Assembly: GCA_934096585.1 (NCBI GenBank)
Contig: CAKOMG010000002.1
Location: 71,277-135,276 of the forward strand
Direction of reading: 5' to 3'
Source: an uncultured Bacilli bacterium
GTDB taxonomy: Bacteria > Bacillota_I > Bacilli_A > ML615J-28 > CAG-698
DNA: 64,000 nucleotides
Shown: piece after piece, positions 1-64,000 of the stretch
Numbering within the stretch: the first letter of the stretch is position 1
Layout: each line of letters opens with the position of its first letter
The notes under the pieces: generated by a model
Database searches by the model: none
Seen by the model: the letters and a program-made list of their open reading frames with translations, nothing else
Told to the model about the DNA's origin: nothing
Made by a program: the position numbers and the translations under genes

Positions 1-1
1 T

Positions 2-223
2 GATTCTTTTGAAGAAGCATTTGAAATTAAAGAATATGGAAAAAAAGTAAAATATATAGAATATCTAACATTAAATAAATATTTACAAAAAGAATCTTTT
101 GGAATATCTATGTGTTATTATAGTAATTTTAATAGTTGCATATTATTCGATGGCGGAATTTCAAAAAGAAATATTATGTTTTCTATTGAAGGTGTTAACG
201 AAATTATTATTAAAGAACTTTAA
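2..223 (+). CDS. 3' end (73 codons) of an ORF that enters from upstream of the window; product unknown
   Basis: Stop-free frame from base 2 to TAA at 221-223 (DSFEEAFEIKEYGKK...NEIIIKEL*). No start codon in the window, so it is absent from the ORF track. Confidence 0.3.
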   Translation, partial: DSFEEAFEIKEYGKKVKYIEYLTLNKYLQKESFGISMCYYSNFNSCILFDGGISKRNIMFSIEGVNEIIIKEL

Positions 224-242
224 AAAATAGGAGTAGACTATA

Positions 243-395
243 ATGAAGAGACAAAGAGGTAATGAAGGAGAAAAATATATTAATTCTTTTCCTAAATTAA
301 AAAAGTGGATTAATGAATGTTTATGTTGTCATGAGAAAGTTATTAATGGTACAAAATTTAGAGAAATTAAGATTATCTATAAGTTTATAGGTTAA
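243..395 (+). CDS. small 50-aa ORF with a CxCC-H motif (MKRQRGNEGEKYINSFPKLKKWINECLCCHEKVINGTKFREIKIIYKFIG)
   Basis: ATG at 243 is preceded by AGGAG (229-233) at good spacing. It is below the ORF-track size cutoff. Function unknown. Confidence 0.3.
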   Translation: MKRQRGNEGEKYINSFPKLKKWINECLCCHEKVINGTKFREIKIIYKFIG

Positions 396-416
396 TTTAG
401 AAAGGAGGTAGCAGTA

Positions 417-1421
417 ATGATAGATAAAAGTTATGTAACAGTGGTAGAAGACATTAAAAAGCAAATTAGAAGTGCTCAACATAGAGCGATTTTAAATGCT
501 AATAAAGAAATGTTAATTCTATATTGGAATATTGGTAAAGTAATTAATGAAAACAGTACATGGGGAAGTAAATTTTTAAGAAATTTATCTAAAGAGATTA
601 CAAGCGAATTTCCATTCGCTAAAGGTTTTTCAGTTTCTAACCTAAAAAATATGGCTAAATTTTATAGAGAATATTGTGATGTTGAAATTGGCCAGACGCC
701 GTCTGTCCAAATTCCATGGAGCCATAATTTGGAAATTTTAAGGGTAAAATCTAAAGAACAAAGACTTTGGTATATTAATAAAACTATTGAAAATGGTTGG
801 TCAGTAAATGTTTTAGCTCATCAAATTGATACTAATCTTTATGCGCGTCAAATTGAGCAAAAGAAAGTAGCAAATTTTGAAACAAAGCTTCCTAGTTCAC
901 AAAGTGAATTGGCATTAGAAACAATGAAAGATCCTTATGTATTTGATTTTATTGAATTAAAAGAAGATGCTAAAGAAAAAGATTTAGAAGATGCTTTAAT
1001 TAATAATATAACTAAAGTTCTACTAGAATTAGGAAAAGGTTTCGCATTTGTAGGTCATCAATATCATTTAGAAGTAGCCGGTGAGGACTATTATATTGAT
1101 TTATTATTTTATAATATTAAATTAAAATGTTATGTTGTTATAGAACTAAAAATTGGCGAATTTAAACCAGAATATGCAGGTCAATTAAGTTTTTACTTGA
1201 CTGCAATTGATGAGCAAGTTAAAGAAGTTAATGATAATCCAACAATTGGCTTATTATTATGTAGACATAAAAATAATGTTGTTGCTGAATATACCTTAAG
1301 AGATATGAATAAACCAATGGGAGTAAGTGAATATAGAATTAAAGATTACTTGCCAGAAAACTTACAAAATGAATTACCTTCAATTGAAGAGTTAATTACA
1401 ATTGTTAAAAAAGAAATATAA
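417..1421 (+). CDS. YhcG/DUF1016-family PD-(D/E)xK nuclease-fold protein
   Basis: RBS GGAGG precedes the start. The C-terminal 'IDLLFYN...VVIELKIGEFKPEYAGQLSFYL' fits the D...E-x-K restriction-endonuclease-like core. The N-terminal region resembles DUF1016_N. Family assignment is from memory of YhcG-like proteins. Confidence 0.65.
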   Translation: MIDKSYVTVVEDIKKQIRSAQHRAILNANKEMLILYWNIGKVINENSTWGSKFLRNLSKEITSEFPFAKGFSVSNLKNMAKFYREYCDVEIGQTPSVQIPWSHNLEILRVKSKEQRLWYINKTIENGWSVNVLAHQIDTNLYARQIEQKKVANFETKLPSSQSELALETMKDPYVFDFIELKEDAKEKDLEDALINNITKVLLELGKGFAFVGHQYHLEVAGEDYYIDLLFYNIKLKCYVVIELKIGEFKPEYAGQLSFYLTAIDEQVKEVNDNPTIGLLLCRHKNNVVAEYTLRDMNKPMGVSEYRIKDYLPENLQNELPSIEELITIVKKEI

Positions 1422-1442
1422 AAATATAAAGAAGGAATTTAT

Positions 1443-2069
1443 ATGAACAGAAAAGAGCTAAGTCAAAATCATTGGAAATACTATTTGATGCTTGAAAAAA
1501 GATTTATGGAGTCAATAGAATATGTTGAACTTCATAAGGATAATTTTGATGCATTTTCAAATGGGTATGCACTTTTAATTCAAGCAATTGGAGCAGAGTT
1601 AGACACAGTATTTAAAGAGTTCTGTGGTTTTAATACAGATGACCGAAAATACATTAGTGATTATGCGCAACATATTTTAACAATTAATCCAGATATAAAA
1701 AATAATAAGATTATAGTAAAAGACTACGATATTGAGATTCAACCATTTGCCCAATGGGATGCTAGTCTAGCTGCGCAATCATTAAGTTGGTGGACAGCAT
1801 TTACAGATATAAAGCACAATAGATATGACAAAATCAAACAAGCCAATCAAGAAAACGTATTAAATATTTTGGGAGCATTATGTTTAATAGAAATGTTGTT
1901 TTTAAAACAAATTACAGATGGAACAGAAGAATTTGATGTTTTTGATGAATCTTCAAATCTATTTCTTTTTAAAGATTGGTCAACTAAAGCTGTTCCTTTA
2001 AATCAAGCGTTCGCAGTATTAAGTGATATGTTTGATGGTGATGAATCTTCAAAAAAATTTGACGTATAA
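1443..2069 (+). CDS. hypothetical 208-aa cytoplasmic protein, tightly linked to the upstream nuclease gene
   Basis: 21-nt gap after the YhcG-like gene and AGGAAT-type RBS. No signal peptide and no recognisable catalytic motif. No clear HEPN R-x4-6-H motif. Confidence 0.45.
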   Translation: MNRKELSQNHWKYYLMLEKRFMESIEYVELHKDNFDAFSNGYALLIQAIGAELDTVFKEFCGFNTDDRKYISDYAQHILTINPDIKNNKIIVKDYDIEIQPFAQWDASLAAQSLSWWTAFTDIKHNRYDKIKQANQENVLNILGALCLIEMLFLKQITDGTEEFDVFDESSNLFLFKDWSTKAVPLNQAFAVLSDMFDGDESSKKFDV

Positions 2070-2089
2070 ACTTTTTTAATTAAAAATTT

Positions 2090-2884
2090 TTGATTGAGGA
2101 TACTCGTAATAGCCCTGTCGAAACATCATTATACTATTGTAACTCTAGATATTATGATTCAGAAATAAGAAGATGGATATCAATAGATGATATAAATTAT
2201 CTTGATTCAGAAACTATAAATGGCGTTAATTTATACGCATATTGTATGAATAATCCTGTTATGTGTTCTGATTCAAGCGGACATCTACCTAAATGGTTGA
2301 CTGGAATGAAAAGAATTATTACAGGAATAGGAGCTATTGTTGCAGGCGCATTAGTTATAGCCAGTGGAGTTGCATTAGTGCCTATGCTCATTGTAGCAGG
2401 AGTGACGATTGCTGCAGGTGTATTAACAACTGTAAATGGTGTAGCAGATATACAACAATCTATTACAGGTGATAATTTTATTCGCGACAATATATTTAAT
2501 GGAGATCAAAGTTCATATAATTTTTATGCTGGTATTACTGAAGAAATTGCTACAATTGGAAGTATTATTTGTGGCGGTTGGTATAAAGCGAACCAACCAA
2601 GAATTCAAGCCTATAAAAATGTTGATAATTATAATTTTTCTGGAACATTATCGGATTCTACCCATTTAGCCAGACCATACCAACATTCAACATTACTTCA
2701 AAGAAACATTATTAAATATGGAAAAATGGTAAAAGAACCTTCAGGTATTTATAACTTCACGATTGGTGGATCTTATAAAATTGGTTGGGTTTCTTATGGC
2801 GTTGGAAATGTTGGAAGCCATCCAGTTACTTGGAAATTGGTATTAGATATTGGTAAACAAATTATCGAACATGCAGGATTTTAA
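2090..2884 (+). CDS. orphan RHS/YD-repeat core C-terminal junction fused to a polymorphic-toxin C-terminal (CT) domain; truncated toxin-tip cassette
   Basis: Starts at TTG, 3 codons after an in-frame TAA (2081-2083). The N-terminal 45 aa 'LYYCNSRYYDSEIRRWISIDDINYLDSETINGVNLYAYCMNNPVMCSDSSGH' match the conserved end of the RHS repeat-associated core (RYYDPxxGRxISxDP...NLYAYxxNNPVxxxDPxG). That is followed by a Gly-zipper TM pair (GIGAIVAGALVIASGVALVPMLIVAGVTIAAGV) and a 150-aa unknown domain. No RHS repeat body lies upstream. Confidence 0.7.
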   Translation: MIEDTRNSPVETSLYYCNSRYYDSEIRRWISIDDINYLDSETINGVNLYAYCMNNPVMCSDSSGHLPKWLTGMKRIITGIGAIVAGALVIASGVALVPMLIVAGVTIAAGVLTTVNGVADIQQSITGDNFIRDNIFNGDQSSYNFYAGITEEIATIGSIICGGWYKANQPRIQAYKNVDNYNFSGTLSDSTHLARPYQHSTLLQRNIIKYGKMVKEPSGIYNFTIGGSYKIGWVSYGVGNVGSHPVTWKLVLDIGKQIIEHAGF

Positions 2885-2896
2885 TAGGAGGTAGGT

Positions 2897-3340
2897 ATGA
2901 AGATATTTTATAAATTAAGTGATAATTATAATCCGAATTACGTAGAAAAACATGCTGACAACTCTTTTGGATCTGATGAAGTGTATTTTGATTTTCAAGT
3001 TTCGTTAACATCTAATCGTTCATTTATCTTGAATTTTGATATTTACTCAAAGAAATGTGTATCATGTGAAGGCTATCTATTAATCGATAAGAAAACTAAA
3101 AACGAAAATATAGTTATTGAAAAATTCAGTAATGGTGAATTATTAATTGAACTAGAAGATTTTGAAAAAGAAGTACCTATGAAAGAATATTTATTAAATG
3201 GTAAGATTAAATATGATATTAATAAATCACGAATTAGCATAGGCGATATTAATAGTAACGAAGTTATTATGTTTGGGAAAGGTCAATATGCATCCTTTCA
3301 AAATGATAAATTAATTGGTGTAATTATCGATTTTAAATAA
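2897..3340 (+). CDS. putative cognate immunity protein for the RHS-CT toxin (147 aa, cytoplasmic)
   Basis: Starts 12 nt after the toxin-tip ORF with RBS GGAGGTAGG. Small acidic protein in the canonical immunity-gene position. No family recognised. Confidence 0.45.
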   Translation: MKIFYKLSDNYNPNYVEKHADNSFGSDEVYFDFQVSLTSNRSFILNFDIYSKKCVSCEGYLLIDKKTKNENIVIEKFSNGELLIELEDFEKEVPMKEYLLNGKIKYDINKSRISIGDINSNEVIMFGKGQYASFQNDKLIGVIIDFK

Positions 3341-3491
3341 ATAACAAATTACTTTCACAAATAAAATAATGCATTTATTGGTTTTAGTGGTAAAAATGCA
3401 ATGTATGATGTAATTCATATGGTTGGGGAAAAATCATTACTTAGAATGACAGTTCCGTCATTATTTACTGGAGGTATATTAGGAGGAATTT

Positions 3492-3905
3492 ATGCTAGAG
3501 TTAGTTCACGTCTTAACCCAAACGGAAATTTTATTGGAATCTGATATGTTTAGAACTTTGCTTACAGCATATTTGTATATGCTAATAATGCTATTTTTTG
3601 CCTTTTTGAATATCTATTCAACGGATGAATATGAATTCATGCACAACGAACAAAAATGCTGGGAATTTAAACATAGAATGTTTTTTATAATAATGAAATC
3701 TAAAGAAAAACATATAGTTTCAAAGAAAACATTTATATTAGAATTAATAGGATATTTAATATTTATTTTGACAATTACTGTATTTATTTGTTCTCTTAAA
3801 CAAACTGTTACAGTAGCAATAATTTTATTAGCATTTGTTGCAATAATTATTATTACATTTGGCTGTATAACAGGTTGTATGTATAGAAAAATAAAAAAAA
3901 GATAA
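3492..3905 (+). CDS. small integral membrane protein (3-4 TM)
   Basis: Hydrophobic segments LLTAYLYMLIMLFFAFL and LIGYLIFILTITVFICS...AIILLAFVAIIIITFGCI. RBS GGAGG upstream. Confidence 0.4.
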   Translation: MLELVHVLTQTEILLESDMFRTLLTAYLYMLIMLFFAFLNIYSTDEYEFMHNEQKCWEFKHRMFFIIMKSKEKHIVSKKTFILELIGYLIFILTITVFICSLKQTVTVAIILLAFVAIIIITFGCITGCMYRKIKKR

Positions 3906-3931
3906 TTTGGTGAAAGGTATTTGAAAAGCAA

Positions 3932-4219
3932 ATGAAATCATTTTCTTTAAAAAACATTACATTTACTAAAGATGAAGTCATAATTAATAAAAAAAAGAAA
4001 CAAATTAAATGTCCTATTGATAACATTAAACAAATCAAGTATACTCGTATAACGTTTATTAATTTTTTGCTTGCATATGGTTCGGATTATCAGCCTGGCT
4101 GGTTCCAAATAACATTCAAAAATCGTGTTGACAAAACGTATAGTTATGGCTTTTTCGTTAAGTATTCTGATTTAAAGAAATTACCGAAAGAATTTTTAGA
4201 AAAAGTCACAATTGATTAA
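3932..4219 (+). CDS. hypothetical 95-aa protein
   Basis: ORF with an upstream GAAAGG. No recognisable motifs. Confidence 0.3.
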   Translation: MKSFSLKNITFTKDEVIINKKKKQIKCPIDNIKQIKYTRITFINFLLAYGSDYQPGWFQITFKNRVDKTYSYGFFVKYSDLKKLPKEFLEKVTID

Positions 4220-4487
4220 ATACTTTTTATACTATGATTGAAAGGCGGTTTTAATGGAAAACAAAAAAACATTAAAATATACAAAATGTTTTAAAGTACA
4301 TGAAGAAGAATTAACATGGGAATTATTTATAAAATATTTAAATGAAAATATGGAATTTTGTTTTAATTTTAACAATATGACAATTGACATTGCATTTCAT
4401 TAATTGATAAGTCTTCTAGAGAGGCTAATAAACATAAATAATCAAGTAAAATATTAATTAGATAAAAATAAAATTATAGGAGATGTT

Positions 4488-5192
4488 ATGATATTAGGTT
4501 TAGCAGCATATAAGTTCATAAATAATGATATAAAATTTAATATTAGCCAAATAAAAAAAGCAATTTTAACATCTAAAAATATAGATATGTTATGCTTTGG
4601 TGAAGCGTTCCTACATGGGTTTGATGCTTTTAATTGGAATTATGAAAATGATAAAAAAATAGCAATCTCTAAAAATTCTAATATTATGAAAACATTAGAA
4701 CAATTATCTAAAGATTATAATGTTGATTTATCATTTGGTTATTTAGAAATAGATGATGAAAAATTATACTCATCATATGCGGTAATCATTAATGGAAAAT
4801 TAACTTATAATTATAGAAGAATAACTGTTGGATGGAAAGAGTATTCTAAGACAGATTTTCACTATAAAGAAGGTAAAGATATATTAACATTCAATTATAA
4901 AGGTTATGATATAACTATTTCATTATGTGGAGATTTATGGGAATGTCCTAAAAAGTTTAAAAATAATGGTTTGTTACTATGGCCAGTATATGTGAATTTT
5001 ACAATTGAAGAATGGAAAACTGAAGAAATTGAATATGCTAAACAAGCTTTAATTGCCTGTAATAATACTTTTATGATTAATTCGTTAAGTGAAAATCCTG
5101 ATTGTTATGGAGGATGTTTTTGTTTTCAAAATGGTAAAATAGTAAAAAAACTTGATTTTGATATAGAAGGAATTCTCAGTATAATTGTATGA
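4488..5192 (+). CDS. carbon-nitrogen hydrolase (nitrilase superfamily)-like protein, possibly degenerate
   Basis: Glu motif 'MLCFGEAFLHGF' and Cys motif 'ISLCGDLWECP' are spaced as in CN hydrolases. The expected catalytic Lys position reads 'NYRRITVGW' (Arg), so activity is uncertain. RBS GGAG upstream. Confidence 0.45.
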   Translation: MILGLAAYKFINNDIKFNISQIKKAILTSKNIDMLCFGEAFLHGFDAFNWNYENDKKIAISKNSNIMKTLEQLSKDYNVDLSFGYLEIDDEKLYSSYAVIINGKLTYNYRRITVGWKEYSKTDFHYKEGKDILTFNYKGYDITISLCGDLWECPKKFKNNGLLLWPVYVNFTIEEWKTEEIEYAKQALIACNNTFMINSLSENPDCYGGCFCFQNGKIVKKLDFDIEGILSIIV

Positions 5193-6208
5193 TTGTGAGG
5201 AATAGCATTAACCGATTAAACAAATAGTTCAAATTACTAATGAATTCTATTCTTGCTTTTGTGGAATAAGTGTTTCATAATTACAAAGTAATATACATTT
5301 TGTATGTAACATTGATAAAGATGATATGGTCAAAGGATTTAATTGTAGATATACTTTATAGGTGCTTATTAAAAATGATTTAAGTGTAATCTCCTATAGT
5401 CCAAAATATACTGATTTTTTACAAATTAAAAAGAAAAAAATAAGATTATATTTCAAATGTTATAGAGAAAGAATTTTAAACAAAAAATGCAAGCGCTGAT
5501 TTTTAGAAATGAGTCAGTAAATAACGTTGTTGAAGCAAGAATACTAAATAAAGATGATTTCAAAAGTAATAAAGGATTTTTTAGTAAAATTCATCTTGAA
5601 ATTAATTCAGATGAGTGGCTTCAAGAATATTTTCAAGAAAAAGTTATTAAAGGCTATTTTAATTGTTACTTTACCTGAAGAAAGAAATAAATGTTATGCT
5701 AACAAACAGCCACATTAACTACGCATAATTTAATTAAAAAATGTATTTGCCCTCAAAGGGAATGCAAGTATGATAATATTGCATCTATATCATTAGCAGG
5801 ATCCATCGGTTATATAAAGTATGGAGTTGCATTAATAGTTGAAGAATAATTAATAAAACATGTATCATTAATGATTGACACACACATTAACGTAAATAAA
5901 AAAATATATTAGCATATATCTTATTATTAAAGCGTTAAAACAATGATAATTAAACAAAGTATAAAAATTAAATTCCTAAGTCTGCTTTAGTACACTCTTG
6001 GAAATAAGCTCTCTTTGGAAAAAGGGGGCTTTTTGTTTAAAAATAAATTATTATATGCAGTTTGCATATAATAATGCATGAATGTAAAAGACAGTGTGGG
6101 AAGGTATTATAGGAGTGTTTATTTAGTATATATGAAAATCATCAAAGAGTTGTATACGGCTAGAAGTATATTAGTTCAATTTAAAATGAAAGGAGATGAA
6201 AAGTACAA

Positions 6209-6700
6209 ATGAAAAGAATAATTGTGTTATTTATGATGCTCATTTTAAATATTTTTATAATAACTGGATGTTCAAATAAAAATTTGTATGATGCGAAAAT
6301 AATTACTAGTAACTACGAATTTAATGAAGATTTTCTAATAAATAACAAAACTTTTGGTGCTGATTCAAATGATGGACATTACATAGACGATGATACGTTC
6401 CCTAAAGAGCGAATGATAATAGTTGATAATGAAACAAGTTTTAATAATACTTTTAAAACCTTTGAAGATATAGATTTCAATAAAAAAATGATTGTAATGC
6501 ATGCATTTACCACTGCATCAAATAGTGAGTATGAGCTAAAAAATATAGAACTTAACGGAAAAAAATTAACAATTGAATATAAAACAAAAAACACAAATAG
6601 AATTAATCCACCTAATGCATCTAAACCTGATACAAAATGGGTAATTGTAAAATTAGATTTGTTAGATATTAATGAAGTAAACTTTGTTTTTTTAGCTTAA
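6209..6700 (+). CDS. small lipoprotein (163 aa)
   Basis: Signal peptide MKRIIVLFMMLILNIFIITGC with lipobox ITGC. RBS AAAGGAG upstream. Confidence 0.55.
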   Translation: MKRIIVLFMMLILNIFIITGCSNKNLYDAKIITSNYEFNEDFLINNKTFGADSNDGHYIDDDTFPKERMIIVDNETSFNNTFKTFEDIDFNKKMIVMHAFTTASNSEYELKNIELNGKKLTIEYKTKNTNRINPPNASKPDTKWVIVKLDLLDINEVNFVFLA

Positions 6701-6730
6701 TAAATTATTTAAGGAGTAAAAAGGAGTATA

Positions 6731-6979
6731 ATTAAAAAGACTATAAAATATATTTTTTTTATATCAATACTTTGTTTTTTATTAATACCTTTTATTAATA
6801 ATAATAAAGTAAATGCCACAGAAATAAATAATAATGAAGTAAGTGTAAAGAATTTTCAAAGTGTTGATAGCATAGGATATTTATATAATTTTGATGGTTC
6901 GCCAGATTATATTTATATTGATTTTATGGGCAAGAATGGATATGTTATTTTTTCAAATGAAAGGAACGATGTGAAATGA
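6731..6979 (+). CDS. small secreted protein with a textbook Sec signal peptide but no canonical start codon (frame opens at 6713; candidate ATT/ATA start at 6728-6733)
   Basis: Frame reads IKKTIKYIFFISILCFLLIPFINNNKVNA|TEINNNEVS..., with a K-rich n-region, hydrophobic core and VNA cleavage site. AAGGAG at 6721-6726 lies 4 nt upstream of ATT 6731. The stop overlaps the ATG of the next lipoprotein gene (ATGA). Confidence 0.3.
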   Translation: MKKTIKYIFFISILCFLLIPFINNNKVNATEINNNEVSVKNFQSVDSIGYLYNFDGSPDYIYIDFMGKNGYVIFSNERNDVK

Positions 6980-7404
6980 AAAGAGTATTAATGATGTGTT
7001 TCATTAATTTTATGATTATAATATGCTTATCTGGTTGTTCAGCTACAAATACTGGTGAAATTATAGAGAACAAACCATTTTATAGTTTGCAAGCAGCATA
7101 TAATAATGAAATGATTTCAAAGAAAAATTTAAGAAAGATAAAACAACAATTAGGAGAAGAAAATTATATTGAGTTAGATGAAAAAATAGCTGATCAAATA
7201 ATTAATGATTACATTGAAGTAAATCCTCAATTTAAAGAAACAAAAGTAACAATAAACAAATATTTAGGTACATATGATGGTGCAGTTGTTCTTATGATAA
7301 GGTCAGATGCACAATTGTTTCAAAATGTTTTAACTACCGAATTAATTTCAGGTATATCATTCAATTATAAAAATAGTCAAAAAATATTAATATGGAAGGA
7401 ATGA
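6976..7404 (+). CDS. small lipoprotein (142 aa)
   Basis: MKRVLMMCFINFMIIICLSGC with lipobox LSGC. Confidence 0.55.
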   Translation: MKRVLMMCFINFMIIICLSGCSATNTGEIIENKPFYSLQAAYNNEMISKKNLRKIKQQLGEENYIELDEKIADQIINDYIEVNPQFKETKVTINKYLGTYDGAVVLMIRSDAQLFQNVLTTELISGISFNYKNSQKILIWKE

Positions 7405-7413
7405 GTATAATAT

Positions 7414-7911
7414 ATGAATAGAATTATAAAAAAAGGAATACTTTTATTTTTTATGATTGTTTGTTCAGGATGCATAAAAGAGACAAATCAATATAAAATT
7501 TCTTTTGAGGGAAAAGGAGGATTTGGTTTTAATGCAGATGATTCTACTTATTGTATAACGGAATTAATCCATTCTAAAGATGAATTAGAGCAATTATCGG
7601 ACAAAATGAATAATGGATATTTTGATGAATTTAGTACTAATTTTAATAATGAAATTGCTCTGAAAGTTAGAAGTTTCGATAAAAATTTTTTTGAAAATAA
7701 TAATTTAATTATATGTGTAATTGATGCAAGTAGTTCATATGATTATTTTATTGATAATTTAGATTTAAATGAAAATAAACTTATTATTAATATTAAAAAA
7801 TCAAAGAAAAAAGGAACTTTTACGGATGAAGCTTATTCTTATTTGTTTATCATTGAAGTGAATAAAAATTATACTAAAGATATTGAACATTTAGAAACAA
7901 AAACTAAATAG
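7414..7911 (+). CDS. small lipoprotein (165 aa)
   Basis: MNRIIKKGILLFFMIVCSGC with lipobox CSGC. Confidence 0.55.
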   Translation: MNRIIKKGILLFFMIVCSGCIKETNQYKISFEGKGGFGFNADDSTYCITELIHSKDELEQLSDKMNNGYFDEFSTNFNNEIALKVRSFDKNFFENNNLIICVIDASSSYDYFIDNLDLNENKLIINIKKSKKKGTFTDEAYSYLFIIEVNKNYTKDIEHLETKTK

Positions 7912-7925
7912 TGGAGGTTAACTTA

Positions 7926-8267
7926 ATGAAAAGAATCATTGTTGTCGTTATGGGTTTACTGTTTATAATGTGTTTAGCAGGATGCAAAAATGAAAAACAA
8001 TATAGTGATGATGGAATAATAATAGAGATAAAATCAACTTATAAAAGCAAATTTTTAAATAAAGAATTTGAACTAAATGATTTTAATTTTCAAAATATTG
8101 AAACATATTCATATTCAAAATGGTATGACAAACAAAATAGAGGTTATATATTTATATATTTAAAGAAAACAGGAAAACAAGAAGTAGAAGAAGCATTGCA
8201 ACATTTTAAACAATTATCTTTTGTAGAAGAATGTGAACAAATGCCTATCATTTCATTAATTGAATAA
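7926..8267 (+). CDS. small lipoprotein (113 aa)
   Basis: MKRIIVVVMGLLFIMCLAGC with lipobox LAGC. The track start at 7911 (GTG) sits inside the GGAGG RBS, so the ATG at 7926 is preferred. Confidence 0.55.
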   Translation: MKRIIVVVMGLLFIMCLAGCKNEKQYSDDGIIIEIKSTYKSKFLNKEFELNDFNFQNIETYSYSKWYDKQNRGYIFIYLKKTGKQEVEEALQHFKQLSFVEECEQMPIISLIE

Positions 8268-8468
8268 TAAAGGAAAAATTTATAAAAAACAAAATTTTTA
8301 ATAAAATATTATTTCTAATAATCATTTTTTTACTGGGGATAGCAATTATAAGAGATGATAATGAAAAATATTGTATTGAAATTGATTGAAAAACAAATGT
8401 TGGTTATGTAATGCAAAAATTAAACAATAAAACAATTGTGCTTGGTACTAAGGAGGTGAAGAATAAAA

Positions 8469-8723
8469 ATGAAATTATATAATAAAAGTGATTTAAAATT
8501 TAATTTAATACTAAGTTGTATTATAAGCATAGTTATTTCATTAATACCTGTAATAATTCGTATTATTAAATATGCACATTTAAACGAATATGGAGCTTGG
8601 ACATGGCTTATTTTATTTGTTTATTGGCTTATTTTACTTTTAATTTCAATTGCCGTATCTTATTTAATAATTCTTTTAATAATAGTTTTATACAACAATC
8701 ATAAAATAAATATGCAAAAATAA
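8469..8723 (+). CDS. small membrane protein (84 aa, 2 TM)
   Basis: RBS AGGAGGTG upstream. Hydrophobic stretches ILSCIISIVISLIPVII and TWLILFVYWLILLLISIAVSYLIILLIIVL. Confidence 0.4.
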   Translation: MKLYNKSDLKFNLILSCIISIVISLIPVIIRIIKYAHLNEYGAWTWLILFVYWLILLLISIAVSYLIILLIIVLYNNHKINMQK

Positions 8724-8770
8724 AGAAATTATTTAAAGGTGAAATAGTATTAGCTTTTTTAGTAATTATT

Positions 8771-9331
8771 ATGGCAACTTTCACTATAAAATTAAATGTA
8801 GCATCTGAATATACTTTTTATAACAATGATGAACTTGATATTTGTCAAGAAGTAATTGTGATAATTATTGTAATGATTAACGGAATATCGTTTGTTACAC
8901 CAACTCGTATCTTTTCAACAAAGTATTATAGTGATCCAAAAAAAGCGTTTGAAAAAGAATATACACCTTCGGCTGTAGAAGAAAATATTGAAATTATCAA
9001 AGATTTAGACTTATATGATTTGGATGATAATAATACGTTATATTTTTGTATTACTAAAAATAATAATTTGATTGCTTGTACAATGCACAAAAAAAGTGAT
9101 AAGTATTTTTATTCAGGTTTTTACGAATTGTATGGTTTAAATAAATATAAGGAAGGTTTTTCATCAATAGATCATACGACTAATTTATTTGATAAAAGCG
9201 GAGAAAAGTTTTCAATATGTAAATGGGTTCTAATATCTGACATTAATGAAATTGATGTAAGTAACTATTATAAACTTAAAACCTTAAATTTTGATAATGA
9301 AAAGATTCAATTGTATTTATTAATAAAATAA
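8771..9331 (+). CDS. hypothetical cytoplasmic protein (immunity-like orphan?)
   Basis: ORF only; the true start may be an internal Met (MINGISF...). No motifs recognised. Confidence 0.35.
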   Translation: MATFTIKLNVASEYTFYNNDELDICQEVIVIIIVMINGISFVTPTRIFSTKYYSDPKKAFEKEYTPSAVEENIEIIKDLDLYDLDDNNTLYFCITKNNNLIACTMHKKSDKYFYSGFYELYGLNKYKEGFSSIDHTTNLFDKSGEKFSICKWVLISDINEIDVSNYYKLKTLNFDNEKIQLYLLIK

Positions 9332-9348
9332 TACTTTAAGGAGCTATT

Positions 9349-9887
9349 ATGCGTAAAACTTTTACTTTACTTTTATGTTTATACTTTATTTCTTTTTTGA
9401 CAAGTTGCAATATAACAAAGAAAAAAGAATGTTTGAATATGAAAATTTCGAGAAGTTTCATTACAATAGTAAAATATATTGTTTACCTGATAATTTTAAT
9501 GAAATTTATTCCAAATTCAATTTTTATGGAAATAACCACCAGGTAGGATATACTATTGGAGTATACAACAATATATATAAAACTTGCATTCTTGATAGTG
9601 ATAAAGATGAAAAAATTCTATTTCAAGACAATAGTAGATATTTTTGGTTTAAAGAAGGATTTGTCTTTCCAAATATAGAAGAATCAGTTGTTACTAAATT
9701 ATTAATAGAAAAATTAGCTTCAAAAGGATATATTATAAAAGAAAAAGAATATGCTTTAAAAAATATTTCTATAAATGAATTTTTTACTGAATATGTGATT
9801 AATCAAAATAATAATTCTTTTTTAAATGATGAAAACAACTTTTTGACATTTAGAATTAAGTATATTTATGAAGACTATATTGTTTAA
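9349..9887 (+). pseudogene. lipoprotein gene split by a -1 frameshift at an A6 tract (9421-9426); candidate phase-variable or pseudogenised
   Basis: Frame 1 encodes a lipoprotein signal peptide, MRKTFTLLLCLYFISFLTSC...NITKKK, then terminates. Frame 0 continues as ...KEKRMFEYENFEKFHYNSK... for 150 more codons. Inserting one A in the run (A6 to A7) fuses them: ...LTSCNITKKKRMFEYENF... Confidence 0.4.
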
Positions 9888-9921
9888 ATTCAAAAATATT
9901 AAGAAGATAGGTGTAAATAAA

Positions 9922-10170
9922 ATGAAAAATGAAAAAGAATATGCAGAAAAGTGGTATAGGCGTTATAGAGAAATAGCGATTGGCTTTGTTATATTAAGCA
10001 TTAGTTTGATAATTCTGCTCTTATATTTCCTACTAATTTTAAAATTTTTTAATATAAAATTTATTTGTTTTTTCTTGATTATGTGTTTATTTAGTAGTGG
10101 TGTAGCTATTGATAAATATATTAATTTAAAAAGAAGTTTGGAATCTAAAATTGGTATAAATGTAATATAG
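9922..10170 (+). CDS. small membrane protein (about 83 aa)
   Basis: MKNEKEYAEKWYRRYREIAIGFVILSISLIILLLYFLLIL...; internal ATG chosen over the track start at 9868. Confidence 0.35.
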   Translation: MKNEKEYAEKWYRRYREIAIGFVILSISLIILLLYFLLILKFFNIKFICFFLIMCLFSSGVAIDKYINLKRSLESKIGINVI

Positions 10171-10450
10171 ATTAGATGACTGCTTAGAAATTAATAATTT
10201 GTATGAGCATATTATTAAAAACTTTGAATAATTTTTATCCTCATTATAATTAGAAAAATTGATTATATAATTTTCGTATGAGAAAAATCATAATTTAAAA
10301 TAGTTAAATAAATAATATGAGTTAATTATGTTTTTGTAAATGGATATCTATAAAAGTGTTGTTAGAGTGCAAGTTATTTTTTAGATATATATATAAACTC
10401 CAAGAAATTTAAATACTCATAAAAAGTTAGATTTAATTTCTAACTTTTTT

Positions 10451-10479
10451 TTGCTTTTATTTATAAAACATGTTATAAT
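10451..10479 (+). promoter_or_regulatory. sigma-A-type promoter TTGCTT-17-TATAAT upstream of the TetR gene
   Basis: TTGCTT at 10451-10456, a 17-nt spacer, TATAAT at 10474-10479. Confidence 0.5.
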
Positions 10480-10483
10480 ATAA

Positions 10484-10495
10484 ATGAACGTTCAT
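10484..10495. promoter_or_regulatory. perfect 12-bp palindrome ATGAACGTTCAT between the -10 box and the RBS; candidate TetR operator
   Basis: ATGAAC|GTTCAT is self-complementary. It lies 5 nt downstream of the -10 box and 9 nt upstream of the GGGTGG RBS of the TetR gene. Confidence 0.45.
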
Positions 10496-10516
10496 ATAAT
10501 GAAAGGGTGGTATAAA

Positions 10517-11086
10517 ATGAGAACAAGAAATGAACAAATTTATAGTGAAAAAAAAGCACAAATAATGGAAGCATGTTATGAATGCTATGCAGAAAATGGG
10601 TTGCATGGTACAGGTATTTCCGCATTAGCAGAAGCGGCTAATATTTCAAAAGCTTCATTTTATCTTTATTTTAAAGATATTGATGATTTGATTATTCAAT
10701 CCACAGACTATTGTATGACCAAAGTAGAAGATGATTTTATGGAAAAAGCACCGACTAATCTTCAAGATATAGAGCGGTTCATTGATGAAGTTCCTGAATG
10801 GACTGCTAAAAAACATGGAAAGAAATATCGTTTAATGTATCAAGTATATACACATCCAAAATATATAGAATATGGAAAAAAGTTTTTTGAAGGCGTAGAA
10901 AGAAGATACACAGAATATGCCAAAAAATTAGAACCTAAATTAGGAGTTTCTTATAATATTATTTTACCCTTAATATTTATTTTTGTTCGAGCATCTGTTC
11001 ATTATGCAATGTTTGAAGATAAATATTATATGTCATCACAGATGACAATTTTAAAGGAAGCGGTAAAAATGTTTAGTCAAAAATAA
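10517..11086 (+). CDS. TetR/AcrR family transcriptional regulator
   Basis: N-terminal HTH 'KKAQIMEACYECYAENGLHGTGISALAEAANISKASFYLYFKDIDDL' is typical TetR_N. Start moved to ATG 10517 (RBS AGGGTGG); the track start at 10484 lies inside the palindrome. Confidence 0.8.
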   Translation: MRTRNEQIYSEKKAQIMEACYECYAENGLHGTGISALAEAANISKASFYLYFKDIDDLIIQSTDYCMTKVEDDFMEKAPTNLQDIERFIDEVPEWTAKKHGKKYRLMYQVYTHPKYIEYGKKFFEGVERRYTEYAKKLEPKLGVSYNIILPLIFIFVRASVHYAMFEDKYYMSSQMTILKEAVKMFSQK

Positions 11087-11107
11087 TAAAAAAAAGGAGG
11101 AAATAGT

Positions 11108-12562
11108 GTGAATAAAAACAGTATTAAAAAGATTTTGCTAATAGCTATACCTATATTACTAGTAGCTATTATTGTAACACTTGGTATTATTATTGGTAAT
11201 AATATAAAACCAGATCAATATGCAACTATTACTTATGAAGAAAATGGTGGAAGTCATGTTGAAAATAAACGTTATAAAAAAGGAACTAAAATAACACTTC
11301 CTGAAACAACAAAAGAAAATAGGGTATTTAGGGGTTGGTATTTTGATATTGAATTCACTAATAAAAGTGCTGATGAAATAATAATAGAAAATGATATAAC
11401 GTTGTACGCAAGATTTGGAATTAATATAATTCTTGATGCAAATGGTGGAATATCACAAGAATCAGTAATAATTGATGAAGATGGCAAACTAAATAATTTA
11501 GGAATTGCTTATAAAGATGGTTATATTTTTTCTGGATGGTTTTATGATGTAGAATGCAATAAAAAAGTTTGGGAAACAGATGTAATTTATGAAACAATAA
11601 CTATTTATGCGGGATATTCAAAAGAAGCAGTAGGCGTTATAAAAAGATTAAAAAGTGTAAAGGATGTAAGCACAACACCAGAAGTTGAAATATATTCACC
11701 TAATATAGTTTTACATGATGAAAATTTAAATGAATATATTTATGGTGAAAATGCAAGTGGTAATGAAATAAACCTTATGTGTAAGCCTTCAAAAAAGCCA
11801 GGTTACTATATTCTTTTAACAACTCTTGATTTAGTTGAAGGTGAAAATTATTTTATTAAAACACGCACTTCAGATATTAGTTTCTGTAAAGTTGATGATA
11901 ACGAAATAGAGAATGCTGATGAACTTACTCTAACAATCAAAAAAGAAGAACGTGAAGTAATAAAGAAAAATCCAAGTATTCATATTAAAACAATGGATGT
12001 TGCCAAATTGGAAGAAGAAGTTTATACATTTATTGATCAAGATTTAGAAAAACCAGTTAATAGACTAACAATTAAAACGAATGAAATAATTGAAAAAGAT
12101 GCGATTATAACAATTGGAGAATATGATTATCCTCTGGATACTGATTACATTTGTAAAGTAATTAGTGCAAAAACTGAAAAACTCCAATATGTAATTGGAA
12201 CAGAAATTTTTGAAGATACATTTGTAATACTTGATGTTATTACTCCAAATGTTGATGACATATATGAAGAGTTAGATATTTATGGTGATAAAAAAGCAGT
12301 ATTAGAAGGAATGATTGAATTATCTGAAGAAACTGTTATTAAAAATGTTGAGGAAAACGAAGGATTTAAACGAATTAAATCATCTGTTGTTCAGTCGTTA
12401 CAAAAATCAAAATCTATTGCAGAATATGTATCAAATATAAAAGACAAAAATGAAAAAGAACTATTTATGAAACAACTTGCAGGTTTTTCATTTCAACGTC
12501 CAAAAGTAAAAGTAAATATTACAGGTACAGTTTTAGAATTTGAAATAGAACTTGGTGGATAA
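11108..12562 (+). CDS. N-terminal, membrane-anchored part of a giant surface protein, with two Listeria-Bacteroides (Flg_new-like) repeats
   Basis: RBS AAGGAGG and a GTG start. Signal-anchor KKILLIAIPILLVAIIVTLGIIIG. Repeats contain '...RVFRGWYFD...TLYARF' and 'GYIFSGWFYD'. Ends at a single TAA; the same frame stays open for the next 62 codons into the 12749 ORF. Confidence 0.6.
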   Translation: MNKNSIKKILLIAIPILLVAIIVTLGIIIGNNIKPDQYATITYEENGGSHVENKRYKKGTKITLPETTKENRVFRGWYFDIEFTNKSADEIIIENDITLYARFGINIILDANGGISQESVIIDEDGKLNNLGIAYKDGYIFSGWFYDVECNKKVWETDVIYETITIYAGYSKEAVGVIKRLKSVKDVSTTPEVEIYSPNIVLHDENLNEYIYGENASGNEINLMCKPSKKPGYYILLTTLDLVEGENYFIKTRTSDISFCKVDDNEIENADELTLTIKKEEREVIKKNPSIHIKTMDVAKLEEEVYTFIDQDLEKPVNRLTIKTNEIIEKDAIITIGEYDYPLDTDYICKVISAKTEKLQYVIGTEIFEDTFVILDVITPNVDDIYEELDIYGDKKAVLEGMIELSEETVIKNVEENEGFKRIKSSVVQSLQKSKSIAEYVSNIKDKNEKELFMKQLAGFSFQRPKVKVNITGTVLEFEIELGG

Positions 12563-12748
12563 TTACAAATTAACAAATTTAAGATTGAAGTTAGTGTTGT
12601 AATTAGTAATAAGACAGAAGTTAATTATAATTACACAATATGTAAATCAAAAAAAGTAACGTTAAATCCTTTACTTTGGTTTTACACTAATGTACAAGTA
12701 GACTTAAGTAATGACTTTTCAATTTCTTTAGAAGCAAAAGTTGAATTT

Positions 12749-15700
12749 GTGGATAGCGATGAAACTTTGAATAGAATTGATATATCAGAAGAAATTAAAG
12801 AAATTATCGATTTAAATAAGGATGCATATAATAAGTTAACAGAAGCAATTAGTGGTAACCCACTTATTGATGAAGAAGAAAGTGAATTAGAATATGTTGA
12901 TATATTTAATATACAATTAGGTGCTATTCCATTACCACTTCCAGTTATTAGTCTACAATTAGAGTTTAATGTTGTAGGATCATTAGGAGCAAGGGCAGGA
13001 CTTTACATTGAGTTTAATCATCACTATGTTGAGTCTACAACCTTAACAAATGGGACAGGAGAATTTGATGGTAGAAATAGACCAGTAATGCATGATTCAT
13101 TCAAATTCACAAGAGTTACAACAGAAAATGAAATGGATATTGCCATTACATTAAAGGGACAAGTGGGGTTTAGATGTGGTTTAGAAGCTAGGCTATCATT
13201 ATCAATTTTACAATTAAATTCTGTCGCATCTGTCTATGTATCGTTCCGTTTTGGACCATACATTGAGATTAGTGGTTTAGTAAGTTTTCGATATAGTTAT
13301 GATGCAGTAAGAAAAGTAAGTGCAACTCAAGTATATGGAGGAATATACTTAGAGGTTGGATTATTTGTAAATGCTAAACTGGGTGCCAAGTTTTTAGTTT
13401 ATAATATTAATACTGACATATTTGATACAAAAATAAAATTATATGATGTTGGTGATCGTTTAATTCCATTAGAGTTTGCGGAAAAAAGCAATTCTCCAGA
13501 TGATCCATACGTTATAACAGGTAGATATAGTGGTGTAAATATGCGCAATATTGAAATGCGCTATTTAGATATAGTCACTGGTAAAAGAGTAGTTGATAGG
13601 GCGAGTCATAATCAATATGGCGGATGTTTTGATTATGCAATTGAATTTGTGGATGTGCCAGAGTATCAAACAGATGATTATCAAAAATATGTTACTTTAG
13701 CTGGTGGGCAAGCAACATATGTTAGTAAGGCTTATCAACCTAAATCACTTAAGTTTGTTGTTAGACTTACATTAATTCCAAAGAATGGAATGTTAGCAAG
13801 TGGAATAGAACGCATTGTATATATGGAATACTATAACGCTAATGGACGAGATTTAGTGACCAAAAATAGTAAGTTTTTAAATGAATATGAAACAGGTTAT
13901 GGAACTAAGTATTCTGAAGTTATTGATTATCAAACAGTTATTGAAGGAGAGTATGTAACTCCGCCAATTACTGATGCTTCAATGTTTCCTATTCGTCATG
14001 GATACTATCTAGATATCAATGATTTATGGGAAAAATATTATCCTTATTTAGGAGATAAAGTAGATGAATCATGGGATGGAAAATTTAATAAAGTAACATA
14101 TGATGATCTTTCAACAACATTTTATCGTTTAAAATGGAAACAAAGAACATATCAAGGAAACTTCTATATTCCTGATTATGATGTTTCATTAAATGGCGAT
14201 AAATACAAATTAGCTAATAGCTTTAAAATGAATTATGTTCCTGCTTTACAATCATTTATTGTTTATACGGATTCAATGCCAATCCCAACAATAGAAGGAA
14301 AGAAATTTGGCGGCTATGAAAATACAAAAGGATTATCATTTACTAATAATTATTATGTTGTTGATAGCAGTTCTTTGGTATTTAAAGATATTGATGTTGA
14401 AGATAAAACTTATCCGATTGTTAATGTAGATAAAAATAATTATTATTACTTAAGTGGTTTTAATAGTGATAATTTAACATTTGATTTTTATGCTAAGTAT
14501 GAAGATACAGTTGTTTATACAGAAACTTATGTATTAGAAACTACTTCAACAACACGTATAAAACAAGAATATAAGCCATTTGACTATAAAGGAAAAGATA
14601 TTACGCCAATTCCTCCAAAAGAATTTGCCATTGGATCTGAATTTATACATGATGGTAAAACTTATGTTATAACTGGTTATATGGATATTAATAATAATGA
14701 TTATGCTAATAGTCGATATTACAAAGTGGCAGATATGCCTAATGTAGACAAAAATAGAATTTATTATGTTTTATATGAAAGGAAAGGTTTATCAAGTTTA
14801 CCAGTTTACTATATTAATATTAAACTTAATGGTAAGCATATCGGAAGTTATCCTGTCAAAGAAGGAGAAAAAATAGAGTATGCAACTTTAAAAATTAATT
14901 TTGATGATAAATCGATTTTAAGTAATTACTTAGATTATCCTCGTTCTTTATTGGATCAAGTATTAGAAACTGGTTATAAAATTACATGGCCTGATTTATC
15001 TAGTTATCCACAAGATATGCCAAATAAAGATTTTGATATAAATGTAACAGCTGAATTTAATTATAACACTTTATGTGCAAAATTTATATTAGATAATGCA
15101 TTACAATCATTCGTTAATAGTACAGGTGTTACTATTGAAGATGGTAAAACAGTATTAAATATTACGGGAAAAATGTGGAATTATGGTAAAGCGGATGATG
15201 ATGCTTATTATTCAATTCCAAGTTTAAATGATTATTATGATGCACAAACAAATAAATATTATACTTACATAGGCTGGAAAAATGAAAAGGGTGAAATTCA
15301 TTATGCTAATACAAGAATAGCATTTATTTCATCAGAAACTTTTACACCAGTATTTAAAGAAAGTAAAAAAGATGTAATTATTTACTTTGCAAATTATTCA
15401 GATTATGGTTATGAATATTATGAACACATACTTAAGGGTGATTATTATGGCAGAACTTTAAAAGAAGTAATGAAGGAAGCAAACATTGGAATACCATCTA
15501 GAAATGATGCAAATGGAAAAATAAAATATACATTCCTCAATTGGGGAGTTAATATTGATTCTTATATTATTGGAAGTGAAAAAGATTTAAATGGAGGTGT
15601 TAAAACTACACTTACATTTAAAGCTAATTATCAAGAAGAAAAAGAACAATATACACTTACATTTGATGCAATTGATGGCAAGTTTAACAATGGTGAAAGC

Positions 15701-18259
15701 CTAAATATAATAACTGATGAATTTGACAAAGTTATTAAATTAAATGAAATCACACCTAAAACTTATCAAACTGAAGCTGGTACATTTGTATTTGCTTTCT
15801 GGACTACGTTACCTTATGATGCGTCAACAAAAGTTACAGAGTTAGAACTTGAAATTGGAACAAGTGATAAAACATACTATGCATATTATATATTAAATCC
15901 AGCAACAATTACTCTTAATTTTAGTGGTAAAGTAGAAGTGGAAGAAACTGAAGGTACAGGGAATGTTTATTTTAATAACAATAAAAGTGATACTATTTTA
16001 AGTGTTCAAGGCACTTATGGAACTTCTTATTATGTACTTGCTAGTATGTTTAAGGTGGATGTTAAATCAAAAACATATGTTCCAAGTCATTTGAAATGGA
16101 CTGTTGATGGTGTGGAGTATATTAGTGAATTTTATAATGATAATTATATGGCTAGAATTCCATTTGATCATAATGTAGATGTAGAAATAATATTTAAGGA
16201 ACCTACAACTAAAAAAGTAACGATTACATTTATTTCAGATGGTAAATGTTACGATGTTGATGGCAATGAACTGGATGGTATATATTGTAAGGGAGTAATG
16301 GGAGACTTGCGACACTTTACAAACTATACACAGGACTATGGAACAACAGTAAAAGCACCAAATGTTTACTATTATAGTGATAATTATTATGTATTTGATG
16401 GTTATGTAACTACTGTCTTGAGTGATAGTGGGGATGCACAAGTTATTAAAGTAAAAGCAGGAGATGAAATTGTATTTGATGAAGATAGAGTTTATACAGC
16501 TGTATATCTTCATGATACTAATGCCCCTGTTGAAATTACTTTTAAATCAGAACCATATGGTGGAGTAATTGAAGAACAAGACAAAATAGATGGGTTAATG
16601 ATATTCCCTGATGGTAGTGTTGAGATTCAACATTTTGGTATTAATGGTGAATTTATCAAATTTGCTACCGAACCAAAATGTAATGGTAAAAAGTTTATTG
16701 GTTGGACTACTAATGGTAAAGATTTAATAACAATGGAAGAACTTAATAATTTAGTTTATACAGAAAAAGTAACATACTATGCTGTATTTGAAGATAATAC
16801 TGAAGGATTTAACGTAACAGTAAATAGTGGAGTTGGTGAATTTACAGATAATACAAAACAAAAGAAATTAATGAATGTTTTATTTGGTACTTTAACAATT
16901 GATTTAGAAAAACCAATCTATAATATGGACAACATGGTTTTTAGTCATTATGAAGATAAAGATGGCAATCCTGTAACAGCAATAGAACATGATATAGAGT
17001 TATATGCTTGTTATGGAATTGAAATTAATGATATCATAGGACTTAAAAAAGTAAATGAAGCACCTAATGCAAACTACGTATTAACAAAGGACATTACAAT
17101 AGGAATGAGTGCTATGCATATTGGCTTTATTGATACAATTGAATGGGAAAGTATTGGAAGCAGTTCAATTAATGGTTTTTCAGGAAAATTTAATGGTAAT
17201 GGTCATATTATAAGATTTAACGCAAGTGTAGAAACATTAGAAAACTTTGGATTATTCTCTAAAGTAAGTGGATTGGTATATAACTTATATGTAGCTGCCG
17301 CATTCGAATATCAAGGTACTTTAACAAAAGAAGCAGTACTTGGTACGTTTGCTAGAGAAGTTACAACATCTGGAAGAGTTATTGATTGTGGAAGTGGCCA
17401 AACAATTAATTTATCAATTATTACAAATAAAAAAATAACAATTGGTGGTTCAATTGGTGCCAATTATGGTTTGGTTGATGGCTTCTTTAGTTCAATGAAT
17501 GGAACTATACTTTTAGAAAATAATAGTTCAAGTTATATTGGATCAGTAATAGGTGCTAACTATGGAACTGTTAAAAATACAACACAAACAGGTAGAAATG
17601 GTAATATAGCAATTGTATTGCCACGAAGCCCTGAAACTTATATTGGTAATTTAATAGGTTATAATGAAGGATTACTTGAAAATAGCTTTGTTGATAGAAG
17701 TGTGTATATAAGCTTTATGGATGGAAGTAATAGGTATTTAACTGATCAAGTTATAGTTTCAGGAATTGTTGGACTAAATAATGGATTAATTAATGAGTGT
17801 ACTTTCTATAATAATGCCTTTTATTATCAAATAGGTAATATAACAATTGGTCAAGATTTATATTTAGTTTCTTTAGATTATGATAAAACAATGAAATTAG
17901 AAAGATTATCAGTTTATTTATGTGAAGAAACTAGTCAAGGCCCAATGTATATTTTGAAGTATATTATATATATGGATGAAAATACAACTAAGCGTGAATC
18001 TGATGATTGGGAAGAATATACTTATAGTGAATTTGCGAAAGCTTATCCTAATATTTATAATAAAATAAAAGGAATAGATACACTTATTAGTTATAATAAT
18101 ATTTCAACAAATCTACCAAATGGTAAAACAAATAATATTTCGATTGTTGATGAAGTTGGAACGGGAAATATTACTGCTCTTGCAAGTAGTTGTAATTATA
18201 ATGAAATTAAATGGAGTTATTTAAGAAGGTTATACGCAACTAATTATAATAAGTGGTAG
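12749..18259 (+). CDS. giant (1836-aa as called) beta-rich surface protein with C-terminal GLUG-type repeats; probably continuous with the 11108 ORF
   Basis: Same frame as 11108-12562 with only one TAA (12560-12562) between them. No RBS precedes the called GTG at 12749. C-terminal repeats 'GGSIGANYGLVDGFF', 'IGSVIGANYGTVKNT', 'IGNLIGYNEGLLENSFV' and 'SGIVGLNNGLINECTFYNN' match the GLUG motif (G-hydrophobic-hydrophobic-G-x-N-x-G-x-I-x-N). No LPXTG sorting signal. Confidence 0.6.
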   Translation: MDSDETLNRIDISEEIKEIIDLNKDAYNKLTEAISGNPLIDEEESELEYVDIFNIQLGAIPLPLPVISLQLEFNVVGSLGARAGLYIEFNHHYVESTTLTNGTGEFDGRNRPVMHDSFKFTRVTTENEMDIAITLKGQVGFRCGLEARLSLSILQLNSVASVYVSFRFGPYIEISGLVSFRYSYDAVRKVSATQVYGGIYLEVGLFVNAKLGAKFLVYNINTDIFDTKIKLYDVGDRLIPLEFAEKSNSPDDPYVITGRYSGVNMRNIEMRYLDIVTGKRVVDRASHNQYGGCFDYAIEFVDVPEYQTDDYQKYVTLAGGQATYVSKAYQPKSLKFVVRLTLIPKNGMLASGIERIVYMEYYNANGRDLVTKNSKFLNEYETGYGTKYSEVIDYQTVIEGEYVTPPITDASMFPIRHGYYLDINDLWEKYYPYLGDKVDESWDGKFNKVTYDDLSTTFYRLKWKQRTYQGNFYIPDYDVSLNGDKYKLANSFKMNYVPALQSFIVYTDSMPIPTIEGKKFGGYENTKGLSFTNNYYVVDSSSLVFKDIDVEDKTYPIVNVDKNNYYYLSGFNSDNLTFDFYAKYEDTVVYTETYVLETTSTTRIKQEYKPFDYKGKDITPIPPKEFAIGSEFIHDGKTYVITGYMDINNNDYANSRYYKVADMPNVDKNRIYYVLYERKGLSSLPVYYINIKLNGKHIGSYPVKEGEKIEYATLKINFDDKSILSNYLDYPRSLLDQVLETGYKITWPDLSSYPQDMPNKDFDINVTAEFNYNTLCAKFILDNALQSFVNSTGVTIEDGKTVLNITGKMWNYGKADDDAYYSIPSLNDYYDAQTNKYYTYIGWKNEKGEIHYANTRIAFISSETFTPVFKESKKDVIIYFANYSDYGYEYYEHILKGDYYGRTLKEVMKEANIGIPSRNDANGKIKYTFLNWGVNIDSYIIGSEKDLNGGVKTTLTFKANYQEEKEQYTLTFDAIDGKFNNGESLNIITDEFDKVIKLNEITPKTYQTEAGTFVFAFWTTLPYDASTKVTELELEIGTSDKTYYAYYILNPATITLNFSGKVEVEETEGTGNVYFNNNKSDTILSVQGTYGTSYYVLASMFKVDVKSKTYVPSHLKWTVDGVEYISEFYNDNYMARIPFDHNVDVEIIFKEPTTKKVTITFISDGKCYDVDGNELDGIYCKGVMGDLRHFTNYTQDYGTTVKAPNVYYYSDNYYVFDGYVTTVLSDSGDAQVIKVKAGDEIVFDEDRVYTAVYLHDTNAPVEITFKSEPYGGVIEEQDKIDGLMIFPDGSVEIQHFGINGEFIKFATEPKCNGKKFIGWTTNGKDLITMEELNNLVYTEKVTYYAVFEDNTEGFNVTVNSGVGEFTDNTKQKKLMNVLFGTLTIDLEKPIYNMDNMVFSHYEDKDGNPVTAIEHDIELYACYGIEINDIIGLKKVNEAPNANYVLTKDITIGMSAMHIGFIDTIEWESIGSSSINGFSGKFNGNGHIIRFNASVETLENFGLFSKVSGLVYNLYVAAAFEYQGTLTKEAVLGTFAREVTTSGRVIDCGSGQTINLSIITNKKITIGGSIGANYGLVDGFFSSMNGTILLENNSSSYIGSVIGANYGTVKNTTQTGRNGNIAIVLPRSPETYIGNLIGYNEGLLENSFVDRSVYISFMDGSNRYLTDQVIVSGIVGLNNGLINECTFYNNAFYYQIGNITIGQDLYLVSLDYDKTMKLERLSVYLCEETSQGPMYILKYIIYMDENTTKRESDDWEEYTYSEFAKAYPNIYNKIKGIDTLISYNNISTNLPNGKTNNISIVDEVGTGNITALASSCNYNEIKWSYLRRLYATNYNKW

Positions 18260-18267
18260 TTTAAAAT

Positions 18268-18327
18268 AAGCTATTTTCAATGATACTATAGTTTTATACT
18301 ATTGTATTTATTGAAGATAGCTTTTTA
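18268..18327 (+). terminator. possible intrinsic terminator after the giant gene (imperfect 13-bp stem, long loop, T-run)
   Basis: AAGCTATTTTCAA (18268-18280) pairs with TTGAAGATAGCTT (18311-18323), followed by TTTTT. The loop is about 30 nt, so this is weak. Confidence 0.3.
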
Positions 18328-18450
18328 ATGAATTTAAAAATAAAAATATTTATCAATAGATTAACAAAATGATTATTAGTGTGATTAAATATGATAAGAA
18401 AAGGTATAAAACTGAAAATCAAACAACAAAAGTAAATTAATAATTTTTTA

Positions 18451-18668
18451 AATCAAGAGTTTGGAAAATGGATTGATAATGGTCCAATAGAAACTTTTTT
18501 TAGAACATTAAAAGTGAAACAATATTATATCAATAAATATTATTTAATAGAGTTATTACGACAAGCTATGGAAGAATACATAGAATTTTATAATACAAAA
18601 AGATTGCAAGCAAAATTAAAAGGCTTAACCCGATAGATTATCGAAATCAAGCCTTGATGGTTTATTTA
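18451..18668 (+). mobile_element. 3' remnant of an IS3-family transposase (OrfB C-terminus), frameshifted and 5'-truncated
   Basis: Translates to ...NQEFGKWIDNGPIETFFRTLKVKQYYINKYYLIELLRQAMEEYIEFYNTKRLQAKLKGLTR*. This matches the conserved IS3 integrase tail (...DNAxxESFFGxLKxE...YIxYYNxxRIQxKLxGLSPxxYRxQ). A +1 shift after GLT restores '...PIDYRNQALM'. Confidence 0.6.
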
Positions 18669-18742
18669 ATTTTATTGTTATCTATTTAACAAATATCATC
18701 TCAAAAATTCATTAGACTTAGATTCTAAAAACTTAAGTGTTA

Positions 18743-19462
18743 TTATGACATTAGTTCAATGAGTTTATAATGATATACTGTAACACCATCTTTGTTTGTT
18801 ATTCGTACGTTGTCTCTTGCACTATTAATTGCTATCATCAATTCTTCGCCTTTTAAATTGACAAGATCTGTTTCTTTGAATAATTCACTATTAATAAATT
18901 CCTGAGGACTATTAAATTTTGTGACTTTTACTACTTCAGCAAGAACTGCATCATTAGTTATTGCATCATAATCGGATAGAATACCCAAGTCACTCGCTTC
19001 AACATTATAAAGTTCATCGTAACTTGCTAATACATCAATCATTTTTCCTTCATTTTTTATTTGTATAAATCTATTAGTTTTTATGTGCGTTTTAAAATAA
19101 TGAGGATGAATAAATAAACTTTCATCAACATCTTCGTTTGGATATTTTATGGCATCATCTTGAATACAATTATTAGTATACCACCCCATATAATCAAGTG
19201 AGAAGCTGCCTTCAAAATTTGCTCTTGCCATTATTGTACCCCATACGCGCATACTACAACGTACAGCTTGGCCTGTATTTAAAACAGGAACACAACCACT
19301 ATGGTTTTGATGGGCATCTCCTCCAAAACAATAACCATTGTTACGAATTTCTTGTGCTACAGCATCAACTACTTCATCAGTTAATGGAGCATCAATATAA
19401 TCCGGATCATTCCACCATGTCCATCCTACGACTTTATAAATGATTCTATTCTTTCTTTTCAT
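18743..19462 (-). CDS. hypothetical 239-aa protein
   Basis: Clean ORF, convergent with the IS remnant. N-terminal 'VVGWTWWNDPDY...CFGGDAHQNHSGCVPV' is not assignable by eye. Confidence 0.45.
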   Translation of the reverse strand: MKRKNRIIYKVVGWTWWNDPDYIDAPLTDEVVDAVAQEIRNNGYCFGGDAHQNHSGCVPVLNTGQAVRCSMRVWGTIMARANFEGSFSLDYMGWYTNNCIQDDAIKYPNEDVDESLFIHPHYFKTHIKTNRFIQIKNEGKMIDVLASYDELYNVEASDLGILSDYDAITNDAVLAEVVKVTKFNSPQEFINSELFKETDLVNLKGEELMIAINSARDNVRITNKDGVTVYHYKLIELMS

Positions 19463-19552
19463 AATTAAATATCCTTATAAAACAATGATTTTATTTATAT
19501 TATCATTTATTTTATAATTTGTCAATTAAAATCCTGAAAGCGTATAATTTAT

Positions 19553-19581
19553 TTGACAAATATAATTATATTTAGTATAAT
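19553..19581 (+). promoter_or_regulatory. consensus sigma-A promoter TTGACA-17-TATAAT driving the T-box leader and metNIQ
   Basis: TTGACA at 19553-19558, a 17-nt spacer, TATAAT at 19576-19581. Confidence 0.65.
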
Positions 19582-19587
19582 ACTAGT

Positions 19588-19852
19588 AACATTAATAAAG
19601 ACATTGAAGAGAAGAGTAGTAAATGAAAGTCTTCGTAGAGAGTTCTCGTGTGGTGAAAGAGAATAAGATGGAAGTTTATGAACATGGCCTCTGAGTCAAG
19701 TTTTTGAAATTTAGTAGGAAACTTCGGTATTGCCCGTTATAGCAATAAAGCTTGATTGAGCTTGAAATAGGCAAAAGTTATACTTTTGTGAACAAGGTTG
19801 GTACCACGTGATTATTATCTCGTCCTTTTTATATAAGGACGAGATTTTTTTT
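19588..19852 (+). promoter_or_regulatory. T-box riboswitch leader (candidate Met specifier AUG at 19668-19670) with terminator/antiterminator
   Basis: Stem-I-like AGAGA and GUGA elements. Conserved T-box sequence AACAAGGTTGGTACCACGTG at 19791-19810 (consensus AAUUAGGGUGGUACCGCG). It is immediately followed by an intrinsic terminator, CTCGTCCTT (19819-19827) pairing with AAGGACGAG (19835-19843) plus T8. Downstream genes are a methionine ABC importer. Confidence 0.7.
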
Positions 19853-19861
19853 GGAGGAAGT

Positions 19862-20833
19862 ATGGAAAAAATATTAGAAATTAAAAAATTAAAAAAACAA
19901 TTTAAAGATAACATTATATTAAATGACATAAATTTAGAGGTTACAAAACAAGATATTTATGGAATACTAGGATTATCAGGTGCAGGAAAATCAACATTAA
20001 TCAGATGCATTTGTGGATTAGAAAAAATAAATGATGGAGAAATATTGTTTGAAGGTAAGAAGGTCAATTTTGATAGTTCTTATCATCGCAATGTTTCTAT
20101 GATTTTTCAATCATTCAATTTGCTTGATCAAAGAACTGTTCTTAAAAATGTTGAAATAGCAGGTGAATTGATTCATGATAAAAATAGAAAAGAAAAAGCA
20201 TTAAAGTTTTTAGAGGTAGTTGGTTTAAAAGAAAAGATTAATGAATATCCTTCTAGTTTGTCAGGTGGAGAAAAACAAAGAGTTGCGATAGCTAGAGCCT
20301 TAATGACTAATCCTAAAATCCTTCTTTGTGATGAAGCAACATCCGCATTAGATCCAGAAACCACATCACAAATACTTGAACTATTAAAAAAATTAAATAA
20401 AAAATATGATTTAACTATTATTATGATTTCTCATCAAATTAATGTTATTGAACAAATATGTAATAAAGTGGCAATTTTAGATCATGCCAAGATTGTGGAA
20501 AAAGGAAACATTCAGGATGTGTTTATGATGCCAAAAACTGATATTGCGAAAAAAATAATATATAAAGGTCATATAAATACTGATTTAAGTGCAGGAAAGT
20601 TTATAAAAATATTTTTTCATGGAGAAATTGATAGTCCAATAGTTGCTGAAATGATTCATGAATGTAATGTGATAGTATCAATAATCTTTGCAGATTCAAG
20701 AGTTGTTGATAATAAAATATATGGTCAATTAGTTTTAAAAGTTCCAAATGATATAAGTTATCAAAAAATATTAGCTTATTTGAAATTAAAAGGTATTGAT
20801 TATGAAGAGGTGATAAATTATGAATTTAAGTGA
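19862..20833 (+). CDS. metN: methionine ABC transporter ATP-binding protein with C-terminal NIL domain
   Basis: Walker A GLSGAGKST, signature LSGGEKQRVAIARAL and Walker B LLCDEATSALD. The C-terminal approximately 100 aa is NIL-like. Start set to ATG 19862 after GGAGG; the track start at 19808 lies inside the T-box terminator. Confidence 0.85.
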   Translation: MEKILEIKKLKKQFKDNIILNDINLEVTKQDIYGILGLSGAGKSTLIRCICGLEKINDGEILFEGKKVNFDSSYHRNVSMIFQSFNLLDQRTVLKNVEIAGELIHDKNRKEKALKFLEVVGLKEKINEYPSSLSGGEKQRVAIARALMTNPKILLCDEATSALDPETTSQILELLKKLNKKYDLTIIMISHQINVIEQICNKVAILDHAKIVEKGNIQDVFMMPKTDIAKKIIYKGHINTDLSAGKFIKIFFHGEIDSPIVAEMIHECNVIVSIIFADSRVVDNKIYGQLVLKVPNDISYQKILAYLKLKGIDYEEVINYEFK

Positions 20834-21485
20834 AATCATGAAGTTGCTTATGGAAACTTTATTAATGGTGTTTATTTCAACGTGTATTACTTATTTATTG
20901 GGTTTACCACTTGGACTAATTCTATCAATTACTTCGAAAAAAGGAATTGCACCAAATAAAGTTGTTAATTTAATTTTGAGTACAATTGTAAATATATTGC
21001 GTTCAATTCCTTGTCTAATAGTTGTTGTTTTAACAATACCATTTGTCAGAGGATTATTTGGTGTAGGTACAGGAAAGTGGTATACAATTATAGTACCGCT
21101 AATAATCACGTCAGTTGGTTTTGTTGCAAGAATGATAGAACAATCTTTAAGAGAAGTAGATTATGGAAAAATAGAAGCAATTAAATCGTTAGGCGCCACA
21201 AATATGCAAATAGTTACAAAAGTATTAATACCGGAAGCTAGAGCATCATTAATAGGTGGAATTGCGGTTGTAATGGTTTCAATTATTGGCTATACATCGT
21301 TTGCATATAATATTGGCGCAGGAGGGATTATTGCGGAAATATGGCAGTTTTATTCAAAACATACAGGTAATTATTTAAACGAACCTGTATTTTGGATATT
21401 AATTGTTATTATTATAATTTTAGTTTGGACAATACAAGAGTTGGGATTATTTATTTCAAAAAAATTAGATAAAAGGAGATATTAA
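20820..21485 (+). CDS. metI: methionine ABC transporter permease
   Basis: 5-TM permease with an EAA-like loop (IEAIKSLGATNMQIVTKVLIPEA). Overlaps the metN stop. Confidence 0.85.
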   Translation: MNLSEIMKLLMETLLMVFISTCITYLLGLPLGLILSITSKKGIAPNKVVNLILSTIVNILRSIPCLIVVVLTIPFVRGLFGVGTGKWYTIIVPLIITSVGFVARMIEQSLREVDYGKIEAIKSLGATNMQIVTKVLIPEARASLIGGIAVVMVSIIGYTSFAYNIGAGGIIAEIWQFYSKHTGNYLNEPVFWILIVIIIILVWTIQELGLFISKKLDKRRY

Positions 21486-21486
21486 A

Positions 21487-22320
21487 ATGAAAAAAAGTTT
21501 AAAAGTTTTAGTTGTTTTTGTATTATTATTTATTTCGTTATTTACGCTTTGTAGTTGTAAAAATGATGAAAGTGTTATCCGTGTATGCGCTAGTGAATTA
21601 CCACACGCAGATATTTTGAATAATATAGTTAAAGAAAAGTTAAAAGAAAAAGGTTATACATTAGAAGTTACAGTGTTGGATTGGACAATGCAAAATGATT
21701 CAGTTGCTAACAAAGATTATGATGCTAATTACTTTCAACATATTCCATATTTGAACACATATCAAGGTAAAACAAAATTAAAGGCAACGTGTAAAGTTCA
21801 TTATGAACAATTAGGTATTTATTATGGTAAGAAAAATATTTCTCTTCTTGATGGAAAAACTTTTGCAATTTGTAATGATGAATCAAATGCAATTCGTGCA
21901 CTAAATTTACTATTTAGTAAAGGTGTAATAAGCGAACTTCCTGTGAATAATGATCATTTATCATTTAATGGTAATACTTGGACTGCAAGTAATGGCGTTA
22001 CTATTACTTTAATCGACGAAGGTCTTTTAGCAGCCGCGCTTAACGATTATGATTTTGCATGTCTACCTTGCAATACAGCTTATACAGGAAACATAAGCAA
22101 TGACAGAATTGTTGGGGTAGAAGATGATAAAGACCTTGTAGTCAAAAATGCTAATGTATTAGCTGTAAGAGAAGATGATTATAACAATGATTTGGCATAT
22201 AAAGAAAAAATTGATATTTTGACAAATATATTATTATCAAGTGATGTTTCTGACTATGTTAAAGCTAAATATGGACAAATTATTACTTGTAATGCAACAA
22301 CACAAATTGATTTAAGATAA
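21487..22320 (+). CDS. metQ: MetQ/NlpA-family substrate-binding lipoprotein
   Basis: Signal peptide with lipobox LCSC; NlpA-like periplasmic binding fold. Operon position after metNI. Confidence 0.8.
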   Translation: MKKSLKVLVVFVLLFISLFTLCSCKNDESVIRVCASELPHADILNNIVKEKLKEKGYTLEVTVLDWTMQNDSVANKDYDANYFQHIPYLNTYQGKTKLKATCKVHYEQLGIYYGKKNISLLDGKTFAICNDESNAIRALNLLFSKGVISELPVNNDHLSFNGNTWTASNGVTITLIDEGLLAAALNDYDFACLPCNTAYTGNISNDRIVGVEDDKDLVVKNANVLAVREDDYNNDLAYKEKIDILTNILLSSDVSDYVKAKYGQIITCNATTQIDLR

Positions 22321-22398
22321 AGTCCTTTTCTTATTATATATGGTATTGACAATATGTTGATCAAGTGATAATATTTATAGTACATGAGGTTAATAATT

Positions 22399-22644
22399 AT
22401 GAATAGTAATATAGGATTTGATATTGACAAATTACATACAACTGAACTGGGAAAAATAAGAATTGCAAACAATTTAAAAATTTCAAGTGATGTTGTCACA
22501 TATTGTAAGAATCTTATTCAAAATACAAAAATGACTATATATAAAAAAGGAAAAAACTGGTACTGCGAAAACAATAAATTAATAATTACTATAAATTCTT
22601 ATAACTACACAATTATTACAGCACATAAAAAGGAGAACAAATGA
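22399..22644 (+). CDS. DUF3781-like small protein
   Basis: 'IDKLHTTELGKIRIANNL...KGKNWYCENNKLIITINSYNYTIITAHK' matches the remembered DUF3781 pattern (ihTTelG..RI..NL...KNWY....iTvNa.SyTiITAHK). RBS GAGG before ATG 22399. Confidence 0.5.
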   Translation: MNSNIGFDIDKLHTTELGKIRIANNLKISSDVVTYCKNLIQNTKMTIYKKGKNWYCENNKLIITINSYNYTIITAHKKENK

Positions 22645-23438
22645 AACAAAGAAGAGTAGTTTTAATAACAGGAGAAACTCGTGGATTTGGTTTTGAAATG
22701 GCTAAACTATTTATAAATAATAACGATATAGTTTGTGGATTCTCTAGAAATGAATTTAACTATCTAAACATTTATCATCAAGTTGGAGATATATCAAAAG
22801 AAGAAGATTGTAAAAGGTGTGTTTTGAATATAATAGACAAATATAAAAGAATAGATGTTTTAATAAATAATGCAGGTTTTGGAATATTTGGCCCAGTTGA
22901 AGAAACTACGCTTCAACAAGCTAAGAAGCAAATTGATGTCACTTTTTTAGGATCTTTTTTAATGGCTAAGGAAGTTTTGCCATTTATGAGAAAACAAAAA
23001 AATGGAAGAATTATTAATATTTCAAGTATTGGTGGTGTGGTGCCTCTACCATATCAAGCTTTTTATTCAGCAAGTAAATGTGCAATGGATATATTATTTG
23101 ATGCTTTAAGAGCAGAAGTATATCCTTATCATATTCAAATTACTAGCGTAAAACCTGGCGATAGTTGTACAAGCTTTACACAAAATAGAGAAAGTAAAAT
23201 AAGTGGTGATTCTGTTTATAAAGAATCGTTTGAAAGAAACTTAAAGAATGTAAGTAACGATGAACAAAAAGGTTTTAAACCAATAAAAGTAGCGAAAAAA
23301 GTATTAAATATATCCAAAAAAAGAAAAGCACCATATTCTGTTAAGGTAGGCAATAAAGATAAGTTTTTGAGCGTATTATTTAAAATATTACCAAAAAGGA
23401 TAAGAAATTATTTACTTTATAAAATATATGCAAAATAA
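22641..23438 (+). CDS. short-chain dehydrogenase/reductase (SDR) family oxidoreductase
   Basis: N-terminal 'VVLITGETRGFGFEMA' (TGxxxGxG), 'NNAG', and the catalytic 'YSASKCA' (YxxxK). Confidence 0.8.
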   Translation: MKQRRVVLITGETRGFGFEMAKLFINNNDIVCGFSRNEFNYLNIYHQVGDISKEEDCKRCVLNIIDKYKRIDVLINNAGFGIFGPVEETTLQQAKKQIDVTFLGSFLMAKEVLPFMRKQKNGRIINISSIGGVVPLPYQAFYSASKCAMDILFDALRAEVYPYHIQITSVKPGDSCTSFTQNRESKISGDSVYKESFERNLKNVSNDEQKGFKPIKVAKKVLNISKKRKAPYSVKVGNKDKFLSVLFKILPKRIRNYLLYKIYAK

Positions 23439-23465
23439 TTACTTTCTTATATATTAAAAAAGAAA

Positions 23466-23490
23466 AGAGCACTAGTTAGTGCTCTTTATG
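23466..23490. terminator. bidirectional intrinsic terminator between the convergent SDR and hbd-like genes
   Basis: AGAGCACT-AGTT-AGTGCTCT is a perfect 8-bp stem. An A-run lies 5' and a T-run 3'. Confidence 0.6.
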
Positions 23491-23493
23491 TTT

Positions 23494-24444
23494 TTATTTG
23501 TTATACTTATAAAAGCCTTCGCCTGAAGACATTCCAAGTTTTCCTTGATCAATGTATCCTTTTAACATTTTTTCCATACCTTTGAAGTTATATGGTGCTA
23601 AGAATGAAGGAATTTTAACATACATTGAAACAATATTATATGCTGTTTTTAATCCTACTGTATCTAAAATTTGGAATGGTCCTTTTGGCGCACCAGTGCC
23701 TAGTGTCCAAGCTTTATCAATGCTTTCTGGGTCAGAGATTCCATTTACATATAAATCCATGCCTGAGAAAAGAAGAGGTACTAGCATAGAGTTTAATAAA
23801 TAACCTGATTTTTCTTTTAAAACTGGTAGAGGAATCATGCGAATTTCTTTAGCAAAATTCATTACATCATCAAAATATTGTTTATCAGTTTTAGCTTGTG
23901 ACATTACTTCAGTCATATTGTTTTTCCAAATTGAGTTAGCAAAATGTAAAGATAAATATTTATCAGGTCTTCCTGTATATTTAGCAAATTTTGAAGGAAG
24001 AAGTGTTGAAGAATTTGTAACGATAACAGTTTTTTCTGGTAATAAACCAGCTAGTTTTTTATAAAAAGATATTTTTTCTTCAACGTTTTCTGCCATAGAT
24101 TCAATAATTAAATCAGCATCTTTAACTGCTTTTGCCATGTCTAATTCTAATTTTATTGATTTATAGGCATTTTCTGATTTCTGTAAACATTCATCTTTAT
24201 TAAATGTATCGTATTCAGCAATACCTCTGCACCAATTTGTTGGTGTTTGACCTTCTGGCGTTGACATTAGTTCAATTGTTTTTGCGTATACTTCTCTTAA
24301 ATTGTCAAGCTTTGGTTGAGTTCTGCCAACACTACTTTCGCTACGTAACCAAATAGTTACATCAAAACCGCAATATGCTGCTTGATAAGCAATCTGGCTT
24401 CCTAATACGCCGCCACCAGCAACTACTATTTTTTTAAATTCCAT
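23494..24444 (-). CDS. 3-hydroxyacyl-CoA / 3-hydroxybutyryl-CoA dehydrogenase family protein
   Basis: Rossmann 'KIVVAGGGVLGSQIAYQAA'. Middle 'NSSTLLPS' and C-terminal 'SSGEGFYKYNK' parallel Hbd ('NTSSL...GRKSGKGFYDY'). Confidence 0.75.
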   Translation of the reverse strand: MEFKKIVVAGGGVLGSQIAYQAAYCGFDVTIWLRSESSVGRTQPKLDNLREVYAKTIELMSTPEGQTPTNWCRGIAEYDTFNKDECLQKSENAYKSIKLELDMAKAVKDADLIIESMAENVEEKISFYKKLAGLLPEKTVIVTNSSTLLPSKFAKYTGRPDKYLSLHFANSIWKNNMTEVMSQAKTDKQYFDDVMNFAKEIRMIPLPVLKEKSGYLLNSMLVPLLFSGMDLYVNGISDPESIDKAWTLGTGAPKGPFQILDTVGLKTAYNIVSMYVKIPSFLAPYNFKGMEKMLKGYIDQGKLGMSSGEGFYKYNK

Positions 24445-24703
24445 AGTTATTAACCTCCTTATATAAAATTTAAAATCATTTTATTTTATCATATTTCCTT
24501 AATGTTTTCAACAAATATCATAAAAATAGAATGAACCAATTTTGTAAAAAAGGGTATAAAACTATATGTGTTTGTAATAATATTAATAATAAAGCAAATA
24601 ATAATTAAATAAAAACTTCCTATTTTTAGCATTTATTTATATTTAATTTATAAATGTTTTGTAAATAAAAATGCTTTCATAGATTAAGCGGTTTTAGCAA
24701 ATA

Positions 24704-24732
24704 TTGACTTTTCAGCATATTTAGTGTATAAT
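24704..24732 (+). promoter_or_regulatory. sigma-A promoter TTGACT-17-TATAAT for the lipoprotein-apbE-rnf operon
   Basis: TTGACT at 24704-24709, a 17-nt spacer, TATAAT at 24727-24732. Confidence 0.55.
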
Positions 24733-24785
24733 ATATATTGCTTGAAATGAAAGCTATAATCAAATTATGAAAGGAAGAATTTAAA

Positions 24786-25841
24786 ATGAAAAAATTTATT
24801 AAAGCTTTAACTTGCTTAGTTTTTGCTTTACTAGTTTGTGTTACATTAACAGCTTGTAAAAAATCTCCTGTTGATTACAAATTAGGTATGGGTGTAGAAG
24901 TAAGCTTGGCTTCATCAAAAGAAGCTGCTGGACAAGTTGATGCAACTGTTGCTGCAGTTTTATTAGACAAAGACGGAAAAATTGTTTCTTGCCGTTTAGA
25001 TGCTGTACAAAACAAAGCTACTTTAGCTGATGGTGTTTACACTGTAACTAACTTAAAGACTAAGAGAGAATTAGGTGATGATTATGGTATGGCTAAATAT
25101 GGCAAAAATATGGATATGAATGGTGATGGCGTTGTTAAAGAATGGTATGACCAAGCTAACGCTTTTGAAAACTATGTAGTTGGAATGACTGCTGAAGAAG
25201 TTAAAAATATTAAAACTTCTGCAAATGCTCATGGATATCAAATGGCTACTGATAAAGCATTATTAAATGCTGGATGTACAATTCAAATCACTGATTTCAT
25301 CGCTGCTGTTTACAAAGCTTGTACTGATGAACAAGGTCAAACTTTCCAAGAACAAGCAGATGCAGCATTAAAATTAGGTGTTACTGCTATATCAACTGTT
25401 GATTCATCTTCTAAAAATGCTACTGATGAAGCAGCAGGAGCATTAAATATGTATTCTGATTTCGCTGCTACAGTTGTTTTAAATGACAAAATTGTTGCTT
25501 GCTTAAATGATGCAATCCAACCTAAAATTGCATTTGATAAAAAAGGAGTTACTACTGCTACATTTAAAGATACTAAACGTTGCTTAAAAGAAGATTACAA
25601 TATGGCAAAATATGGTGCTGATAATAATGGTGACGGAATAGTTAAAGAATGGTATGAACAATCTGCTGCATTTTCTAAATATGTTTTAGGTATGACTGCT
25701 GATCAAGTTAAAAACTTAGAAACTAAAGAAGTTAATGCTCATCAAATTTCTACTGATGAAGTATTATTAAAAGCAGGATGCACTATGCAAATTACTGGTA
25801 TTAAAGCTGTAGTTGCAAAAGCTGTTGCAAATGCAAGATAA
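24786..25841 (+). CDS. lipoprotein built from two internal repeats of about 150 aa; unknown family; first gene of the ApbE/Rnf operon
   Basis: Lipobox LTAC. Repeat 1 '...DDYGMAKYGKNMDMNGDGVVKEWYDQANAFENYVVGMTAEEVKNIKT...LLNAGCTIQIT' and repeat 2 '...EDYNMAKYGADNNGDGIVKEWYEQSAAFSKYVLGMTADQVKNLETK...LLKAGCTMQIT'. No canonical S-G-A-T flavinylation motif. Confidence 0.6.
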   Translation: MKKFIKALTCLVFALLVCVTLTACKKSPVDYKLGMGVEVSLASSKEAAGQVDATVAAVLLDKDGKIVSCRLDAVQNKATLADGVYTVTNLKTKRELGDDYGMAKYGKNMDMNGDGVVKEWYDQANAFENYVVGMTAEEVKNIKTSANAHGYQMATDKALLNAGCTIQITDFIAAVYKACTDEQGQTFQEQADAALKLGVTAISTVDSSSKNATDEAAGALNMYSDFAATVVLNDKIVACLNDAIQPKIAFDKKGVTTATFKDTKRCLKEDYNMAKYGADNNGDGIVKEWYEQSAAFSKYVLGMTADQVKNLETKEVNAHQISTDEVLLKAGCTMQITGIKAVVAKAVANAR

Positions 25842-25859
25842 AATAATTGGACAAGCTAG

Positions 25860-26933
25860 ATGAATAACTTTTTGTCAAAGTGCAAAAAAATATTTGGTCT
25901 GTGCTTAATCTTCGGGCAACTCATTTGTTTAACGGGTTGCTCGAATTTTTTTCATAAGGAAATAAAACCTTGGGGTAAAATGTATTTCACTTTTTTTGAT
26001 ACTGTGAGTAATATTTATAGTTATGCCGGTGACGATGAAAATACATTTAATGAAAACTGTGATGTGGCCGCAAATATTTTAGAAGAATATCATAAACTCT
26101 TTGATATTTATCATGAATACTCAGGCGTTGTAAACTTGTGTACAGTAAATAAAAATGCTGGTGGTGAACCTCAAAAAGTAGATGATAAATTGATTACATT
26201 TCTTGAGTATACGAAGGAATTATATACTCTTACTAATGGAAAAATGAATGTTATGTTAGGTGCAGTTTTGAAGCCTTGGCATGATGCTCGAGAAGAAGCA
26301 TCGAACAATCCTCAAAATGCCAAGCTTCCGGATATGACTGTTTTACAAGAAGCATCAGAACATACAAGTATAGATTTACTGGAAATAGATAAAGTTAATA
26401 AAACGGTTAGAATTAGTGATGCTTTTGCATCAATTGATGTTGGAGCTGTTGGCAAGGGCTATGCAACTGAACAAGCTGCACAAGCATTAATTAAAAAAGG
26501 TTGTAGTAGTTATGTTTTAAATATCGGTGGGAATATTAGAATTATTGGAACAAAAGTTGATGGTAGTGGGTGGATTACAGGCATTAAAGATCCATTAAAC
26601 TCGGACTCTAGATATGCTATGTATCTTGAACTTGCTGATACATCATGTGTTACATCAGGAACTTATGAAAGATATTTTACAGTTAATAATAAAAAATATC
26701 ATCATATTATTGATTCAGAAACACTTATGCCAGCGGATTACTTTAGTTCAATATCTATTATTACTAAAGATAGTGGTTTAGCTGATGCTTTATCTACAGC
26801 TTTATTTTGTATGAGTTATGAAGAAGGTAAAGCTTTAATTGAAAAAATAAAAGATGTTGATGTGTTGTGGATTTATAATGATGGCACACAAAAATACACA
26901 TCGGGAATCAAACCTATAAAACAAGAAAAATAA
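25860..26933 (+). CDS. apbE: FAD:protein FMN transferase (ApbE/Ftp family), lipoprotein
   Basis: Lipobox LTGC. 'IDVGAVGKGYATE' is the DxGAxAKGY motif; the C-terminal 'ADALSTALF' is also present. Confidence 0.85.
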   Translation: MNNFLSKCKKIFGLCLIFGQLICLTGCSNFFHKEIKPWGKMYFTFFDTVSNIYSYAGDDENTFNENCDVAANILEEYHKLFDIYHEYSGVVNLCTVNKNAGGEPQKVDDKLITFLEYTKELYTLTNGKMNVMLGAVLKPWHDAREEASNNPQNAKLPDMTVLQEASEHTSIDLLEIDKVNKTVRISDAFASIDVGAVGKGYATEQAAQALIKKGCSSYVLNIGGNIRIIGTKVDGSGWITGIKDPLNSDSRYAMYLELADTSCVTSGTYERYFTVNNKKYHHIIDSETLMPADYFSSISIITKDSGLADALSTALFCMSYEEGKALIEKIKDVDVLWIYNDGTQKYTSGIKPIKQEK

Positions 26934-26947
26934 TTTAGGAGGAAATA

Positions 26948-28300
26948 ATGGGTTTTAGAAAAAATATTTCTTCATTACATTTGGCTCACAATAAAAATAC
27001 AGCAGGATGTACACCAGTAAGAATTGCCACTCCATCAGAAGTAATTCTTCCAATGGATATGCACTCTGGAAATGTTGCTGTACCAATTGTTAATGTTGGC
27101 GATTATGTTCGTGTTGGTCAATTAATTGCAAGAGAAGAAGGAAGATTTTCATCACCAGTTCATGCATCTGTATCTGGTACTGTTACTGAGATATCTCCTT
27201 TAAAACGTGCAAATGGTGATGTATTGGCAATTCATATTGCCAGTGATGGTAAGATGGAAAAAGATCCTAATTTAAAAGTTCCAGTAATGAATAACGCTGA
27301 TGAATTCTTACAAGCAGTTCGTGACAGTGGGTGTGTAGGCTTAGGTGGTGCGGCATTCCCAACTTGGGCAAAACTAAACGAAATGAGAAATGGTGAATAT
27401 ACTGTTGACACGGTTTTAGTTAACGCTGCTGAATGTGAACCATATATTACAAGCGACCACCGTATGATGATTGATCATCCAGATTTAATTGTCAAGGGAG
27501 TAGAATATTTAAGAACATATTTAAGTGACTATTTAAAAGATGCAAAATTTATGATTTGCATTGAAAAAAATAAACCAGATGCCATTGCAAAAATGAAAGA
27601 AGTTTTTGCTGGAAAAGATTATGTAGTTATTCATGAATTAAAAACAATTTATCCACAAGGAGCAAAACAAGTAATGTTATATAATGCAACAGGACGTGTT
27701 GCAATAGCAGGAAAGAGATTCCCATCATTCCATGCTATCATTATTAATGTTTCATCACTTGCAAAGACTGCTGAATACTTATCAACTGGTATGCCACTTG
27801 TTGAAAGAATTGTAACGGTTGATGGCCCTGCAGTTGCTAATCCAATGAATTTAATAGCTCCAATTGGAACAAAGATTAGTTGCTTGTTAAAAGAAACAGG
27901 ATTAAAATCAGAACCTGGAAAAGTAGTAATTGGAGGACCAATGAATGGACATGCAGTTGTATCAATAGATGATCCAATAGTAAAAGTTTCAAACTGTGTA
28001 TTAGCATTTGATGAAAAATCAAGTATATTACCAGAACCAAGTGTTTGTATTCACTGTGGACGTTGCATAAATCATTGTCCAATTAAGATTAGTGTTCCAG
28101 CTGTTGAAACAGCATTAAATGAACCAAATGAAGATATTCGTGCACAAAAATTAATTGCAACAGGAGTTCGTCAATGTGTTGATTGTGCGAGTTGCTCATA
28201 TATTTGCCCTGCTCACAGACACTTACTTGAAGCTAATCAAAAAGCAAAGAGATTCTTAAAAAATTATGAAAGAGCTCAAAAAGAAGGAGGTAATAAATAA
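26948..28300 (+). CDS. rnfC: Rnf complex subunit C
   Basis: RBS AGGAGG. NADH/FMN-binding 'GLGGAAFPT'. Two 4Fe-4S motifs, CIHCGRCINHCP and CVDCASCSYICP. Confidence 0.9.
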   Translation: MGFRKNISSLHLAHNKNTAGCTPVRIATPSEVILPMDMHSGNVAVPIVNVGDYVRVGQLIAREEGRFSSPVHASVSGTVTEISPLKRANGDVLAIHIASDGKMEKDPNLKVPVMNNADEFLQAVRDSGCVGLGGAAFPTWAKLNEMRNGEYTVDTVLVNAAECEPYITSDHRMMIDHPDLIVKGVEYLRTYLSDYLKDAKFMICIEKNKPDAIAKMKEVFAGKDYVVIHELKTIYPQGAKQVMLYNATGRVAIAGKRFPSFHAIIINVSSLAKTAEYLSTGMPLVERIVTVDGPAVANPMNLIAPIGTKISCLLKETGLKSEPGKVVIGGPMNGHAVVSIDDPIVKVSNCVLAFDEKSSILPEPSVCIHCGRCINHCPIKISVPAVETALNEPNEDIRAQKLIATGVRQCVDCASCSYICPAHRHLLEANQKAKRFLKNYERAQKEGGNK

Positions 28301-29232
28301 TGGAAAATTTACATGTTTCTAATGCACCTCATATTTGTACTCATAATTCAACAAGAAATGTGATGTTAGATGTTTTAATTGCTTTATTACCAGCAACAGT
28401 TGCTTCAATAGTATTGTTTGGTCTTAAAGCTCTATGGATAATTCTTGCATGTGTTGCAAGTGCTGTTTTGAGCGAATTTATTTTTAATTTATGTGTTAAG
28501 AAAAAACAAACAATTGGCGATTTAAGTGCAGTTGTTACAGGCTTAATTTTAGCACTAAACTTAAGCACAAAAGTTGCTATTTGGCAATGTGTAATTGGAA
28601 GTGTATTTGCAATTATCGTTGTTAAATGTTTATTTGGTGGGTTAGGAAAAAACATTTGTAACCCCGCAATTGCCGCTCGTGTATTCTTGCTGTTAACATT
28701 CGCATCAGTTGCTGGTGGTGGACAACCTGTTAATCCAGAATTTGTTTCTAGTGCCACTCCACTTGCATTTTTAAATACTGGAGTTAATGCAACAGGTGCT
28801 CCAACATTGTTACAATTACTACTTGGAACACATGGCGGAACTATTGGTGAGACTTGTGCAGTTGCATTATTAGTAGGATATATTTACTTAGTAATCAGAA
28901 ATGTAATTAAGTGGTATGTACCTCTAGCATTTGTGTTAACAGTATTTGTTTGCTATTTAATTTTTGATCATAGCGTTACATATGCCTTATCACATGTATT
29001 AGCTGGTGGTTTATTATTTGGTGCTATTTATATGGCTACTGATTATGTAACTACTCCAATTAGTAATTTAGGCAAAGTAGTGTTCTGCGTAGGTTGTGGA
29101 CTTATTACATTCGCAATTAGAAAATGGGGCTCTTACCCAGAAGGTGTTTCAATTTCAATTTTGGTAATGAATTTATTAGTACCTCTAATTGAAAGAATTA
29201 CAGTTCCAAGAACATTAGGTGGAATTAGATAG
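28300..29232 (+). CDS. rnfD: Rnf complex subunit D
   Basis: Polytopic NqrB/RnfD-like protein; overlaps the rnfC stop. Confidence 0.85.
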   Translation: MENLHVSNAPHICTHNSTRNVMLDVLIALLPATVASIVLFGLKALWIILACVASAVLSEFIFNLCVKKKQTIGDLSAVVTGLILALNLSTKVAIWQCVIGSVFAIIVVKCLFGGLGKNICNPAIAARVFLLLTFASVAGGGQPVNPEFVSSATPLAFLNTGVNATGAPTLLQLLLGTHGGTIGETCAVALLVGYIYLVIRNVIKWYVPLAFVLTVFVCYLIFDHSVTYALSHVLAGGLLFGAIYMATDYVTTPISNLGKVVFCVGCGLITFAIRKWGSYPEGVSISILVMNLLVPLIERITVPRTLGGIR

Positions 29233-29243
29233 TAAGGAGGACA

Positions 29244-30533
29244 ATGAAAATGAAAAAAGAATATATAAAATCTTCTTTAATTATTGTAGTCGTTGTTTTA
29301 GTATTTGGCGGATTAATGTTTGCCTTAAACTTCCTTACAGGACCAATAATTGAAGAAAATAATCAAGGTGCTGAACTTGCACCATTAAAAGAAGTTATGC
29401 CTGATGGTGTTAAATTTGAACTTATTTATGACAAAGATAATGCTTCAGCATCAACTTTAACTGGTGTTAAAGATCATGTATCAAAAGTGTATAAAGAAAC
29501 AACAGATAAAGGATACGTATTTCGTTGTGAAACAACTTCACAATATTCAAAAAATCCAATGATTTTTACTGTTGGTATTACAATTGATGGAAAAATTTGT
29601 GGAGTTAAAGTTAATGAATATCATGAATCACTTGACTTTAAAGATTATCCACAAAACTATGTTGGCAAAGATTCAACTCTTGCTGATGTAGGTGTATTTA
29701 GTGGCGTTACATTTTCTTCAAATGCTTTTAAAGAAGCAATGGAAGAAGGATTTGATGCTTTAATTAAAAACAATCTAATTAAAGAAGCTGTTAAAACAGA
29801 TGATCAAATTTTATCAGAATTAATCCTAACAAAACATACAGGACTTGCATCAAATGGTGTATTAAAATGTTCAACAATTGAAGCAAGTGGAAATATTGTT
29901 AAAGGATATAAAGGAGATAATGGTTCAGGATTTGCCTTAATCATGAAAGATAATGATAAAATGTATTTAGTTGTAACTAATCCATTTGGTGGAGCATGTG
30001 TATATGATGTTGAAGGAAAAGATGTTACTTCTAGTCATGAAACATTAGTAGCAGATGCAAAAGCATATCAATTACAAAATGGTACAGATTCTAAAGATTC
30101 ATTAGTTACAAAAGTTGGAAATATAATGAATAGCACTATTACCGATGCTCAAGTTCAAGAACTTAACATATTTAGTTCTGTTGTTGCAAATGTTAAGTTT
30201 ACATTAGATGGTGTAACTTACTATGCATTCAACGCTAAAAACTTTAGTTTTGATTCAAATGTAATGAATATATTCTTTATCCTTGATGAAAATGGAGCTA
30301 TCGTTAAAATGACTGCTGATGCATTTGTATTCGAAACAGACTATTTCACGACATTAGATCCAAATTGGAATGCTTCAAATTATATTAGTGGCTTTACAGG
30401 CTTAACTAATGAAACATTTGATGGAACTCAAGCTGTAATTGGTGGAGCTACTATGTCAACAAATGCAATGAAACAAGCAACAAATGATGTTTTTGCAGCA
30501 TTTAAATTAGCAAAAACTGGAGGTAATAAATAA
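29244..30533 (+). CDS. rnfG: Rnf complex subunit G, about twice normal length, with two FMN-attachment-like motifs
   Basis: N-terminal TM; 'FSGVTFSSNAFKEA' near aa 150 and 'VIGGATMSTNAMKQA' near aa 400, both resembling the [SG]GAT[IM]S[ST] flavinylation site. Confidence 0.8.
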   Translation: MKMKKEYIKSSLIIVVVVLVFGGLMFALNFLTGPIIEENNQGAELAPLKEVMPDGVKFELIYDKDNASASTLTGVKDHVSKVYKETTDKGYVFRCETTSQYSKNPMIFTVGITIDGKICGVKVNEYHESLDFKDYPQNYVGKDSTLADVGVFSGVTFSSNAFKEAMEEGFDALIKNNLIKEAVKTDDQILSELILTKHTGLASNGVLKCSTIEASGNIVKGYKGDNGSGFALIMKDNDKMYLVVTNPFGGACVYDVEGKDVTSSHETLVADAKAYQLQNGTDSKDSLVTKVGNIMNSTITDAQVQELNIFSSVVANVKFTLDGVTYYAFNAKNFSFDSNVMNIFFILDENGAIVKMTADAFVFETDYFTTLDPNWNASNYISGFTGLTNETFDGTQAVIGGATMSTNAMKQATNDVFAAFKLAKTGGNK

Positions 30534-31138
30534 TGATGAAATTAAAAAAATTACTTTTAAGAGGAACACCATCATTCTTAATCCCATTAGGAGCAGGATT
30601 CGTAATGGCTTCAAGTGCTGATATTCGTGCAGCATTAGGAATGGGTGGAGCAGTAATTGTTATTTTGTTACTTACATCAATTGTTGTTTCCGCAATTAAA
30701 AATATTGTCCCTAATCGTGCTAAAGTTCCAACATACATTTTAATTGTTACAGGATTTACATCTTTAGTTAACATGTTTATGTCCGCATATTTTCCAAATG
30801 TAGTGGATATGTTAGGTGTTCATCTTGCATGTCTTGCTGTAAGTGCAGTTAACTTTAGAGAAGCTAATGAAGTAGCATGCATGGAAAAAGAAGGAACTTC
30901 AATTATCTCTGCATTGCTTACTGGTGCATTCTTCTTAGTAATTATGGTTGTGTGTGCACTATTCCGTGAAGTACTTGGAAATGGATCTTTCTTTGGATTA
31001 AAAATAGAATTTCTACAAGATTATAAAATTCAAACTCTAGTTGGTGCTTTTGGTGGATACTTAGTTCTTGCCATAGTGCTTGCAGTTATTAGAAAAATAG
31101 GAGAAAAATTTGAAACAAAAGAGGAGGTAGTTGAATAA
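30533..31138 (+). CDS. rnfE: Rnf complex subunit E
   Basis: RnfE/NqrD-like 6-TM protein; overlaps the rnfG stop. Confidence 0.85.
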   Translation: MMKLKKLLLRGTPSFLIPLGAGFVMASSADIRAALGMGGAVIVILLLTSIVVSAIKNIVPNRAKVPTYILIVTGFTSLVNMFMSAYFPNVVDMLGVHLACLAVSAVNFREANEVACMEKEGTSIISALLTGAFFLVIMVVCALFREVLGNGSFFGLKIEFLQDYKIQTLVGAFGGYLVLAIVLAVIRKIGEKFETKEEVVE

Positions 31139-31686
31139 TGAGTTTAAAATTAATTTTTGGTATTTTACTTGCTGGTATTTTATCAAACAACTACGCAGTA
31201 CTTAAGTTTTTAGGAACTGGTGCCGTAATTGAAAATAATCGTTCAATTAAAAGATCAGTCATAATCGGACTTGGAACTACTCTTGTTATGTTAGTAACAA
31301 CTTTAATTACTTGGCCAATAAATAAGTATCTTCTTCAAAAAGTATCTTATTTACAAACACTTGTATTTGTTCTTGTTGTATTACTTGTTGTTGAATTAGT
31401 TCATTTAATTGCCAAAAAGAAACTAGAAGGATTCTGTCAAGTTGATTTTTTAACATTTGCAATTAATGGAGCCGTTTTAGGACTATGTATAAATGGAACA
31501 ACATTACCATTTGGTGAAGCTATTGTAACATCAATTGGTGTTGGTATTGGTTTAATGGTTACAATGGTTGTATTTAGTACTTTACATGAAAGAATTGATG
31601 AAACTGCTGTTCCTAAAGCCTTTAGAGGAGTTCCTATTAGTTTACTTATTGCGGGAATGATGGCACTTGCCTTCTTAGCGTTTTAA
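31138..31686 (+). CDS. rnfA: Rnf complex subunit A
   Basis: RnfA/NqrE-like 6-TM protein; overlaps the rnfE stop. Confidence 0.85.
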   Translation: MSLKLIFGILLAGILSNNYAVLKFLGTGAVIENNRSIKRSVIIGLGTTLVMLVTTLITWPINKYLLQKVSYLQTLVFVLVVLLVVELVHLIAKKKLEGFCQVDFLTFAINGAVLGLCINGTTLPFGEAIVTSIGVGIGLMVTMVVFSTLHERIDETAVPKAFRGVPISLLIAGMMALAFLAF

Positions 31687-32033
31687 TGAAAAAAAGAGAT
31701 ATTTTAATTATATGTGGAATATTAGTGTTCGCCGGCTTATTACTTTTGATTATTAATTTAACTAAAAAACCGGGAGCTGGCGTTATAGTAAGAATTAATG
31801 GTGTAGAAGTTGCCAAATACTCATTTGATAATGAAGGAACATACGAGTTAAACGGGGGCACTAATATTTTAATTATAAAAGACAATGAGGCATGGCTCGA
31901 GTCAGCAACATGCAAAGACAAAATTTGTGTTAAAGAAGGAAAAATAAGCAAAGAAGGAGAAACAATTACATGTCTTCCTAATAAACTAACAGTTACAGTT
32001 TATGGAAGAGATAGTTTTGTGGAAATAGAATGA
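31686..32033 (+). CDS. small membrane-anchored protein, NusG-domain-II-like (DUF1312-type); not rnfB
   Basis: N-terminal TM, then a beta-rich region with Cys pairs (CKDKIC...TITC). Too short and lacking ferredoxin clusters, so it is not RnfB. The family call is a recollection. Confidence 0.4.
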   Translation: MKKRDILIICGILVFAGLLLLIINLTKKPGAGVIVRINGVEVAKYSFDNEGTYELNGGTNILIIKDNEAWLESATCKDKICVKEGKISKEGETITCLPNKLTVTVYGRDSFVEIE

Positions 32034-32533
32034 AACCAATAAAGAAAATAGCATACTTAAGTATATTTGTCGCTTTAGCAATGATTCTTTCTTTCATTGA
32101 AAGTCAAATCCCAACATTTCTACCTGTTCCAGGAATTAAGTTAGGATTACCTAATATGGCAATTATTTTCTTGCTATATCGTTTTAGTTGGAAAGAAGCC
32201 GCTATTGTTAATTTGATTCGTATATTGCTTGTTAGTTGGCTATTTGGTTCTGTCTATAGTTTATTATATAGTCTAGCTGGTGGCATTTTAAGCTTATTAG
32301 CTATGGCATTACTTAAAAAAACAAATTGGTTATCAACTATTACAGTTAGCGTAATTGGTGGTGTTTGCCATAATATAGGTCAAATTATTACTGCTTGCTT
32401 TGTCACTTCCACAAAAGAAATTGTTGGATACTTGCCTGTTTTATTAATTACTGGTACAGTCGCAGGCATAGTAATTGGTATTATAAGTGCACAATTAATT
32501 AAAAAATTTGACACAATAGGTTTATCAAAATGA
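32030..32533 (+). CDS. Gx transporter family protein (heptaprenyl diphosphate synthase component I-like fold)
   Basis: 5-TM protein '...PGIKLGLPNMAIIFLLYRFSWKEAAIVNLIRILLVSWLFGS...'. Overlaps the preceding ORF. Confidence 0.55.
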   Translation: MKPIKKIAYLSIFVALAMILSFIESQIPTFLPVPGIKLGLPNMAIIFLLYRFSWKEAAIVNLIRILLVSWLFGSVYSLLYSLAGGILSLLAMALLKKTNWLSTITVSVIGGVCHNIGQIITACFVTSTKEIVGYLPVLLITGTVAGIVIGIISAQLIKKFDTIGLSK

Positions 32534-32560
32534 TTATAGGTTCCTATAATCATTTTTTTA
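32532..32560 (+). terminator. intrinsic terminator ending the apbE-rnf operon
   Basis: GATTATAGG / CCTATAATC stem followed by CATTTTTTT. Confidence 0.55.
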
Positions 32561-32637
32561 TATTATTGTAAATAAATGATTGAAAAATTGTTCAAAATAG
32601 TATATAATAGATATGATTGATATTATTGGAGATTAAT

Positions 32638-33522
32638 ATGAAAGTGTGGAATGTTTTAATTTTGGTTAATGAACACAAAGACCATAATTTGAAAATCACA
32701 AAAGAAGTAATTACATTTTTAAATAATAACAATTGTCAAGTTTATATCGAAGAAGAAATTTCATCAAAAGTATCCGAGGCAAAAATTTTAAATAAAGATT
32801 CAGTTGTTGATTTTGCTCTTGTTCTTGGTGGTGATGGAACTTTACTTAATGGCCTTCATAAATATGTTGAAAAGGATTTTCCATATTTTGGAATTAATTT
32901 AGGTAGAGTTGGATGCTTATTAGAAGCAAATGCCACTAATTACAAAGATAAAATCTCTAGTATTTTGCATGATAAATATTTTATTGAAAAGCGAAATACT
33001 TTAGAATATGTTGTTAAAAATAATGAAAATACCTATAAAGGAATAGCTTTTAATGAAGTAGCTTTAGAACGTGGCAAATTATTTAAAATGTTATTGATTA
33101 ATATGTATATTAATGGAAACAATAAAACTTCTTTTTATGCAGATGGAGTAATTGTTGCTACATCAACAGGTTCAAGTGCCTTTAGTTTATCTAGTGGCGG
33201 ACCACTCCTATTGCCAAGTGCAAAAAATTTTGTAATTACGCCACTTTGCCCGCAACTTCGAAATATTACATCTTTAGTAGTGAATGATACAGATGTTATT
33301 TCCATTGATATTAAGGATTTACAAGTTCGAGAATCTTATAAAGACAATAAACCAATTGTAACAATTGATGGACGAATAATGATTGACATAGATGAAAATA
33401 GCAATCTTACCATTACCAAGAGTCCTAAAATTTTAAAAATCATTAAAGTTAATGGACAAGAATCTTACTTTGAACCTACATTCAAGGTAGCGATGTCAAA
33501 TCAAAACTTATTCAATAATTAA
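32638..33522 (+). CDS. nadK: NAD+ kinase
   Basis: 'GGDGTLL' and 'GINLGRVGCL' motifs. Start set to ATG 32638 with GGAG upstream. Confidence 0.85.
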   Translation: MKVWNVLILVNEHKDHNLKITKEVITFLNNNNCQVYIEEEISSKVSEAKILNKDSVVDFALVLGGDGTLLNGLHKYVEKDFPYFGINLGRVGCLLEANATNYKDKISSILHDKYFIEKRNTLEYVVKNNENTYKGIAFNEVALERGKLFKMLLINMYINGNNKTSFYADGVIVATSTGSSAFSLSSGGPLLLPSAKNFVITPLCPQLRNITSLVVNDTDVISIDIKDLQVRESYKDNKPIVTIDGRIMIDIDENSNLTITKSPKILKIIKVNGQESYFEPTFKVAMSNQNLFNN

Positions 33523-33537
33523 AAAAGGAGTAGAAAA

Positions 33538-34395
33538 ATGGACAAGTTTAAATTAAATCAAATTGTTTTAAAAGAAGAACTAAACCCTACTGTTACAAAG
33601 ATGGAAGTTTATTCTCCTTTTATTGCTAAAAAAGCTGAACCTGGTGAATTCATTATCTTAAGAGTTGATGAAGTCGGTGAAAGAATCCCACTAACTATTG
33701 CTGGATATGATAGAGAAAAAGGAACAGTTACTATTATTTTCCAAATCGTAGGTGGAACAACAATGTTATTAAACGGCTTAAATGAAGGAGATCAAATTCA
33801 TGATTTTGTAGGACCTTTAGGAAAAGCTACTGAAACAGAAGGATTAAAGAAAGTTGCTGTTGTTGGTGGTGGTGTAGGCTGTGCTATAGCTTTACCAGTT
33901 GCTAAAAAATTACATGACAATGGTTGTGTTGTACATTCTGTTGTAGGTTTCAGAAATAAAGATTTAGTTATTTTAGAAAAAGAATTCACTGAAGCCAGTG
34001 ATAAATTATGCTTAATGACTGATGATGGTAGTTATGGAACAAAAGGATTAGTTACTAATGCTTTAGAAGAATTAATCAAAGCAGGAAATGAATATGATGA
34101 AGTAATTGCTATCGGACCATTAATCATGATGAAGTTCGTTACAATGCTTACTAAAAAATATAACATTAAAACAGTTGTAAGTATGAACCCTATTATGATT
34201 GACGGAACTGGTATGTGCGGTTGCTGCCGATTAACAGTAGGTGGAAAAACAAAATTTGCTTGCGTTGATGGACCAGACTTTGATGCATTTGAAGTAGATT
34301 TTGATGAAGCTATTTCTAGATCAAGAAGTTATACAGAATTTGAAGCAAAAGCAAGAGAAAAATCTTGTAATCTATTAAAGAAGGCGGTTAAATAA
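33538..34395 (+). CDS. nfnA: NADH-dependent reduced ferredoxin:NADP+ oxidoreductase subunit A (sulfide dehydrogenase beta / PyrK-like)
   Basis: FAD/NAD-binding PyrK-like fold ('VAVVGGGVGCAIALPVA'). C-terminal 2Fe-2S Cys cluster 'GTGMCGCCRLTVGGKTKFACVDGP'. Confidence 0.8.
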   Translation: MDKFKLNQIVLKEELNPTVTKMEVYSPFIAKKAEPGEFIILRVDEVGERIPLTIAGYDREKGTVTIIFQIVGGTTMLLNGLNEGDQIHDFVGPLGKATETEGLKKVAVVGGGVGCAIALPVAKKLHDNGCVVHSVVGFRNKDLVILEKEFTEASDKLCLMTDDGSYGTKGLVTNALEELIKAGNEYDEVIAIGPLIMMKFVTMLTKKYNIKTVVSMNPIMIDGTGMCGCCRLTVGGKTKFACVDGPDFDAFEVDFDEAISRSRSYTEFEAKAREKSCNLLKKAVK

Positions 34396-34397
34396 TT

Positions 34398-35786
34398 ATG
34401 CCAAATATGTCATTAAAAAAGAATCCAATGCCATCTCTTGATGCAAATGTAAGAAATAAAAATTTTGAAGAAGTTGCTTTAGGTTATACTGAAGCTATGG
34501 CAATTGATGAAGCAGAAAGATGTTTACATTGTAAAACTAAACCTTGTGTTGGCGGATGTCCAGTAGGAATCAATATTCCTGATTTTATTGCTCAAATCAA
34601 AGATCATAATTTTGAAGAAGCTTATAATATCATTTACAAGAGCAGTGCTTTACCAGCTGTTTGTGGACGTGTATGTCCTCAAGAAAGCCAATGTGAAGGA
34701 AAATGCGTAAGAGGAATTAAAGGTGAACCAGTAGGAATTGGTAGACTTGAAAGATTTGTTGCTGATTATCATAATGCTCATAATACAAAAGTTGCTGATA
34801 AACCAGTATCGAATGGTCATAAAGTAGCAGTTATCGGATCAGGTCCTTCAGGATTAACATGTGCTGGAAAACTTGCACTTGAAGGATATGAAGTAACAAT
34901 TTTTGAAGCCTTACATATGGCCGGTGGAGTTTTAGTATATGGTATTCCAGAATTCCGTCTTCCAAAATCAATTGTTAAAAAAGAAATTGATAATCTAATT
35001 GCTTTAGGTGTTAAAGTAGAAACAAATATGGTTATTGGTAAAGTTATATCAATCGACGAACTAATTGAAGAATATCATTTCGAAGCCATCTTTATTGGTA
35101 GTGGTGCTGGTCTTCCTAAATTTATGGGAATTCCTGGTGAAAACTTAAAAGGTGTATTCAGTGCTAATGAAATTTTAACTCGTGTTAATTTAATGAAAGC
35201 ATATCAATCTGATTCTACTACTCCAGTTAAACAAAATAAAAATGTTGCTGTAGTTGGTGGTGGTAACGTTGCAATGGATGCTGCTAGATGTGCAAAACGT
35301 TTAGGTGCTGAAAATGTATATATCGTATATCGTCGTAGCTTAGATGAATTACCAGCAAGAAAAGAAGAAGTTGAACATGCAATGGAAGAAGGAATCATCT
35401 TCAAAGTATTAACTAACCCAACAGAATTAATTGGTGATGAAACTGGTACAGTAAGCCAAATGAAATGTGTTGAAATGGAATTAGGAGAAGCTGATGCATC
35501 AGGAAGAAGAAAACCGGTTGTAAAGGCAGATTCTGAATTTGTTATGGATGTTGACTGTGTAATTATGGCTTTAGGTACTTCACCTAACCCATTAATTAAG
35601 AATACAACTAAAGGATTAGATACTGAAAAATGGGGCGGAATCATTGCTAATGAAGATGGTTTAACTTCAAGAGAAGGTATTTATGCTGGTGGAGATGCCG
35701 TAACAGGTGCAGCTACTGTTATTCTTGCAATGGGTGCTGGAAAGAAAGCAGCAGAAGCAATTGATAACTATTTAAAGAATAAGTAA
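34398..35786 (+). CDS. nfnB: NfnB / glutamate synthase small-chain-like NADPH oxidoreductase
   Basis: N-terminal 2x[4Fe-4S] Cys clusters (CLHCKTKPCVGGCPV; CGRVCPQESQCEGKC). Two Rossmann motifs, 'VAVIGSGPSGLTCA' and 'VAVVGGGNVAMD'. Confidence 0.8.
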   Translation: MPNMSLKKNPMPSLDANVRNKNFEEVALGYTEAMAIDEAERCLHCKTKPCVGGCPVGINIPDFIAQIKDHNFEEAYNIIYKSSALPAVCGRVCPQESQCEGKCVRGIKGEPVGIGRLERFVADYHNAHNTKVADKPVSNGHKVAVIGSGPSGLTCAGKLALEGYEVTIFEALHMAGGVLVYGIPEFRLPKSIVKKEIDNLIALGVKVETNMVIGKVISIDELIEEYHFEAIFIGSGAGLPKFMGIPGENLKGVFSANEILTRVNLMKAYQSDSTTPVKQNKNVAVVGGGNVAMDAARCAKRLGAENVYIVYRRSLDELPARKEEVEHAMEEGIIFKVLTNPTELIGDETGTVSQMKCVEMELGEADASGRRKPVVKADSEFVMDVDCVIMALGTSPNPLIKNTTKGLDTEKWGGIIANEDGLTSREGIYAGGDAVTGAATVILAMGAGKKAAEAIDNYLKNK

Positions 35787-35794
35787 AGTTATAA

Positions 35795-35828
35795 ATGAAC
35801 TAATCATTATGGTTAGTTCATTTTTTTG
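35795..35828 (+). terminator. intrinsic terminator after nfnB
   Basis: ATGAACTAA-(9 nt)-TTAGTTCAT followed by T7. Confidence 0.65.
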
Positions 35829-35974
35829 TTATAACTATTATAATTATAGTTTTTTATTAAAATTAGTTCAAAATTTTCCCTAGAATCCTATTATTAAAAT
35901 TGCACGTTTAATTAAAGGCGTTTAAACATTGAAAGACTACAGTCTAAAATATGGCTTCACCTGGATTATCAGCC

Positions 35975-36003
35975 TTGACAAACAAAGAAAATTATGTTAA
36001 TAT
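35975..36003 (+). promoter_or_regulatory. sigma-A promoter TTGACA-17-TAATAT for the MATE transporter gene
   Basis: TTGACA at 35975-35980, a 17-nt spacer, TAATAT at 35998-36003. Confidence 0.55.
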
Positions 36004-36061
36004 ATAAATATACATCGGAGGACTAATTGTCGTAACAATTTTTATAGTCAGATGAGATGAC

Positions 36062-36095
36062 GAGTGAGCTCGGTATAATGAGTTCACTCATTTTT
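36062..36095 (+). promoter_or_regulatory. terminator-like hairpin plus T-run inside the approximately 105-nt 5' leader of the MATE gene, with an overlapping alternative stem; candidate attenuator or riboswitch expression platform
   Basis: ATGAG-TTCA-CTCAT plus TTTTT at 36078-36095. An alternative pairing, GAGTGA (36062-36067) with TCACTC (36084-36089), competes for the same 3' arm. The hairpin ends 6 nt before the RBS AGGAGG. Confidence 0.35.
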
Positions 36096-36113
36096 GTTAT
36101 ATAGGAGGAAAAA

Positions 36114-37451
36114 ATGGATTTACTAACATGTGATGTTAAAAAAACGTATTTAAAGTTTTTCTTTGCGACTTTTGGAAGTGCATTAATTGCTAGTATCTAC
36201 GCACTTGTTGATATGGCAATGGTAGGACAATATTATGGCCCTATAGGGACATCAGCTATTGCGATTGTTTCACCAATTTGGAATATTATTTATAGTTTAG
36301 GATTACTTATTGGTATTGGTGCTTCCATTTTATATAGCGTATGTAAAGGAGAAAAGAAAGATAATCCAAATATTTACTTTTCTTCTGCAATAGTTTATGG
36401 AATAATTGTTTCAATTTTACTTTATATAGTAATTTGGTTAAAAGAAGATAGTTTATTAAAGTTTTTTGGGGGTACAGATGAAACAATCCCTTTAGCTAAA
36501 AAATATATGTTACCGATTAAATATTCAATTCCCTTATTTGTATTTGCACAAATACTTTCTTCATTTTTACGAAATGATAATGCTCCACGTTTGGCCACAA
36601 TTGGGGTAGTAATTGGTGGTGTGTTTAATATTTTTGGTGATTATCTTTTGGTATTCACGTTTGATTTAGGAATTATAGGTGCAGGAATTGCAACGTGCCT
36701 TTGTTCTTTTGTTAGTCTAATTGTTATGTTAACACATTTTTTAAATAAAAATAATTCTCTAGCGGTTTTTATTAATGGCGAAGTATTTAAACCCATTTTC
36801 AAAATATTTATTAATGGATTTCCTTCATTTATCATTGACTTATCAATGGGCATTTTAACAATAATTTATAATAGGCAAATAATTAAATATTTTGATAATG
36901 ATGTTTTATCAATTTATGGAATCATTATCAATATTAGTACACTTGTGCAATGTTGTTCTTATGGAATTGGTGAAGCAAGTCAACCACTAGTATCACAAAA
37001 TTTTGGTGCAAAAAAGTATGATCGAATCAATAAAGTATTAAAATATTTAATAGTAACATCATTTATTGTTGGGGGAGTGTGGGTAGCAATATCACTTGCT
37101 ATGCCAAATGTCCTAGTTAGAATATTTATGAAGCCAACAGATAGAGTTTTAATGTTAGCTCCAAAAATTATTCGCTTGTATTCAATTTCCTTTATTTTGC
37201 TACCTTTAAATGTTGCTTCTATGTTTTATTTTCAATCAATTTTAAAATCAAAAATATCCCTTATTATTTCTTTAGCAAGAGGCGTATTTATAAGTGGAAT
37301 ACTTTTATTAGTTCTACCACTAATTAATAAAGAATTGATTTGGATAACTATGGTCTTAACAGAAACAATTGTTAGTATATTTGTATTTTTAATTCTTTTT
37401 ATTAGCGAAAAGCAGTTCAAAAAACAAATTGACAAAGAAGCACTATTGTAA
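36114..37451 (+). CDS. MATE family efflux transporter
   Basis: 12-TM protein with a MATE-like N-terminus (...FFFATFGSALIASIYALVDMAMVGQYYGPIGTSAIAI...). Confidence 0.75.
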   Translation: MDLLTCDVKKTYLKFFFATFGSALIASIYALVDMAMVGQYYGPIGTSAIAIVSPIWNIIYSLGLLIGIGASILYSVCKGEKKDNPNIYFSSAIVYGIIVSILLYIVIWLKEDSLLKFFGGTDETIPLAKKYMLPIKYSIPLFVFAQILSSFLRNDNAPRLATIGVVIGGVFNIFGDYLLVFTFDLGIIGAGIATCLCSFVSLIVMLTHFLNKNNSLAVFINGEVFKPIFKIFINGFPSFIIDLSMGILTIIYNRQIIKYFDNDVLSIYGIIINISTLVQCCSYGIGEASQPLVSQNFGAKKYDRINKVLKYLIVTSFIVGGVWVAISLAMPNVLVRIFMKPTDRVLMLAPKIIRLYSISFILLPLNVASMFYFQSILKSKISLIISLARGVFISGILLLVLPLINKELIWITMVLTETIVSIFVFLILFISEKQFKKQIDKEALL

Positions 37452-37465
37452 TATAATATTATCTA

Positions 37466-38749
37466 TTGAAAGGTTACAATAATATGATTTTTGCATTAAT
37501 AGTTTTTATATTGACGTATGTATTAATGATTGCACTTCCTAAATACCGATTAATAACGGTAATAGTATCTGCACTAATATTTTTAGTTTTTGGTGTTTTA
37601 CCAATTAAGGAAGTATTTAATGCTATTGACTGGAATGTTTTAATGATTTTACTTGGGACAATGGGGGTTGTATTTTTCTTCATCGAATCAAAAATGCCAA
37701 ACAAAATGGCGGATATGCTTATTTTAAAATCAAGAAATACAATGTGGGCGGTTGTGCTTATATCTAGTTTTGCGGGTGTGATTTCGGCTTTTGTGGATAA
37801 CGTTGCAACAGTATTGATGGTTGCACCAGTTGGACTTGCAATTGCCAAAAAAATTAAAATATCACCTGTTCCAATGCTTATATGCATTTCTGTTTCCGCA
37901 AATCTTCAAGGTGCCGCAACATTAGTTGGTGATACGACATCAATAATGCTTGGTGGAGCAGCAAATATGTCATTTATTGATTTCTTCTTTATGAATGGTA
38001 AGCCTGGTATTTTTTGGGCTGTTGAATTAGGTGCACTGGCAACTGTTCCAATTATAATGTTTATATTTAGAAAAAATAAAGAAAAAGTAGATGCAGTAGA
38101 AGTGACAGAAGTAACAGATTACTTTCCTTCAATATTACTTTTACTTAATATTATCTTTTTAATCATTGCTTCATTTATTGAAAAAAAACCAGATATAACA
38201 AATGGTTTAATATGTGTTAGTTTATTTATCGTTGGTTTAGTAAGAGAGTTAATTAAGAGAAAGAACTTTGGATTTGTTAAAGAAACAGTTAAATCTATTG
38301 ATTTTGAAACACTTGGTTTACTTGCATGTTTATTTATAATTATTGCAGGTATAAAAGAAGCAGGTGTAATTGATGAAATTTCTAACTTATTTGTAAAAGT
38401 TGGTGGAAATAACTTGTTTCTAACTTATACATTAATCGTATGGGGGTCAGTAATAATATCTGCATTTGTGGATAACATACCATATGTTGCTACAATGCTT
38501 CCTGTTGTATTTGGTATTTCGCAAATATTAGGATGTGATCCGTTAGTACTTTATTTTGGATTACTAACAGGTGCTACACTTGGAGGTAACTTAACACCAA
38601 TTGGTGCTTCCGCCAATATTACAACTATTGGAATTCTTAAAAAAGAAGGATATGAAGTTAAAACTAGTGACTTTGTTAAAATTGGTGTTCCGTTTACATG
38701 TGTGGCGGTATTAGTTGGTTATTTATTTATATGGTTTGTATGGGCTTAA
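37466..38749 (+). CDS. ArsB/NhaD (CitMHS-like) superfamily permease
   Basis: About 12 TM. Internal repeat with 'GDTTSIMLGGAAN' and 'GGNLTPIGASANI' motifs characteristic of anion permeases of this superfamily. Confidence 0.65.
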   Translation: MKGYNNMIFALIVFILTYVLMIALPKYRLITVIVSALIFLVFGVLPIKEVFNAIDWNVLMILLGTMGVVFFFIESKMPNKMADMLILKSRNTMWAVVLISSFAGVISAFVDNVATVLMVAPVGLAIAKKIKISPVPMLICISVSANLQGAATLVGDTTSIMLGGAANMSFIDFFFMNGKPGIFWAVELGALATVPIIMFIFRKNKEKVDAVEVTEVTDYFPSILLLLNIIFLIIASFIEKKPDITNGLICVSLFIVGLVRELIKRKNFGFVKETVKSIDFETLGLLACLFIIIAGIKEAGVIDEISNLFVKVGGNNLFLTYTLIVWGSVIISAFVDNIPYVATMLPVVFGISQILGCDPLVLYFGLLTGATLGGNLTPIGASANITTIGILKKEGYEVKTSDFVKIGVPFTCVAVLVGYLFIWFVWA

Positions 38750-38777
38750 ACTGTTGACACAAGTCAGCAGTTTTTTA
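38749..38777 (+). terminator. intrinsic terminator after the permease gene
   Basis: AACTGTTGAC-ACAA-GTCAGCAGTT (one G.U pair) followed by TTTTTT. Confidence 0.6.
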
Positions 38778-38965
38778 TTATATTGGTACACTTAATGAAA
38801 AGTACTAAATATTGTATGAAAATTTAAATATTTGCATTAAGAGTTATTTAAATACTAACTTTTTTAATAATTAAATAATTGGTTTAAAATAAAAACGTTA
38901 TCAAAAAATCTTGATATAATTGGAAAAATATAGTAAAATAATAGTATAGAGGTTAGTATATTTAA

Positions 38966-40387
38966 ATGAAATATTTAATTCCTGGAATTATATTCTTATT
39001 AACAATAATAATAATTCTAGTATTAGCTCAAAAAAAGGATAAAAATTTTAAAGCCTTAACAAAAATTTTAAGTATTGTTTATTTTATATTAGTGTTTATA
39101 AATATAGTTTTACCTGATAGTTTCATTATGAGTAAAGATAGGGAAGTAGAAATAATAGCTAATAGAAATTATTTACAAGTGTTTTTACGATGGTTTAATT
39201 ATATGAGTGTAATTATTCTACCAATTGCTTCTTTCTTTAATAATAAAACAATGCGAAATATAGCTATATATTTTTGTTTACCTGTCGCTATTTTGAACGT
39301 TATATTTATTTATACATATGTACCTTACTTTACAAGTATTGAAGGAAGAGGTATAAATAATATTTCATCATTACCACCATATATAAAAGCATTCTTTATA
39401 AATGAAATTTTTAGAACAATTTGGTTTAGTTTGTTATTATTAATTGAATTAATTATTCCATTAGTATTATTGATATTTGAAAAACACAGGTTTACTTTTA
39501 AAGATAAAAATGAAATTAAAAATTATTTGTTGGTCTTATTATCAATGTTATTATTAATGGTTCCAATATATATTCCTCAAGTTATATTTGGCTTTAGTAA
39601 TATAATTTTTAAAGCTTATGGGATTATTCATATAGGATGGTTATTATTTATAGTAGTTGAAATTATATTGCTAATTAAAATATTTAAGAATAAAAGTTAT
39701 GAAGAACAATATATATTATGTTTAATATTAGCGCTTGTAACATTATTCCAATATAATTCAATGTTTTCCTTAACAATTTCCTTTAAAAGACTACCATTAC
39801 AACTATGTAATTTAGCATCTTATTTAATTGTTATTGCAATAATCACAAAAAACAAACATATATTTAATTTTAATTTTATAGTTAACGCCTTAGGGGCATT
39901 GATTGCAATACTTATGCCTGATTTAGATAATAAAGGAATTTTTAATGTATGGAATATGCATTTTATAACGGAACACACACATATTTTAATTGTGCCAATT
40001 CTTGCTTTGACATTTAAAATCTTTCCAAGAATTGATAAAGATTCTTTAAAAGATGCATTTATAGGTTTTTCCATATATTTTGTATTTTGTTTAGTATTTG
40101 GAACATTTATGAATGGGTTAGTGAAAATGACTGGTGAAACAAAGTTTGAAGTCAATTACTTATTCATGTTTGATATGAAAAAGGCAACTGAAGTGTTAAC
40201 ATTTATCAAAGGAATAGCAACAATTGAAATAGCATTTGGCAAATATTTTATATGTTATCCAGTTGTTCAAATCTTAGTTTATGTTGTATATTTTTCATTA
40301 TGTATTGGTGTATGGCTTTTAATCAAACTAATTTATAAATTATATGATGAGAGAAATAAAAAAGATAGTATCGAGTTAAATAATTAA
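38966..40387 (+). CDS. large polytopic membrane protein (473 aa, more than 10 TM), unknown family
   Basis: RBS AGAGGT upstream; highly hydrophobic throughout. Confidence 0.5.
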   Translation: MKYLIPGIIFLLTIIIILVLAQKKDKNFKALTKILSIVYFILVFINIVLPDSFIMSKDREVEIIANRNYLQVFLRWFNYMSVIILPIASFFNNKTMRNIAIYFCLPVAILNVIFIYTYVPYFTSIEGRGINNISSLPPYIKAFFINEIFRTIWFSLLLLIELIIPLVLLIFEKHRFTFKDKNEIKNYLLVLLSMLLLMVPIYIPQVIFGFSNIIFKAYGIIHIGWLLFIVVEIILLIKIFKNKSYEEQYILCLILALVTLFQYNSMFSLTISFKRLPLQLCNLASYLIVIAIITKNKHIFNFNFIVNALGALIAILMPDLDNKGIFNVWNMHFITEHTHILIVPILALTFKIFPRIDKDSLKDAFIGFSIYFVFCLVFGTFMNGLVKMTGETKFEVNYLFMFDMKKATEVLTFIKGIATIEIAFGKYFICYPVVQILVYVVYFSLCIGVWLLIKLIYKLYDERNKKDSIELNN

Positions 40388-40400
40388 TGGAGGTAAAAAA

Positions 40401-41006
40401 ATGAGAAAAATCATTACTATAGGAAGAGAATTCGGTAGTGGGGGCAGAGAACTTGGAAAAAGAATTGCGGAAGAATTAAAGATAGCATATTATGATAAAG
40501 AAATAATGGATGAGATTAGTAAAAAAACTTCTTTAGCAGAAGAGTATTTAAATCAAATAATAGAAAAGAGACCTATAACATATTATCCAATTACCATTGG
40601 ACATACATTCGGATCATATGATAATAATATTATAAGAACTCAAGCTTCAATTTATGCTGAACAAAGTAATGTTATAAAAGAACTTGCTTCCAAAAGTGAT
40701 TGTGTCATAGTTGGTAGGTGTGCTGATTATATATTAAAAGACTTTAAACCATTTAGAATATTTGTTTATTCTGATATGCCATCAAAAATTGATAGATGTA
40801 AGCATAAAGGAGAAGTAGATGGTTCTTTGACAGATAAACGTTTAAGCAAAGTAATTAAAGATATAGATAAACATCGTGCTAAATATTACGAATTTTATAC
40901 TGGGCAGGTTTGGGGAGATAAAAATAATTATGATATTTGCATTAATACTTCAAATAAAACTATTAAAGAAGTTGTAAATGAAATATTAAATGTTTTTAAA
41001 AATTAG
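40401..41006 (+). CDS. cytidylate kinase-like family protein
   Basis: 'IITIGREFGSGGRELGKRIAEELKIAYYDKEI' is the hallmark N-terminus of this family. RBS GGAGG upstream. Confidence 0.7.
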   Translation: MRKIITIGREFGSGGRELGKRIAEELKIAYYDKEIMDEISKKTSLAEEYLNQIIEKRPITYYPITIGHTFGSYDNNIIRTQASIYAEQSNVIKELASKSDCVIVGRCADYILKDFKPFRIFVYSDMPSKIDRCKHKGEVDGSLTDKRLSKVIKDIDKHRAKYYEFYTGQVWGDKNNYDICINTSNKTIKEVVNEILNVFKN

Positions 41007-41014
41007 TGATTTGC

Positions 41015-41683
41015 ATGGTTAAATTCAATAATTCATGGGATGATGTTTTAAAAGATGAATTTTCTAAAGAATATTATTTAAAACTCCACGAGTTTTTAAA
41101 ATATGAATATTCACATTTTAAAATATATCCCGATATGTATAAAATATATAACGCTTTAAAACTTACAAGTTATGAAGATGTTAAAGTAGTATTATTAGGA
41201 CAAGATCCTTATCATGAAGAACATCAAGCTCAAGGTCTATGTTTTTCAGTAGAAGAAGGAACTATTTTCCCTCCATCTTTAAAAAATATATTTAAGGAAT
41301 TAAAAGATGATTTAGGCATAGAAATTCCTAAAAGTGGCGATTTAACAAAATGGGCTAAACAAGGGGTACTGCTTTTGAATACAGTATTAACGGTAAGAGA
41401 ACATTATGCAAACAGTCATAAGAATAAAGGTTGGGAAATTTTTACTACAGATGTAATAAAAAAATTAAATGAAAGAAAAGAACCAATTATTTTTGTTTTT
41501 TGGGGTAATGATGCCAAACAAAAAAAAGCACTCATTACTAATCCTAAACACTATATTTTAGAAGCTAGTCATCCAAGCCCATTATCAGCTTACAATGGTT
41601 TCTTTGGTTGCAAGCACTTTTCAAAAATAAATAATATTTTAATTGGGTTAAATGAACAACCAATTGATTGGAATTTGAATTAA
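41015..41683 (+). CDS. ung: uracil-DNA glycosylase (family 1)
   Basis: 'VVLLGQDPYH' water-activating motif, 'GQAQGLCFSV', and the C-terminal 'HPSPLSA' His motif. Confidence 0.85.
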   Translation: MVKFNNSWDDVLKDEFSKEYYLKLHEFLKYEYSHFKIYPDMYKIYNALKLTSYEDVKVVLLGQDPYHEEHQAQGLCFSVEEGTIFPPSLKNIFKELKDDLGIEIPKSGDLTKWAKQGVLLLNTVLTVREHYANSHKNKGWEIFTTDVIKKLNERKEPIIFVFWGNDAKQKKALITNPKHYILEASHPSPLSAYNGFFGCKHFSKINNILIGLNEQPIDWNLN

Positions 41684-41686
41684 TAA

Positions 41687-41767
41687 GAGGCTATGGCGGA
41701 ATTGGTAGACGCGTCATCTTCAGACGGTGATGTTTTTAACGTGTGAGTTCGAGTCTCACTAGCCCCA
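41687..41767 (+). tRNA. tRNA-Leu (anticodon CAG), class II, no encoded CCA
   Basis: Acceptor GAGGCTA/TAGCCCC with an A2.C71 mismatch as read. D-arm GCGGAATTGGTAGACGC. Anticodon stem TCATC/GGTGA with loop TTCAGAC. T-arm GTGAG-TTCGAGT-CTCAC. Discriminator A. Confidence 0.75.
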
Positions 41768-41790
41768 ATTAATATAGAGGAGTTAAAGTA

Positions 41791-42966
41791 ATGATTCATA
41801 ATAAATTTAAGAATATTAATTTATCGCGGTTAGGATTTGGGACAATGCGACTTCCAATGAATAGTGATGGATCAATTAATCAAGAATTGACTGAGCAAAT
41901 GGTTGATTTAGCTATCACAAGTGGAGTTAATTATTTTGATACTGCATATCCTTATCATAATGGTTATTCAGAAATAGTTATTGGTAAAGCGTTAAAGAAG
42001 TATCCAAGGAATTCATATTTTTTAGCAACAAAATATCCTGGTCATCAAACTGCTTCTAGTTATAATCCAGAAGAAATATTTGAAAAACAATTAAAAAAAT
42101 GTGATGTAGATTATTTTGATTTTTACTTACTTCATAATGTCAATGAAGGATCATTTAAAGTTTATACAGATAAAAAATGGAATATTATTGATTATTTTTT
42201 GAAACAAAAAGAATTAGGTAGAATAAAGTATTTAGGATTTTCAACTCATGCAGATATACCTTGTCTAAAAGAGTTTTTAGATTTATATGCAAAAGATATG
42301 GAATTTTGTCAAATTCAATTTAATTATGTTGATGCATCACTTCAACATGCCAAAGAAAAATATGATTTAATAACAAGTTATAACAGTCCAGTAGGGGTAA
42401 TGGAACCAGTTCGTGGGGGAAAATTAGCTGTAATGGATGAAGAGTATAGTAAAAAGTTAAAAGAATTTAATAGCAATGATAGCATCGCATCATGGGCATT
42501 TAAATATTTATTACAATTTGAAAATGTGAAAATGATATTGAGTGGCATGAGTAATATGGAACAAATGCAAGATAACATCCAAACCTTCAATAATTACAAA
42601 GGCATTACTAAAGAAGAAAATGATTATTTAAATGAATTAGGTAGAAAGCTAATAAAAGGAGTTCCTTGTACAAAATGTGAGTATTGTGTTGCAGGTTGTC
42701 CTAAAAAACTTAACATACCAAAGCTTCTTTCAACATACAATGATATGAAGTATACATTTTCATTTACTCCAACAATGTATTTGGAAAATTTAAGTGATGA
42801 TGAAAGACCATCAGCTTGTATATCATGTTATAAATGTGCAAGAACTTGTCCACAAAAAATTGATATACCAAAAGCACTAAAGGAATTAAGTCAAATGTAT
42901 GAAAAAAATCCAAAATGGAAAGACATATGTATAGAGAGGGAAAAACAGGCAAAAGCTTTAAAATAA
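41791..42966 (+). CDS. aldo/keto reductase with a C-terminal 2x[4Fe-4S] ferredoxin-like domain
   Basis: AKR N-terminus 'LGFGTMRLP...NYFDTAYPYHNGYSE'. C-terminal Cys clusters CTKCEYCVAGCP and CISCYKCARTCP. Confidence 0.8.
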   Translation: MIHNKFKNINLSRLGFGTMRLPMNSDGSINQELTEQMVDLAITSGVNYFDTAYPYHNGYSEIVIGKALKKYPRNSYFLATKYPGHQTASSYNPEEIFEKQLKKCDVDYFDFYLLHNVNEGSFKVYTDKKWNIIDYFLKQKELGRIKYLGFSTHADIPCLKEFLDLYAKDMEFCQIQFNYVDASLQHAKEKYDLITSYNSPVGVMEPVRGGKLAVMDEEYSKKLKEFNSNDSIASWAFKYLLQFENVKMILSGMSNMEQMQDNIQTFNNYKGITKEENDYLNELGRKLIKGVPCTKCEYCVAGCPKKLNIPKLLSTYNDMKYTFSFTPTMYLENLSDDERPSACISCYKCARTCPQKIDIPKALKELSQMYEKNPKWKDICIEREKQAKALK

Positions 42967-42998
42967 AAATTGAGAGAAAAATAGAAAAGAGGAGAATT

Positions 42999-45197
42999 AT
43001 GAAAAAATTAAAATTATTGCTAGTTATGTTTATTGGTTTATTTTTGATTTCTGGTTGTAGCAAGAATGAGTTTACAGTATTGTTTAAAGATGGTGAAACA
43101 ACTGTTTCATCAGTAGTAGTAAAGAAAGAAGCACTTGTTGAAAAACCTCAAGATTTAGTTAAAGAGGGATACGATTTTATAGGATGGTATTTGGATGATC
43201 AAAAGTACGATTTTTCTATTCCTGTAGTTTCAGATTTAACTTTAATTGCCAAATGGGATCTTAAAACTTTCACAGTTAAATTTGTAACAGAAACTGAAAA
43301 AGAAGTTAAAGTAAAATATAATGAAAAGTTAGAAAAAATAACAGATCCAGTAAAAGTAGGCTATGAATTTATTGGTTGGTATGATGGGGATAATCTTTTT
43401 GATTTTAATACTCCAATTACTAAAGATGTGAAATTAGTTGCAAAATTTGCTATAAAACAAGTGTCTGTTAAATTTGTTGTTGATGAAAAAGTTATTAACA
43501 CAATCAAAGTAAATTATAATGAAACCATCAAAAATATAATTAATGAACCTACTAAAGAAGGTTATGAATTTATAGGTTGGTATGATGGAGAAAATCTATT
43601 TAGTTTTGATACTTTAATTACAAAAGATTTAGAATTGGTGGCTAAATATAGTATTCAAAAGTTCAACGTTAAAATCGTAGTTGAAGGAAACGAAATACTT
43701 AATTCTAAGGTTGACTATAATGGTAAAATTACTGCCCCAACAGATCCAGTAAAAGAAGGTCATCAATTTGATGGTTGGTATGTTGGTGATGAAAAATTTG
43801 ATTTTAACACACCAATTACAAAAGAAACAGTTATAATAGCAAAATTTACCCCTAACCAATATAAAGTTAAATTTATTGCAGATGGAGTGGAAATTGCTAC
43901 TGTTGATGTTAGTCATGGTTCTAAGGCAGTTGCTCCAACGGCACCAGATAAAGAAGGATTTGTATTTTCTAAATGGGATAAAGACATTAGTTCTGTAACA
44001 AGTGATATGGAAGTTAATGCTATTTATGAAGTGAAGAAATGTACAGTAAAATTTATAGTTGATGAAAAAGTGATAAAAGAAGAAAAAATAGATTATAATG
44101 CAGCAGTTGTTTATCCAGCAGATCCAAGTAAAGCTGGTTATACATTTACTGGATGGGATAAAGAAGTAAAAGAAGTAAAAGAAGATGTTGAAATAATTGC
44201 TACTTTTACTATAATTAAGTATTCAATTAAATATTATGATAGTGCTAATGAATTGAGTTATCCAGAACAAAGTGAATATACAATTGAAGATAACTTCTAT
44301 TTACCAACATTTAATGTAAATTTATCTAAATTTATGGGCTGGTTTACAAATCAAGATTTTACGGGTGATGCTTTATGTCAAATATCACAAGGAATGACTG
44401 GTGATTTAGTGCTTTATGCATTAAATGTTGTAATGGAATATAATGAAGGTGTAGAATGTTGGGATACAACTCCATTTGCATCAGAAACTGATGCTGCTAA
44501 AGGAATTGATACTATTACAACGCTGCCTAAAATATTTGAACAAGACTTTTATAAATATTTAATAGACAATGATTTGTTAAGTAGTACGAAAGTAAATGAA
44601 AAGTTAAGAGTAACTAATTTTGAAGAATTTTCTGGAGACAATAAACTTCACAATAATGATCCACGAAAGATTTGGAATGACACTTCATCAAATGCTTCTG
44701 GAACTGCAGATGGTTATGCTAATTTCTTCTTTGATAAAATTGTTGTTAGAAATGATTATACAGTAGAATCAGTAGAAGGTGGTATTTTTGGTACTGAACC
44801 TTATAAGACAAAATATTTCGCACTTTTGAATACTCTAGTTGCAATGTACAAATATAAAGAAGCAAATTCAAGGTATGAAAATATAAATGCGGGTACACCA
44901 CAAGTTAAAGCCTTTCTAGCGTTTATTGTTGATGGGTATTTCTATGGTACACAAGGTGTTGCAAAAGATTATTTCAAAAGTTTACGTATGGTGGTACCAT
45001 CAATGACAACTGCATATAAAATTGATGGTTCTAGTTGTAAAGCATTTGAAGTAAATCAAAACGCTATTACAGATCCAGTTAAGGTAGGTTATACATTTGA
45101 TGGTTATTATTTAGATAAAGAATGTACTAAAAAATTGGGTACAGAGCCAACTAAGAGATTATGTACAATTTATGTTAAATGGGTAGAAGTGAAATAA
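42999..45197 (+). CDS. surface lipoprotein with 7 tandem Listeria-Bacteroides (Flg_new-type) repeats and a C-terminal globular domain
   Basis: Signal peptide MKKLKLLLVMFIGLFLISGC (lipobox ISGC). Repeats of about 70 aa, each ending in a 'VKEGYDFIGWYLDDQKYDF...TLIAKW'-type motif. The track start at 42915 overlaps the upstream gene. Confidence 0.65.
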   Translation: MKKLKLLLVMFIGLFLISGCSKNEFTVLFKDGETTVSSVVVKKEALVEKPQDLVKEGYDFIGWYLDDQKYDFSIPVVSDLTLIAKWDLKTFTVKFVTETEKEVKVKYNEKLEKITDPVKVGYEFIGWYDGDNLFDFNTPITKDVKLVAKFAIKQVSVKFVVDEKVINTIKVNYNETIKNIINEPTKEGYEFIGWYDGENLFSFDTLITKDLELVAKYSIQKFNVKIVVEGNEILNSKVDYNGKITAPTDPVKEGHQFDGWYVGDEKFDFNTPITKETVIIAKFTPNQYKVKFIADGVEIATVDVSHGSKAVAPTAPDKEGFVFSKWDKDISSVTSDMEVNAIYEVKKCTVKFIVDEKVIKEEKIDYNAAVVYPADPSKAGYTFTGWDKEVKEVKEDVEIIATFTIIKYSIKYYDSANELSYPEQSEYTIEDNFYLPTFNVNLSKFMGWFTNQDFTGDALCQISQGMTGDLVLYALNVVMEYNEGVECWDTTPFASETDAAKGIDTITTLPKIFEQDFYKYLIDNDLLSSTKVNEKLRVTNFEEFSGDNKLHNNDPRKIWNDTSSNASGTADGYANFFFDKIVVRNDYTVESVEGGIFGTEPYKTKYFALLNTLVAMYKYKEANSRYENINAGTPQVKAFLAFIVDGYFYGTQGVAKDYFKSLRMVVPSMTTAYKIDGSSCKAFEVNQNAITDPVKVGYTFDGYYLDKECTKKLGTEPTKRLCTIYVKWVEVK

Positions 45198-45205
45198 TGA
45201 TGACA

Positions 45206-45238
45206 GAACTAGTAAAAACAAATTTACTAGTTCTTGTT
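45206..45238 (+). terminator. intrinsic terminator (11-bp stem) after the repeat lipoprotein gene
   Basis: GAACTAGTAAA-(6 nt)-TTTACTAGTTC followed by TTGTT (weak T-run). Confidence 0.5.
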
Positions 45239-45331
45239 GACTTACAGGGCTTAAATAAACTAATAATTTGATTAATTATTATAGTTATGCTATAATACTG
45301 ATATGATAAATAAATGAATGGAGAAATAAAA

Positions 45332-46996
45332 ATGAAAAAAATAATTATCATTATAATGCTATTTTTATCTATTTGGTTAGTTGGTTGCTTTAATGATGAT
45401 CCATCAATACCAGAAGAAATATATTATAATGTTGAATTTGTTACTGGAACTGATCAAGAAATTAAAAGTTACAAAGTTAAAAAGAATGAACTTGTACATA
45501 ATCCTGATGTTGAATTAATAAAAGAAGGATATGATTTTATGGGATGGACTTTAGATGGAAAACCATTCATCTTTGATACAACAATTAATTCCGATATAGT
45601 TTTAATAGCAAGTTGGAATAAACAACCGGACTTAATTCCTGAAATTGCTTTTGATGTTCCAAGTGTTCTCATGAGAGTTGATGAACAATATCGTTTTAAA
45701 CTAAAGATTAAAAATATTCCTTCTGAAAGTGATATTGAAATGATAATTCAAAACAATACAATTATTGCAGTGAGTAATAATGTAATAAAAGGATTAAGTG
45801 TTGGCAAAACTACTTTAGTTGCTAAATATCAAGATGTTGAAGCGATACTAAATATTGAAATTATCGAAAAAGCATTAAGTGTTAATGAAACTGAATATTG
45901 GATTAAACTAGTGAATAACCCTGATAGTTTAATAATGAATAGCGATGAAATTGCTAATTTTAATAAAAATGTCTATAGTGATTATTCATTAACAAAAGTA
46001 TATGATTTAAAAACTTTATCTTCAGATGTTTCAAAATCATATATTAAAACTATGATTGAAAAATATAATAGAATGAATGATTATAGAGTTTTTAATAGTG
46101 AAGATAAACAAATCACAATAGCTGAAAAGAATATGATACTTGCTAATCGGGCTTTAGATGAAATTACAGATGGAGCAGTTTATGGAGTTGTTTGCAATTT
46201 TACGTCCGTTCGATCTTTTCCTACAACTTATTATGCTAGTAGCAAAGAATATGATAAATTTCAAGAAACAGGTTTAAGTATAGGCGAGGGTGTTTTAGTT
46301 TATCATTATAGTGCTGATAAAAAATGGTGCTTTGTTCAAGCAGCAAATTATAATGGATGGGTTGAAACAAGTGATATTGCCACTTGTTCATATGAAGATT
46401 TTTTAAAATTTTACAATCCAGAAAAGTTTGTTATTGTTTTAAGTGAAAGAGAACTTTATAATGGTTTAATTTATCGTTTAGGTGATAAAATTCCATATAG
46501 CGAAAAATTAAACTCAAGCTATAAAATAATTTTGCCTGAAAGACTAGATGATGGTAGTTTAAGTGTGCAAGAACTAGAAGTTCAAAAAGAAAATTTAAAT
46601 GATGGCTATTTGTCATTTACTTATAGAAATATTTATACGGAAGCATTTAAGTTACTTAATACTCCTTATTGTTGGGGTGATTATGATGTTAAAGGCCGTG
46701 ATTGTTCATCAACATTAAATGCTATTTATAAGTGTTTTGGATTTGATATGCCAAGAAATACATCGAATCAAAGAAAAATTCCTGGCTTTTCTGAGAATGT
46801 AAGTGGACTTACAACAGAAAAACTAGTACAATATCAAAACTGTACAATGATATTTACGTCGTCACATGTAATGCTTTATATAGGATGTGATTTAGAGGGT
46901 ACACCTTATTTATTGCATAATAGTGGAGGGTGTAAATTGCAAAAAGCACAAAGCTATGGATTAAATAATATAATTAGTATTTTAAAAATTTATTAA
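45332..46996 (+). CDS. lipoprotein cell-wall hydrolase: Listeria-Bacteroides repeat + Big_2-like + SH3-like + C-terminal NlpC/P60 peptidase domain
   Basis: Signal peptide MKKIIIIIMLFLSIWLVGC. NlpC/P60 catalytic Cys motif 'DCSSTLNAIYKCFGFDMPRNTSNQ'. 'SSHVMLYIG' follows, as in P60 His motifs. Confidence 0.75.
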   Translation: MKKIIIIIMLFLSIWLVGCFNDDPSIPEEIYYNVEFVTGTDQEIKSYKVKKNELVHNPDVELIKEGYDFMGWTLDGKPFIFDTTINSDIVLIASWNKQPDLIPEIAFDVPSVLMRVDEQYRFKLKIKNIPSESDIEMIIQNNTIIAVSNNVIKGLSVGKTTLVAKYQDVEAILNIEIIEKALSVNETEYWIKLVNNPDSLIMNSDEIANFNKNVYSDYSLTKVYDLKTLSSDVSKSYIKTMIEKYNRMNDYRVFNSEDKQITIAEKNMILANRALDEITDGAVYGVVCNFTSVRSFPTTYYASSKEYDKFQETGLSIGEGVLVYHYSADKKWCFVQAANYNGWVETSDIATCSYEDFLKFYNPEKFVIVLSERELYNGLIYRLGDKIPYSEKLNSSYKIILPERLDDGSLSVQELEVQKENLNDGYLSFTYRNIYTEAFKLLNTPYCWGDYDVKGRDCSSTLNAIYKCFGFDMPRNTSNQRKIPGFSENVSGLTTEKLVQYQNCTMIFTSSHVMLYIGCDLEGTPYLLHNSGGCKLQKAQSYGLNNIISILKIY

Positions 46997-47022
46997 AAAA
47001 ATTATTATTTTGGGGTGATAAA

Positions 47023-48123
47023 ATGTTTGATAAAGGAAAAAATATAATATTAGAGGAAATGAATGTTAAACCTAATAAGTATTCTGCAAAAGCTATGTGC
47101 TTTATCATTGCTTCCGCAATTATTGTTTTGATATTAAATGAAATTGGTGTTTTTAAAACAAAAACTGTAGAGACAAGAATTAGTATAATTGTTGCATTAT
47201 GTTTCTTAATAATACCAGTAATATTAGTTACTAATAAAAAAATAGTTAGAATACCACAAACTAAATATGTTATAATTATTTTTTCAATTATTGCTGCGAT
47301 GGGTGTAACTACATTTTTATTCTTTCACGCTACAATAATTATTATCTTACCTCTTTTTTTGGAAATGCAATATAAATCTAAAAGAATCGGATTGATAGCT
47401 TTAATAGGGTCACTACTTATTGCTTTTATAGCGCCAGTATTAGGATATGCATTAAAACTATGGGATACAGATTTCTTGCAATATTTAGTAGAAATTTGTG
47501 GAGGGGATATTAGCAATTTTGTTCCCACTTTTCAAGAAATGAACTTGAATTTATTGTTGGGTTTAGTTTTATATTTGTGTGTTCCTAAAATTCTTACCAT
47601 TTTAGCATTTGGAATTTTCATGTTTAACGTTATTTCTAATGATATTGAAAGTGTTAATAACCAAATTAAATTAAAAATGTTTAATCAAATAGATACTTTA
47701 ACTGGCTTATATAATAGAAATTTTTATATGGATTTAGTATCTGAAGAGCATGATAATAAAAACATTGGAATAATATTTTTTGATGTCAATTGTTTAAAAA
47801 TAACGAATGATACTAAAGGACATGAATATGGGGATTTATTACTCAAAAAATGTGCTGAAAGTATTTTAAGAATTACAAATGACAAAATTATTGGTATAAG
47901 ATATGGTGGCGATGAGTTTTTAGTTATTGCTGATGTGGAAACAAAAGAGGAATTAAATTATGTAGTAAGTTTATGGACTGAAGCAATAAATGAAATTAAT
48001 GGGGAAAATGCAGGTTTTGAGTGCAGTATGGCATTTGGAATATCATTTGGTAAGTTTAATAAAATCACTGAATTAATAAGAGAAGCAGATATGATGATGT
48101 ATGAAGAAAAAGGAAAAAAATAG
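47023..48123 (+). CDS. membrane-anchored GGDEF diguanylate cyclase
   Basis: Six N-terminal TM helices. C-terminal 'LTGLYNRNFY...IGIIFFDVNCLKITNDTKGHEYGD...IRYGGDEFLVIA' carries an intact GG(D/E)EF motif. Confidence 0.8.
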   Translation: MFDKGKNIILEEMNVKPNKYSAKAMCFIIASAIIVLILNEIGVFKTKTVETRISIIVALCFLIIPVILVTNKKIVRIPQTKYVIIIFSIIAAMGVTTFLFFHATIIIILPLFLEMQYKSKRIGLIALIGSLLIAFIAPVLGYALKLWDTDFLQYLVEICGGDISNFVPTFQEMNLNLLLGLVLYLCVPKILTILAFGIFMFNVISNDIESVNNQIKLKMFNQIDTLTGLYNRNFYMDLVSEEHDNKNIGIIFFDVNCLKITNDTKGHEYGDLLLKKCAESILRITNDKIIGIRYGGDEFLVIADVETKEELNYVVSLWTEAINEINGENAGFECSMAFGISFGKFNKITELIREADMMMYEEKGKK

Positions 48124-48125
48124 TT

Positions 48126-49007
48126 ATGAAACCAAAAGTTTATTTTTCAAAAAACATTTCTAAAGAACAAGTAGTAAAAATGTATAAATTATTAGGGATT
48201 GATTTGCCTGGAAATGTAGCTATTAAAGTCCATTCAGGTGAAGAAGGTAATCAAAATTATTTACATCCTGAGTTTTATGAAAATATTGTGAAAGAGCTTA
48301 ATGGCACAATAGTTGAATGTAACACTGCTTATAGTGGAGAAAGAAACACTACAGAAAAACATATAAAACTTCTTGATAATCATGGATGGAGTAAGTATTT
48401 TAAAGTTGATTTACTTGATAGTGAAGAACCTGATTTTATCGTTAAAATTCCTAATGGAATAGTTTTGAAAGAAAATCATTTAGGAAAAAATATAAATAAT
48501 TATGATTCAATGTTAGTCATTTCTCATTTTAAGGGTCATCCAATGGGAGGATATGGTGGTGCACTTAAACAACTTTCTATTGGGTGTGCATCAAGTAGAG
48601 GTAAGACTTGGATTCATTCTGGAGGCAAAAGTTTAGATCAATACACATTATGGAATAATTTATCTTCACAAAACGTATTTTTACAATCAATGGCTGATGC
48701 AGCAAGCTCTGTATGCAAATTATTTAAAGGGAAGATTGCTTTTATTAATGTTATGTGCAATATGTCTGTTGATTGTGATTGTTGCAGTGTGGCAGAAGAC
48801 CCATGCTTAAAAGATATTGGAATTTTGGCTTCATTAGATCCGGTAGCTATTGATCAAGCTTGTATTGATTTGGTTATGAATTCTAATGATCCAGGTAAAG
48901 AACATTTTATGGAAAGAGTAAATTCAAGAAACGGATTATATACAATTGAAGCAGCTCACAAATTAAATGTAGGTTCTTTAAATTATGAATTAATAGAAGT
49001 TGAATAA
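48126..49007 (+). CDS. DUF362-like protein with a C-terminal Cys cluster
   Basis: 'NGTIVECNTAYSGERNT...NYDSMLVISHFKGHPMGGYGGALKQLSIGCASS...CNMSVDCDCCSV' resembles the remembered DUF362 family. Starts 2 nt after the GGDEF stop. Confidence 0.5.
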   Translation: MKPKVYFSKNISKEQVVKMYKLLGIDLPGNVAIKVHSGEEGNQNYLHPEFYENIVKELNGTIVECNTAYSGERNTTEKHIKLLDNHGWSKYFKVDLLDSEEPDFIVKIPNGIVLKENHLGKNINNYDSMLVISHFKGHPMGGYGGALKQLSIGCASSRGKTWIHSGGKSLDQYTLWNNLSSQNVFLQSMADAASSVCKLFKGKIAFINVMCNMSVDCDCCSVAEDPCLKDIGILASLDPVAIDQACIDLVMNSNDPGKEHFMERVNSRNGLYTIEAAHKLNVGSLNYELIEVE

Positions 49008-49010
49008 AAG

Positions 49011-49041
49011 AAAAAAGGCACTTTTTGAAGTGCCCTTTTTT
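49011..49041. terminator. bidirectional intrinsic terminator between convergent operons
   Basis: A6-GGCACTT-TTTG-AAGTGCC-T6. Confidence 0.65.
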
Positions 49042-49771
49042 AATTCTTTTTCATTTTTTTAGAATAAACAAAAATTCCTAAACTATAAATGAGAAGTATA
49101 TAAATCATAATATTTATAATGTATTTGAATATATTATTAAAATCGCCCGAACAAACATTTTGAAGTAATGATGTCGATGCTTTAAAAGGAAGTATATCCA
49201 TAACTTTAATTATTGCTTTACTCATTGTATTTGTTGGAAACCACATACCACTTAAAATAGATTGGCACATAATAATAATTGATGATATTCCACCTATGGA
49301 TTTTTCATTGCATAGACTACCAAACAATATTCCCAAGCCAATAAATAAAGTAGAAATAAAAAGTGAGACAACAATCCCTAATAAAAGATTAATAGAAAAG
49401 AATGTTGAATCAAGGAAAGAAGCAACTCCAAAAAACAAAATAGATTGAATTAATGAAATTGGAATCATAGAAATAGAATAACCAAAAATAAATTCCCATG
49501 ATTTCATAGGTGATGAATATAATCTTATTAAAAAAGAAGAAGACCTATCCATTGATATTAGTAAACCATTAAACAAAGTGATAAATGAATAACTGAATAC
49601 AACAATACCAGGAGCAAAATATTTAATTTCAAATTGACTTGTTAATCCATTAAATAAGTAATAAAATAGAATTAACATTATAAAAGGAAGAGCTAACAAA
49701 AAAACTAAACTTAAAGGATCTCTTAAAATTTCTTTAATATTTCGAGATGCAAAAATTAAACTTCTTTTCAT
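49040..49771 (-). CDS. ABC-2 family transporter permease
   Basis: 6-TM ABC-2-type membrane protein, directly downstream of an ABC ATPase gene on the minus strand. Confidence 0.7.
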   Translation of the reverse strand: MKRSLIFASRNIKEILRDPLSLVFLLALPFIMLILFYYLFNGLTSQFEIKYFAPGIVVFSYSFITLFNGLLISMDRSSSFLIRLYSSPMKSWEFIFGYSISMIPISLIQSILFFGVASFLDSTFFSINLLLGIVVSLFISTLFIGLGILFGSLCNEKSIGGISSIIIMCQSILSGMWFPTNTMSKAIIKVMDILPFKASTSLLQNVCSGDFNNIFKYIINIMIYILLIYSLGIFVYSKKMKKN

Positions 49772-50506
49772 TTAAATTTCCTTTCTAGTAGCGATACTAA
49801 CAAATGCATCTTCAAATGTTTTAGTATTTGTACTTTCTTTTATTTCGTCACTTGTTCCGAGTGCTTTTAATTTTCCATTTATCATTATACCAATTCTATT
49901 TGCAAGTTTTTCGGCTTCTTCAAGATAATGCGTAGTTAAAATAATAGTTATATGTCCTTTAAGTGATTCTATTATGTCCCATAATTCGCGTCTGGCTAAA
50001 ACATCTAAACCAAGAGTTGGCTCATCTAAAAATAAAACCTTTGGGTTAACAATTAATGCTAAGGCAATAGAAAGTTTTCTTTGCCATCCACCAGATAATT
50101 TTCCGCTTTTTTTATTTAAAATTGGTGTTAGTGAAAACTTGTTTGTTAAAAAAGAAATTCTATCATTTAATTCTTGTTTAGCAATATTATATATTTTTCC
50201 AATAAACTCTAAATTTTCTTTTACGGTTAGGTTTCTTGCTATTGCTGTTTCTTGCATTGATAAAGCAATTATATTTTTGATTTTATCTTCATCATTATTA
50301 ATACTATAATTGTATATTAATGCTTCTCCACTTGTTGGTTTGGTTAAACATGATAACATTTTAATCGTTGTTGTTTTACCTGCTCCATTAACACCAAGTA
50401 AAGCAAATAATTCTCCTTCATAAATAGTTAAATTTAAGTTATCAACAGCAATAAGATCTTTATAAGACTTAGTTAAATTTTTAATATTTATACATGTATT
50501 ATTCAT
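49772..50506 (-). CDS. ABC transporter ATP-binding protein
   Basis: Walker A 'GVNGAGKTTT', signature 'LSGGWQRKLSIALAL', Walker B 'LFLDEPTLGLD'. Confidence 0.85.
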   Translation of the reverse strand: MNNTCINIKNLTKSYKDLIAVDNLNLTIYEGELFALLGVNGAGKTTTIKMLSCLTKPTSGEALIYNYSINNDEDKIKNIIALSMQETAIARNLTVKENLEFIGKIYNIAKQELNDRISFLTNKFSLTPILNKKSGKLSGGWQRKLSIALALIVNPKVLFLDEPTLGLDVLARRELWDIIESLKGHITIILTTHYLEEAEKLANRIGIMINGKLKALGTSDEIKESTNTKTFEDAFVSIATRKEI

Positions 50507-50711
50507 TATTTTCCTCCTTGAATGAAGGAACTAATTTATAAAATTCATCAGCCTTTAAAATAGCAAGTCCTTTTTCTTTATCGCCAAGAATCATAACAGT
50601 ATCTTGTGGATTAATGTTGAACATTTCACGTGCTATTTTGGGAATGACGATTTGTCCTTTTTCGCCAACTTTGACACTAACTATAAAACGATCATCTTTT
50701 ATATTTTTCAT
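50499..50711 (-). CDS. AbrB/MazE/SpoVT-family DNA-binding protein (70 aa), first gene of the ABC operon
   Basis: 'VSVKVGEKGQIVIPKIAREMFNINPQDTVMI' is the swapped-hairpin SpoVT/AbrB motif (GQIVIPKEIR-like). Overlaps the ATPase start. Confidence 0.65.
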   Translation of the reverse strand: MKNIKDDRFIVSVKVGEKGQIVIPKIAREMFNINPQDTVMILGDKEKGLAILKADEFYKLVPSFKEENNE

Positions 50712-50849
50712 ACTTTTCCTACCTTTCCTACTTATTATATTCTAATTTAACTAATTTGTCAATGCTTAAGTTGTTTTTAATTTTAAAACACTTGTCTTTT
50801 TAATGGATACATAGTATAATTATTATATAACATAATTAGGAAGTGTACT

Positions 50850-51284
50850 ATGAAAGATGAATATTATTTAATAAATAAAAAAATGTTACCAGAATATTTT
50901 AATACAATTTTAAAGATAAAAGAAGAACTAGATAGTAAAAATGATAATGTTTCTTTTTTATGTCAAAAATATAATATTTCGCGTTCAACATTTTATAAAT
51001 ATAAAGATTATATATTTGAACCTATGAAAACATATAATAGCAAAGCTATTTTAGCGTTTCATACATCAAATGAAAAAGGTGTTTTATCAAGTATTTTAAA
51101 TGTACTTGCAGCATCAAATGCTAATATATTATCACTAAATCAAGAAATTCCTATTCATAATGATGCGTATATCACCATAACAATTGATGCAACAGAACTT
51201 AATATTGAAATCAACGAATTAATAACACAATTAGAAAAACTAGAAAAGGTTACATCTGTAAATCTTTTAGCATACGAGGGATAA
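50850..51284 (+). CDS. PheB-like ACT-domain protein (UPF0735-type)
   Basis: Parallels B. subtilis PheB along its length: 'YYLINKKMLPEYFNTILKIKEEL...SRSTFYKYKDYIFEP...AILAFHTSNEKGVLSSILNVLAASNANILSLNQEIPIHNDAYITITID'. Confidence 0.65.
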   Translation: MKDEYYLINKKMLPEYFNTILKIKEELDSKNDNVSFLCQKYNISRSTFYKYKDYIFEPMKTYNSKAILAFHTSNEKGVLSSILNVLAASNANILSLNQEIPIHNDAYITITIDATELNIEINELITQLEKLEKVTSVNLLAYEG

Positions 51285-51286
51285 AA

Positions 51287-52255
51287 ATGGAAATGAACAA
51301 AATATTAAATAATGCAATAAAAAATGATTGCCAAGGCTATGCTTTTTATTTTAGATTAAACGATAATGAAATTAAAAAAGTTAATGGATGTTTAAAAGAA
51401 GAAGGCAGTGAAAAAGTGGATTTTGATACTCATTTTCGTTTAGCTTCAGTTACTAAACAATTTATTGCTAGAGGAATCATTGAATTAATAATTCAAGAAA
51501 AAATAAAACTTGATTCTTGTGTATTAGATATTTTTGATACACTGCCATCCTATTTTAAAAAAATTTATATTAAAAATTTATTAAACCATACATCAGGGAT
51601 ATTTGATTATGAAACTATACCCCATAAAGATGATGATCCGCAAATAAAAGATCAGAATATTTTAACATTTTTAGAAAATACTAAAGGCACATACTTTGAA
51701 CCAGGTACTGAGTATCGTTATAGTAATACTGGATATATATTATTAGGATTAATAATTGAAAAAGAATCTAATATGAAAATTGATGAGTTTTTAAATGAGT
51801 ATGTATTTAAAAAAGCACACATTACTAATACTATAGTAAATTATCAAGGAAAAACAAATATTTCAAAACGTGCTTATGGTCATATTTTAGAGAATGGAAA
51901 ATTGATTGTAAAGGACCAATATTGGTGCAGTGCAACAATTGGTGATGGTGGTATTTATTCAACTGTCAATGATTTAAATAAATGGATTGATTTTTTATTA
52001 AAGGATAGTAATAAATTAATGTTTCATCCTAATGTTTTACCTAATGGGCAAAATACAGAATATGGTTTAGGAATGAGAATAATTAAATATAAGAATGAAG
52101 AAATATATTATCATTGTGGGGATACCATAGGAACTAATACAATTATATTATTTTCTAAACATATTCGCCTTATCTTTTTAACGAATTTAGGGAATATTGA
52201 TACAGCCATAATAAAAGATAATTTATTAAAATATTTGGAAGAGATAGGATATTAA
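51287..52255 (+). CDS. serine hydrolase of the beta-lactamase/PBP-like (class C-like) family
   Basis: S-x-x-K motif 'LASVTKQF', 'YSNTGY' (YxN), and the C-terminal 'HCGDTIG' region. Confidence 0.7.
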   Translation: MEMNKILNNAIKNDCQGYAFYFRLNDNEIKKVNGCLKEEGSEKVDFDTHFRLASVTKQFIARGIIELIIQEKIKLDSCVLDIFDTLPSYFKKIYIKNLLNHTSGIFDYETIPHKDDDPQIKDQNILTFLENTKGTYFEPGTEYRYSNTGYILLGLIIEKESNMKIDEFLNEYVFKKAHITNTIVNYQGKTNISKRAYGHILENGKLIVKDQYWCSATIGDGGIYSTVNDLNKWIDFLLKDSNKLMFHPNVLPNGQNTEYGLGMRIIKYKNEEIYYHCGDTIGTNTIILFSKHIRLIFLTNLGNIDTAIIKDNLLKYLEEIGY

Positions 52256-52257
52256 TT

Positions 52258-53838
52258 ATGAAAAAAACACTTTATATTTTTGTACTTTTGCTTGCTTTGT
52301 TTTTAGTTGGATGTACGGAAGTAAAACCAGTAATAAATCAAAGCAAAATTAATGAATTAATTGAGTATATTGATGATTTGTCTTTAGAAATCAGTGAAAG
52401 TGATGAAGAGTATATCAATCACGGATTATATTTATATGACCAATTAACTGAAGAAGAAAAAAAGTATATAAGTAATTATGATTATTTACTTGAAGCAAAA
52501 GAACAACTATTTTTAATTAAGCAAGAAAAATCAAATATTAAAGAAGCATTAGAACAAACTAGAAAAATGTTATCAGAAATTCTTCCAACAATATTAGAAG
52601 AAAATGATGATTATATTGAATTTTTGTCAAATAATGTTTGTGTAATAAATAGCAAGGAATATAATGTAAAAATTGGTTGGACATCAAGTGACATAAGTAT
52701 TGTTTCAACAACAGGTAAAGTTTTGCATGATTTTAAAGATGTAATGATTAAACTAAATGCTAATTTATATTGTCAAAAAGAAACATTAACTTTTGAACAT
52801 GAAGTACTTGTTAAAAAACAAGAATTTGAAGAATTAGGAGATAAACAAGTGGTAATAGGATATTATTATGGCAATTATAAACCATTAACTGAAACTGATT
52901 ATAAAACTCTAGATATTATTAATTATTCATTTGCTCAAATAAAAGAAGAAAATAATAAATTTTTTGTGGATGTAAAAAATATTTACGGATTATCCTCTTT
53001 TCAAGAATATCGTAGAAATAAAGTAAGAGTATGTTTAGCACTTGGTGGATGGCAAGATGATCCTAATGCTTGGCTTCCATATAAAAATGCTAGTAAAACC
53101 ATAGAAAGTAGAAAGCAAGTTGCTAATTCTATTTTGCAAGTTTTAGAAGAAAATGGTTTAGATGGAATTGATATGGATTGGGAATATCCAACATCTAGCG
53201 ATAGAACTAATTTCACATTATTGATGAAAGAAATATATAATACTTTAAAAAAGGCTAATAAGAATTATATTGTTTCTATTGCTATTCCTGCTGGTACATG
53301 GATAGATGTTAGATATGAACTTGATAAACTGAATGAATGTGTTGATTATTTTAATGTAATGAGCTATGATCTTGAATCGTCAAGTGTTACGTCACATCAA
53401 AGTGCATTATATTCATCAAAGTATGCAACTGCTAGTGCTGATACTTCCGTTAATTATTTAATAGGTAAAGGTGTTAGTAAATCTAAGATTGTTATAGGTG
53501 CTGCGTTTTATGGAAAAATCTATACAGGTGTAGAAAACATTAATCATGGATTAGGTCAAGCATTTATATCTAAGAAGGCCATTAATTATACTTTAATTTA
53601 TCAAAACTATTTAACAAGATTAAATAATGGTGTTACAAAATATTATGATGAAAAAAGTAAGTCATATTATTTATATGATGAAGAAAATAAAGTATTTATT
53701 TGTTATGATGATGTTTTGTCAATTAAATTAAAATATCAATATGCAAAAGATAATAATTTAGGTGGTCTTATGTATTGGTGTTATAATGGTGATGATACGC
53801 ATCAATTAATGAACGCAATAAGCGAAGAAATTAATTGA
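52258..53838 (+). CDS. glycoside hydrolase family 18 (chitinase-like) lipoprotein
   Basis: Lipobox LVGC. GH18 catalytic motif 'DGIDMDWEYP' (DxxDxDxE) preceded by 'LALGGW'. Confidence 0.75.
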   Translation: MKKTLYIFVLLLALFLVGCTEVKPVINQSKINELIEYIDDLSLEISESDEEYINHGLYLYDQLTEEEKKYISNYDYLLEAKEQLFLIKQEKSNIKEALEQTRKMLSEILPTILEENDDYIEFLSNNVCVINSKEYNVKIGWTSSDISIVSTTGKVLHDFKDVMIKLNANLYCQKETLTFEHEVLVKKQEFEELGDKQVVIGYYYGNYKPLTETDYKTLDIINYSFAQIKEENNKFFVDVKNIYGLSSFQEYRRNKVRVCLALGGWQDDPNAWLPYKNASKTIESRKQVANSILQVLEENGLDGIDMDWEYPTSSDRTNFTLLMKEIYNTLKKANKNYIVSIAIPAGTWIDVRYELDKLNECVDYFNVMSYDLESSSVTSHQSALYSSKYATASADTSVNYLIGKGVSKSKIVIGAAFYGKIYTGVENINHGLGQAFISKKAINYTLIYQNYLTRLNNGVTKYYDEKSKSYYLYDEENKVFICYDDVLSIKLKYQYAKDNNLGGLMYWCYNGDDTHQLMNAISEEIN

Positions 53839-53910
53839 TAATATTTTTAAAAAAAATATTGTAATTTATATGAAATTAGTATATAATTTTATCGCTTATT
53901 GGAGAAGTAT

Positions 53911-55227
53911 ATGAAAAAATTAATTCAAGAAAAAAATAATGAACTTTGTTATTATGGATTTAGCCTAAAGGATTTAGCAGCTAAATATGGTACCCCTTTA
54001 AAAATTACATTCTTAGGAATAATTAAGAATCGTATTTGTGAATTAAAAGAAAGTTTTGATAAAGCGATTAAAGAAACAAATTACAATGGAAAGTTTATAT
54101 ATTTAAATGCCAATAAAGCTAACTATGGTGGCATGGAAGTTGAAACAGCTTATGAATATAGTGATGGTTTGGAAACTTCAAGTTATTATGATTTAGTCTT
54201 TACACATGATATATTTAAAAAAAATCATTCAAAAAAATTGTTAGTATGCAATGGTTATAAAGTTAATGATTACATCGATGAGATAGAAAAAGTACATAAT
54301 GAAGGATATAATATCATTGATGTAATTGACTCAATGAGTGAATATTTAGAATTAAAGAAAAGAAATATAAATTTAGAAGTAGGTTTGAGAGTACATTTGC
54401 CAAGTCTTTATAGCGAGGAGCATGAGATAATTAAGAATGATCGTTTTGGCTTAACAAAAGAAGAATTTGAATTTATTATCAATGATATTAAAAATACTAA
54501 ACTTGTTTTGAATACAATTCATTTTCATCAAAGAGGATTTGATTACGAAGAAACTAAATTTAAAGAAAATTTTGTTAAGGCATTTGAGGAATATTATGTT
54601 TACGCTGCCAAAAGAATTGATACAATCAAAAACTATGATATTGGCGGAGGAACACCATTACCAGTATCTGATGACTTTGATTATGATAAATGGGCTAAAT
54701 ATGTAATTACATTACTTCATGATTTAGCAAAGAAGAATGATTTGCCTGATCCTAATTTGTTAAGTGAAAATGGAAAGTATTCACAAAAGGATGCAACAAT
54801 TAATCTTTATAAAGTAATTGGCATTAAAAATACTGATGAACATCCTTGGTATATTGTGGATGGAAGTTTATTAATTGCAATGCCTGAATTTTATGCTTTA
54901 GATGAACCAATTATTGTTAAACCAATTAATGAGTTAAATAAGGAAAAAGCTAAAGCTAGACTTGCGGGTGTTACTTGTGATTGTGATGATGTTTATTTTG
55001 AAGATGATAAAGGTTACATTGAGATGCCAATATCTGATAAGGATTTATATATTGGTTTACTTGGTACTGGTTCTTATCAAAATAGTATGAATGGAAAAGG
55101 TGGTGTACATCACTGTTTACTTCCAGAAGAAAGAGATTTAATCATACATATTGATAATAAAGAAGAAGTAAGACACGATTTACAATCTGTTGAAGAAATA
55201 TATAAAATAATAAAATTTGAAAAATAA
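53911..55227 (+). CDS. PLP-dependent fold-type III decarboxylase family protein (Orn/DAP/Arg decarboxylase-like)
   Basis: 'YGTPLKITFLGIIKNRICELKESF', candidate PLP-Lys region 'IYLNANKANYGG', Gly-rich 'NYDIGGGTPLP', and the C-terminal 'GTGSYQNSMNGKGG'. Substrate not assignable. Start moved to ATG 53911 (RBS GGAGAAG). Confidence 0.45.
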   Translation: MKKLIQEKNNELCYYGFSLKDLAAKYGTPLKITFLGIIKNRICELKESFDKAIKETNYNGKFIYLNANKANYGGMEVETAYEYSDGLETSSYYDLVFTHDIFKKNHSKKLLVCNGYKVNDYIDEIEKVHNEGYNIIDVIDSMSEYLELKKRNINLEVGLRVHLPSLYSEEHEIIKNDRFGLTKEEFEFIINDIKNTKLVLNTIHFHQRGFDYEETKFKENFVKAFEEYYVYAAKRIDTIKNYDIGGGTPLPVSDDFDYDKWAKYVITLLHDLAKKNDLPDPNLLSENGKYSQKDATINLYKVIGIKNTDEHPWYIVDGSLLIAMPEFYALDEPIIVKPINELNKEKAKARLAGVTCDCDDVYFEDDKGYIEMPISDKDLYIGLLGTGSYQNSMNGKGGVHHCLLPEERDLIIHIDNKEEVRHDLQSVEEIYKIIKFEK

Positions 55228-55250
55228 TCCTTCTTTTGAAGGATTTTTTC
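55226..55250 (+). terminator. intrinsic terminator after the decarboxylase gene
   Basis: AATCCTTC-TTTT-GAAGGATT followed by TTTTC. Confidence 0.6.
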
Positions 55251-55310
55251 ATTTTGATATGGAAATATTTATCGAAATTTGTTATAATATCAGTATAAAG
55301 AGGTAAGCTT

Positions 55311-56165
55311 ATGAACTATATATTATTTAATAAAAAATCACAAAACGGTCATTCAGAAGCTGTTTTAAAAGAAATTGAAAAAGAATATGCAGGTAAAGAT
55401 ATACAACTTATAGATGTAATTGCTATGAGTGATAATTATGATAAATTATTTTCTACTTTGACTAAAGAAGATGAAGTAGTTTTAGTTGGAGGAGATGGTA
55501 CATTAAATCATTTTATCAATATTGTTTATGGAAAAACTCTTCCTTGTGATTTCTATTTTTACGCAGGGGGAACAGGAAATGATTTCTTACATGATGTAAG
55601 TGATATAGCAGTTGGAAGAAAAATTTTAGTAAATGATTTAATTAAAGATCTTCCATATGTAATAGTTAATGAAAAAAAGTATTATTTTATTAATGGTGTT
55701 GGCTATGGAATTGATGGTTATTGTTGCGAAGTTGGTGATAGAGAACAAGCAAAATCAGATAAACCAGTTAACTATACATCAATTGCAATTAAAGGTTTAT
55801 TATTTCACTATAAAGCCCCTAATGCAACAATTACTATAGATGGTGTTACTAAAAAGTATAAAAAAGTTTGGTTAGCTCCAACTATGAAAGGTCGTTATTA
55901 TGGCGGTGGAATGATGGTTGCACCAAAGCAAGATCGCAATGACAAAGATCATTTAGTTACAAATGTTGTATTGTATAAAGCTGGTAAGTTAAGAGCTCTA
56001 ATGGCTTTCCCATCGATATTTAAAGGCGAGTTACAAAAGAATACAAAAATTGTTGATGAAAGACAAGGTAAAGATATTTACGTTGAATTTGATAGACCAA
56101 CAGCACTTCAAATTGATGGAGAGACTATAAAGAACGTTACTAAGTATGAAGTGCATATTAAGTAA
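55311..56165 (+). CDS. diacylglycerol kinase catalytic-domain family lipid kinase (YegS/DgkA-like)
   Basis: 'VLVGGDGTLNHFIN' DAGK_cat motif; GGDG loop. Confidence 0.75.
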   Translation: MNYILFNKKSQNGHSEAVLKEIEKEYAGKDIQLIDVIAMSDNYDKLFSTLTKEDEVVLVGGDGTLNHFINIVYGKTLPCDFYFYAGGTGNDFLHDVSDIAVGRKILVNDLIKDLPYVIVNEKKYYFINGVGYGIDGYCCEVGDREQAKSDKPVNYTSIAIKGLLFHYKAPNATITIDGVTKKYKKVWLAPTMKGRYYGGGMMVAPKQDRNDKDHLVTNVVLYKAGKLRALMAFPSIFKGELQKNTKIVDERQGKDIYVEFDRPTALQIDGETIKNVTKYEVHIK

Positions 56166-56241
56166 TGGGACAAAAATCAATTATAGTGGTTTGACAAAAA
56201 TTGTCGAAAATGATAATATTAATGAAGAAGGAGAAAATAAA

Positions 56242-57111
56242 ATGTTTGTACTTTTTACGGATACAGATACTGATATGACACCTAACTTAGCCAAGGAATT
56301 CGGATATAATTTGATTATTATGCCTTATATGATTGGTAATAAAGAAGTTAAACCATATGTTGATTATCAAGTATTTGATGATAAAAAATATTATGATTTG
56401 CTTAGAAAAGGGACAATTCCTAAAACTAATGCTATTAGCCCTTATGATTATATGACTTATTTTGAACCATTTTTTAAAGAAGGAAAAGATATTCTTTATG
56501 TTCATTTTTCTTCTGCTATGTCAGGAACATTTAATGCAATGAATATTGCTTTAGATGAACTATATGAAAAATATCCAGATAGAAAATTATATACAATTGA
56601 TACTAAAGGTATTTCTGCTTTGAGTTTAAATATCGTAAAAGCAGTAGGTGATTTATATAAACAAGGAAAATCGTTAGAAGAGATATTAGCGTGGGCTGAT
56701 ACGGAAGTTGATAAGTATGCAATTTATTTTTATGCGGATGATTTAAAGTTCTTTGGAAGAAGCGGTCGTGTTTCTAATTTCTCTGCTTTTATGGGTAATA
56801 TGTTTGGTGTTCATCCAATTATTTATATTGGTGAAGATGGAAAGATGACTACAATTAACAAAGCTAATGGAAGAAAAGGAAGCTTGAAAAAAATGATGGA
56901 GTATGTTATTAATCTTCAAGATGATATTAAAAAACATCGCGTTATTATTGCTCATACAGATGCTTTAGATTTAGCAGAATTACTTGGTAATATGTTAAAG
57001 GAACAATTTGGTGAAGATTTAGAAATAGAATATGGTCCAGTTAACCCAACTATTGGTGCACATTGTGGCCCTGATTGTGTTGGTGTTAGTTTTCATGCCA
57101 TTCATAGGTAA
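56242..57111 (+). CDS. degV: DegV family fatty-acid-binding protein
   Basis: 'MFVLFTDTDTDMTPNLAKEFGYNLIIMPY' is a typical DegV N-terminus. RBS GGAG before ATG 56242. Confidence 0.8.
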   Translation: MFVLFTDTDTDMTPNLAKEFGYNLIIMPYMIGNKEVKPYVDYQVFDDKKYYDLLRKGTIPKTNAISPYDYMTYFEPFFKEGKDILYVHFSSAMSGTFNAMNIALDELYEKYPDRKLYTIDTKGISALSLNIVKAVGDLYKQGKSLEEILAWADTEVDKYAIYFYADDLKFFGRSGRVSNFSAFMGNMFGVHPIIYIGEDGKMTTINKANGRKGSLKKMMEYVINLQDDIKKHRVIIAHTDALDLAELLGNMLKEQFGEDLEIEYGPVNPTIGAHCGPDCVGVSFHAIHR

Positions 57112-57121
57112 ATTCTATTAA

Positions 57122-57151
57122 TAGTAGAGAGATTTATTTCTTTCTACTTTT
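57122..57151 (+). terminator. intrinsic terminator after degV
   Basis: AGTAGAGAGA-TTTATT-TCTTTCTACT (one G.U pair) followed by T5. Confidence 0.55.
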
Positions 57152-57237
57152 TAATTTTAATCAATAGATAAAATTAATTATTAGTTTATTGTTATTTAAG
57201 TTATATTATTATAAAATATAAACAAGAGGTGGACATA

Positions 57238-57993
57238 ATGACAAGAAAAGAAGTAAAACAAGAATATTTACAAAATAGAAAGGAAATTAAAAAAGAATAT
57301 AAAATAAAGAAAAAAGAATTAAAGAATAATTATAAACTCACTAAAGAAAAACCAATTGTTGTTTCAACTGTTCCTCATAGATCTGTGCTTGAAGAAATCG
57401 GTAATGCAACTACTCATGGCGTTGGCTCTTTATTTGCAATTTTTGCATTGGTTATGATGCTAATTAAACAAGATTCAACTATAAAACTAGTTTCAGCATT
57501 AATATATTTCTTTGGATTATTTTTTATGTTTACAATGAGCTGTTTATATCATTCGTTTAAATATGGTACAACTGTAAAAAAAGTATTCAGAAGATTTGAT
57601 TATACATCAATATATTTACTTATCGGTTCAACTTTTGCACCTATTTTACTTTGTTATATTGGGGGAACATATGGAATAATATTTTGCGCTATCCAATGGG
57701 CAATTATAATAACAGGAATTACTTTAGTTTGTGTGTTTGGACCACATAGATTGCGATTCATTCATATTCCTTTGTATTTCATTTTAGGATGGAGTGCTTT
57801 ACTTTTTCTTCCTAAAATGATTAAAAATGATTTGATGTTCTTTATTTATATTTTAATTGGTGGAATAGTTTATTCACTTGGTATTATACCTTTTGCAATT
57901 AAAAAGAAGGTATCTCATTTTATATGGCACTTTTTTGTATTATTCGGTGCAGTAATACAATGGGTTGGTATTTTTCTATTCATTTATAAATAA
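57238..57993 (+). CDS. hemolysin III / PAQR (YqfA-like) family membrane protein
   Basis: 7-TM protein with 'NATTHGVGSLFAIF' and the 'SCLYHSF' His motifs typical of Hly-III. RBS AGAGGTGG before ATG 57238. Confidence 0.75.
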   Translation: MTRKEVKQEYLQNRKEIKKEYKIKKKELKNNYKLTKEKPIVVSTVPHRSVLEEIGNATTHGVGSLFAIFALVMMLIKQDSTIKLVSALIYFFGLFFMFTMSCLYHSFKYGTTVKKVFRRFDYTSIYLLIGSTFAPILLCYIGGTYGIIFCAIQWAIIITGITLVCVFGPHRLRFIHIPLYFILGWSALLFLPKMIKNDLMFFIYILIGGIVYSLGIIPFAIKKKVSHFIWHFFVLFGAVIQWVGIFLFIYK

Positions 57994-58040
57994 AAGTTGA
58001 AAAATAATTTAAAAAGGTATATAATACAAATATATCTTTT

Positions 58041-58131
58041 GGAGAAATACCCAAGTGGCTGAAGGGTCTCGTTTCGAACGCGAGTAGACTATGAAAGTAG
58101 TGCGAGGGTTCAAATCCCTCTTTCTCCGCCA
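58041..58131 (+). tRNA. tRNA-Ser (anticodon CGA), class II, with encoded CCA
   Basis: Acceptor GGAGAAA/TTTCTCC. D-loop with GTGGCTGAAGG. Anticodon stem CTCGT/GCGAG (one G.U pair) with loop TTCGAAC. Long variable arm. T-arm GAGGG-TTCAAAT-CCCTC. Discriminator G plus CCA. Confidence 0.8.
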
Positions 58132-58221
58132 TTTAAGAAGCAACAAGTGTTATTTAAATTGTATTAGATTTTTAATTTTTACCAAAAGGAACATTTATCC
58201 TTTCCACTAGCAAGTTTTAAA

Positions 58222-58266
58222 GCCTTGTAGAAGTGTCAAACGGCATTTCTATGAGGCTTTTTTTTC
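58222..58266 (+). terminator. intrinsic terminator about 90 nt downstream of tRNA-Ser
   Basis: GCCTTGTAGAA...TTTCTATGAGGC imperfect stem followed by T8. Confidence 0.45.
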
Positions 58267-58624
58267 TTAGGCATCAAATATTGATTTATCAAAACTATTC
58301 AACTTTTTTAGATTTTTACTTCAATCATTTTTAAAAAAAATCAAAATGGTGCCAAATGGCACTGCCTAAAAAACTAAGCTTATGGTACAATATACGTGCA
58401 AATTAAAACTGAGCGTATGATCATAAGACTTTAGACTAGTAAACGACACTATTAATTAAAAAATTAACATAATTTGTTGAATAAATTTTCAAGTATTATA
58501 AAAAAGAAAATGTAATTATTTTGATATTATAAAAACTAATGAAAAGTAGCAAAAGACAACAAAACAGGTTTCAACGCCTTAAATGGCGAAAAGAAATAAA
58601 GAAAAAATAAAAAAGGAGAAAAAT

Positions 58625-60973
58625 ATGAAAAAAAATTCACTATGCAAGGTTCTTGCGGTAAGTGTGATGTTTGTATTATCAATATTAATGCTTACAGCCT
58701 GCAACCCAAAACACGCACATGCTTTTGATTCTACAAAGTGGAAAAACGACGCAAATAACCACTGGCATCCTGCAACTTGCGGTCATGACGATTTAAAAGG
58801 TGATGTTGCAGCACATACTTTTGACGCTGGCAGAATTACAGTAGAAGCAACTGAGAAAGCTAACGGCGAAAAGGTGTACACTTGTACAGTTTGTAAGTAC
58901 GAGAAAAAGGAAGTAATTCCGCAATTAGATCATACGCATACTTTTGATTCTACAAAATGGGAAAAGGATGAAAATAACCATTGGCACCCTGCAACTTGTG
59001 GTCATACTGACCAAAAAGGTGATGTTGCAGCACATACTTTTGACGCTGGTAGAATTACAGTAGAAGCAACTGAGGAAGCTAACGGCGAAAAAGTGTACAC
59101 TTGTACAGTTTGTAAGTACGAGAAAAAGGAAGTAATTCCGCAATTAGATCATACGCATACTTTTGATTCTACAAAATGGGAAAAGGATGAAAATAACCAT
59201 TGGCACCCTGCAACTTGTGGTCATACTGACCAAAAAGGTGATGTTGCAGCACATACTTTTGACGCTGGTAGAATTACAGTAGAAGCAACTGAAGAAGCTA
59301 ACGGCGAAAAAGTGTATACTTGTACAGTTTGTAAGTACGAGAAAAAAGAAGTAATTCCACAATTAGATCATACACATAAGTTTGATATGACTAGGTGGGA
59401 ATATGATGCAAATAACCACTGGCACCCTGCAACTTGCGGACACACTCTTGAAAAAGAGGGAACAGCAAACCACACATTTAGTGAGTGGACTGTTAAAACC
59501 GAGGCTGGATACGGCGTAAATAGAGTGGAACAAAGAGATTGTAGCGTTTGTGGCTTCCATGAAGAAAAAACGATAGAAGGTACTTTAATTCCACCTAAAG
59601 CAAGAGAAATTACAGTTGGGGCTATTGACTTTACATTCAACGGCACTACTCAAAGCATAGATGGCCTTGTTACTGTGACTAATACAGAGGGTGGTATGAA
59701 TATTCGTTACTGCGTTGATGATGGTGCGGACAATTGGGTAGATACTGCACCTACTAATGCAGGAAACTATAAGTATAAAATTACTCTAAACGGAACTAAA
59801 GAATGGGCACAATGTGAAAAAGAGGATGTGTTCACTATTAAAAAGTTCGAAATCAATCTAGATAAAGAAGTGTATGAAATCAATAAAGATGAAAAGCTTG
59901 AAGGTGGATTATTTGGTGTTTCTTGTGTAGAAGTTAGTGCTTTAACTAATTCTTATACAGATTGGGTTACTGTATTAGCTCCGGAAGAAAACAACGTAGC
60001 TGGTAGACATGTTATAAATGTAGATGCTTTAACTACCGATGATGAAAACTTCACTGTTAATGCAAATACCGAAACGATTACTTTCGTTGTATATGATAAT
60101 GCAAATTTAATTACGGGTGTCCGTGATAAATTCACAATTACAAACGTTAGTGGAGTAATTGTAACAACTAAAATTGTCCAAGGCACGATAAGAGTTAACG
60201 ACGAAATCTATAACCAAGAACTTGGTAAGAAATTAATCGTTAAAAAAATGGAAATAGAGCGCAAAGCAGTAGACAAGGCAACTGTTGGCGATGAGGTTAG
60301 TCTACTTGTTGAAGGAGCAACTAAAGAAGAATTAGAGATTGGTCAAATGCTAACTAAGTTTGGTACAGTAAATAATTACAACAAATTTACTATTAAGTTA
60401 AGATTGCTTACAAAAGCTGAAGGAGGAAGAAATACTCCTATTAACTCTGGATATAAACCAACTTTATCGTTTACGTCTATTTCAAAAAGTATCATAGGTA
60501 CTATTACTTTACCTGAAGGCGTAGAAATGATGATACCTGGCGAAACTATTGAGGGCGCTATGGTTTCCTTTGATACAAAAATACCTGGTTTTGTAGGGTA
60601 TAAGTTTACAATTAGAGAAGGTGGACAAACTATAGGTTATGGTGAAGTAACAGGCATGCACTTTGATTCTACCGCACTTACTTTGAATAGTGGCGTTGCA
60701 ACTTCGGATAGCATTTATTTGTTAGAAGGCGAGAGTAGAGAATTTACAATTAGCCTTATTGTTATGAAACGCCAATATGCTAAGTATAACTTTAAAGTGT
60801 TAAATACTACAGACCTAACTATGAAGGTATATTTTTTAGATGATGAATTAACACTTGATGATAACGGAAATTATAACTTTTTTGGAACAGGCAGGCCATT
60901 TACTGTTAAAATCGTAGTTACGGCAAATAAGGCGACTACCGGAAATCTAAAAATTAGTAAAGTTGAAAGTTAG
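58625..60973 (+). CDS. secreted lipoprotein: 4 tandem Cys/His-rich 73-aa repeats + central beta domain + EF-Tu domain II/III homolog (no GTPase domain) + C-terminal beta domain
   Basis: RBS AAAGGAG before ATG 58625. Signal peptide MKKNSLCKVLAVSVMFVLSILMLTAC (lipobox LTAC). Each repeat contains 'NHWHPATCGH' and 'YTCTVCKYEK'. Residues approximately 515-692 of the track ORF align with EF-Tu D2-D3 ('LPEGVEMMIPGE', 'KAEGGRNTPINSGYKP', 'FTIREGGQTIGYGEV'). Confidence 0.7.
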   Translation: MKKNSLCKVLAVSVMFVLSILMLTACNPKHAHAFDSTKWKNDANNHWHPATCGHDDLKGDVAAHTFDAGRITVEATEKANGEKVYTCTVCKYEKKEVIPQLDHTHTFDSTKWEKDENNHWHPATCGHTDQKGDVAAHTFDAGRITVEATEEANGEKVYTCTVCKYEKKEVIPQLDHTHTFDSTKWEKDENNHWHPATCGHTDQKGDVAAHTFDAGRITVEATEEANGEKVYTCTVCKYEKKEVIPQLDHTHKFDMTRWEYDANNHWHPATCGHTLEKEGTANHTFSEWTVKTEAGYGVNRVEQRDCSVCGFHEEKTIEGTLIPPKAREITVGAIDFTFNGTTQSIDGLVTVTNTEGGMNIRYCVDDGADNWVDTAPTNAGNYKYKITLNGTKEWAQCEKEDVFTIKKFEINLDKEVYEINKDEKLEGGLFGVSCVEVSALTNSYTDWVTVLAPEENNVAGRHVINVDALTTDDENFTVNANTETITFVVYDNANLITGVRDKFTITNVSGVIVTTKIVQGTIRVNDEIYNQELGKKLIVKKMEIERKAVDKATVGDEVSLLVEGATKEELEIGQMLTKFGTVNNYNKFTIKLRLLTKAEGGRNTPINSGYKPTLSFTSISKSIIGTITLPEGVEMMIPGETIEGAMVSFDTKIPGFVGYKFTIREGGQTIGYGEVTGMHFDSTALTLNSGVATSDSIYLLEGESREFTISLIVMKRQYAKYNFKVLNTTDLTMKVYFLDDELTLDDNGNYNFFGTGRPFTVKIVVTANKATTGNLKISKVES
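58718..59374 (+). repeat. three tandem 219-bp direct repeats (copies 2 and 3 nearly identical) plus a diverged fourth copy to about 59590, inside the lipoprotein gene
   Basis: Copies are 58718-58936, 58937-59155 and 59156-59374. Copies 2 and 3 differ by only a few synonymous or conservative substitutions, and are mirrored by the near-identical antisense ORFs 58925-59143 and 59144-59362 in the track. Confidence 0.85.
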
Positions 60974-61020
60974 AGTTACCTATAGTTCATAAGTAATAAA
61001 GATGTCAAGAAAAAATAAGT

Positions 61021-61055
61021 AGCAAGTGAGAATTTTCTCGCTTGCTATATTTTTA
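61021..61055 (+). terminator. intrinsic terminator after the EF-Tu-like lipoprotein gene
   Basis: AGCAAGTGAGA-ATTT-TCTCGCTTGCT (one G.U pair) followed by ATATTTTT. Confidence 0.55.
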
Positions 61056-61587
61056 CGTATTAAGTAGCATTATTACTCCCTATAGAGTAAAAAAATTAGC
61101 AAGTATAGTGTGGGTATTGAAAAAACATAGTATAATTGTTGTAGAAAAGTTCGTAGAAGACAACATAAAAATTATTTAGAAATATAATGATTAGCGTTTG
61201 GTGATAAGGGGTATATTTTTATGCAAGTGATACTTACAACTTAGACCTTTTTACACCGCATTACAATTAAAGATGCTAGTAAAAGAAGTGGATGATGGAC
61301 AAATGTGCTCTAATAAGTTTGGTGATGAAGAATTTTTATATAATACAACTAGTTAAGGTCCTTGCACTTAACAACCTAAACCAAACGAATATCGATCATT
61401 TATTTCATATTTTTCTCATTATTATAAATTTTGGCATTTCAAAATATATATAAATTGATGTTTAGACTTGATTATTTTAGGTTTTATAAAATAGAATTTC
61501 TTGTTATTAATGGAAAAATAATTTATTTTATTATTGAATGTTAAGAAACTTTTTGTTAAAATATAATTATAATAATGGAGGTACATA

Positions 61588-62289
61588 ATGGCAATATTAA
61601 CTTTAAAAAATGTAAAAAAAGAATATCGTGTTGGAGAAATTATTATACCTGCAGTAGAAGACGTATCATTTGAATTAAACGAAGGTGAATTAGTTGTTAT
61701 TCTGGGGGCATCAGGTGCTGGTAAAACTACACTTTTAAATTTACTTGGTGGTATGGATAGAGCTACAAGCGGAGCAATTATTATCGATGGTAAAAATATA
61801 ACAGGATTTAACAAGAAAGAACTTGCCAATTATCGCCGTAACGATGTGGGATTTGTTTTTCAGTTTTATAATCTAATGCCTAATTTAACTGCTCTTGAAA
61901 ATGTTGAAATAGCAGTTGAAATATGCGATAATCATTTAGATCCTAAAACTGTTTTAGAAGAAGTAGGACTAGCTGATAGATTAAATAACTTTCCTGCTGA
62001 ACTATCTGGTGGAGAACAACAAAGAGTATCTATTGCTCGTGCAATTGCTAAAAACCCAAAGATGATACTTTGTGATGAGCCAACAGGGGCACTTGACTAT
62101 ATGACGGGAAAAAAGATTTTAAAGTTATTACAAGACCTATCAAGAAAGGAAAGAAAGCTTATTATTGTTGTAACTCATAATGCGGCTTTAAAGGCTATGG
62201 CAGATAAAGTTATAAAAATAAAAAGTGGACGTGTTGAAAGCATTGAAATTAATGAACATCCTGTTCCAGTTGAGGTGATAGAGTGGTAA
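61588..62289 (+). CDS. ABC transporter ATP-binding protein (MacB/FtsE/LolD-like)
   Basis: RBS GGAGG. Walker A 'GASGAGKTT', Q-loop, signature '[15 protein letters not shown]', Walker B '[11 protein letters not shown]'. Confidence 0.85.
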
Positions 62290-64000
62290 AGACATATTTT
62301 AAAGTTGTTAGAAGAATGTTTAAAAAACAACTTACAAGACTTCTATCACTTATTGGTATAATTCTAATTTCTGTAGGATTTGTATCTGGAATTGGTTCTC
62401 CCACAGATATGATAAAAGATAGTGTTGAGAATTATTATAAGAATCAAAATGTAAGTGATTTTATAATAAAAAGCAAAACAGGTAGTTTTACTCAAACAGA
62501 AGTTGATAAACTTAAAAGTTATTTTGGTGAAGCAAATGTAGAAACGGGAATGTCTATAGACATAAAAACCGGAGAAAAAACTTCTTTAAGAGTGTATTTT
62601 TTAGATTTTGAACAATGGAATATTAATGTTCCTGAACTTATTGAAGGGGAAAAAATAAATAAAAATGATGAAAACCAAGTATATGCAGAAGTTAAAGATA
62701 ATAAAATTAAAGGATATAATATTGGTGATAAAATCGAATTAAATTTACAAGAAGCACTTAATCTTCCTTCTGAATATAAATTAAATATCACTGTAAAAGG
62801 AATAGTAATGAGCCCACTTACCTTTGGAAAAGATGGGGAACCGAGTTATAATAATCCTGAAGATACAAAAACTCCTGAAAATATTGCTGAAATTAACAAA
62901 CTTGATTTGTTAGAAAATATTATATATTGTCCAAAAGAAGTATGTCCTTTTATGCCGGTTGGCGATATATATGTAAAAATAAAAGATAGATCTCTTTTTA
63001 ATTCATTTTCAAAAAATTATGAAAATTATATAAAAGAACAAAAAGAAGAAATTACTAACATTTTAGGTGATAACATAAGAATAATTACTCTAGATGATAA
63101 TTTTAGTTTTAAATCAATAATATCAAGTGCTAATAAAGTAAGGAGTATAGGGAACATTTTAATGGTAATATTTATTGCTGTTACGCTATTAGTAGTTTTA
63201 TCGTCAATGATGAGATTAGTTGATGAAGAACGTGCACAAATTGCATGCCTTAAAACTCTTGGATTTAGTGGCTTTACTATTATCATGAAATATATTTTCT
63301 TTGCATTAGTTGCTTTAGCTGTTGGTGGATGCGTCGGATTTTTCGTTGGTTATGGTGTATCATGGTTAATTTGTAATATTTTTAATTATGGACACGTGAT
63401 GCCTCCTATTAATGTTATAGTTAATCCTAGTTATTTCTTTTTGTCAATAGGAATAATTATTGTTGTGACATTACTTGCAATATTTGGCCTTGGTATAAAA
63501 CTTACAAATAATGAACCTGCGGTTTTATTAAGGCCTAAAGTTCCAAAATCTGGAAAAAGAATTTTGCTTGAAAAGATGCCATTGATATGGAAACATTTAG
63601 CATTTAAATATAAATCTTCTTTTAGAAATGTTCTAAGATACAAAACAAGGTTTTTTATGATGCTTATATCAATTGCGGTCTCAACAGGTCTTGTGTTTGC
63701 TGGCCTTTCTTTATTGGATATATGCATATTTAGTAATTTTGGTTCACCCGCAATCGTAGGAATTGCTATAGTAGTAGTAATTTTTGCAGGCCTATTAACT
63801 ATTGTTGTTATTAATACACTGACAACTATAAATATAAGTGAACGAAATAGAGAAATAGCTACTTTAATGGTTTTAGGTTACTATGACAATGAGATTTGTG
63901 GGTATATTTATCGAGAAATATATATTAGTACATTTCTTGGGATTCTTTTGGGATACCCTGTAGGTATTGGACTGTCAACTTTAGTTTTTATAACAATGGG
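62283..64000 (+). CDS. FtsX/MacB-type ABC permease with a large extracytoplasmic domain; 5' partial that continues beyond the window
   Basis: GTG at 62283 is preceded by GAGGTG (62272-62277) and overlaps the ATPase stop (GTGGTAA). N-terminal TM 'LLSLIGIILISVGFVSGIG', an extracellular domain of about 250 aa, then FtsX-like TM helices ('LKTLGFSGFTIIMKY...'). No stop before base 64000. Confidence 0.65.
   Translation, partial: MVKTYFKVVRRMFKKQLTRLLSLIGIILISVGFVSGIGSPTDMIKDSVENYYKNQNVSDFIIKSKTGSFTQTEVDKLKSYFGEANVETGMSIDIKTGEKTSLRVYFLDFEQWNINVPELIEGEKINKNDENQVYAEVKDNKIKGYNIGDKIELNLQEALNLPSEYKLNITVKGIVMSPLTFGKDGEPSYNNPEDTKTPENIAEINKLDLLENIIYCPKEVCPFMPVGDIYVKIKDRSLFNSFSKNYENYIKEQKEEITNILGDNIRIITLDDNFSFKSIISSANKVRSIGNILMVIFIAVTLLVVLSSMMRLVDEERAQIACLKTLGFSGFTIIMKYIFFALVALAVGGCVGFFVGYGVSWLICNIFNYGHVMPPINVIVNPSYFFLSIGIIIVVTLLAIFGLGIKLTNNEPAVLLRPKVPKSGKRILLEKMPLIWKHLAFKYKSSFRNVLRYKTRFFMMLISIAVSTGLVFAGLSLLDICIFSNFGSPAIVGIAIVVVIFAGLLTIVVINTLTTINISERNREIATLMVLGYYDNEICGYIYREIYISTFLGILLGYPVGIGLSTLVFITM

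Follow-up and report, generated by a model that had tools for sequence, protein, structure and literature searches.

An orphan RHS C-terminal tip with a probably silent toxin and an immunity-type gene in a strain-variable island of a gut Bacilli bacterium

The stretch of DNA analysed here (the window, 64 kb) begins within an array of small genes and RHS fragments, all read on the forward strand. Its first feature is the 3′ end of a small gene (1..223, +), identified by correspondence with the related contig L001, in which window position 1 equals position 9585 and the ORF 9355..9807 ends at window position 223. In the related contigs this gene encodes 135-150 aa and lies behind an RHS fragment, 'orphan 1', and we presume from this arrangement that it is the immunity gene of the 'orphan 1' cassette. 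A 50-aa ORF that is kept in all related loci follows (243..395, +). The gene at 417..1421 (+), inside the orphan array, encodes the PD-(D/E)xK nuclease recognised in the preliminary description of this DNA, and we identify it as YhcG/DUF1016 (Pfam YhcG_C, 3e-66; DUF1016_N, 4.5e-44); it also matches the PADLOC candidate defence family PDC-S02 (1.1e-141). The next ORF, of 208 aa (1443..2069, +), adjoins YhcG in every locus read, is divided into two ORFs in L005 and L012, and has no match in Pfam, NCBIfam or PADLOC.

Behind these genes lies the cassette under study. Its first ORF (2090..2884, +) encodes 264 aa from a TTG start. An in-frame TAA (2081..2083, +) shuts its reading frame on the 5′ side, so that the frame opens only from 2084 and the stop stands 2 codons ahead of the earliest possible start, in agreement with the earlier observation that the ORF begins just after a stop. 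Because TAA is a stop codon in both code 11 and code 4, this closure is independent of the genetic code. We found nothing resembling a Shine-Dalgarno sequence ahead of TTG 2090, whereas such a sequence is present in 10 of the 10 other genes checked. None of the in-frame internal ATG, GTG and TTG codons has a credible Shine-Dalgarno either; the only weak ones precede the starts at 2378 and 2384, both within hydrophobic helices. A promoter and terminator scan yielded 36 promoter-like sites versus 34.3 expected and is uninformative in DNA of 28% GC. The proposal that this is a silent toxin therefore looks sound, given that neither TTG 2090 nor any useful internal start has the signal that all neighbouring genes have.

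The 5′ part of the ORF is the end of an RHS repeat-associated core (codons E13-G66, ETSLYYCNSRYYD...NNPVMCSDSSG; 2120..2281, +), a segment of 162 nt or 54 codons that comprises the junction and the autoprotease-motif region. Its limits are set by the profile match, by the ends of solved Rhs proteins and by the homology edge in the related contig L013. NCBIfam TIGR03696 (Rhs_assc_core), the profile named earlier as the one to search, matches aa 12-67 of the translation from 2084 with E=1.3e-14 and 54.5 bits, above its cutoff of 32.5 bits; the match is partial, since only positions 26-76 of the 76 in the profile are covered and about the first third of the core is missing, and it is not a chance resemblance. 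It is the sole match of the orphan in Pfam, NCBIfam and PADLOC. The RHS-core stretch that had been read from the letters (LYYCNSRYYD...SSGH) is thus present, at a length of 52 aa and not 45. In a PDB search with a profile of the homologues, structures of Rhs, TcC and teneurin proteins were also matched at their C-terminal ends, up to the DPxG motif and not beyond it. RHS tips are normally released by cleavage after a DxxG autoprotease motif. The motif that closes the core here (consensus DPxG) reads NNPVMCSDSSGH, with Ser in place of the Pro as in several relatives; across 42 homologues G66 is invariant and D63 nearly invariant, and we predict that this is the autoprotease site.

The earlier statement that no YD/RHS repeat body lies in the window was confirmed: a tblastn search of all 64 kb with the RHS protein of a sister strain matches only 2120-2446. 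A 1,836-aa ORF (12749..18259) was considered as the missing RHS body and set aside, being devoid of RHS domains and part of a Flg_new surface protein. Because the YD-repeat shell is absent from its protein, the tip is an orphan, and since it has kept neither the shell nor the secretion part nor a signal for translation initiation, the toxin part is probably not made.

The core is followed by a conserved pre-toxin module of ~100 aa (2282..2578, +), delimited by homologue alignment and hydropathy, with a dN/dS of 0.20-0.23. Its two helices, hydrophobic and rich in Gly and Ala, lie at aa 74-121 (nt 2303-2446) and make up a continuous stretch of ~48 aa with a high content of Gly, Ala and Ser and a peak 19-residue hydropathy of 2.5; after them comes the motif TGxNFxRD..F.GN..AY..Y..IT..A..GS.ICG. 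The hydrophobic stretch seen earlier is real; "glycine zipper" is a loose name for it, as the helices contain no canonical GxxxG, only small-xxx-small motifs, with a single occurrence of (G/A/S)xxx(G/A/S)xxx(G/A/S). Likewise, the ~150 aa described as one unassignable domain are not a single domain, consisting of ~50 aa of this module plus a toxin domain of ~100 aa. By profile searches the module belongs to no curated family. Membership of PT-TG (PF14449) was considered and rejected: there was no match at E<=10 in the window protein and 9 relatives, at E<=1 in 55 members or at E<=0.001 in 128 representatives, which leaves the window protein and the ~190 family members scanned without any.

The module occurs on RHS proteins of 1,482-2,350 aa, where RHS repeats are the only recognised trafficking or repeat domains that accompany it. 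In the 128 representatives, the domains behind it include TNT (8) and PT-HINT (17), with colicin E5, barnase-type ribonuclease, Ntox24 and Tox-HNH once each, and PT-HINT+AHH/HNH is among the arrangements found on other RHS tips; NADase, RNase and DNase domains thus follow the same module. These families are known from published work to act in the cytoplasm. Because unrelated cytoplasm-acting toxins follow it on other RHS tips, the module is more likely a delivery element than the toxic part, a reading drawn from co-occurrence and analogy. The suggestion of a membrane-acting toxin built on glycine zippers is not supported by this comparison, and we assign the toxin instead to the variable, basic last ~100 aa.

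This toxin domain (2579..2881, +) has a pI of 9.7 and falls in no curated family. Searches of the orphan against Pfam and NCBIfam give no match in it, the PDB profile match is confined to the RHS core, and Foldseek against the PDB returned no match with E<0.26. Among its homologues W166, N170, P172, R173, R197, S202, K211 and G213 are invariant and H263 is nearly so, and its first helix (W..N.PRI.AYK) is common to a different Barnesiella tip. The basic pI, the invariant R, R, K, S and N and the near-invariant H point to a RelE/BECR-type ribonuclease as what the domain most probably is. The closest known toxins of that fold would be MqsR, BrnT, YoeB, CdiA-CT NC101 and colicin E5, but no sequence profile of an established RNase toxin family matched the domain.

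The second gene of the cassette (2897..3340, +), of the immunity type, encodes 147 aa and begins 12 nt after the toxin stop, as previously described. A Shine-Dalgarno AGGAGG (2886..2891, +) lies within this 12-nt spacer, 5 nt ahead of the ATG at 2897. The protein had been called acidic, which is true to a mild degree (pI 5.1, 23 D+E versus 19 K+R). It is soluble, lacks a TM segment, and has no match in Pfam, NCBIfam or PADLOC; its AF2 model has a pLDDT of 46 and is too poor to use. A homologue with 93% identity is found in a MAG labelled 'Bacilli bacterium'. We observed 1 synonymous and 0 nonsynonymous substitutions in this gene within the species, versus 6 synonymous and 7 nonsynonymous in the toxin; both are small counts. 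The immunity gene has 0 nonsynonymous changes in L001, L005, L006 and L010 (4 of 6 contigs, one of them unchanged entirely) and is identical in L002 as well; in L013 it has two nonsynonymous changes. An immunity-type gene behind the tip had been proposed, and this one looks both expressible and constrained. Judging by these features, its product is probably made.

Comparison with related strains places the cassette in a region that differs between them. Contigs with 98.7%-identical DNA carry a 1,614-aa RHS gene in the same orientation, whose stop lies ~6.0 kb before window position 1 and ~8.1 kb upstream of the tip, and between the two lies a second RHS fragment, which has a small gene of its own behind it. 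The 1,614-aa gene is found upstream of the orphan in sister contigs L001, L007 and L010. No full-length RHS gene is present within 10 kb upstream in L002 and L003, and strains with 99.97% identity have tRNA-Gln and housekeeping genes in its place. The one contig with 100% identity ends 2.1 kb upstream of the window, and the 326 nt at its start agree with the arrangement that contains the RHS gene. Strains have kept the cassette both where a full-length RHS gene is nearby and where none is. L013 has a version of this tip with 99.2% nt identity that continues the reading frame of a 140-aa piece of YD shell, the fusion gene being P0001 and its breakpoint falling exactly at nt 2120; in other strains a 3-kb block separates the tip from the shell fragment. 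Homologous recombination was considered as the origin of the P0001 fusion and was not retained, as the breakpoint sits at the left homology edge on a 5-nt GAAAC, and insertion or C-terminal displacement fit equally. The region is a toxin/immunity island that varies between strains of an uncultured, low-GC member of the Bacilli from the human gut, and the strain polymorphisms (presence or absence of the RHS gene, tip fusion, 3-kb separation) are a clean natural record of its rearrangement.

The junction of the orphan was compared with that of the full-length RHS gene in the sister strain. The two share 66% DNA identity and are nowhere exactly alike over more than 16 nt, and because the junction is also short (162 nt) it would be a poor recombination substrate. 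The junction had been taken to serve tip swapping and the orphan to be a reserve tip; these values speak against the first, and the second is doubtful.

Tips of the same family occur in other genomes. P0243, a 2,055-aa RHS protein, has RHS repeats, the module and the same toxin family at its end. In L014 the toxin has 62-64% identity and the gene directly after the homologous tip 57%, and in Barnesiella (L015) the tip has 58% identity over 95% of the query and the downstream gene 26% (E=2e-12). The toxin and its downstream gene are therefore a conserved pair across these genomes, the pairing being kept across lineages. In a scan of species-representative genomes the best match, with 66% identity, was in an Oscillospiraceae MAG. 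Because the conserved pair is present in both Bacillota and Bacteroidota, its distribution suggests that it has moved between phyla; several of the loci are from human-gut samples.

Altogether, the TIGR03696 match, the in-frame stop, the lack of a YD body and the conserved pairing uphold the earlier view that this is an orphan C-terminal tip of an RHS protein, accompanied by its cognate immunity-type gene. We consider it likely that 2084-3340 is a displaced orphan of this kind, its toxin probably silent and its immunity gene probably made. On a full-length RHS protein such a tip would be enclosed within the YD-repeat shell, and autoproteolysis at the junction would free it. The hydrophobic module could then insert into the target-cell membrane and carry the toxin domain to the cytoplasm, where it would cleave RNA, most probably as a RelE/BECR-type ribonuclease. 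The 147-aa product would probably shield the cell from neighbours that deliver the cognate toxin, of the orphan's type. More tentatively, it is possible that the module is a self-contained translocation device and that the last ~100 aa found a new RelE/BECR-like RNase family with a new immunity family.

Other explanations must be weighed against a displaced tip with a silent toxin. The cassette could be a toxin-antitoxin module expressed from within, low levels of toxin regulating the cell's own growth, as in the rhs orphans of Salmonella: in Salmonella Typhimurium the Rhs orphan and main tips are transcribed from internal promoters, give toxic products and function as type II TA systems (PMC7043789). 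The orphan ORF is intact in 6 of 6 related contigs, and its long-range dN/dS of 0.2-0.26 would agree with such a role, although periods spent inside full-length genes can also explain a low value. The weak or absent initiation signals at the internal starts, with 2378 and 2384 inside hydrophobic helices, and the accumulation of amino-acid changes within the species in the toxin and not in the immunity gene make this unlikely. We give an equally low probability to the view that the toxin is a decaying relic in a functionless cassette, its immunity gene unused and only recently orphaned. The remaining 54 core codons, a junction so divergent from the sister strain's full-length gene (66% identical) that recombination rescue is unlikely, the short or partial form of several database relatives (e.g. 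P0024, P0042) and the fragment-rich, variable island would all suit decay. However, the ORF is stop-free in every contig examined with its conserved residues all intact, the immunity gene has retained its perfect ribosome-binding site and is free of nonsynonymous changes in the majority of comparisons, and the cassette is retained whether or not a full-length RHS gene is nearby.

The remaining two alternatives concern what the tip encodes. A pore-forming or depolarising toxin, in which the Gly/Ala-rich helices are themselves toxic as in Tse5-CT, EsxX and the ionophoric CdiA-CTs, would account for the ~48-aa hydrophobic stretch; a few family members resemble SseC and holin families weakly, with scores below threshold, and glycine-zipper toxins of such a kind exist (PMC12744356, PMC11630599). 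We regard it as improbable here, since the helices have no canonical GxxxG, they are followed by a distinct basic domain of ~100 aa that is conserved and has invariant polar residues, and on other RHS tips the module is followed by unrelated enzymatic domains (TNT, AHH/HNH, colicin E5, ribonuclease). Additionally, the cognate protein is soluble, whereas behind the sister strain's full-length RHS, with its largely hydrophobic tip, stands a small TM protein instead. The preliminary description also raised the possibility of a C-terminal fragment of some unrelated membrane protein, in which case the RHS likeness would be coincidental. The hydrophobic helices would fit it and nothing further does; a profile match above the curated cutoff, more than 400 homologues, many with RHS_repeat or YD-shell domains, and the presence of the tip on full-length RHS proteins rule it out for practical purposes.

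A displaced orphan tip is of a known type, RHS and CDI loci being well known to contain orphan toxin/immunity cassettes, and only its parts are modestly new. These are the toxin domain and the immunity protein, which lie outside Pfam and NCBIfam families, and the two-helix module, which is a concrete candidate for how RHS toxins cross the cytoplasmic membrane of the target, especially in Gram-positives. If this is true, the module would be the means by which the RHS toxins of Bacillota and Bacteroidota in the gut bring many enzymatic toxins into the cytoplasm.

The module can be compared with known regions that precede toxins. The glycine-zipper region of the T6SS toxin Tde1 (PMC10240207) and, in CdiA-CTs, the cytoplasm-entry domains (PMC9424206) likewise precede an enzymatic toxin domain whose site of action is the cytoplasm, and they are required to cross the cytoplasmic membrane of the target; in the DNase Tde1 it is N-terminal GxxxG repeats that are needed for translocation into prey cells (PMC10240207). 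The Tde1 region is, like the window module, hydrophobic and rich in small residues. Neither it nor the CdiA-CT regions have sequence similarity to the module, which differs in lying behind the RHS cleavage site and ahead of the toxin and whose delivery role is a proposed one. PT-TG (PF14449) shares the pre-toxin position and a T-G, R, D, G loop (TGxNFxRDxxFxGN in the window), its own conserved stretch of 15 residues having Gly, Asp and Arg in a predicted loop (PMC13483458). However, PT-TG is probably disordered and associated with WXG, LXG and ALF domains, whereas the window module has two predicted TM helices and is associated with RHS repeats.

The cassette as a whole resembles the orphan rhs-CT/rhsI and cdiA-CT/cdiI modules (PMC3150448, PMC7043789) in that the junction motif is kept, the initiation signals are lost and the next small gene has a ribosome-binding site, in line with the general model of expressed immunity genes behind orphans that lack initiation signals (Poole et al. 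2011, PMC3150448). It also resembles them in being arrayed with other fragments and, in some sister strains, in lying downstream of a full-length gene. The window differs in its host, a low-GC gut Bacilli member and not a proteobacterium, in the YhcG nuclease gene and 208-aa gene wedged between its orphans, and in its very short core (54 codons, 66% nt identity to the full-length gene), where the textbook orphans and that of Barnesiella keep long near-identical stretches. The Barnesiella orphan shares 595 nt at 97.3% identity with the 3′ end of a 2,052-aa RHS gene. That locus, in Barnesiella intestinihominis (L015), belongs to another phylum and consists of the 2,052-aa RHS gene with its immunity gene, followed by orphan P0018 and then by a 157-aa gene; unlike in the window, the orphan abuts the full-length gene and shares its whole junction and module. 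The junction, module, toxin and downstream gene of the two loci are nevertheless homologous and stand in the same order.

The region carries an orphan RHS tip/immunity cassette of an ordinary kind. Its tip is the 264-aa ORF at 2090..2884 (+), which begins with a TTG; since an in-frame TAA lies at 2081-2083, the tip frame opens only at 2084, from which translation begins KFLIEDTRNSPVETSLYYCNSRYYD. We found that aa 12-67 match the NCBIfam RHS repeat-associated core (TIGR03696; E=1.3e-14, 54.5 bits, curated cutoff 32.5 bits), with partial coverage at profile positions 26-76 of 76 only; a Pfam scan of the protein gave no match. A profile built from homologues matches solved Rhs, TcC and teneurin structures (8h8a, 7q97, TccC3, Tse5 and others) at their C-terminal ends, and these matches break off at the DPxG motif. 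The YD-repeat body is absent from the window, as tblastn of a sister-strain RHS protein against the 64 kb hit 2120-2446 only. The preliminary description thus identified the kind of element correctly, including the junction that it proposed to check against the RHS core profile.

Related contigs were identified by exact-protein look-up and are metagenomic, several from human gut, with DNA 98.7-100% identical. In arrangement A (L001, L007, L010) all genes lie in one orientation, in the order 1,614-aa RHS gene, 67-aa TM protein, ankyrin-repeat protein, small ORFs, truncated serine recombinase, an RHS fragment termed orphan 1 (398 aa with a YD-shell match in L010), 135-aa gene, 50-aa gene, YhcG, 208-aa gene, window tip and 147-aa gene. 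From the stop codon of the RHS gene it is ~6.0 kb to window position 1 and ~8.1 kb to the tip junction; window 1-223 corresponds to the 3′ end of the gene that follows orphan 1. In arrangement B (L002, L003), which shares 99.97% identity with the first 6 kb of the window, orphan 1 is immediately preceded by tRNA-Gln and housekeeping genes, and no RHS gene occurs within 10 kb. A single contig (L004/L011) matches the window at 100% identity; it extends 2,095 nt further upstream before ending, and over its first 326 nt it agrees with arrangement A rather than B. At this upstream boundary (L002 7700-7776; L001 6336-7888; L004 1-330, upstream of the window), some strains have the start of the orphan array right after tRNA-Gln(CTG), and others have at that place a segment that carries the full-length RHS gene together with a truncated serine recombinase. 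Several contigs break in the boundary region, which contains repeated AAAAAGACTTTTTGTA-like motifs; this suggests a segment that is mobile or recombinogenic.

Alignment of 42 relatives, read alongside proteins with other tips, divides the tip into the junction (aa 13-66), a pre-toxin module (~aa 67-165) and a toxin domain (last ~100 aa). Homologue searches gave 425 matches; every one of the best 120 is ≤465 aa, many with N-terminal YD-shell or RHS-repeat matches. An exhaustive search of cluster representatives yielded 147 proteins related to the module and toxin together, 11 of them 1,482-2,350 aa long with the module near the C-terminus. Examples include P0243 (2,055 aa), which ends in the junction, the module and the same toxin family as the window tip, and P0272 (2,248 aa), which ends in the module and TNT.

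A Shine-Dalgarno motif precedes the start in 10 of 10 other genes checked. None is found upstream of TTG 2090, and no in-frame internal start of the tip ORF has a credible one, fitting the orphan pattern of Poole et al. (PMC3150448). The ORF is stop-free in all six related contigs compared. Within the species, against the arrangement-A contigs, the toxin has 6 synonymous and 7 nonsynonymous changes and the immunity gene 1 and 0, small counts that point to a toxin probably under relaxed constraint and an immunity gene probably constrained. The latter (2897..3340 (+), 147 aa, pI 5.1) starts 12 nt after the toxin stop with AGGAGG upstream; its AF2 model was unsuccessful (pLDDT 46), and its 121 database homologues are all at least 56% identical. 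At locus L014 the gene after the homologous tip is 57% identical to it (toxin 62-64%), and in Barnesiella 26% (E=2e-12; toxin 58%). Of the evidence assembled here, this gene order kept in two phyla speaks most strongly for 2090..2884 and 2897..3340 as a probable cognate toxin/immunity pair. The uncurated toxin/immunity family, common to gut Bacillota and Bacteroidota, is a modestly new element.

Tip swapping through the junction, as first proposed, was optimistic. The retained junction is 162 nt, with 66% identity to the sister-strain full-length RHS junction (no exact run longer than 16 nt) and 61% to the orphan 1 junction; being short and diverged, it is a poor homologous-recombination substrate, unlike the case of Barnesiella intestinihominis (L015), a textbook orphan array. 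There a 2,052-aa RHS gene and its immunity gene are followed immediately by P0018 (58% identical to the window tip over 95% of query) and then by further RHS fragments; P0018 and the 3′ end of the RHS gene have 595 nt in common at 97.3% identity, spanning junction and module. In one strain (L013), the window tip, at 99.2% nt identity, forms an in-frame fusion with the 140-aa YD-shell fragment of orphan 1 (P0001), with the breakpoint exactly at nt 2120 on a 5-nt GAAAC. GAAAC flanks a ~3.06-kb block encoding tip 1, its immunity gene, a 50-aa ORF, YhcG and the 208-aa ORF. Insertion of this block, displacing the window tip (C-terminal displacement), fits these data, as does its deletion by microhomology. 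P0001 is without an N-terminal trafficking region and is still an orphan.

The YhcG/DUF1016 nuclease gene and 208-aa ORF (417..2069) lie inside the orphan array, within the ~3-kb block missing from L013. In PADLOC, YhcG matches PDC-S02 (E=1e-141), a candidate single-gene defence family; the 208-aa ORF, which has no match in Pfam, NCBIfam or PADLOC, follows it in every locus read here and is split into two ORFs in L005/L012. Window 3477-3766 has a second match in arrangement-A contigs (290 nt, ~96% identity) besides the collinear position. Homology to these strains stops at 3824, so beyond the immunity gene the island varies from strain to strain. Window 4241-4402 (49-aa ORF 4254..4403) is the 5′ fragment of a 101-aa gene whose place in L001 is close behind the full-length RHS gene, the 67-aa TM protein that goes with it and the ankyrin gene. 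Also within the variable island, a 234-aa ORF (4488..5192) weakly matches the N-terminal part only of a carbon-nitrogen hydrolase profile (E=4.7e-6). Four consecutive small ORFs (6209..8267; 163, 142, 165 and 118 aa) begin like lipoproteins, with a hydrophobic stretch then G-C or S-G-C, and have a sub-threshold DUF4969 as their only family match; they may encode surface lipoproteins or be additional immunity genes of orphans. ORF 12749..18259 was considered as an RHS gene and rejected as not RHS. The 484-aa and 1,836-aa ORFs at 11108..18259 together make up a single giant gene for a surface protein with Listeria-Bacteroides repeats (Flg_new), which is called at 2,383 aa in sister contigs; here it is interrupted by a single nonsense change relative to L008 (GAA to TAA, Glu to stop, 12560-12562).

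The toxin domain is basic (pI 9.66) and matched no curated family. W166, N170, P172, R173, R197, S202, K211 and G213 are invariant, and H263 nearly so in the 42-relative alignment. Its confident AF2 model (55 sequences; pLDDT 84.3, pTM 0.73) has helices followed by a four-stranded sheet. Our best guess, with chances slightly short of even, is a putative RelE/BECR-type RNase. As the first helix (W..N.PRI.AYK) is also found on a different tip in Barnesiella, the strictly variable unit may be the last ~85 aa only.

The hydrophobic part of the module spans 48 residues (aa 74-121) and forms two helices with Pro between; it is followed by TGxNFxRD..F.GN..AY..Y..IT..A..GS.ICG. The helices had been called Gly-zippers, a name that fails as the canonical GxxxG motif is absent, and the ~150-aa unassigned domain described after them is two separate things, part of the module and the toxin domain. 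We observe the module before entirely different last domains: TNT NADase in P0085 (E=1e-21), PT-HINT plus AHH/HNH nuclease in P0114 and P0115 and, among 128 representatives, PT-HINT (17), TNT (8) and one each of colicin E5, ribonuclease, Ntox24 and Tox-HNH. Each of these toxins belongs to a family known to act in the cytoplasm. Because it precedes such varied, cytoplasm-acting toxins and is under purifying selection (dN/dS 0.20-0.23), the module would be a pre-toxin delivery element rather than the toxin, and the earlier proposal of a possibly membrane-acting tip was wrong about the likely mode of action.

Other tips of the same islands also have a hydrophobic Gly/Ala-rich segment directly after the cleavage motif. 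In a sister strain, the tip of the full-length RHS gene (L001 19..3844, outside the window) is largely hydrophobic after its ...DPSGH motif, and a 67-aa two-TM protein is encoded next; unlike the window tip, this one would appear to be a toxin that acts on membranes, paired with an immunity protein that sits in the membrane.

The conserved two-helix module before many different enzymatic tips is a modestly new element. Its TG/R/D/G loop recalls PT-TG as published (PMC13483458); the Pfam PT-TG model did not match the module in any scan, including those of the 128 representatives. A delivery role is supported by analogy with Tde1, whose glycine-zipper region is required for translocation (PMC10240207), and with the CdiA-CT entry domains (PMC9424206).

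Follow-up and report, generated by a model that had tools for sequence, protein, structure and literature searches.

The window, meaning the whole 64-kb stretch of DNA that was analysed, belongs to an uncultured human-gut bacterium of a Bacilli or "Mollicutes-like" type with a GC content of 27%. On its plus strand it carries a giant gene whose reading frame is broken at one place by an in-frame TAA. The features of the locus are as follows.

10484–11086, plus strand: TetR-family regulator gene, directly upstream of the giant gene (Pfam TetR_N, PF00440, E 8.9e-12).
11096–11100, plus strand: strong ribosome-binding site of the giant gene, a GGAGG Shine-Dalgarno sequence separated from the GTG start by 7 nt (read from the sequence).
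11108–18259, plus strand: originally one gene (2,383 codons and a stop codon) for a putative giant N-terminally anchored surface protein, broken at codon 485 (translation and homologues).
11108–12559, plus strand: translatable stub of 484 aa from the native GTG, with the presumed anchor, two B-repeats and ~310 further residues, ending inside the central module.
11132–11197, plus strand: N-terminal hydrophobic segment (residues 9–30, ILLIAIPILLVAIIVTLGIIIG) after a Lys-rich start (translation).
11225–11617, plus strand: two Listeria-Bacteroides (InlB B-repeat / Flg_new) repeats (Pfam, TIGR02543 and PDB).
12290–13507, plus strand: central module (residues 395–800), four predicted helices and then long beta-hairpins, the most conserved part of the protein.
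12560–12562, plus strand: premature TAA (ochre), from GAA (Glu485) via G>T at 12560, with T as the next base (TAAT).
12563–12748, plus strand: inter-ORF coding stretch of 62 sense codons, running from the stop to the first start in frame (alignment).
12749–18259, plus strand: mechanically called ORF of 1,836 aa with a GTG start, the stranded 3' four-fifths of the gene.
17000–18256, plus strand: predicted C-terminal GLUG-type right-handed beta-helix and small terminal domain (residues 1965–2383), most variable between strains.
About 18451–18665, plus strand: C-terminal part of an IS3-family transposase, left as a frameshifted remnant in the intergenic region that follows (rve_2, PF13333, E 2.8e-15, 56/56 of the profile).

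A frame scan revealed that the TAA at 12560–12562 is the sole internal stop of the 2,384-codon frame 11108–18259; TGA is absent from this frame, TAG does not occur internally, and the terminal codon is TAG. Translation confirmed the statement of the first-pass annotation that ORFs 11108–12562 and 12749–18259 lie in one frame with the TAA between them. Given the base composition of the gene, the 62 stop-free codons at 12563–12748 would arise by chance with P ~2e-3, and the 1,898 stop-free codons downstream of the TAA with P ~1e-83; the other two frames of 12563–18256 hold 145 and 324 stops. The inter-ORF stretch encodes LNPLLWFY, which is invariant in the family and served as the pattern for finding orthologue loci, and the orthologue alignment has invariant columns at T518–Y526. 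Stop count and invariant motif thus agree with the earlier proposal that these codons continue the same protein, and, judged by its sequence, 12563–12748 is ancestral coding sequence rather than a spacer. Gene calls identical to the 484-aa product exist on at least six public contigs.

Both neighbours named earlier were found where they had been placed. The regulator upstream matches PF00440, and in L001, L005, L006-8, L044 and L045 the giant gene likewise follows a TetR ORF; ORFs of 191–193 codons occupy the TetR position in L009, L019, L030 and L032. The IS3-type remnant downstream is the rve_2 fragment and not the 239-aa minus-strand ORF at 18743–19462, which was ruled out as an IS remnant because it has no family match.

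The hydrophobic residues 9–30, visible in the translation as had been noted, are probably an uncleaved signal-anchor. The N-terminus has no lipobox Cys, and a pattern search of the entire protein gave no LPXTG; the C-terminus reads ...RRLYATNYNKW, so a sortase anchor was not detected. The Listeria-Bacteroides repeats attributed to the upstream part are two in number: Flg_new (PF09479) matches two stretches with E 1.9e-23 (82.7 bits versus a cut-off of 27), TIGR02543 scores 29.9 bits versus a cut-off of 20.95, and in a PDB sequence search the only match of the family profile was the InlB B-repeat, 2y5p, at residues 41–106. A literature search on the GLUG and Listeria-Bacteroides repeats returned nothing relevant.

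The central module has a mean column identity of 79% among 13 orthologues and no match in Pfam or NCBIfam. It occurs in only 79 representative clusters among 1.84 billion proteins, nearly all of them giant proteins, and its remote relatives bear Flg_new or SLH domains. The AF2 model of residues 395–800 was too poor for a fold search (mean pLDDT 47.6), and its description is limited to secondary structure; the TAA falls within the first beta-hairpin region of the module. The C-terminal region was modelled better (pLDDT 85.5, pTM 0.86), and the top Foldseek matches of this model are the IgA1 proteases 6xjb, 6xja and 7uvk (E 1e-4 to 9e-4). The GLUG repeats reported near the C-terminus stand in part: they are borne out by the modelled fold and by Pfam matches in 6 of 15 orthologues (best E 2.6e-9), but the window's own copy lies below the Pfam threshold, with no match to GLUG PF07581 even at E up to 5. 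Neither the parts of the protein nor the 15 orthologues match peptidase M26 or any other peptidase family. With its Flg_new repeats, its IgA1-protease-like beta-helix and its relatives carrying Flg_new or SLH domains, the protein is of a surface type, and it probably resides at the cell surface.

Comparison with orthologues revealed that the uninterrupted architecture is the norm for this gene. Fourteen full-length homologues have 2,364–2,383 aa, with 47–89% identity over 99–100% coverage. In 30 species-representative loci from GTDB, where ORF integrity was judged wherever the contig permits, the complete genes are uninterrupted and have about 2,330–2,420 codons, with one exception at another site; more than 100 (about 110) close alleles are likewise single ORFs (about 2,370–2,420 codons) with a sense codon at the site, mostly Glu. 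Position 485 is E in most orthologues and T or Q in two, and is never a stop. The nearest distinct strain, L005 (98.6%), has GAA at the site with identical flanks. Comparison of orthologous loci had been proposed as a check, and every related genome examined has a sense codon at this site in an intact ORF of ~2,380 aa; none of the orthologues is split there into two genes. The change thus went from GAA to TAA.

The two alleles were also found within the same clone. Over 18,531 bp, public contig L045 matches the window everywhere except at 12560 (GAA versus TAA), and L044 differs at four positions in 27,152 bp, 12560 (G) among them; L005, L044 and L045 all have G there, and run ERR7738240 gives the GAA allele. 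The window protein with E485 (2,383 aa) exists verbatim in public data as P0051. The TAA allele was detected at 100% identity in two Logan runs, ERR7738152 (over 10.8 kb) and ERR7746285, as well as in ENA ERZ27287048, ERZ28614412 and a 341-kb contig, where some of the ENA assemblies may re-use the same runs and the independent TAA samples may be only two runs. This reproducibility holds at the level of consensus and assembly, and a consensus could mask a mixed population within a sample. Since the TAA sequence recurs, 100% identical, across several runs and assemblies, the sequencing error that had been offered as one option is rejected. The other option, in which a recent nonsense mutation breaks a giant protein of adhesin-like type, is upheld by the intact orthologues together with the otherwise identical GAA copy. 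We consider it very probable that the window holds a loss-of-function allele of one gene, and not two genes, and that this allele arose by a very recent nonsense mutation.

Next to this reading stands the view that the knockout is adaptive: loss of an exposed surface protein would be favoured in some hosts, by escape from secretory IgA or from a receptor-using phage or by a saving of cost, and the nonsense allele would have spread between samples, TAA and GAA forming a point-mutational on/off polymorphism. TAA is indeed no singleton, being the consensus in several runs and assemblies with GAA on the same background in others. An independent in-frame TGA (L017 707–709) breaks the orthologue of another species, and the C-terminal beta-helix changes fastest between strains, as expected of an exposed and selected surface; differences from L005 cluster in codons 1800–2383. 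However, more than 30 species and about 110 close alleles contain just these two disruptions, the TAA samples may stem from one person or household, and parallel mutations within the clone were not seen. Moreover, dN/dS versus L005 is 0.20, and therefore the gene is normally under purifying selection. With regard to a phase-variable switch, the site GGTGGA[G/T]AATTAC is not a repeat tract, and a search of the window for inverted repeats gave none at the chosen threshold. We regard an adaptive knockout as possible, if unlikely.

The earlier term pseudogenisation needs to be qualified. Synonymous and non-synonymous changes number 28:31 in the window lineage and 35:38 in the intact lineage, and relaxed constraint in the 1,898 codons past the TAA was not detectable, the power of the test being low for so recent an event. 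The disruption is recent, as had been proposed, but the gene is not decaying; what is seen is a new knockout allele segregating against an intact one.

It should be mentioned that a 1-kb piece with the same TAA occurs in a mosaic contig, beside unrelated DNA (L039–L043). The piece is about 99.6–99.9% identical to window positions 12263–13297 and has T at 12987, where the assemblies of the TAA clone have G. Its contig is a three-part mosaic in which the piece is fused to a truncated pyruvate-kinase gene and the right part, joined through a shared 22-mer, is Clostridium-like. The 64-kb window contains no repeat copy of the giant gene. Mycoplasma genitalium MgPa/MgPar and the Neisseria pilE/pilS cassettes offer a likeness, in that a partial copy of an internal segment lies elsewhere; here, however, there is one near-identical copy and not a variant, and its location in the same genome is only putative. 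A silent cassette or gene conversion as the source of the TAA was not adopted, in view of the mosaic contig, its Clostridium-like right part, the 22-mer join and the lack of a second copy in the window. We doubt that the TAA is a selected "off" allele of a dominant surface antigen or receptor, spreading between hosts of one human population, with the fragment as a genuine post-knockout rearrangement or inter-species capture; if this were true, gene loss, secondary break-up and DNA exchange would have taken place in a gut commensal over a very short span.

The existence of this TAA-bearing fragment also bears on whether the stop is a sequencing or assembly artefact, with GAA in the real genome and TAA perhaps imported from the near-identical 1-kb sequence. 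Several contigs of the clone break within the region (the TAA clone has short contigs with ends at 12687, 12867 and 12870), and short-read assemblers cannot phase 12560 with unique flanks ~300 bp off. Because contigs end nearby and a 1-kb copy exists in another context, some ambiguity of the assembly graph around 12560 is real. Yet five assemblies, from different pipelines and at least two runs, all have T at 12560, and the same five have G at 12987, where the fragment has T. In addition, the fragment contig has ~3.5x coverage (from its name), a depth at which bubble-popping should keep the chromosomal allele; none of the samples listed for the TAA clone yielded the fragment locus; and other runs of the same study assemble GAA cleanly, which means that the pipelines distinguish both alleles. 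An artefact is very unlikely.

A further alternative takes the two halves as separate proteins, the second begun at GTG 12749 or by reinitiation. Gene callers do annotate the 1,836-aa protein (P0038), and an SD-like GGTGGA lies just 5' of the stop. However, the 20 nt ahead of GTG 12749 (tagaagcaaaagttgaattt) contain nothing resembling a Shine-Dalgarno sequence, in line with what was first reported, and the same holds for the only other in-frame starts before 13100, TTG 12767 and ATG 13088. Such a start would fall within a module that all orthologues retain, conserved and unbroken, and the second product would have no signal sequence for export despite the extracellular type of the protein. No orthologue is divided at the codon-485 site, promoter-like sites ahead of the 12749 ORF do not exceed chance, and no terminator was found between the two ORFs. 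A separate second gene with its own promoter, terminator or RBS was accordingly rejected for lack of signal beyond chance, and a functional split of the protein is highly improbable.

Reassignment of TAA to sense was ruled out, as 35 of the 43 long stop-free stretches in the window (200 codons or more) end in TAA and a tRNA scan of the 64 kb found no suppressor tRNA. The TAAT context is a strong termination signal, as known from work on E. coli. Programmed readthrough or recoding at useful efficiency, with the full-length protein still made, had been judged less likely at first and is extremely unlikely: the frame downstream of the TAA is perfectly intact, but recency fully explains this, the allele being one base off its intact sibling, and against readthrough stand the TAA usage, the TAAT context, the absence of RNA structure 3' of the stop (fold z-score +0.55) and of a suppressor tRNA in the window, and a stop at the codon-485 site in no orthologue examined. 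Readthrough or reinitiation may occur at a low level, with ATT or GTG codons past GGTGGA as examples of restart sites.

We therefore return to the recent nonsense mutation in a single gene, which would have the following course. The ancestral 2,383-aa protein was presumably held in the membrane by its N-terminal signal-anchor and displayed outward the two InlB-type B-repeats and the conserved central module, followed by more beta-rich repeats and, at the C-terminus, a GLUG-type beta-helix that is probably ligand-binding. One G>T transversion at 12560 would have turned the GAA of Glu485 into TAA. Ribosomes starting at GTG 11108 are then expected to stop after 484 residues, within the central module, so that no more than a membrane-anchored stub would be left. 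The 1,898 codons beyond would be transcribed and essentially untranslated; a product from GTG 12749 would lack an export signal, and any rare readthrough product would be present in trace amounts only. The mutation appears to be so recent that broken and intact alleles co-exist on one clonal background in public metagenomes, without secondary decay.

Adhesin knockout alleles arising in host adaptation and within-host evolution are comparable: there, as here, one substitution stops a long and otherwise intact surface gene, relatives are intact, and the broken gene is annotated as two ORFs. The knockout is biologically ordinary, with nothing unexpected in kind. In contrast to the known cases, the giant gene has been caught at the very start, with alleles one base apart in 18.5 kb, no decay and an uncultured host. 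With the Listeria InlB-type proteins it shares the N-terminal B-repeats (two here) and the character of a giant extracellular repeat protein of a Firmicute, but it has no LRR internalin domain and no LPXTG or GW anchor, carries a probable N-terminal membrane anchor instead, and lies for the most part outside known families. The C-terminal 300 residues are modelled like the streptococcal and Gemella IgA1 metalloproteases (ZmpA family; 6xjb, 6xja, 7uvk) with a Foldseek probability of 1.00, at TM-scores of 0.35–0.40 and 13–15% identity; unlike these enzymes, the giant protein contains neither M26 nor any catalytic domain. In the model, its C-terminus resembles the binding scaffold of an IgA1 protease and not the enzyme.

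For annotation, the calls of 484 aa and 1,836 aa should be joined into a single gene that is marked as disrupted; the longer "protein" has a false N-terminus and should not be propagated as a family member. The locus provides a clean, datable knockout polymorphism, in which the two alleles of a giant surface protein share one clonal background in an uncultured gut bacterium. Combined with sample metadata, it could reveal whether pressure from hosts or phages leads commensals to shed such proteins. The family, which is uncharacterised and conserved in 30 species or more, may be of relevance as a factor in host interaction.

The first-pass annotation had read the ORFs 11108-12562 (484 aa) and 12749-18259 (1,836 aa) as one reading frame broken by a stop codon, and this observation was borne out as written. 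Translated on the + strand, 11108-18259 comprises 2,384 codons; the TAA at 12560-12562 is the one stop inside it, and a TAG closes it. Neither TGA nor an internal TAG occurs in this frame. Given a stop probability of 0.096 per random codon, calculated from the base composition of the gene, the 62 stop-free codons after the TAA are mildly unlikely by chance (about 2e-3), and the 1,898 stop-free codons downstream are impossible by chance (about 1e-83). The remaining two frames of 12563-18256 contain 145 and 324 stops. The GTG at 11108 that opens the first ORF has GGAGG 7 bases upstream, and nothing comparable precedes GTG 12749, TTG 12767 or ATG 13088.

A search with the joined protein revealed 14 proteins of 2,364-2,383 aa (coverage 99-100%, identity 47-89%), and when one genome per species was scanned, 30 species-level genomes had an orthologue. 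All of these are uncultured human-gut MAGs, labeled 'uncultured Bacilli/Clostridia bacterium', 'Mollicutes bacterium Phil14' or 'Coprobacillus sp. CAG:698'. Where the whole gene lies on the contig it is uninterrupted, with about 2,330-2,420 codons. The sole exception is the orthologue in another species-level MAG, L017 [CAKPZU010000075.1], where an in-frame TGA at 707-709, at a different place and in a variable alignment position, separates 191 from 2,185 codons; this TGA reflects either a separate knockout event or an error in the MAG consensus. At the position of the window's stop the relatives have Glu, except for two with Thr or Gln, and all share Gly484 just before it; the 62 'intergenic' codons contain the invariant motif LNPLLWFY. 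The uninterrupted orthologues, the sense codon and this motif thus indicate that the single-gene architecture is ancestral and the stop derived.

In the nearest distinct strain, L005, with the same gene order and 98.6% identity over 13.8 kb, the codon is GAA vs TAA in the window and the flanks are identical. Moreover, the public protein P0051 matches the window protein throughout its 2,383 residues apart from the restored Glu. Its contig, L045 (Logan assembly, ERR7738240), differs from the window at one of 18,531 bases, position 12560 (G vs T), and L044 (ENA ERZ28615119) at four of 27,152 bases (8117, 8131, 8133, and 12560). The window and these contigs thus show one clone in two states, a single G>T transversion apart. 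The differences at 8117, 8131, and 8133 are clustered A/C changes within 17 bp; in 27 kb, only they and the stop distinguish the window from L044. Downstream of the stop, dN/dS between the window and L005 is 0.20, and the outgroup-polarized synonymous to non-synonymous changes number 28:31 in the window lineage and 35:38 in the intact one. Judging from these sequences, there has been no time for any decay so far.

Sequencing error, the alternative named in the first-pass annotation, is ruled out for the TAA since the same allele recurs across runs and assemblies, which is not expected of a random error in a consensus. Gene calls on six or more public contigs include exactly this 484-aa product, and the DNA of four of these contigs is 100.000% identical to the window (Logan ERR7738152; Logan ERR7746285; ENA ERZ27287048; ENA ERZ28614412); for one TAA contig, L001, the identity covers 10,834 bp, including the entire giant gene. 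As some assemblies may share reads, the safe minimum is two runs for TAA, and one run and an additional sample for GAA. The stop is genuine and arose extremely recently: it is a nonsense SNP that disrupts a conserved gene for a giant surface protein, and both alleles still occur within one clone. The sample labels of the contigs ('MERR22-1', 'Hadza_MoBio...') point, by name only, to the Hadza/Nepal/California deep-sequencing study (bioRxiv 10.1101/2022.03.30.486478).

In this clone, independent short-read contigs end at 12687 (L004), 12867 (L002), and 12870 (L003), some of them just 3' of the stop, and L001 and L045 both start at window position 9729. None of the contig ends coincide with positions differing among the window, L005, and L039. 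The recurring breaks suggest co-occurring strains or repeats in those metagenomes.

Two ways of keeping the distal part expressed were rejected. Initiation of a separate second gene at 12749 would fall within a conserved module and yield a product without an export signal; promoter-like sites are fewer than in shuffled sequences, and no + strand terminator lies between the two ORFs. Recoding of TAA was dismissed, as this codon terminates 35 of the 43 long ORFs in the window. The stop tetranucleotide is TAAT, a strong termination signal in Escherichia coli, folding of the 136 nt that surround and follow the stop is no stronger than that of shuffled sequences (z = +0.55), and the two tRNAs of the window are ordinary Leu and Ser species.

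A fragment of the broken gene, window 12263 to ~13288 (roughly 1,026 bp), recurs in contigs L039-L043 from three other assemblies (e.g., L042, 1057-2082). This copy has the TAA as well as all SNPs that set the window apart from L005; its single private change is 12987 G>T. These contigs are three-part mosaics. To the left of the fragment lie 272 codons from the 5' end of a pyruvate-kinase gene, whose intact copy in L046, with relatives of Bacilli/Mycoplasmatota type, is 99.6% identical right up to the junction; to the right lies DNA 99.4% identical to the L047 locus, with a Clostridium-like ABC transporter. The right junction could be a k=21 assembly chimera because it passes through an exact 22-mer common to both parents, GATTAGTGGTTTAGTAAGTTTT; the left one cannot, since the overlap there is only 1 nt. 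A genuine later rearrangement of the gene after its disruption, or DNA capture, may explain the mosaic, as may chimeric molecules or, in part, an assembly chimera. The nonsense-SNP conclusion is not weakened by it, because 12987 is G in the chromosomal contigs and coverage of the fragment contig is low.

The giant protein begins with a Lys-rich start and a hydrophobic helix (residues 9-30); as it contains neither a lipobox nor an LPXTG motif, it is likely attached by an uncleaved N-terminal signal-anchor. Two Listeria-Bacteroides/InlB B-repeats follow (residues ~40-170). Residues 395-800 are the most conserved part (mean column identity 79%) and matched no Pfam or NCBIfam family. A search of 1.84 billion proteins with their profile gave no more than 79 representative clusters, almost all of giant proteins; the remote members sampled have Flg_new or S-layer-homology domains. 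These findings point to a rare module of cell-surface giants. The AlphaFold model of this part is poor (pLDDT 47.6), with four helices followed by long beta-hairpins; as the stop (model residue 91) falls within the first hairpin region, the 484-aa stub is predicted to end mid-module.

The last 419 residues were modeled confidently (pLDDT 85.5, pTM 0.86) as a beta-helix with a small terminal domain. The GLUG repeats proposed near the C-terminus were borne out in part: Pfam GLUG matches 6 of 15 orthologues and a beta-helix was modeled, but the window's own copy is unmatched. Among PDB structures, the IgA1 proteases of Streptococcus pneumoniae and Gemella haemolysans matched best (E 1e-4 to 9e-4); next, with a weak match, came the binding region of a Limosilactobacillus reuteri serine-rich-repeat adhesin. 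The likeness to IgA1 proteases is confined to the beta-helix; the giant protein has no peptidase domain, and protease identity was rejected. It resembles an adhesin or binding scaffold.

The TetR gene upstream is a conserved partner in the close clade. Other features of the window are as follows.

~18451-18665, + strand: IS3-family transposase C-terminus, frameshifted remnant (rve_2, E 2.8e-15)
18743-19462, - strand: conserved ORF of 239 aa, flanked by the giant gene and the T-box operon; also found in this position in L001, L005, L044, and L045
19595-19830, + strand: T-box leader (Rfam RF00230, 120 bits, E 1e-26)
19808-22320: metNIQ-like ABC transporter operon directly 3' of the T-box leader (products match ABC_tran+NIL, BPD_transp_1, Lipoprotein_9)
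43353-43888: tandem direct repeats in a long ORF (3 copies of 137 nt)
58718-59455: tandem direct repeats in another long ORF (3 copies of 300 nt at 219-nt spacing, 86-94% identity)

The two repeat-containing ORFs probably encode repeat-domain proteins. The 239-aa ORF has no Pfam or NCBIfam match and was rejected as an IS remnant. The earlier remark that the locus has a history of rearrangement is fair, given the IS3 remnant and the different downstream region in the 89%-identity strains L006-L008, in which a MerR gene is found together with a second Flg_new giant, a paralogue of 2,421 aa. Such a paralogue (2,153-2,421 aa) lies directly 3' of the orthologue in several relatives (L038, 17211-23669; L006-L008, 16309 onward), and the family forms tandem pairs in some genomes. 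Unlike these loci, the window has one giant copy.

The mutation would leave transcription and initiation at 11108 unchanged and halt translation at codon 485. At most, an anchored stub of 484 aa would remain, and the distal four-fifths would be lost together with the presumed binding helix. That this loss was advantageous and selected, not neutral, is rather improbable; the weak hints of selection are that several datasets share the TAA allele and that the L017 orthologue has an independent TGA. The nonsense SNP is ordinary in kind, and its main uses are a correct annotation and a starting point for population-level questions.

Follow-up and report, generated by a model that had tools for sequence, protein, structure and literature searches.

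The locus examined here raises the question of whether an rnf operon that lacks rnfB still encodes a ferredoxin:NAD+ oxidoreductase, or a complex that is wired differently. We analyzed a 64,000-nucleotide stretch of DNA (the window) from an uncultured Bacilli bacterium, together with related loci. Our analysis suggests that the operon probably encodes a one-way Rnf derivative, which would carry electrons from NADH in the cytoplasm to the membrane's outer face through covalently bound flavins only, and that this complex most likely exports NADH electrons in many uncultured gut bacteria. The evidence is entirely computational, and every carrier of the nine-gene cassette is an uncultured MAG.

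Organization and conservation of the operon

Nine open reading frames on the forward strand, separated by gaps of –4 to +18 nt, encode in order a lipoprotein, ApbE, RnfC, RnfD, a 429-aa RnfG, RnfE, RnfA, a NusG_II protein and a PF07456 protein, as assigned by Pfam and NCBIfam profile matches (Table 1). The sigma-A promoter named in the original prediction is recovered upstream as a promoter-like site. A second promoter-like site (32580-32608) precedes nadK–nfnAB, no terminator-like site is found between eetB and nadK, and the sole good one (35793-35823) lies 3' of nfnB. The nfnAB genes adjoin the cassette in ~22 of ~60 loci, and nadK–nfnAB is possibly tied to it functionally.

Examination of the gene neighborhood, as proposed earlier, reveals the same nine-gene order in ~55 other gut loci with unrelated flanks. 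The carriers belong to Bacilli (RFN20/Acholeplasmataceae-like) and Clostridia (Christensenellaceae, Oscillospiraceae and others). Median identities across the cassettes are 42–71%, implying purifying selection.

Table 1. Coordinates of the operon, its domains and motifs, and neighboring features in the window
Feature	Position (nt)	Strand	Description
Promoter-like site	24704..24732	+	TTGACT-17-TATAAT; 11/12 consensus, joint best in 24400-36200; consensus match only
Lipoprotein, 351 aa	24786..25841	+	Lipobox LTAC24; two homologous repeats
Lipoprotein repeat 1	24867-25331	+	aa 28-182
Lipoprotein repeat 2	25365-25838	+	aa 194-351
AGC[T/S][I/M]Q motifs	25269-25286 and 25773-25790	+	Conserved; close each lipoprotein repeat
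ApbE	25860..26933	+	ApbE-type FAD:protein FMN transferase, lipoprotein; lipobox LTGC27; PF02424, E = 6e-62
RnfC	26948..28300	+	NADH/FMN-binding subunit, two [4Fe-4S] motifs; TIGR01945, 358 bits (cut-off 246)
RnfD	28300..29232	+	TIGR01946, 275 bits (cut-off 207)
RnfD flavinylation site	28747-28764	+	SSAT153PL
Long RnfG, 429 aa	29244..30533	+	TM helix; two FMN_bind domains and middle domain
RnfG N-terminal FMN_bind domain	site 29700-29720	+	aa 58-175; site SGVT156
RnfG middle domain		+	aa 186-295; unknown type
RnfG C-terminal FMN_bind domain	site 30441-30461	+	aa 313-425; divergent; site GGAT403
RnfE homolog	30533..31138	+	PF02508, far below TIGRFAM cut-off; both canonical [2Fe-2S] Cys ligands gone
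RnfE ligand positions	30587-30604; 30839-30856	+	G22 in LGAGFV; A105 in VSAVNF
RnfA homolog	31138..31686	+	PF02508, far below TIGRFAM cut-off; both canonical [2Fe-2S] Cys ligands gone
RnfA ligand positions	31207-31227; 31462-31482	+	G28 in FLGTGAV; G111 in INGAVLG
EetA homolog	31686..32033	+	NusG_II domain, one N-terminal TM helix; PF07009, E = 4e-27
EetB homolog ("Gx transporter")	32030..32533	+	ECF-S-like FAD-exporter subunit supplying ApbE; PF07456, E = 1e-40
Downstream genes, possibly associated	32638..35786	+	Pfam
NAD kinase	32638-33522	+	Pfam
NfnA/PyrK-like protein	33538-34395	+	Pfam
NfnB/GltD-like protein	34398-35786	+	Pfam

The NADH branch and the ferredoxin branch

The NADH branch is predicted to be intact, because the GLGGAAFPT and both CxxCxxCxxxCP motifs of RnfC are kept across 70 homologs and the flavinylation Thr of RnfD is conserved, the commonest site variants among 69 homologs all being of the form [AST][GST][AS]TPL. 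In the ferredoxin branch, RnfB delivers electrons to the intramembrane [2Fe-2S] cluster of RnfA/RnfE (review PMC12174285). As originally claimed, no rnfB-like ORF is present in the 64-kb window, nor does one occur in the 10 kb around any cassette of the ~55 loci; the only RnfB genes in the initial 82 loci, both Pfam-confirmed, belong to other cluster types (L057 and L026). Alignment of RnfE to 9eri_E, 7zc6_E, 8ahx_E and 7xk3_D, and of RnfA to 9eri_A, 7zc6_A, 8ahx_A and 7xk3_E, places the cluster ligands at positions where all four Cys residues are replaced in the operon, and across the surveyed RnfB-less cassettes neither RnfA position is ever a Cys, nor is ligand 2 of RnfE. By comparison, all four ligands are retained in each of the four RnfB-bearing clusters (L026, L057, L087 and L088), as they are in a second, canonical rnf of L060, whose rnfB region lies beyond the locus end.

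Since RnfB is absent and the four cluster ligands are lost, the canonical route from RnfB through the [2Fe-2S] of RnfA/RnfE to RnfG would be gone. The branch appears to be deleted rather than re-partnered, which makes it unlikely that, as suggested earlier, another donor or acceptor occupies the B-subunit position. RnfA and RnfE are nevertheless conserved in the cassettes (~60% median identity) and are therefore probably kept as a scaffold or as a route for ions.

Two flavinylation domains in RnfG

The original prediction listed two RnfG sequences as fitting the flavinylation pattern. The C-terminal GGATMST (aa 400-406) fits exactly, whereas the N-terminal SGVTFSS (aa 153-159) does not do so strictly, with V for A and F for I/M; in published mutagenesis, A to V at position –1 left ~50% flavinylation. 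Pfam alone detects a single FMN_bind match in RnfG (aa 105-168), but profile–profile comparison with hhalign recovers a second domain (97.6% probability, E = 5e-12), so that the protein does not reduce to one FMN_bind domain. In addition, the flavinylation Thr is kept at both sites, with one or two exceptions among 62 homologs. On these sequence comparisons, the profile–profile match and the conserved Thr, the C-terminal motif is not a chance match. RnfG variants of ~640 aa carry three sites.

A duplicated lipoprotein linked to ApbE

The first gene was described earlier as a lipoprotein of two repeats from an unrecognized family, a description that holds: the repeats are homologous (52% identity, E = 2e-36), and the 351-aa protein has no Pfam or NCBIfam match and did not turn out to be a member of a known substrate-binding family. 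It founds a large unnamed family of 1529 clusters at 50% identity. The repeats show no significant sequence match to FMN_bind but have an FMN_bind-like fold. Each carries one AGC[T/S] motif, in which the candidate site is always Thr or Ser in 244 instances, 3- and 4-repeat proteins included. This GC[T/S] motif has neither the Ala nor the Asp of the canonical site. In several RnfG homologs, the bona fide site 1 likewise reads AGCT. In relatives, the repeats are fused in series to canonical FMN_bind or Redoxin domains, and to surface-display modules. The tightest linkage of the repeat-protein gene is to apbE rather than to rnf, and apbE adjoins it wherever the locus extends past that gene, rnf-less loci included. 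The lipoprotein is predicted to be a new type of ApbE substrate.

The last two genes of the operon are eetA and eetB, the published FAD-export pair that supplies ApbE, and the earlier statement that a Gx transporter and a NusG_II protein recur next to ApbE genes is correct. PF07009 carries the label EetA in Data Set S1 of PMC9973259, and the same work describes what the Listeria EetB homolog does and how it colocalizes with apbE and Rnf. The ECF-T and ECF-A partners of EetB are absent from the operon.

Proposed electron path

By analogy with the Listeria homolog, EetB, together with EetA and ECF energizing subunits encoded elsewhere, would export FAD. Using this FAD, the lipoprotein ApbE would attach FMN to Thr153 of RnfD and to Thr156 and Thr403 of RnfG, as the conserved motifs suggest; in the duplicated lipoprotein, Thr165 and Thr333 are predicted to be further targets. 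NADH would be oxidized at RnfC (FMN and two [4Fe-4S] clusters), and electrons would cross the membrane through RnfD to the first and then the second FMN domain of RnfG, from which they may pass to the two flavins of the lipoprotein and on to an external acceptor that the operon does not encode. We infer the outward direction of electron flow, as well as any ion coupling. The differently wired Rnf variant originally proposed, with its outward relay through a tandem-FMN RnfG and the duplicated lipoprotein, is supported by several independent lines of computation: the conserved absence of rnfB, the loss of the [2Fe-2S] ligands, the two conserved RnfG domains, the FMN_bind-like fold of the lipoprotein repeats and their FMN_bind fusions in relatives.

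Alternative explanations

An ordinary ferredoxin:NAD+ oxidoreductase with rnfB merely elsewhere in the genome would agree with RnfC and RnfD scores above the NCBIfam cut-offs and with a downstream NfnAB that shows ferredoxin use by the organism. This reading is extremely improbable: the Cys ligands of the cluster that RnfB reduces are missing precisely in the RnfB-less cassettes, the absence of rnfB within 10 kb is conserved over the ~55 loci, and L060 has a separate canonical rnf besides its cassette. The conserved non-canonical Cys residues of RnfA (C100 and C117, 53 of 63 sequences) and RnfE (C141, 51 of 65) could instead form a metal or redox site at a new position, which a cytoplasmic protein such as NfnAB, its genes adjacent in about a third of the loci, would serve in place of RnfB. 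We consider this very unlikely, as most loci are without nfnAB, neither NfnA nor NfnB is anchored in the membrane, and alignments to solved RnfA/RnfE together with their inverted topology place the three Cys at apparently different depths and on different membrane sides, making a single cluster unlikely.

Other alternatives accept the altered Rnf core. The lipoprotein might bind or scavenge flavin non-covalently, or assist the assembly of ApbE or the FAD exporter, rather than carry electrons; its linkage to apbE, its departure from the canonical [S/T]GA[S/T] motif, its lack of a significant FMN_bind sequence match and a fold that could equally hold free flavin would all fit. The strict Thr or Ser in one motif per repeat and the AGCT at genuine RnfG sites argue against such a role, and the serial fusions are typical of multi-flavinylated wires rather than of binding proteins, so we regard it as unlikely. 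Electrons might also flow inward, from an extracytosolic donor through the lipoprotein and RnfG to RnfC, where NAD+ would be reduced, with an ion gradient through RnfA/RnfE as a possible driving force. Canonical Rnf reactions are reversible, and retention of RnfA/RnfE despite the lost cluster could mean an ion-coupling role. However, no hydrogenase, formate dehydrogenase or other donor-oxidizing enzyme is linked to the cassette, and inward flow would be uphill, since protein-bound FMN potentials are usually above that of NAD+/NADH. Moreover, published models credit the redox state of the [2Fe-2S] cluster, which the cassette lost, with the ion-coupled conformational switch (review PMC12174285). 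Inward flow is accordingly very improbable, and one-way export of NADH electrons remains our preferred reading.

Comparison with known systems

The cassette matches canonical Rnf (RnfCDGEAB; 7ZC6, 9ERI, 8AHX) in the order of its homologous rnfC, D, G, E and A genes, in its intact RnfC Fe-S and FMN motifs, and in the flavinylation Thr of RnfD and RnfG; the ApbE and EetA/EetB genes also accompany many clostridial rnf clusters. It differs in lacking RnfB and all four RnfA/RnfE [2Fe-2S] ligands, in its doubled RnfG with an extra middle domain, and in the added two-repeat lipoprotein. The electron path, semicircular in canonical Rnf, would be one-way in the cassette. RNF clusters with multi-flavinylated RnfG (Méheust et al. 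2021, eLife, PMC8238504) likewise have more than one RnfG flavinylation domain, with the extra flavin as a path to extracytosolic acceptors. Those clusters are defined by RnfB and portrayed as a full Rnf with an extra branch, whereas here the ferredoxin branch is deleted; the cassette would escape that RnfB-based definition, and probably also the Pfam-based multi-flavinylated count, because Pfam detects only one of its two FMN_bind domains.

The NQR/RNF-like two-subunit systems, which occur chiefly in Actinobacteria and CPR (Méheust 2021, PMC8238504; Huang et al. 2024, PMC11334425), are likewise proposed to be one-way: electrons from NAD(P)H would take a single one of the two Rnf/Nqr routes through the membrane and end on an extracytosolic subunit that binds FMN. 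In these systems an RnfD-like domain without its flavinylation site is fused to an NAD-binding domain of the NqrF type, and RnfC, RnfA and RnfE are all missing, whereas the cassette keeps all three and a flavinylatable RnfD. Na+-NQR is also an Rnf descendant that lost rnfB (review PMC12174285), but it swapped RnfB for NqrF and kept the [2Fe-2S], whereas the cassette replaced nothing and lost the cluster ligands.

Listeria flavin-based EET (Ndh2, DMK, EetA/EetB, FmnA, FmnB, PplA) resembles the cassette in its ApbE/FmnB lipoprotein and EetA/EetB homologs, and in ending the chain on a surface lipoprotein that has two flavin-domain repeats; the cassette lipoprotein is the predicted PplA analogue. 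However, Listeria EET crosses the membrane by Ndh2 and demethylmenaquinone, whereas the cassette would use RnfC/RnfD/RnfG independently of quinone, and the cassette lipoprotein is not PF04205 and has GC[T/S] in place of GA[T/S].

Sister systems

In L060, a canonical rnf (RnfG of 209 aa, one SGAT site) lies beside the RnfB-less cassette, and the two are therefore not redundant. A mirror-image sister system, rnfD-G(long)-E-A-B, has no rnfC, and some of its copies have also lost the flavinylation loop of RnfD; the L057 copy of the system adjoins lipoprotein-apbE-eetA-eetB. Either input branch alone can thus serve the same multi-flavin output. Relatives are fused to or neighbor a Redoxin/AhpC-TSA domain, flavodiiron protein, rubredoxin and desulfoferrodoxin, a lead hinting that oxidants or surface thiol-based peroxidases may be the physiological sink.

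Gene content of the Rnf-derived operon

The nine + strand genes of the cassette span positions 24786–32533 in DNA of ~28% G+C and are separated by gaps of only −4 to +18 nt, as judged from ORF coordinates. The ORF calls together with Pfam and NCBIfam searches confirmed, with small corrections, the original prediction of an Rnf operon with a lipoprotein ApbE and a duplicated-domain lipoprotein (table). The extracytosolic location and the PF02424 domain of the ApbE protein are those expected of an ApbE flavin transferase. The first lipoprotein, which had been described as belonging to an unrecognised family, is indeed internally duplicated (52% identity between the repeats, E = 2e-36) and matches no family in either database. 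No riboswitch was found upstream of the operon with Rfam. An NAD kinase gene and an NfnAB-type pair follow directly, and the sole good terminator-like site is located 3' of nfnB. The nfnAB genes adjoin the cassette in ~22 of ~60 loci, and these come from different lineages; a tie with pyridine-nucleotide and ferredoxin balancing is suggested.

The last two genes of the cassette encode an adjacent PF07009 and PF07456 pair colocalized with apbE, as expected of EetA and EetB. Listeria EetB (PF07456) acts as the substrate-binding subunit within an ECF-type exporter of FAD, on which the extracytosolic ApbE homolog FmnB draws; colocalization of eetB was reported with apbE (2169 genomes), eetA (3328 genomes) and Rnf (572 Clostridia genomes), and PF07009 is labelled EetA in Data Set S1 of the same study (Rivera-Lugo et al. 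2023, PMC9973259). The statement in the original prediction that a Gx transporter and NusG-II-like pair recurs beside ApbE genes is therefore correct, the pair being EetB/EetA. The operon itself encodes no recognised ECF-T (FmnA) or ECF-A partner. The EetA/EetB part of the cassette is otherwise ordinary.

Features of the cassette, its 3' neighbours and the related RnfB-containing clusters (L057, L087 and L088, loci from other genomes)
Feature	Location	Strand	Assignment or remarks
Promoter-like site	24704–24732	+	TTGACT-17-TATAAT
Lipoprotein	cassette gene 1	+	351 aa; lipobox LTAC24; no family match (Pfam, NCBIfam)
ApbE	cassette gene 2	+	PF02424, E = 6e-62, nearly full profile; lipobox LTGC27
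RnfC	cassette gene 3	+	TIGR01945, 358 bits (cut-off 246)
RnfD	cassette gene 4	+	TIGR01946, 275 bits (cut-off 207); 310 aa
RnfG	cassette gene 5	+	429 aa; single Pfam FMN_bind match, aa 105–168
RnfE, RnfA	30533–31138, 31138–31686	+	PF02508; far under TIGRFAM cut-offs
NusG_II protein (EetA)	cassette gene 8	+	PF07009; 115 aa
PF07456 protein (EetB)	cassette gene 9	+	167 aa
NAD kinase and NfnAB-type pair (PyrK-like and GltD-like)	32638–35786		directly 3' of the operon; Pfam
rnfD-rnfG(long)-rnfE-rnfA-rnfB	L057:5446–9662	-	no rnfC within 10 kb
rnfD-rnfG(long)-rnfE-rnfA-rnfB	L087:10001–14265	+	no rnfC within 10 kb
rnfD-rnfG(long)-rnfE-rnfA-rnfB	L088:10001–14372	+	no rnfC within 10 kb

Conservation of the cassette and absence of RnfB

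Relatives were collected by scanning one genome per GTDB species with the lipoprotein profile, which yielded 150 matching stretches and 80 retained loci. The nearest are labelled Coprobacillus sp. CAG:698, uncultured Bacilli and Anaeroplasmatales, and the farther ones Christensenellaceae, Oscillospiraceae, Faecousia, Vescimonas and further Clostridia MAGs; at NCBI, a 99%-identical RnfG carries the label of an 'Acholeplasmataceae bacterium' MAG. The gene neighbourhood, whose conservation in related taxa had been proposed as a check, recurs: the nine-gene order is kept in ~55 loci with sufficient flank, amid unrelated surroundings and with RnfG proteins of 410–445 aa, while shorter contigs show the identical order up to the contig end and many gut metagenome assemblies display the same synteny. 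The median identity to the window proteins ranges from 42% (RnfG) to 71% (RnfC), and all nine genes are therefore under selection.

No RnfB (PF04060 plus Fer4) is encoded in the 64-kb window, as had been noticed from the sequence alone, or within 10 kb of the ~55 cassettes. A search through all ORFs of 82 loci for proteins with at least two ferredoxin-type Cys motifs returned a single RnfB, at L057, in a cluster of another type. Clustering of the flanks for additional partners was dominated by spurious antisense ORFs from high-GC genomes and left nfnAB and a small number of O2-defence genes as the sole recurrent neighbours.

Loss of the [2Fe-2S] ligands from RnfA and RnfE

Rnf and Nqr are textbook redox pumps with a semicircular electron path, in which the intramembrane [2Fe-2S] cluster is seen as the heart of coupling. 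In the canonical complexes, RnfA and RnfE each contribute two cysteines to this cluster, which receives electrons from RnfB or NqrF and delivers them to RnfG or NqrC (review PMC12174285). Our alignment of the window's RnfA and RnfE to four solved complexes reveals that all four ligand positions are substituted: G28 (Cys of FLG-x-C-PF) and G111 (Cys of T-N-C-AVLG) in RnfA, and G22 (Cys of LG-x-C-P) and A105 (Cys of V-N-C-IILG) in RnfE. The pair thus lacks the four cysteines characteristic of Rnf, and the same loss recurs in all RnfB-less cassettes.

Cysteines occur at the RnfA ligand positions in only 3 of 63 sequences, and at the second RnfE ligand position in only 3 of 65. These three copies belong to the L057 and L026 clusters, both of which contain RnfB (PF04060), and to a second rnf cluster of L060, which has the canonical order rnfC-D-G-E-A with a 209-aa RnfG bearing one SGAT, and is truncated by the locus end. 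Two further RnfB-containing clusters, L087 and L088, possess all four cysteines. RnfB and the four ligands therefore occur together in four of four clusters, whereas the ~58 distinct cassettes all lack both.

By comparison, the NADH branch is intact as judged from its sequence motifs. The Fe-S motifs of RnfC (two [4Fe-4S]) and its glycine-rich motifs are conserved in 70 homologs, and the RnfD flavinylation site SSAT153PL, a loop of the S-G-A-T-P-L type, retains its Thr in the commonest variants among 69 homologs.

Several other explanations for the missing subunit and ligands were considered. A pseudogenised or decaying rnf operon is ruled out by ORFs that are intact and conserved in ~55 genomes. 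An rnfB located elsewhere in the genome would matter little, since the cassette is without a cluster that could take RnfB's electrons; L060 shows that one genome can carry a normal Rnf beside the cassette. The non-canonical cysteines C100 and C117 of RnfA are conserved in 53 of 63 sequences, and C141 of RnfE in 51 of 65. These three residues might in principle build a relocated metal site, an arrangement that we regard as very improbable; loss of the cluster from the RnfA/RnfE pair is the reading adopted here.

RnfG as a tandem-flavin protein

RnfG of the cassette has one TM helix and an FMN_bind domain with a flavinylation-type Thr, as expected of an Rnf subunit. The original prediction also gave it two flavinylation-type motifs and proposed a tandem-FMN protein. 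Pfam detects one only; hhalign supports the second, aligning domain N with the C-terminal third at 97.6% probability (E = 5e-12) and with the motifs in register. Among 62 distinct homologs, site 1 follows [SA]G[ASCVT]-T-[FY]SS and site 2 follows [GTSA]A-T-[MLVI][TS][ST], and the Thr at both sites is kept in all but one or two. A chance occurrence of the C-terminal motif is ruled out by its retention in nearly all homologs. By these sequence criteria, RnfG qualifies as a true tandem-flavin protein, and an RnfG subfamily of ~640 aa carries three motifs. Site 1 of the window's RnfG (T156) reads SGVT; in published mutagenesis, an Ala-to-Val change at this position leaves ~50% flavinylation, and loss of the upstream Asp has minor effects.

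The AF2 model of RnfG (pLDDT 89.6) comprises the TM helix followed by an N domain (aa 58–175), a middle domain (aa 186–295) and a C domain (aa 313–425), and among solved structures it most resembles RnfG and NqrC subunits. The middle domain (29799–30128) adopts a sheet-plus-helices fold, in which an almost invariant 'D-V-T' precedes a helix. This domain could represent a degenerate third FMN_bind-like domain, with an hhalign probability of only 12%.

A lipoprotein family as a candidate flavinylation substrate

The lipoprotein belongs to a large unnamed family with at least 1843 matches in a 90%-clustered collection; an exhaustive HMMER search gave 1529 clusters at 50% identity, 478 of them with E <= 1e-30. 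Membership of a known substrate-binding family is ruled out, with no such match in Pfam or NCBIfam, and phmmer with the lipoprotein found no match among PDB sequences. In a permissive Pfam scan of 39 family members, the PF04205 profile gave no match even at E <= 10, and only weak Dockerin, Excalibur and EF-hand matches were obtained, all at a DxNxDG loop. This loop, DxNxDGxVKE in each repeat of the window's protein (25113–25142 and 25620–25649), resembles the calcium-binding loops of Excalibur, EF-hand and dockerin proteins through these weak matches only, and many homologs have another sequence in its place in repeat 2.

Each repeat is closed by the motif A-G-C-[T/S]-[I/M]-Q, directly before its last helix. 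Over 244 instances of the motif, taken from proteins of two to four repeats, the Cys is invariant and is followed by Thr in 227 and by Ser in 17, the two residues that ApbE is able to modify. Relative to the FMN_bind flavinylation motif D-x-x-[S/T]-G-A-[S/T], which lies just ahead of the C-terminal helix, the A-G-C-[T/S] of the lipoprotein occupies the equivalent position, keeps the Gly and the Thr/Ser, replaces Ala with Cys and has no Asp; several RnfGs likewise have 'AGCT' at their bona fide site 1. Alignments of the repeat to the RnfG domains with hhalign are sub-threshold (24% at best; 5–6% when forced to full length), but they are co-linear and place AGC-T on the flavinylated Thr, and are at most consistent with an FMN_bind-type relationship.

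The genomic and domain contexts supply strong evidence. At the loci examined, apbE is the next gene wherever the sequence extends past the lipoprotein gene, including loci without rnf (L008, L071 and L090, the last with a four-repeat protein beside apbE). The repeat is fused behind canonical PF04205 domains in two relatives (three such domains in P0370 and two in P0445), behind a Redoxin/AhpC-TSA domain in a third (P0384), and elsewhere to surface modules such as Big_2, Flg_new and dockerin. The repeat is likely to have an FMN_bind-like fold, covalent flavinylation at Thr165 and Thr333 is predicted and seems on balance the likelier outcome, and the lipoprotein probably represents a novel type of substrate for flavinylation. 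If it is an ApbE substrate, this family of ~1500 clusters at 50% identity would widen the known ApbE recognition motif.

A mirror-image system lacking RnfC

The RnfB-containing clusters at L057, L087 and L088 have the reciprocal gene content (table). Their long RnfG proteins measure 405–418 aa, with two motifs detected by motif search in L057 and L087 and one in L088, and their RnfB proteins measure 272 aa. The RnfA/RnfE pair has all four Fe-S ligands in each of the three. L057 and L088 both show a deletion of the flavinylation loop in RnfD, and 27 of 120 related RnfDs are without the motif. At L057, the cluster is divergent to an adjoining lipoprotein-apbE-eetA-eetB-nfnAB array. This system looks like a ferredoxin-fed mirror image of the window cassette. 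Half-Rnf complexes seem to come in two designs, one fed by NADH through RnfC/RnfD and the other by ferredoxin through RnfB and RnfA/RnfE, both of which end in a multi-FMN RnfG. The two designs are the strongest comparative argument for an output through the extracytosolic flavin chain and for the sufficiency of one membrane-crossing branch.

Proposed electron path and physiological sink

In our model of the cassette, FAD would be exported and used to flavinylate all five sites, and electrons would pass from NADH through RnfC, RnfD, RnfG-N, RnfG-C and the lipoprotein to an external acceptor, with RnfA and RnfE serving as a scaffold or in an ion role. We lean towards this mechanism as a whole, which shares with the original prediction the idea of an outward flavin relay.

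With regard to the acceptor, a flavodiiron protein gene follows a repeat protein-apbE pair without rnf at L008:9920–13533, L071:10010–13488 and L090:12070–16968; L090 also has a rubredoxin, and the Redoxin/AhpC-TSA-fused paralog P0384 is nearby. The flanks of the cassette contain desulfoferrodoxin in five loci and a Crp/Fnr regulator in nine. These neighbours may connect the system with defence against oxygen or peroxide. The Redoxin fusions, the flavodiiron and rubredoxin operons, and the desulfoferrodoxin and Crp/Fnr neighbours point weakly to reduction of oxidants or thiol peroxidases at the cell surface. A rather speculative extension, which we judge possible but doubtful, is a quinone- and cytochrome-free all-flavin conduit from NADH to the surface of uncultured gut Firmicutes, with RnfC/RnfD as the entry, redox-dead RnfA/RnfE, at least five covalent FMNs, an AGC[T/S] repeat protein as the last carrier and flavin-plus-cysteine reduction of oxidants, and with a ferredoxin-fed rnfDGEAB version having the same output. 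If true, such a conduit reducing oxidants or thiol peroxidase-type proteins would serve extracytosolic oxidative-stress defence or respiration.

Comparison with known systems

The Rnf subunits, ApbE and EetA/EetB are known already, and outward transfer through a multi-flavinylated RnfG has been published. Compared with canonical Rnf (RnfCDGEAB), the cassette shares the features of RnfC, RnfD and RnfG but is without RnfB and the four-Cys RnfA/RnfE pair; because two defining features are missing, it is better called Rnf-derived than Rnf. Multi-flavinylated RnfGs were noted earlier, in clusters for which RnfB was the defining gene (Méheust 2021, PMC8238504); the cassette has the two or more FMN domains of that multi-flavinylated RNF but not the RnfB (K03616) by which RNF was defined there. 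Published surveys define RNF by RnfB, and these cassettes have therefore probably been missed by current flavinylation-based censuses of electron transfer. In two-subunit NQR/RNF-like systems, an RnfD-like membrane domain is fused to an NqrF-type NAD-binding domain (PF00175), whereas RnfD of the cassette has PF03116 only and RnfC is separate. Furthermore, the Ndh2 and demethylmenaquinone synthesis genes (DmkA/DmkB) of Listeria-type EET are not among the nine operon genes, all of which have other assignments.

Searches of open-access papers gave no account of a conserved RnfB-less Rnf with [2Fe-2S] ligands lost from RnfA/RnfE, of AGC[T/S] repeat proteins as candidate substrates of ApbE, or of the complementary RnfC-less system, and those on Acholeplasma or Christensenellales Rnf and on Rnf-like EET gave no description of the cassette. 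A conserved natural variant without the cluster and RnfB would demonstrate that either half of the Rnf electron path is able to function by itself, and would be a natural test of a role for RnfA/RnfE beyond electron carrying. It would also give a quinone-independent EET route to abundant uncultured gut Christensenellaceae, Oscillospiraceae and RFN20/Acholeplasmataceae-like Bacilli.

Other features of the window

An ordinary T-box leader (RF00230, 120 bits) at 19595–19830 (+) precedes metN/metI/metQ-like ABC transporter genes (19808–22320). The regions 2090–3340 and 12749–18259 account for an RHS/toxin-tip-like ORF ('YYCNSRYYDSEIRRWISIDD'), after which come small ORFs, perhaps immunity genes, and for a giant 1836-aa surface protein, which in L083 is called as a longer gene with Flg_new repeats. 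In addition, a 796-aa lipoprotein at 58583–60973 (+) contains three tandem His/Cys-rich repeats of ~70 aa ('HTFDSTKWEKDENNHWHPATCGH...'), and its C-terminal part resembles EF-Tu domains II and III, which is odd for a surface protein.
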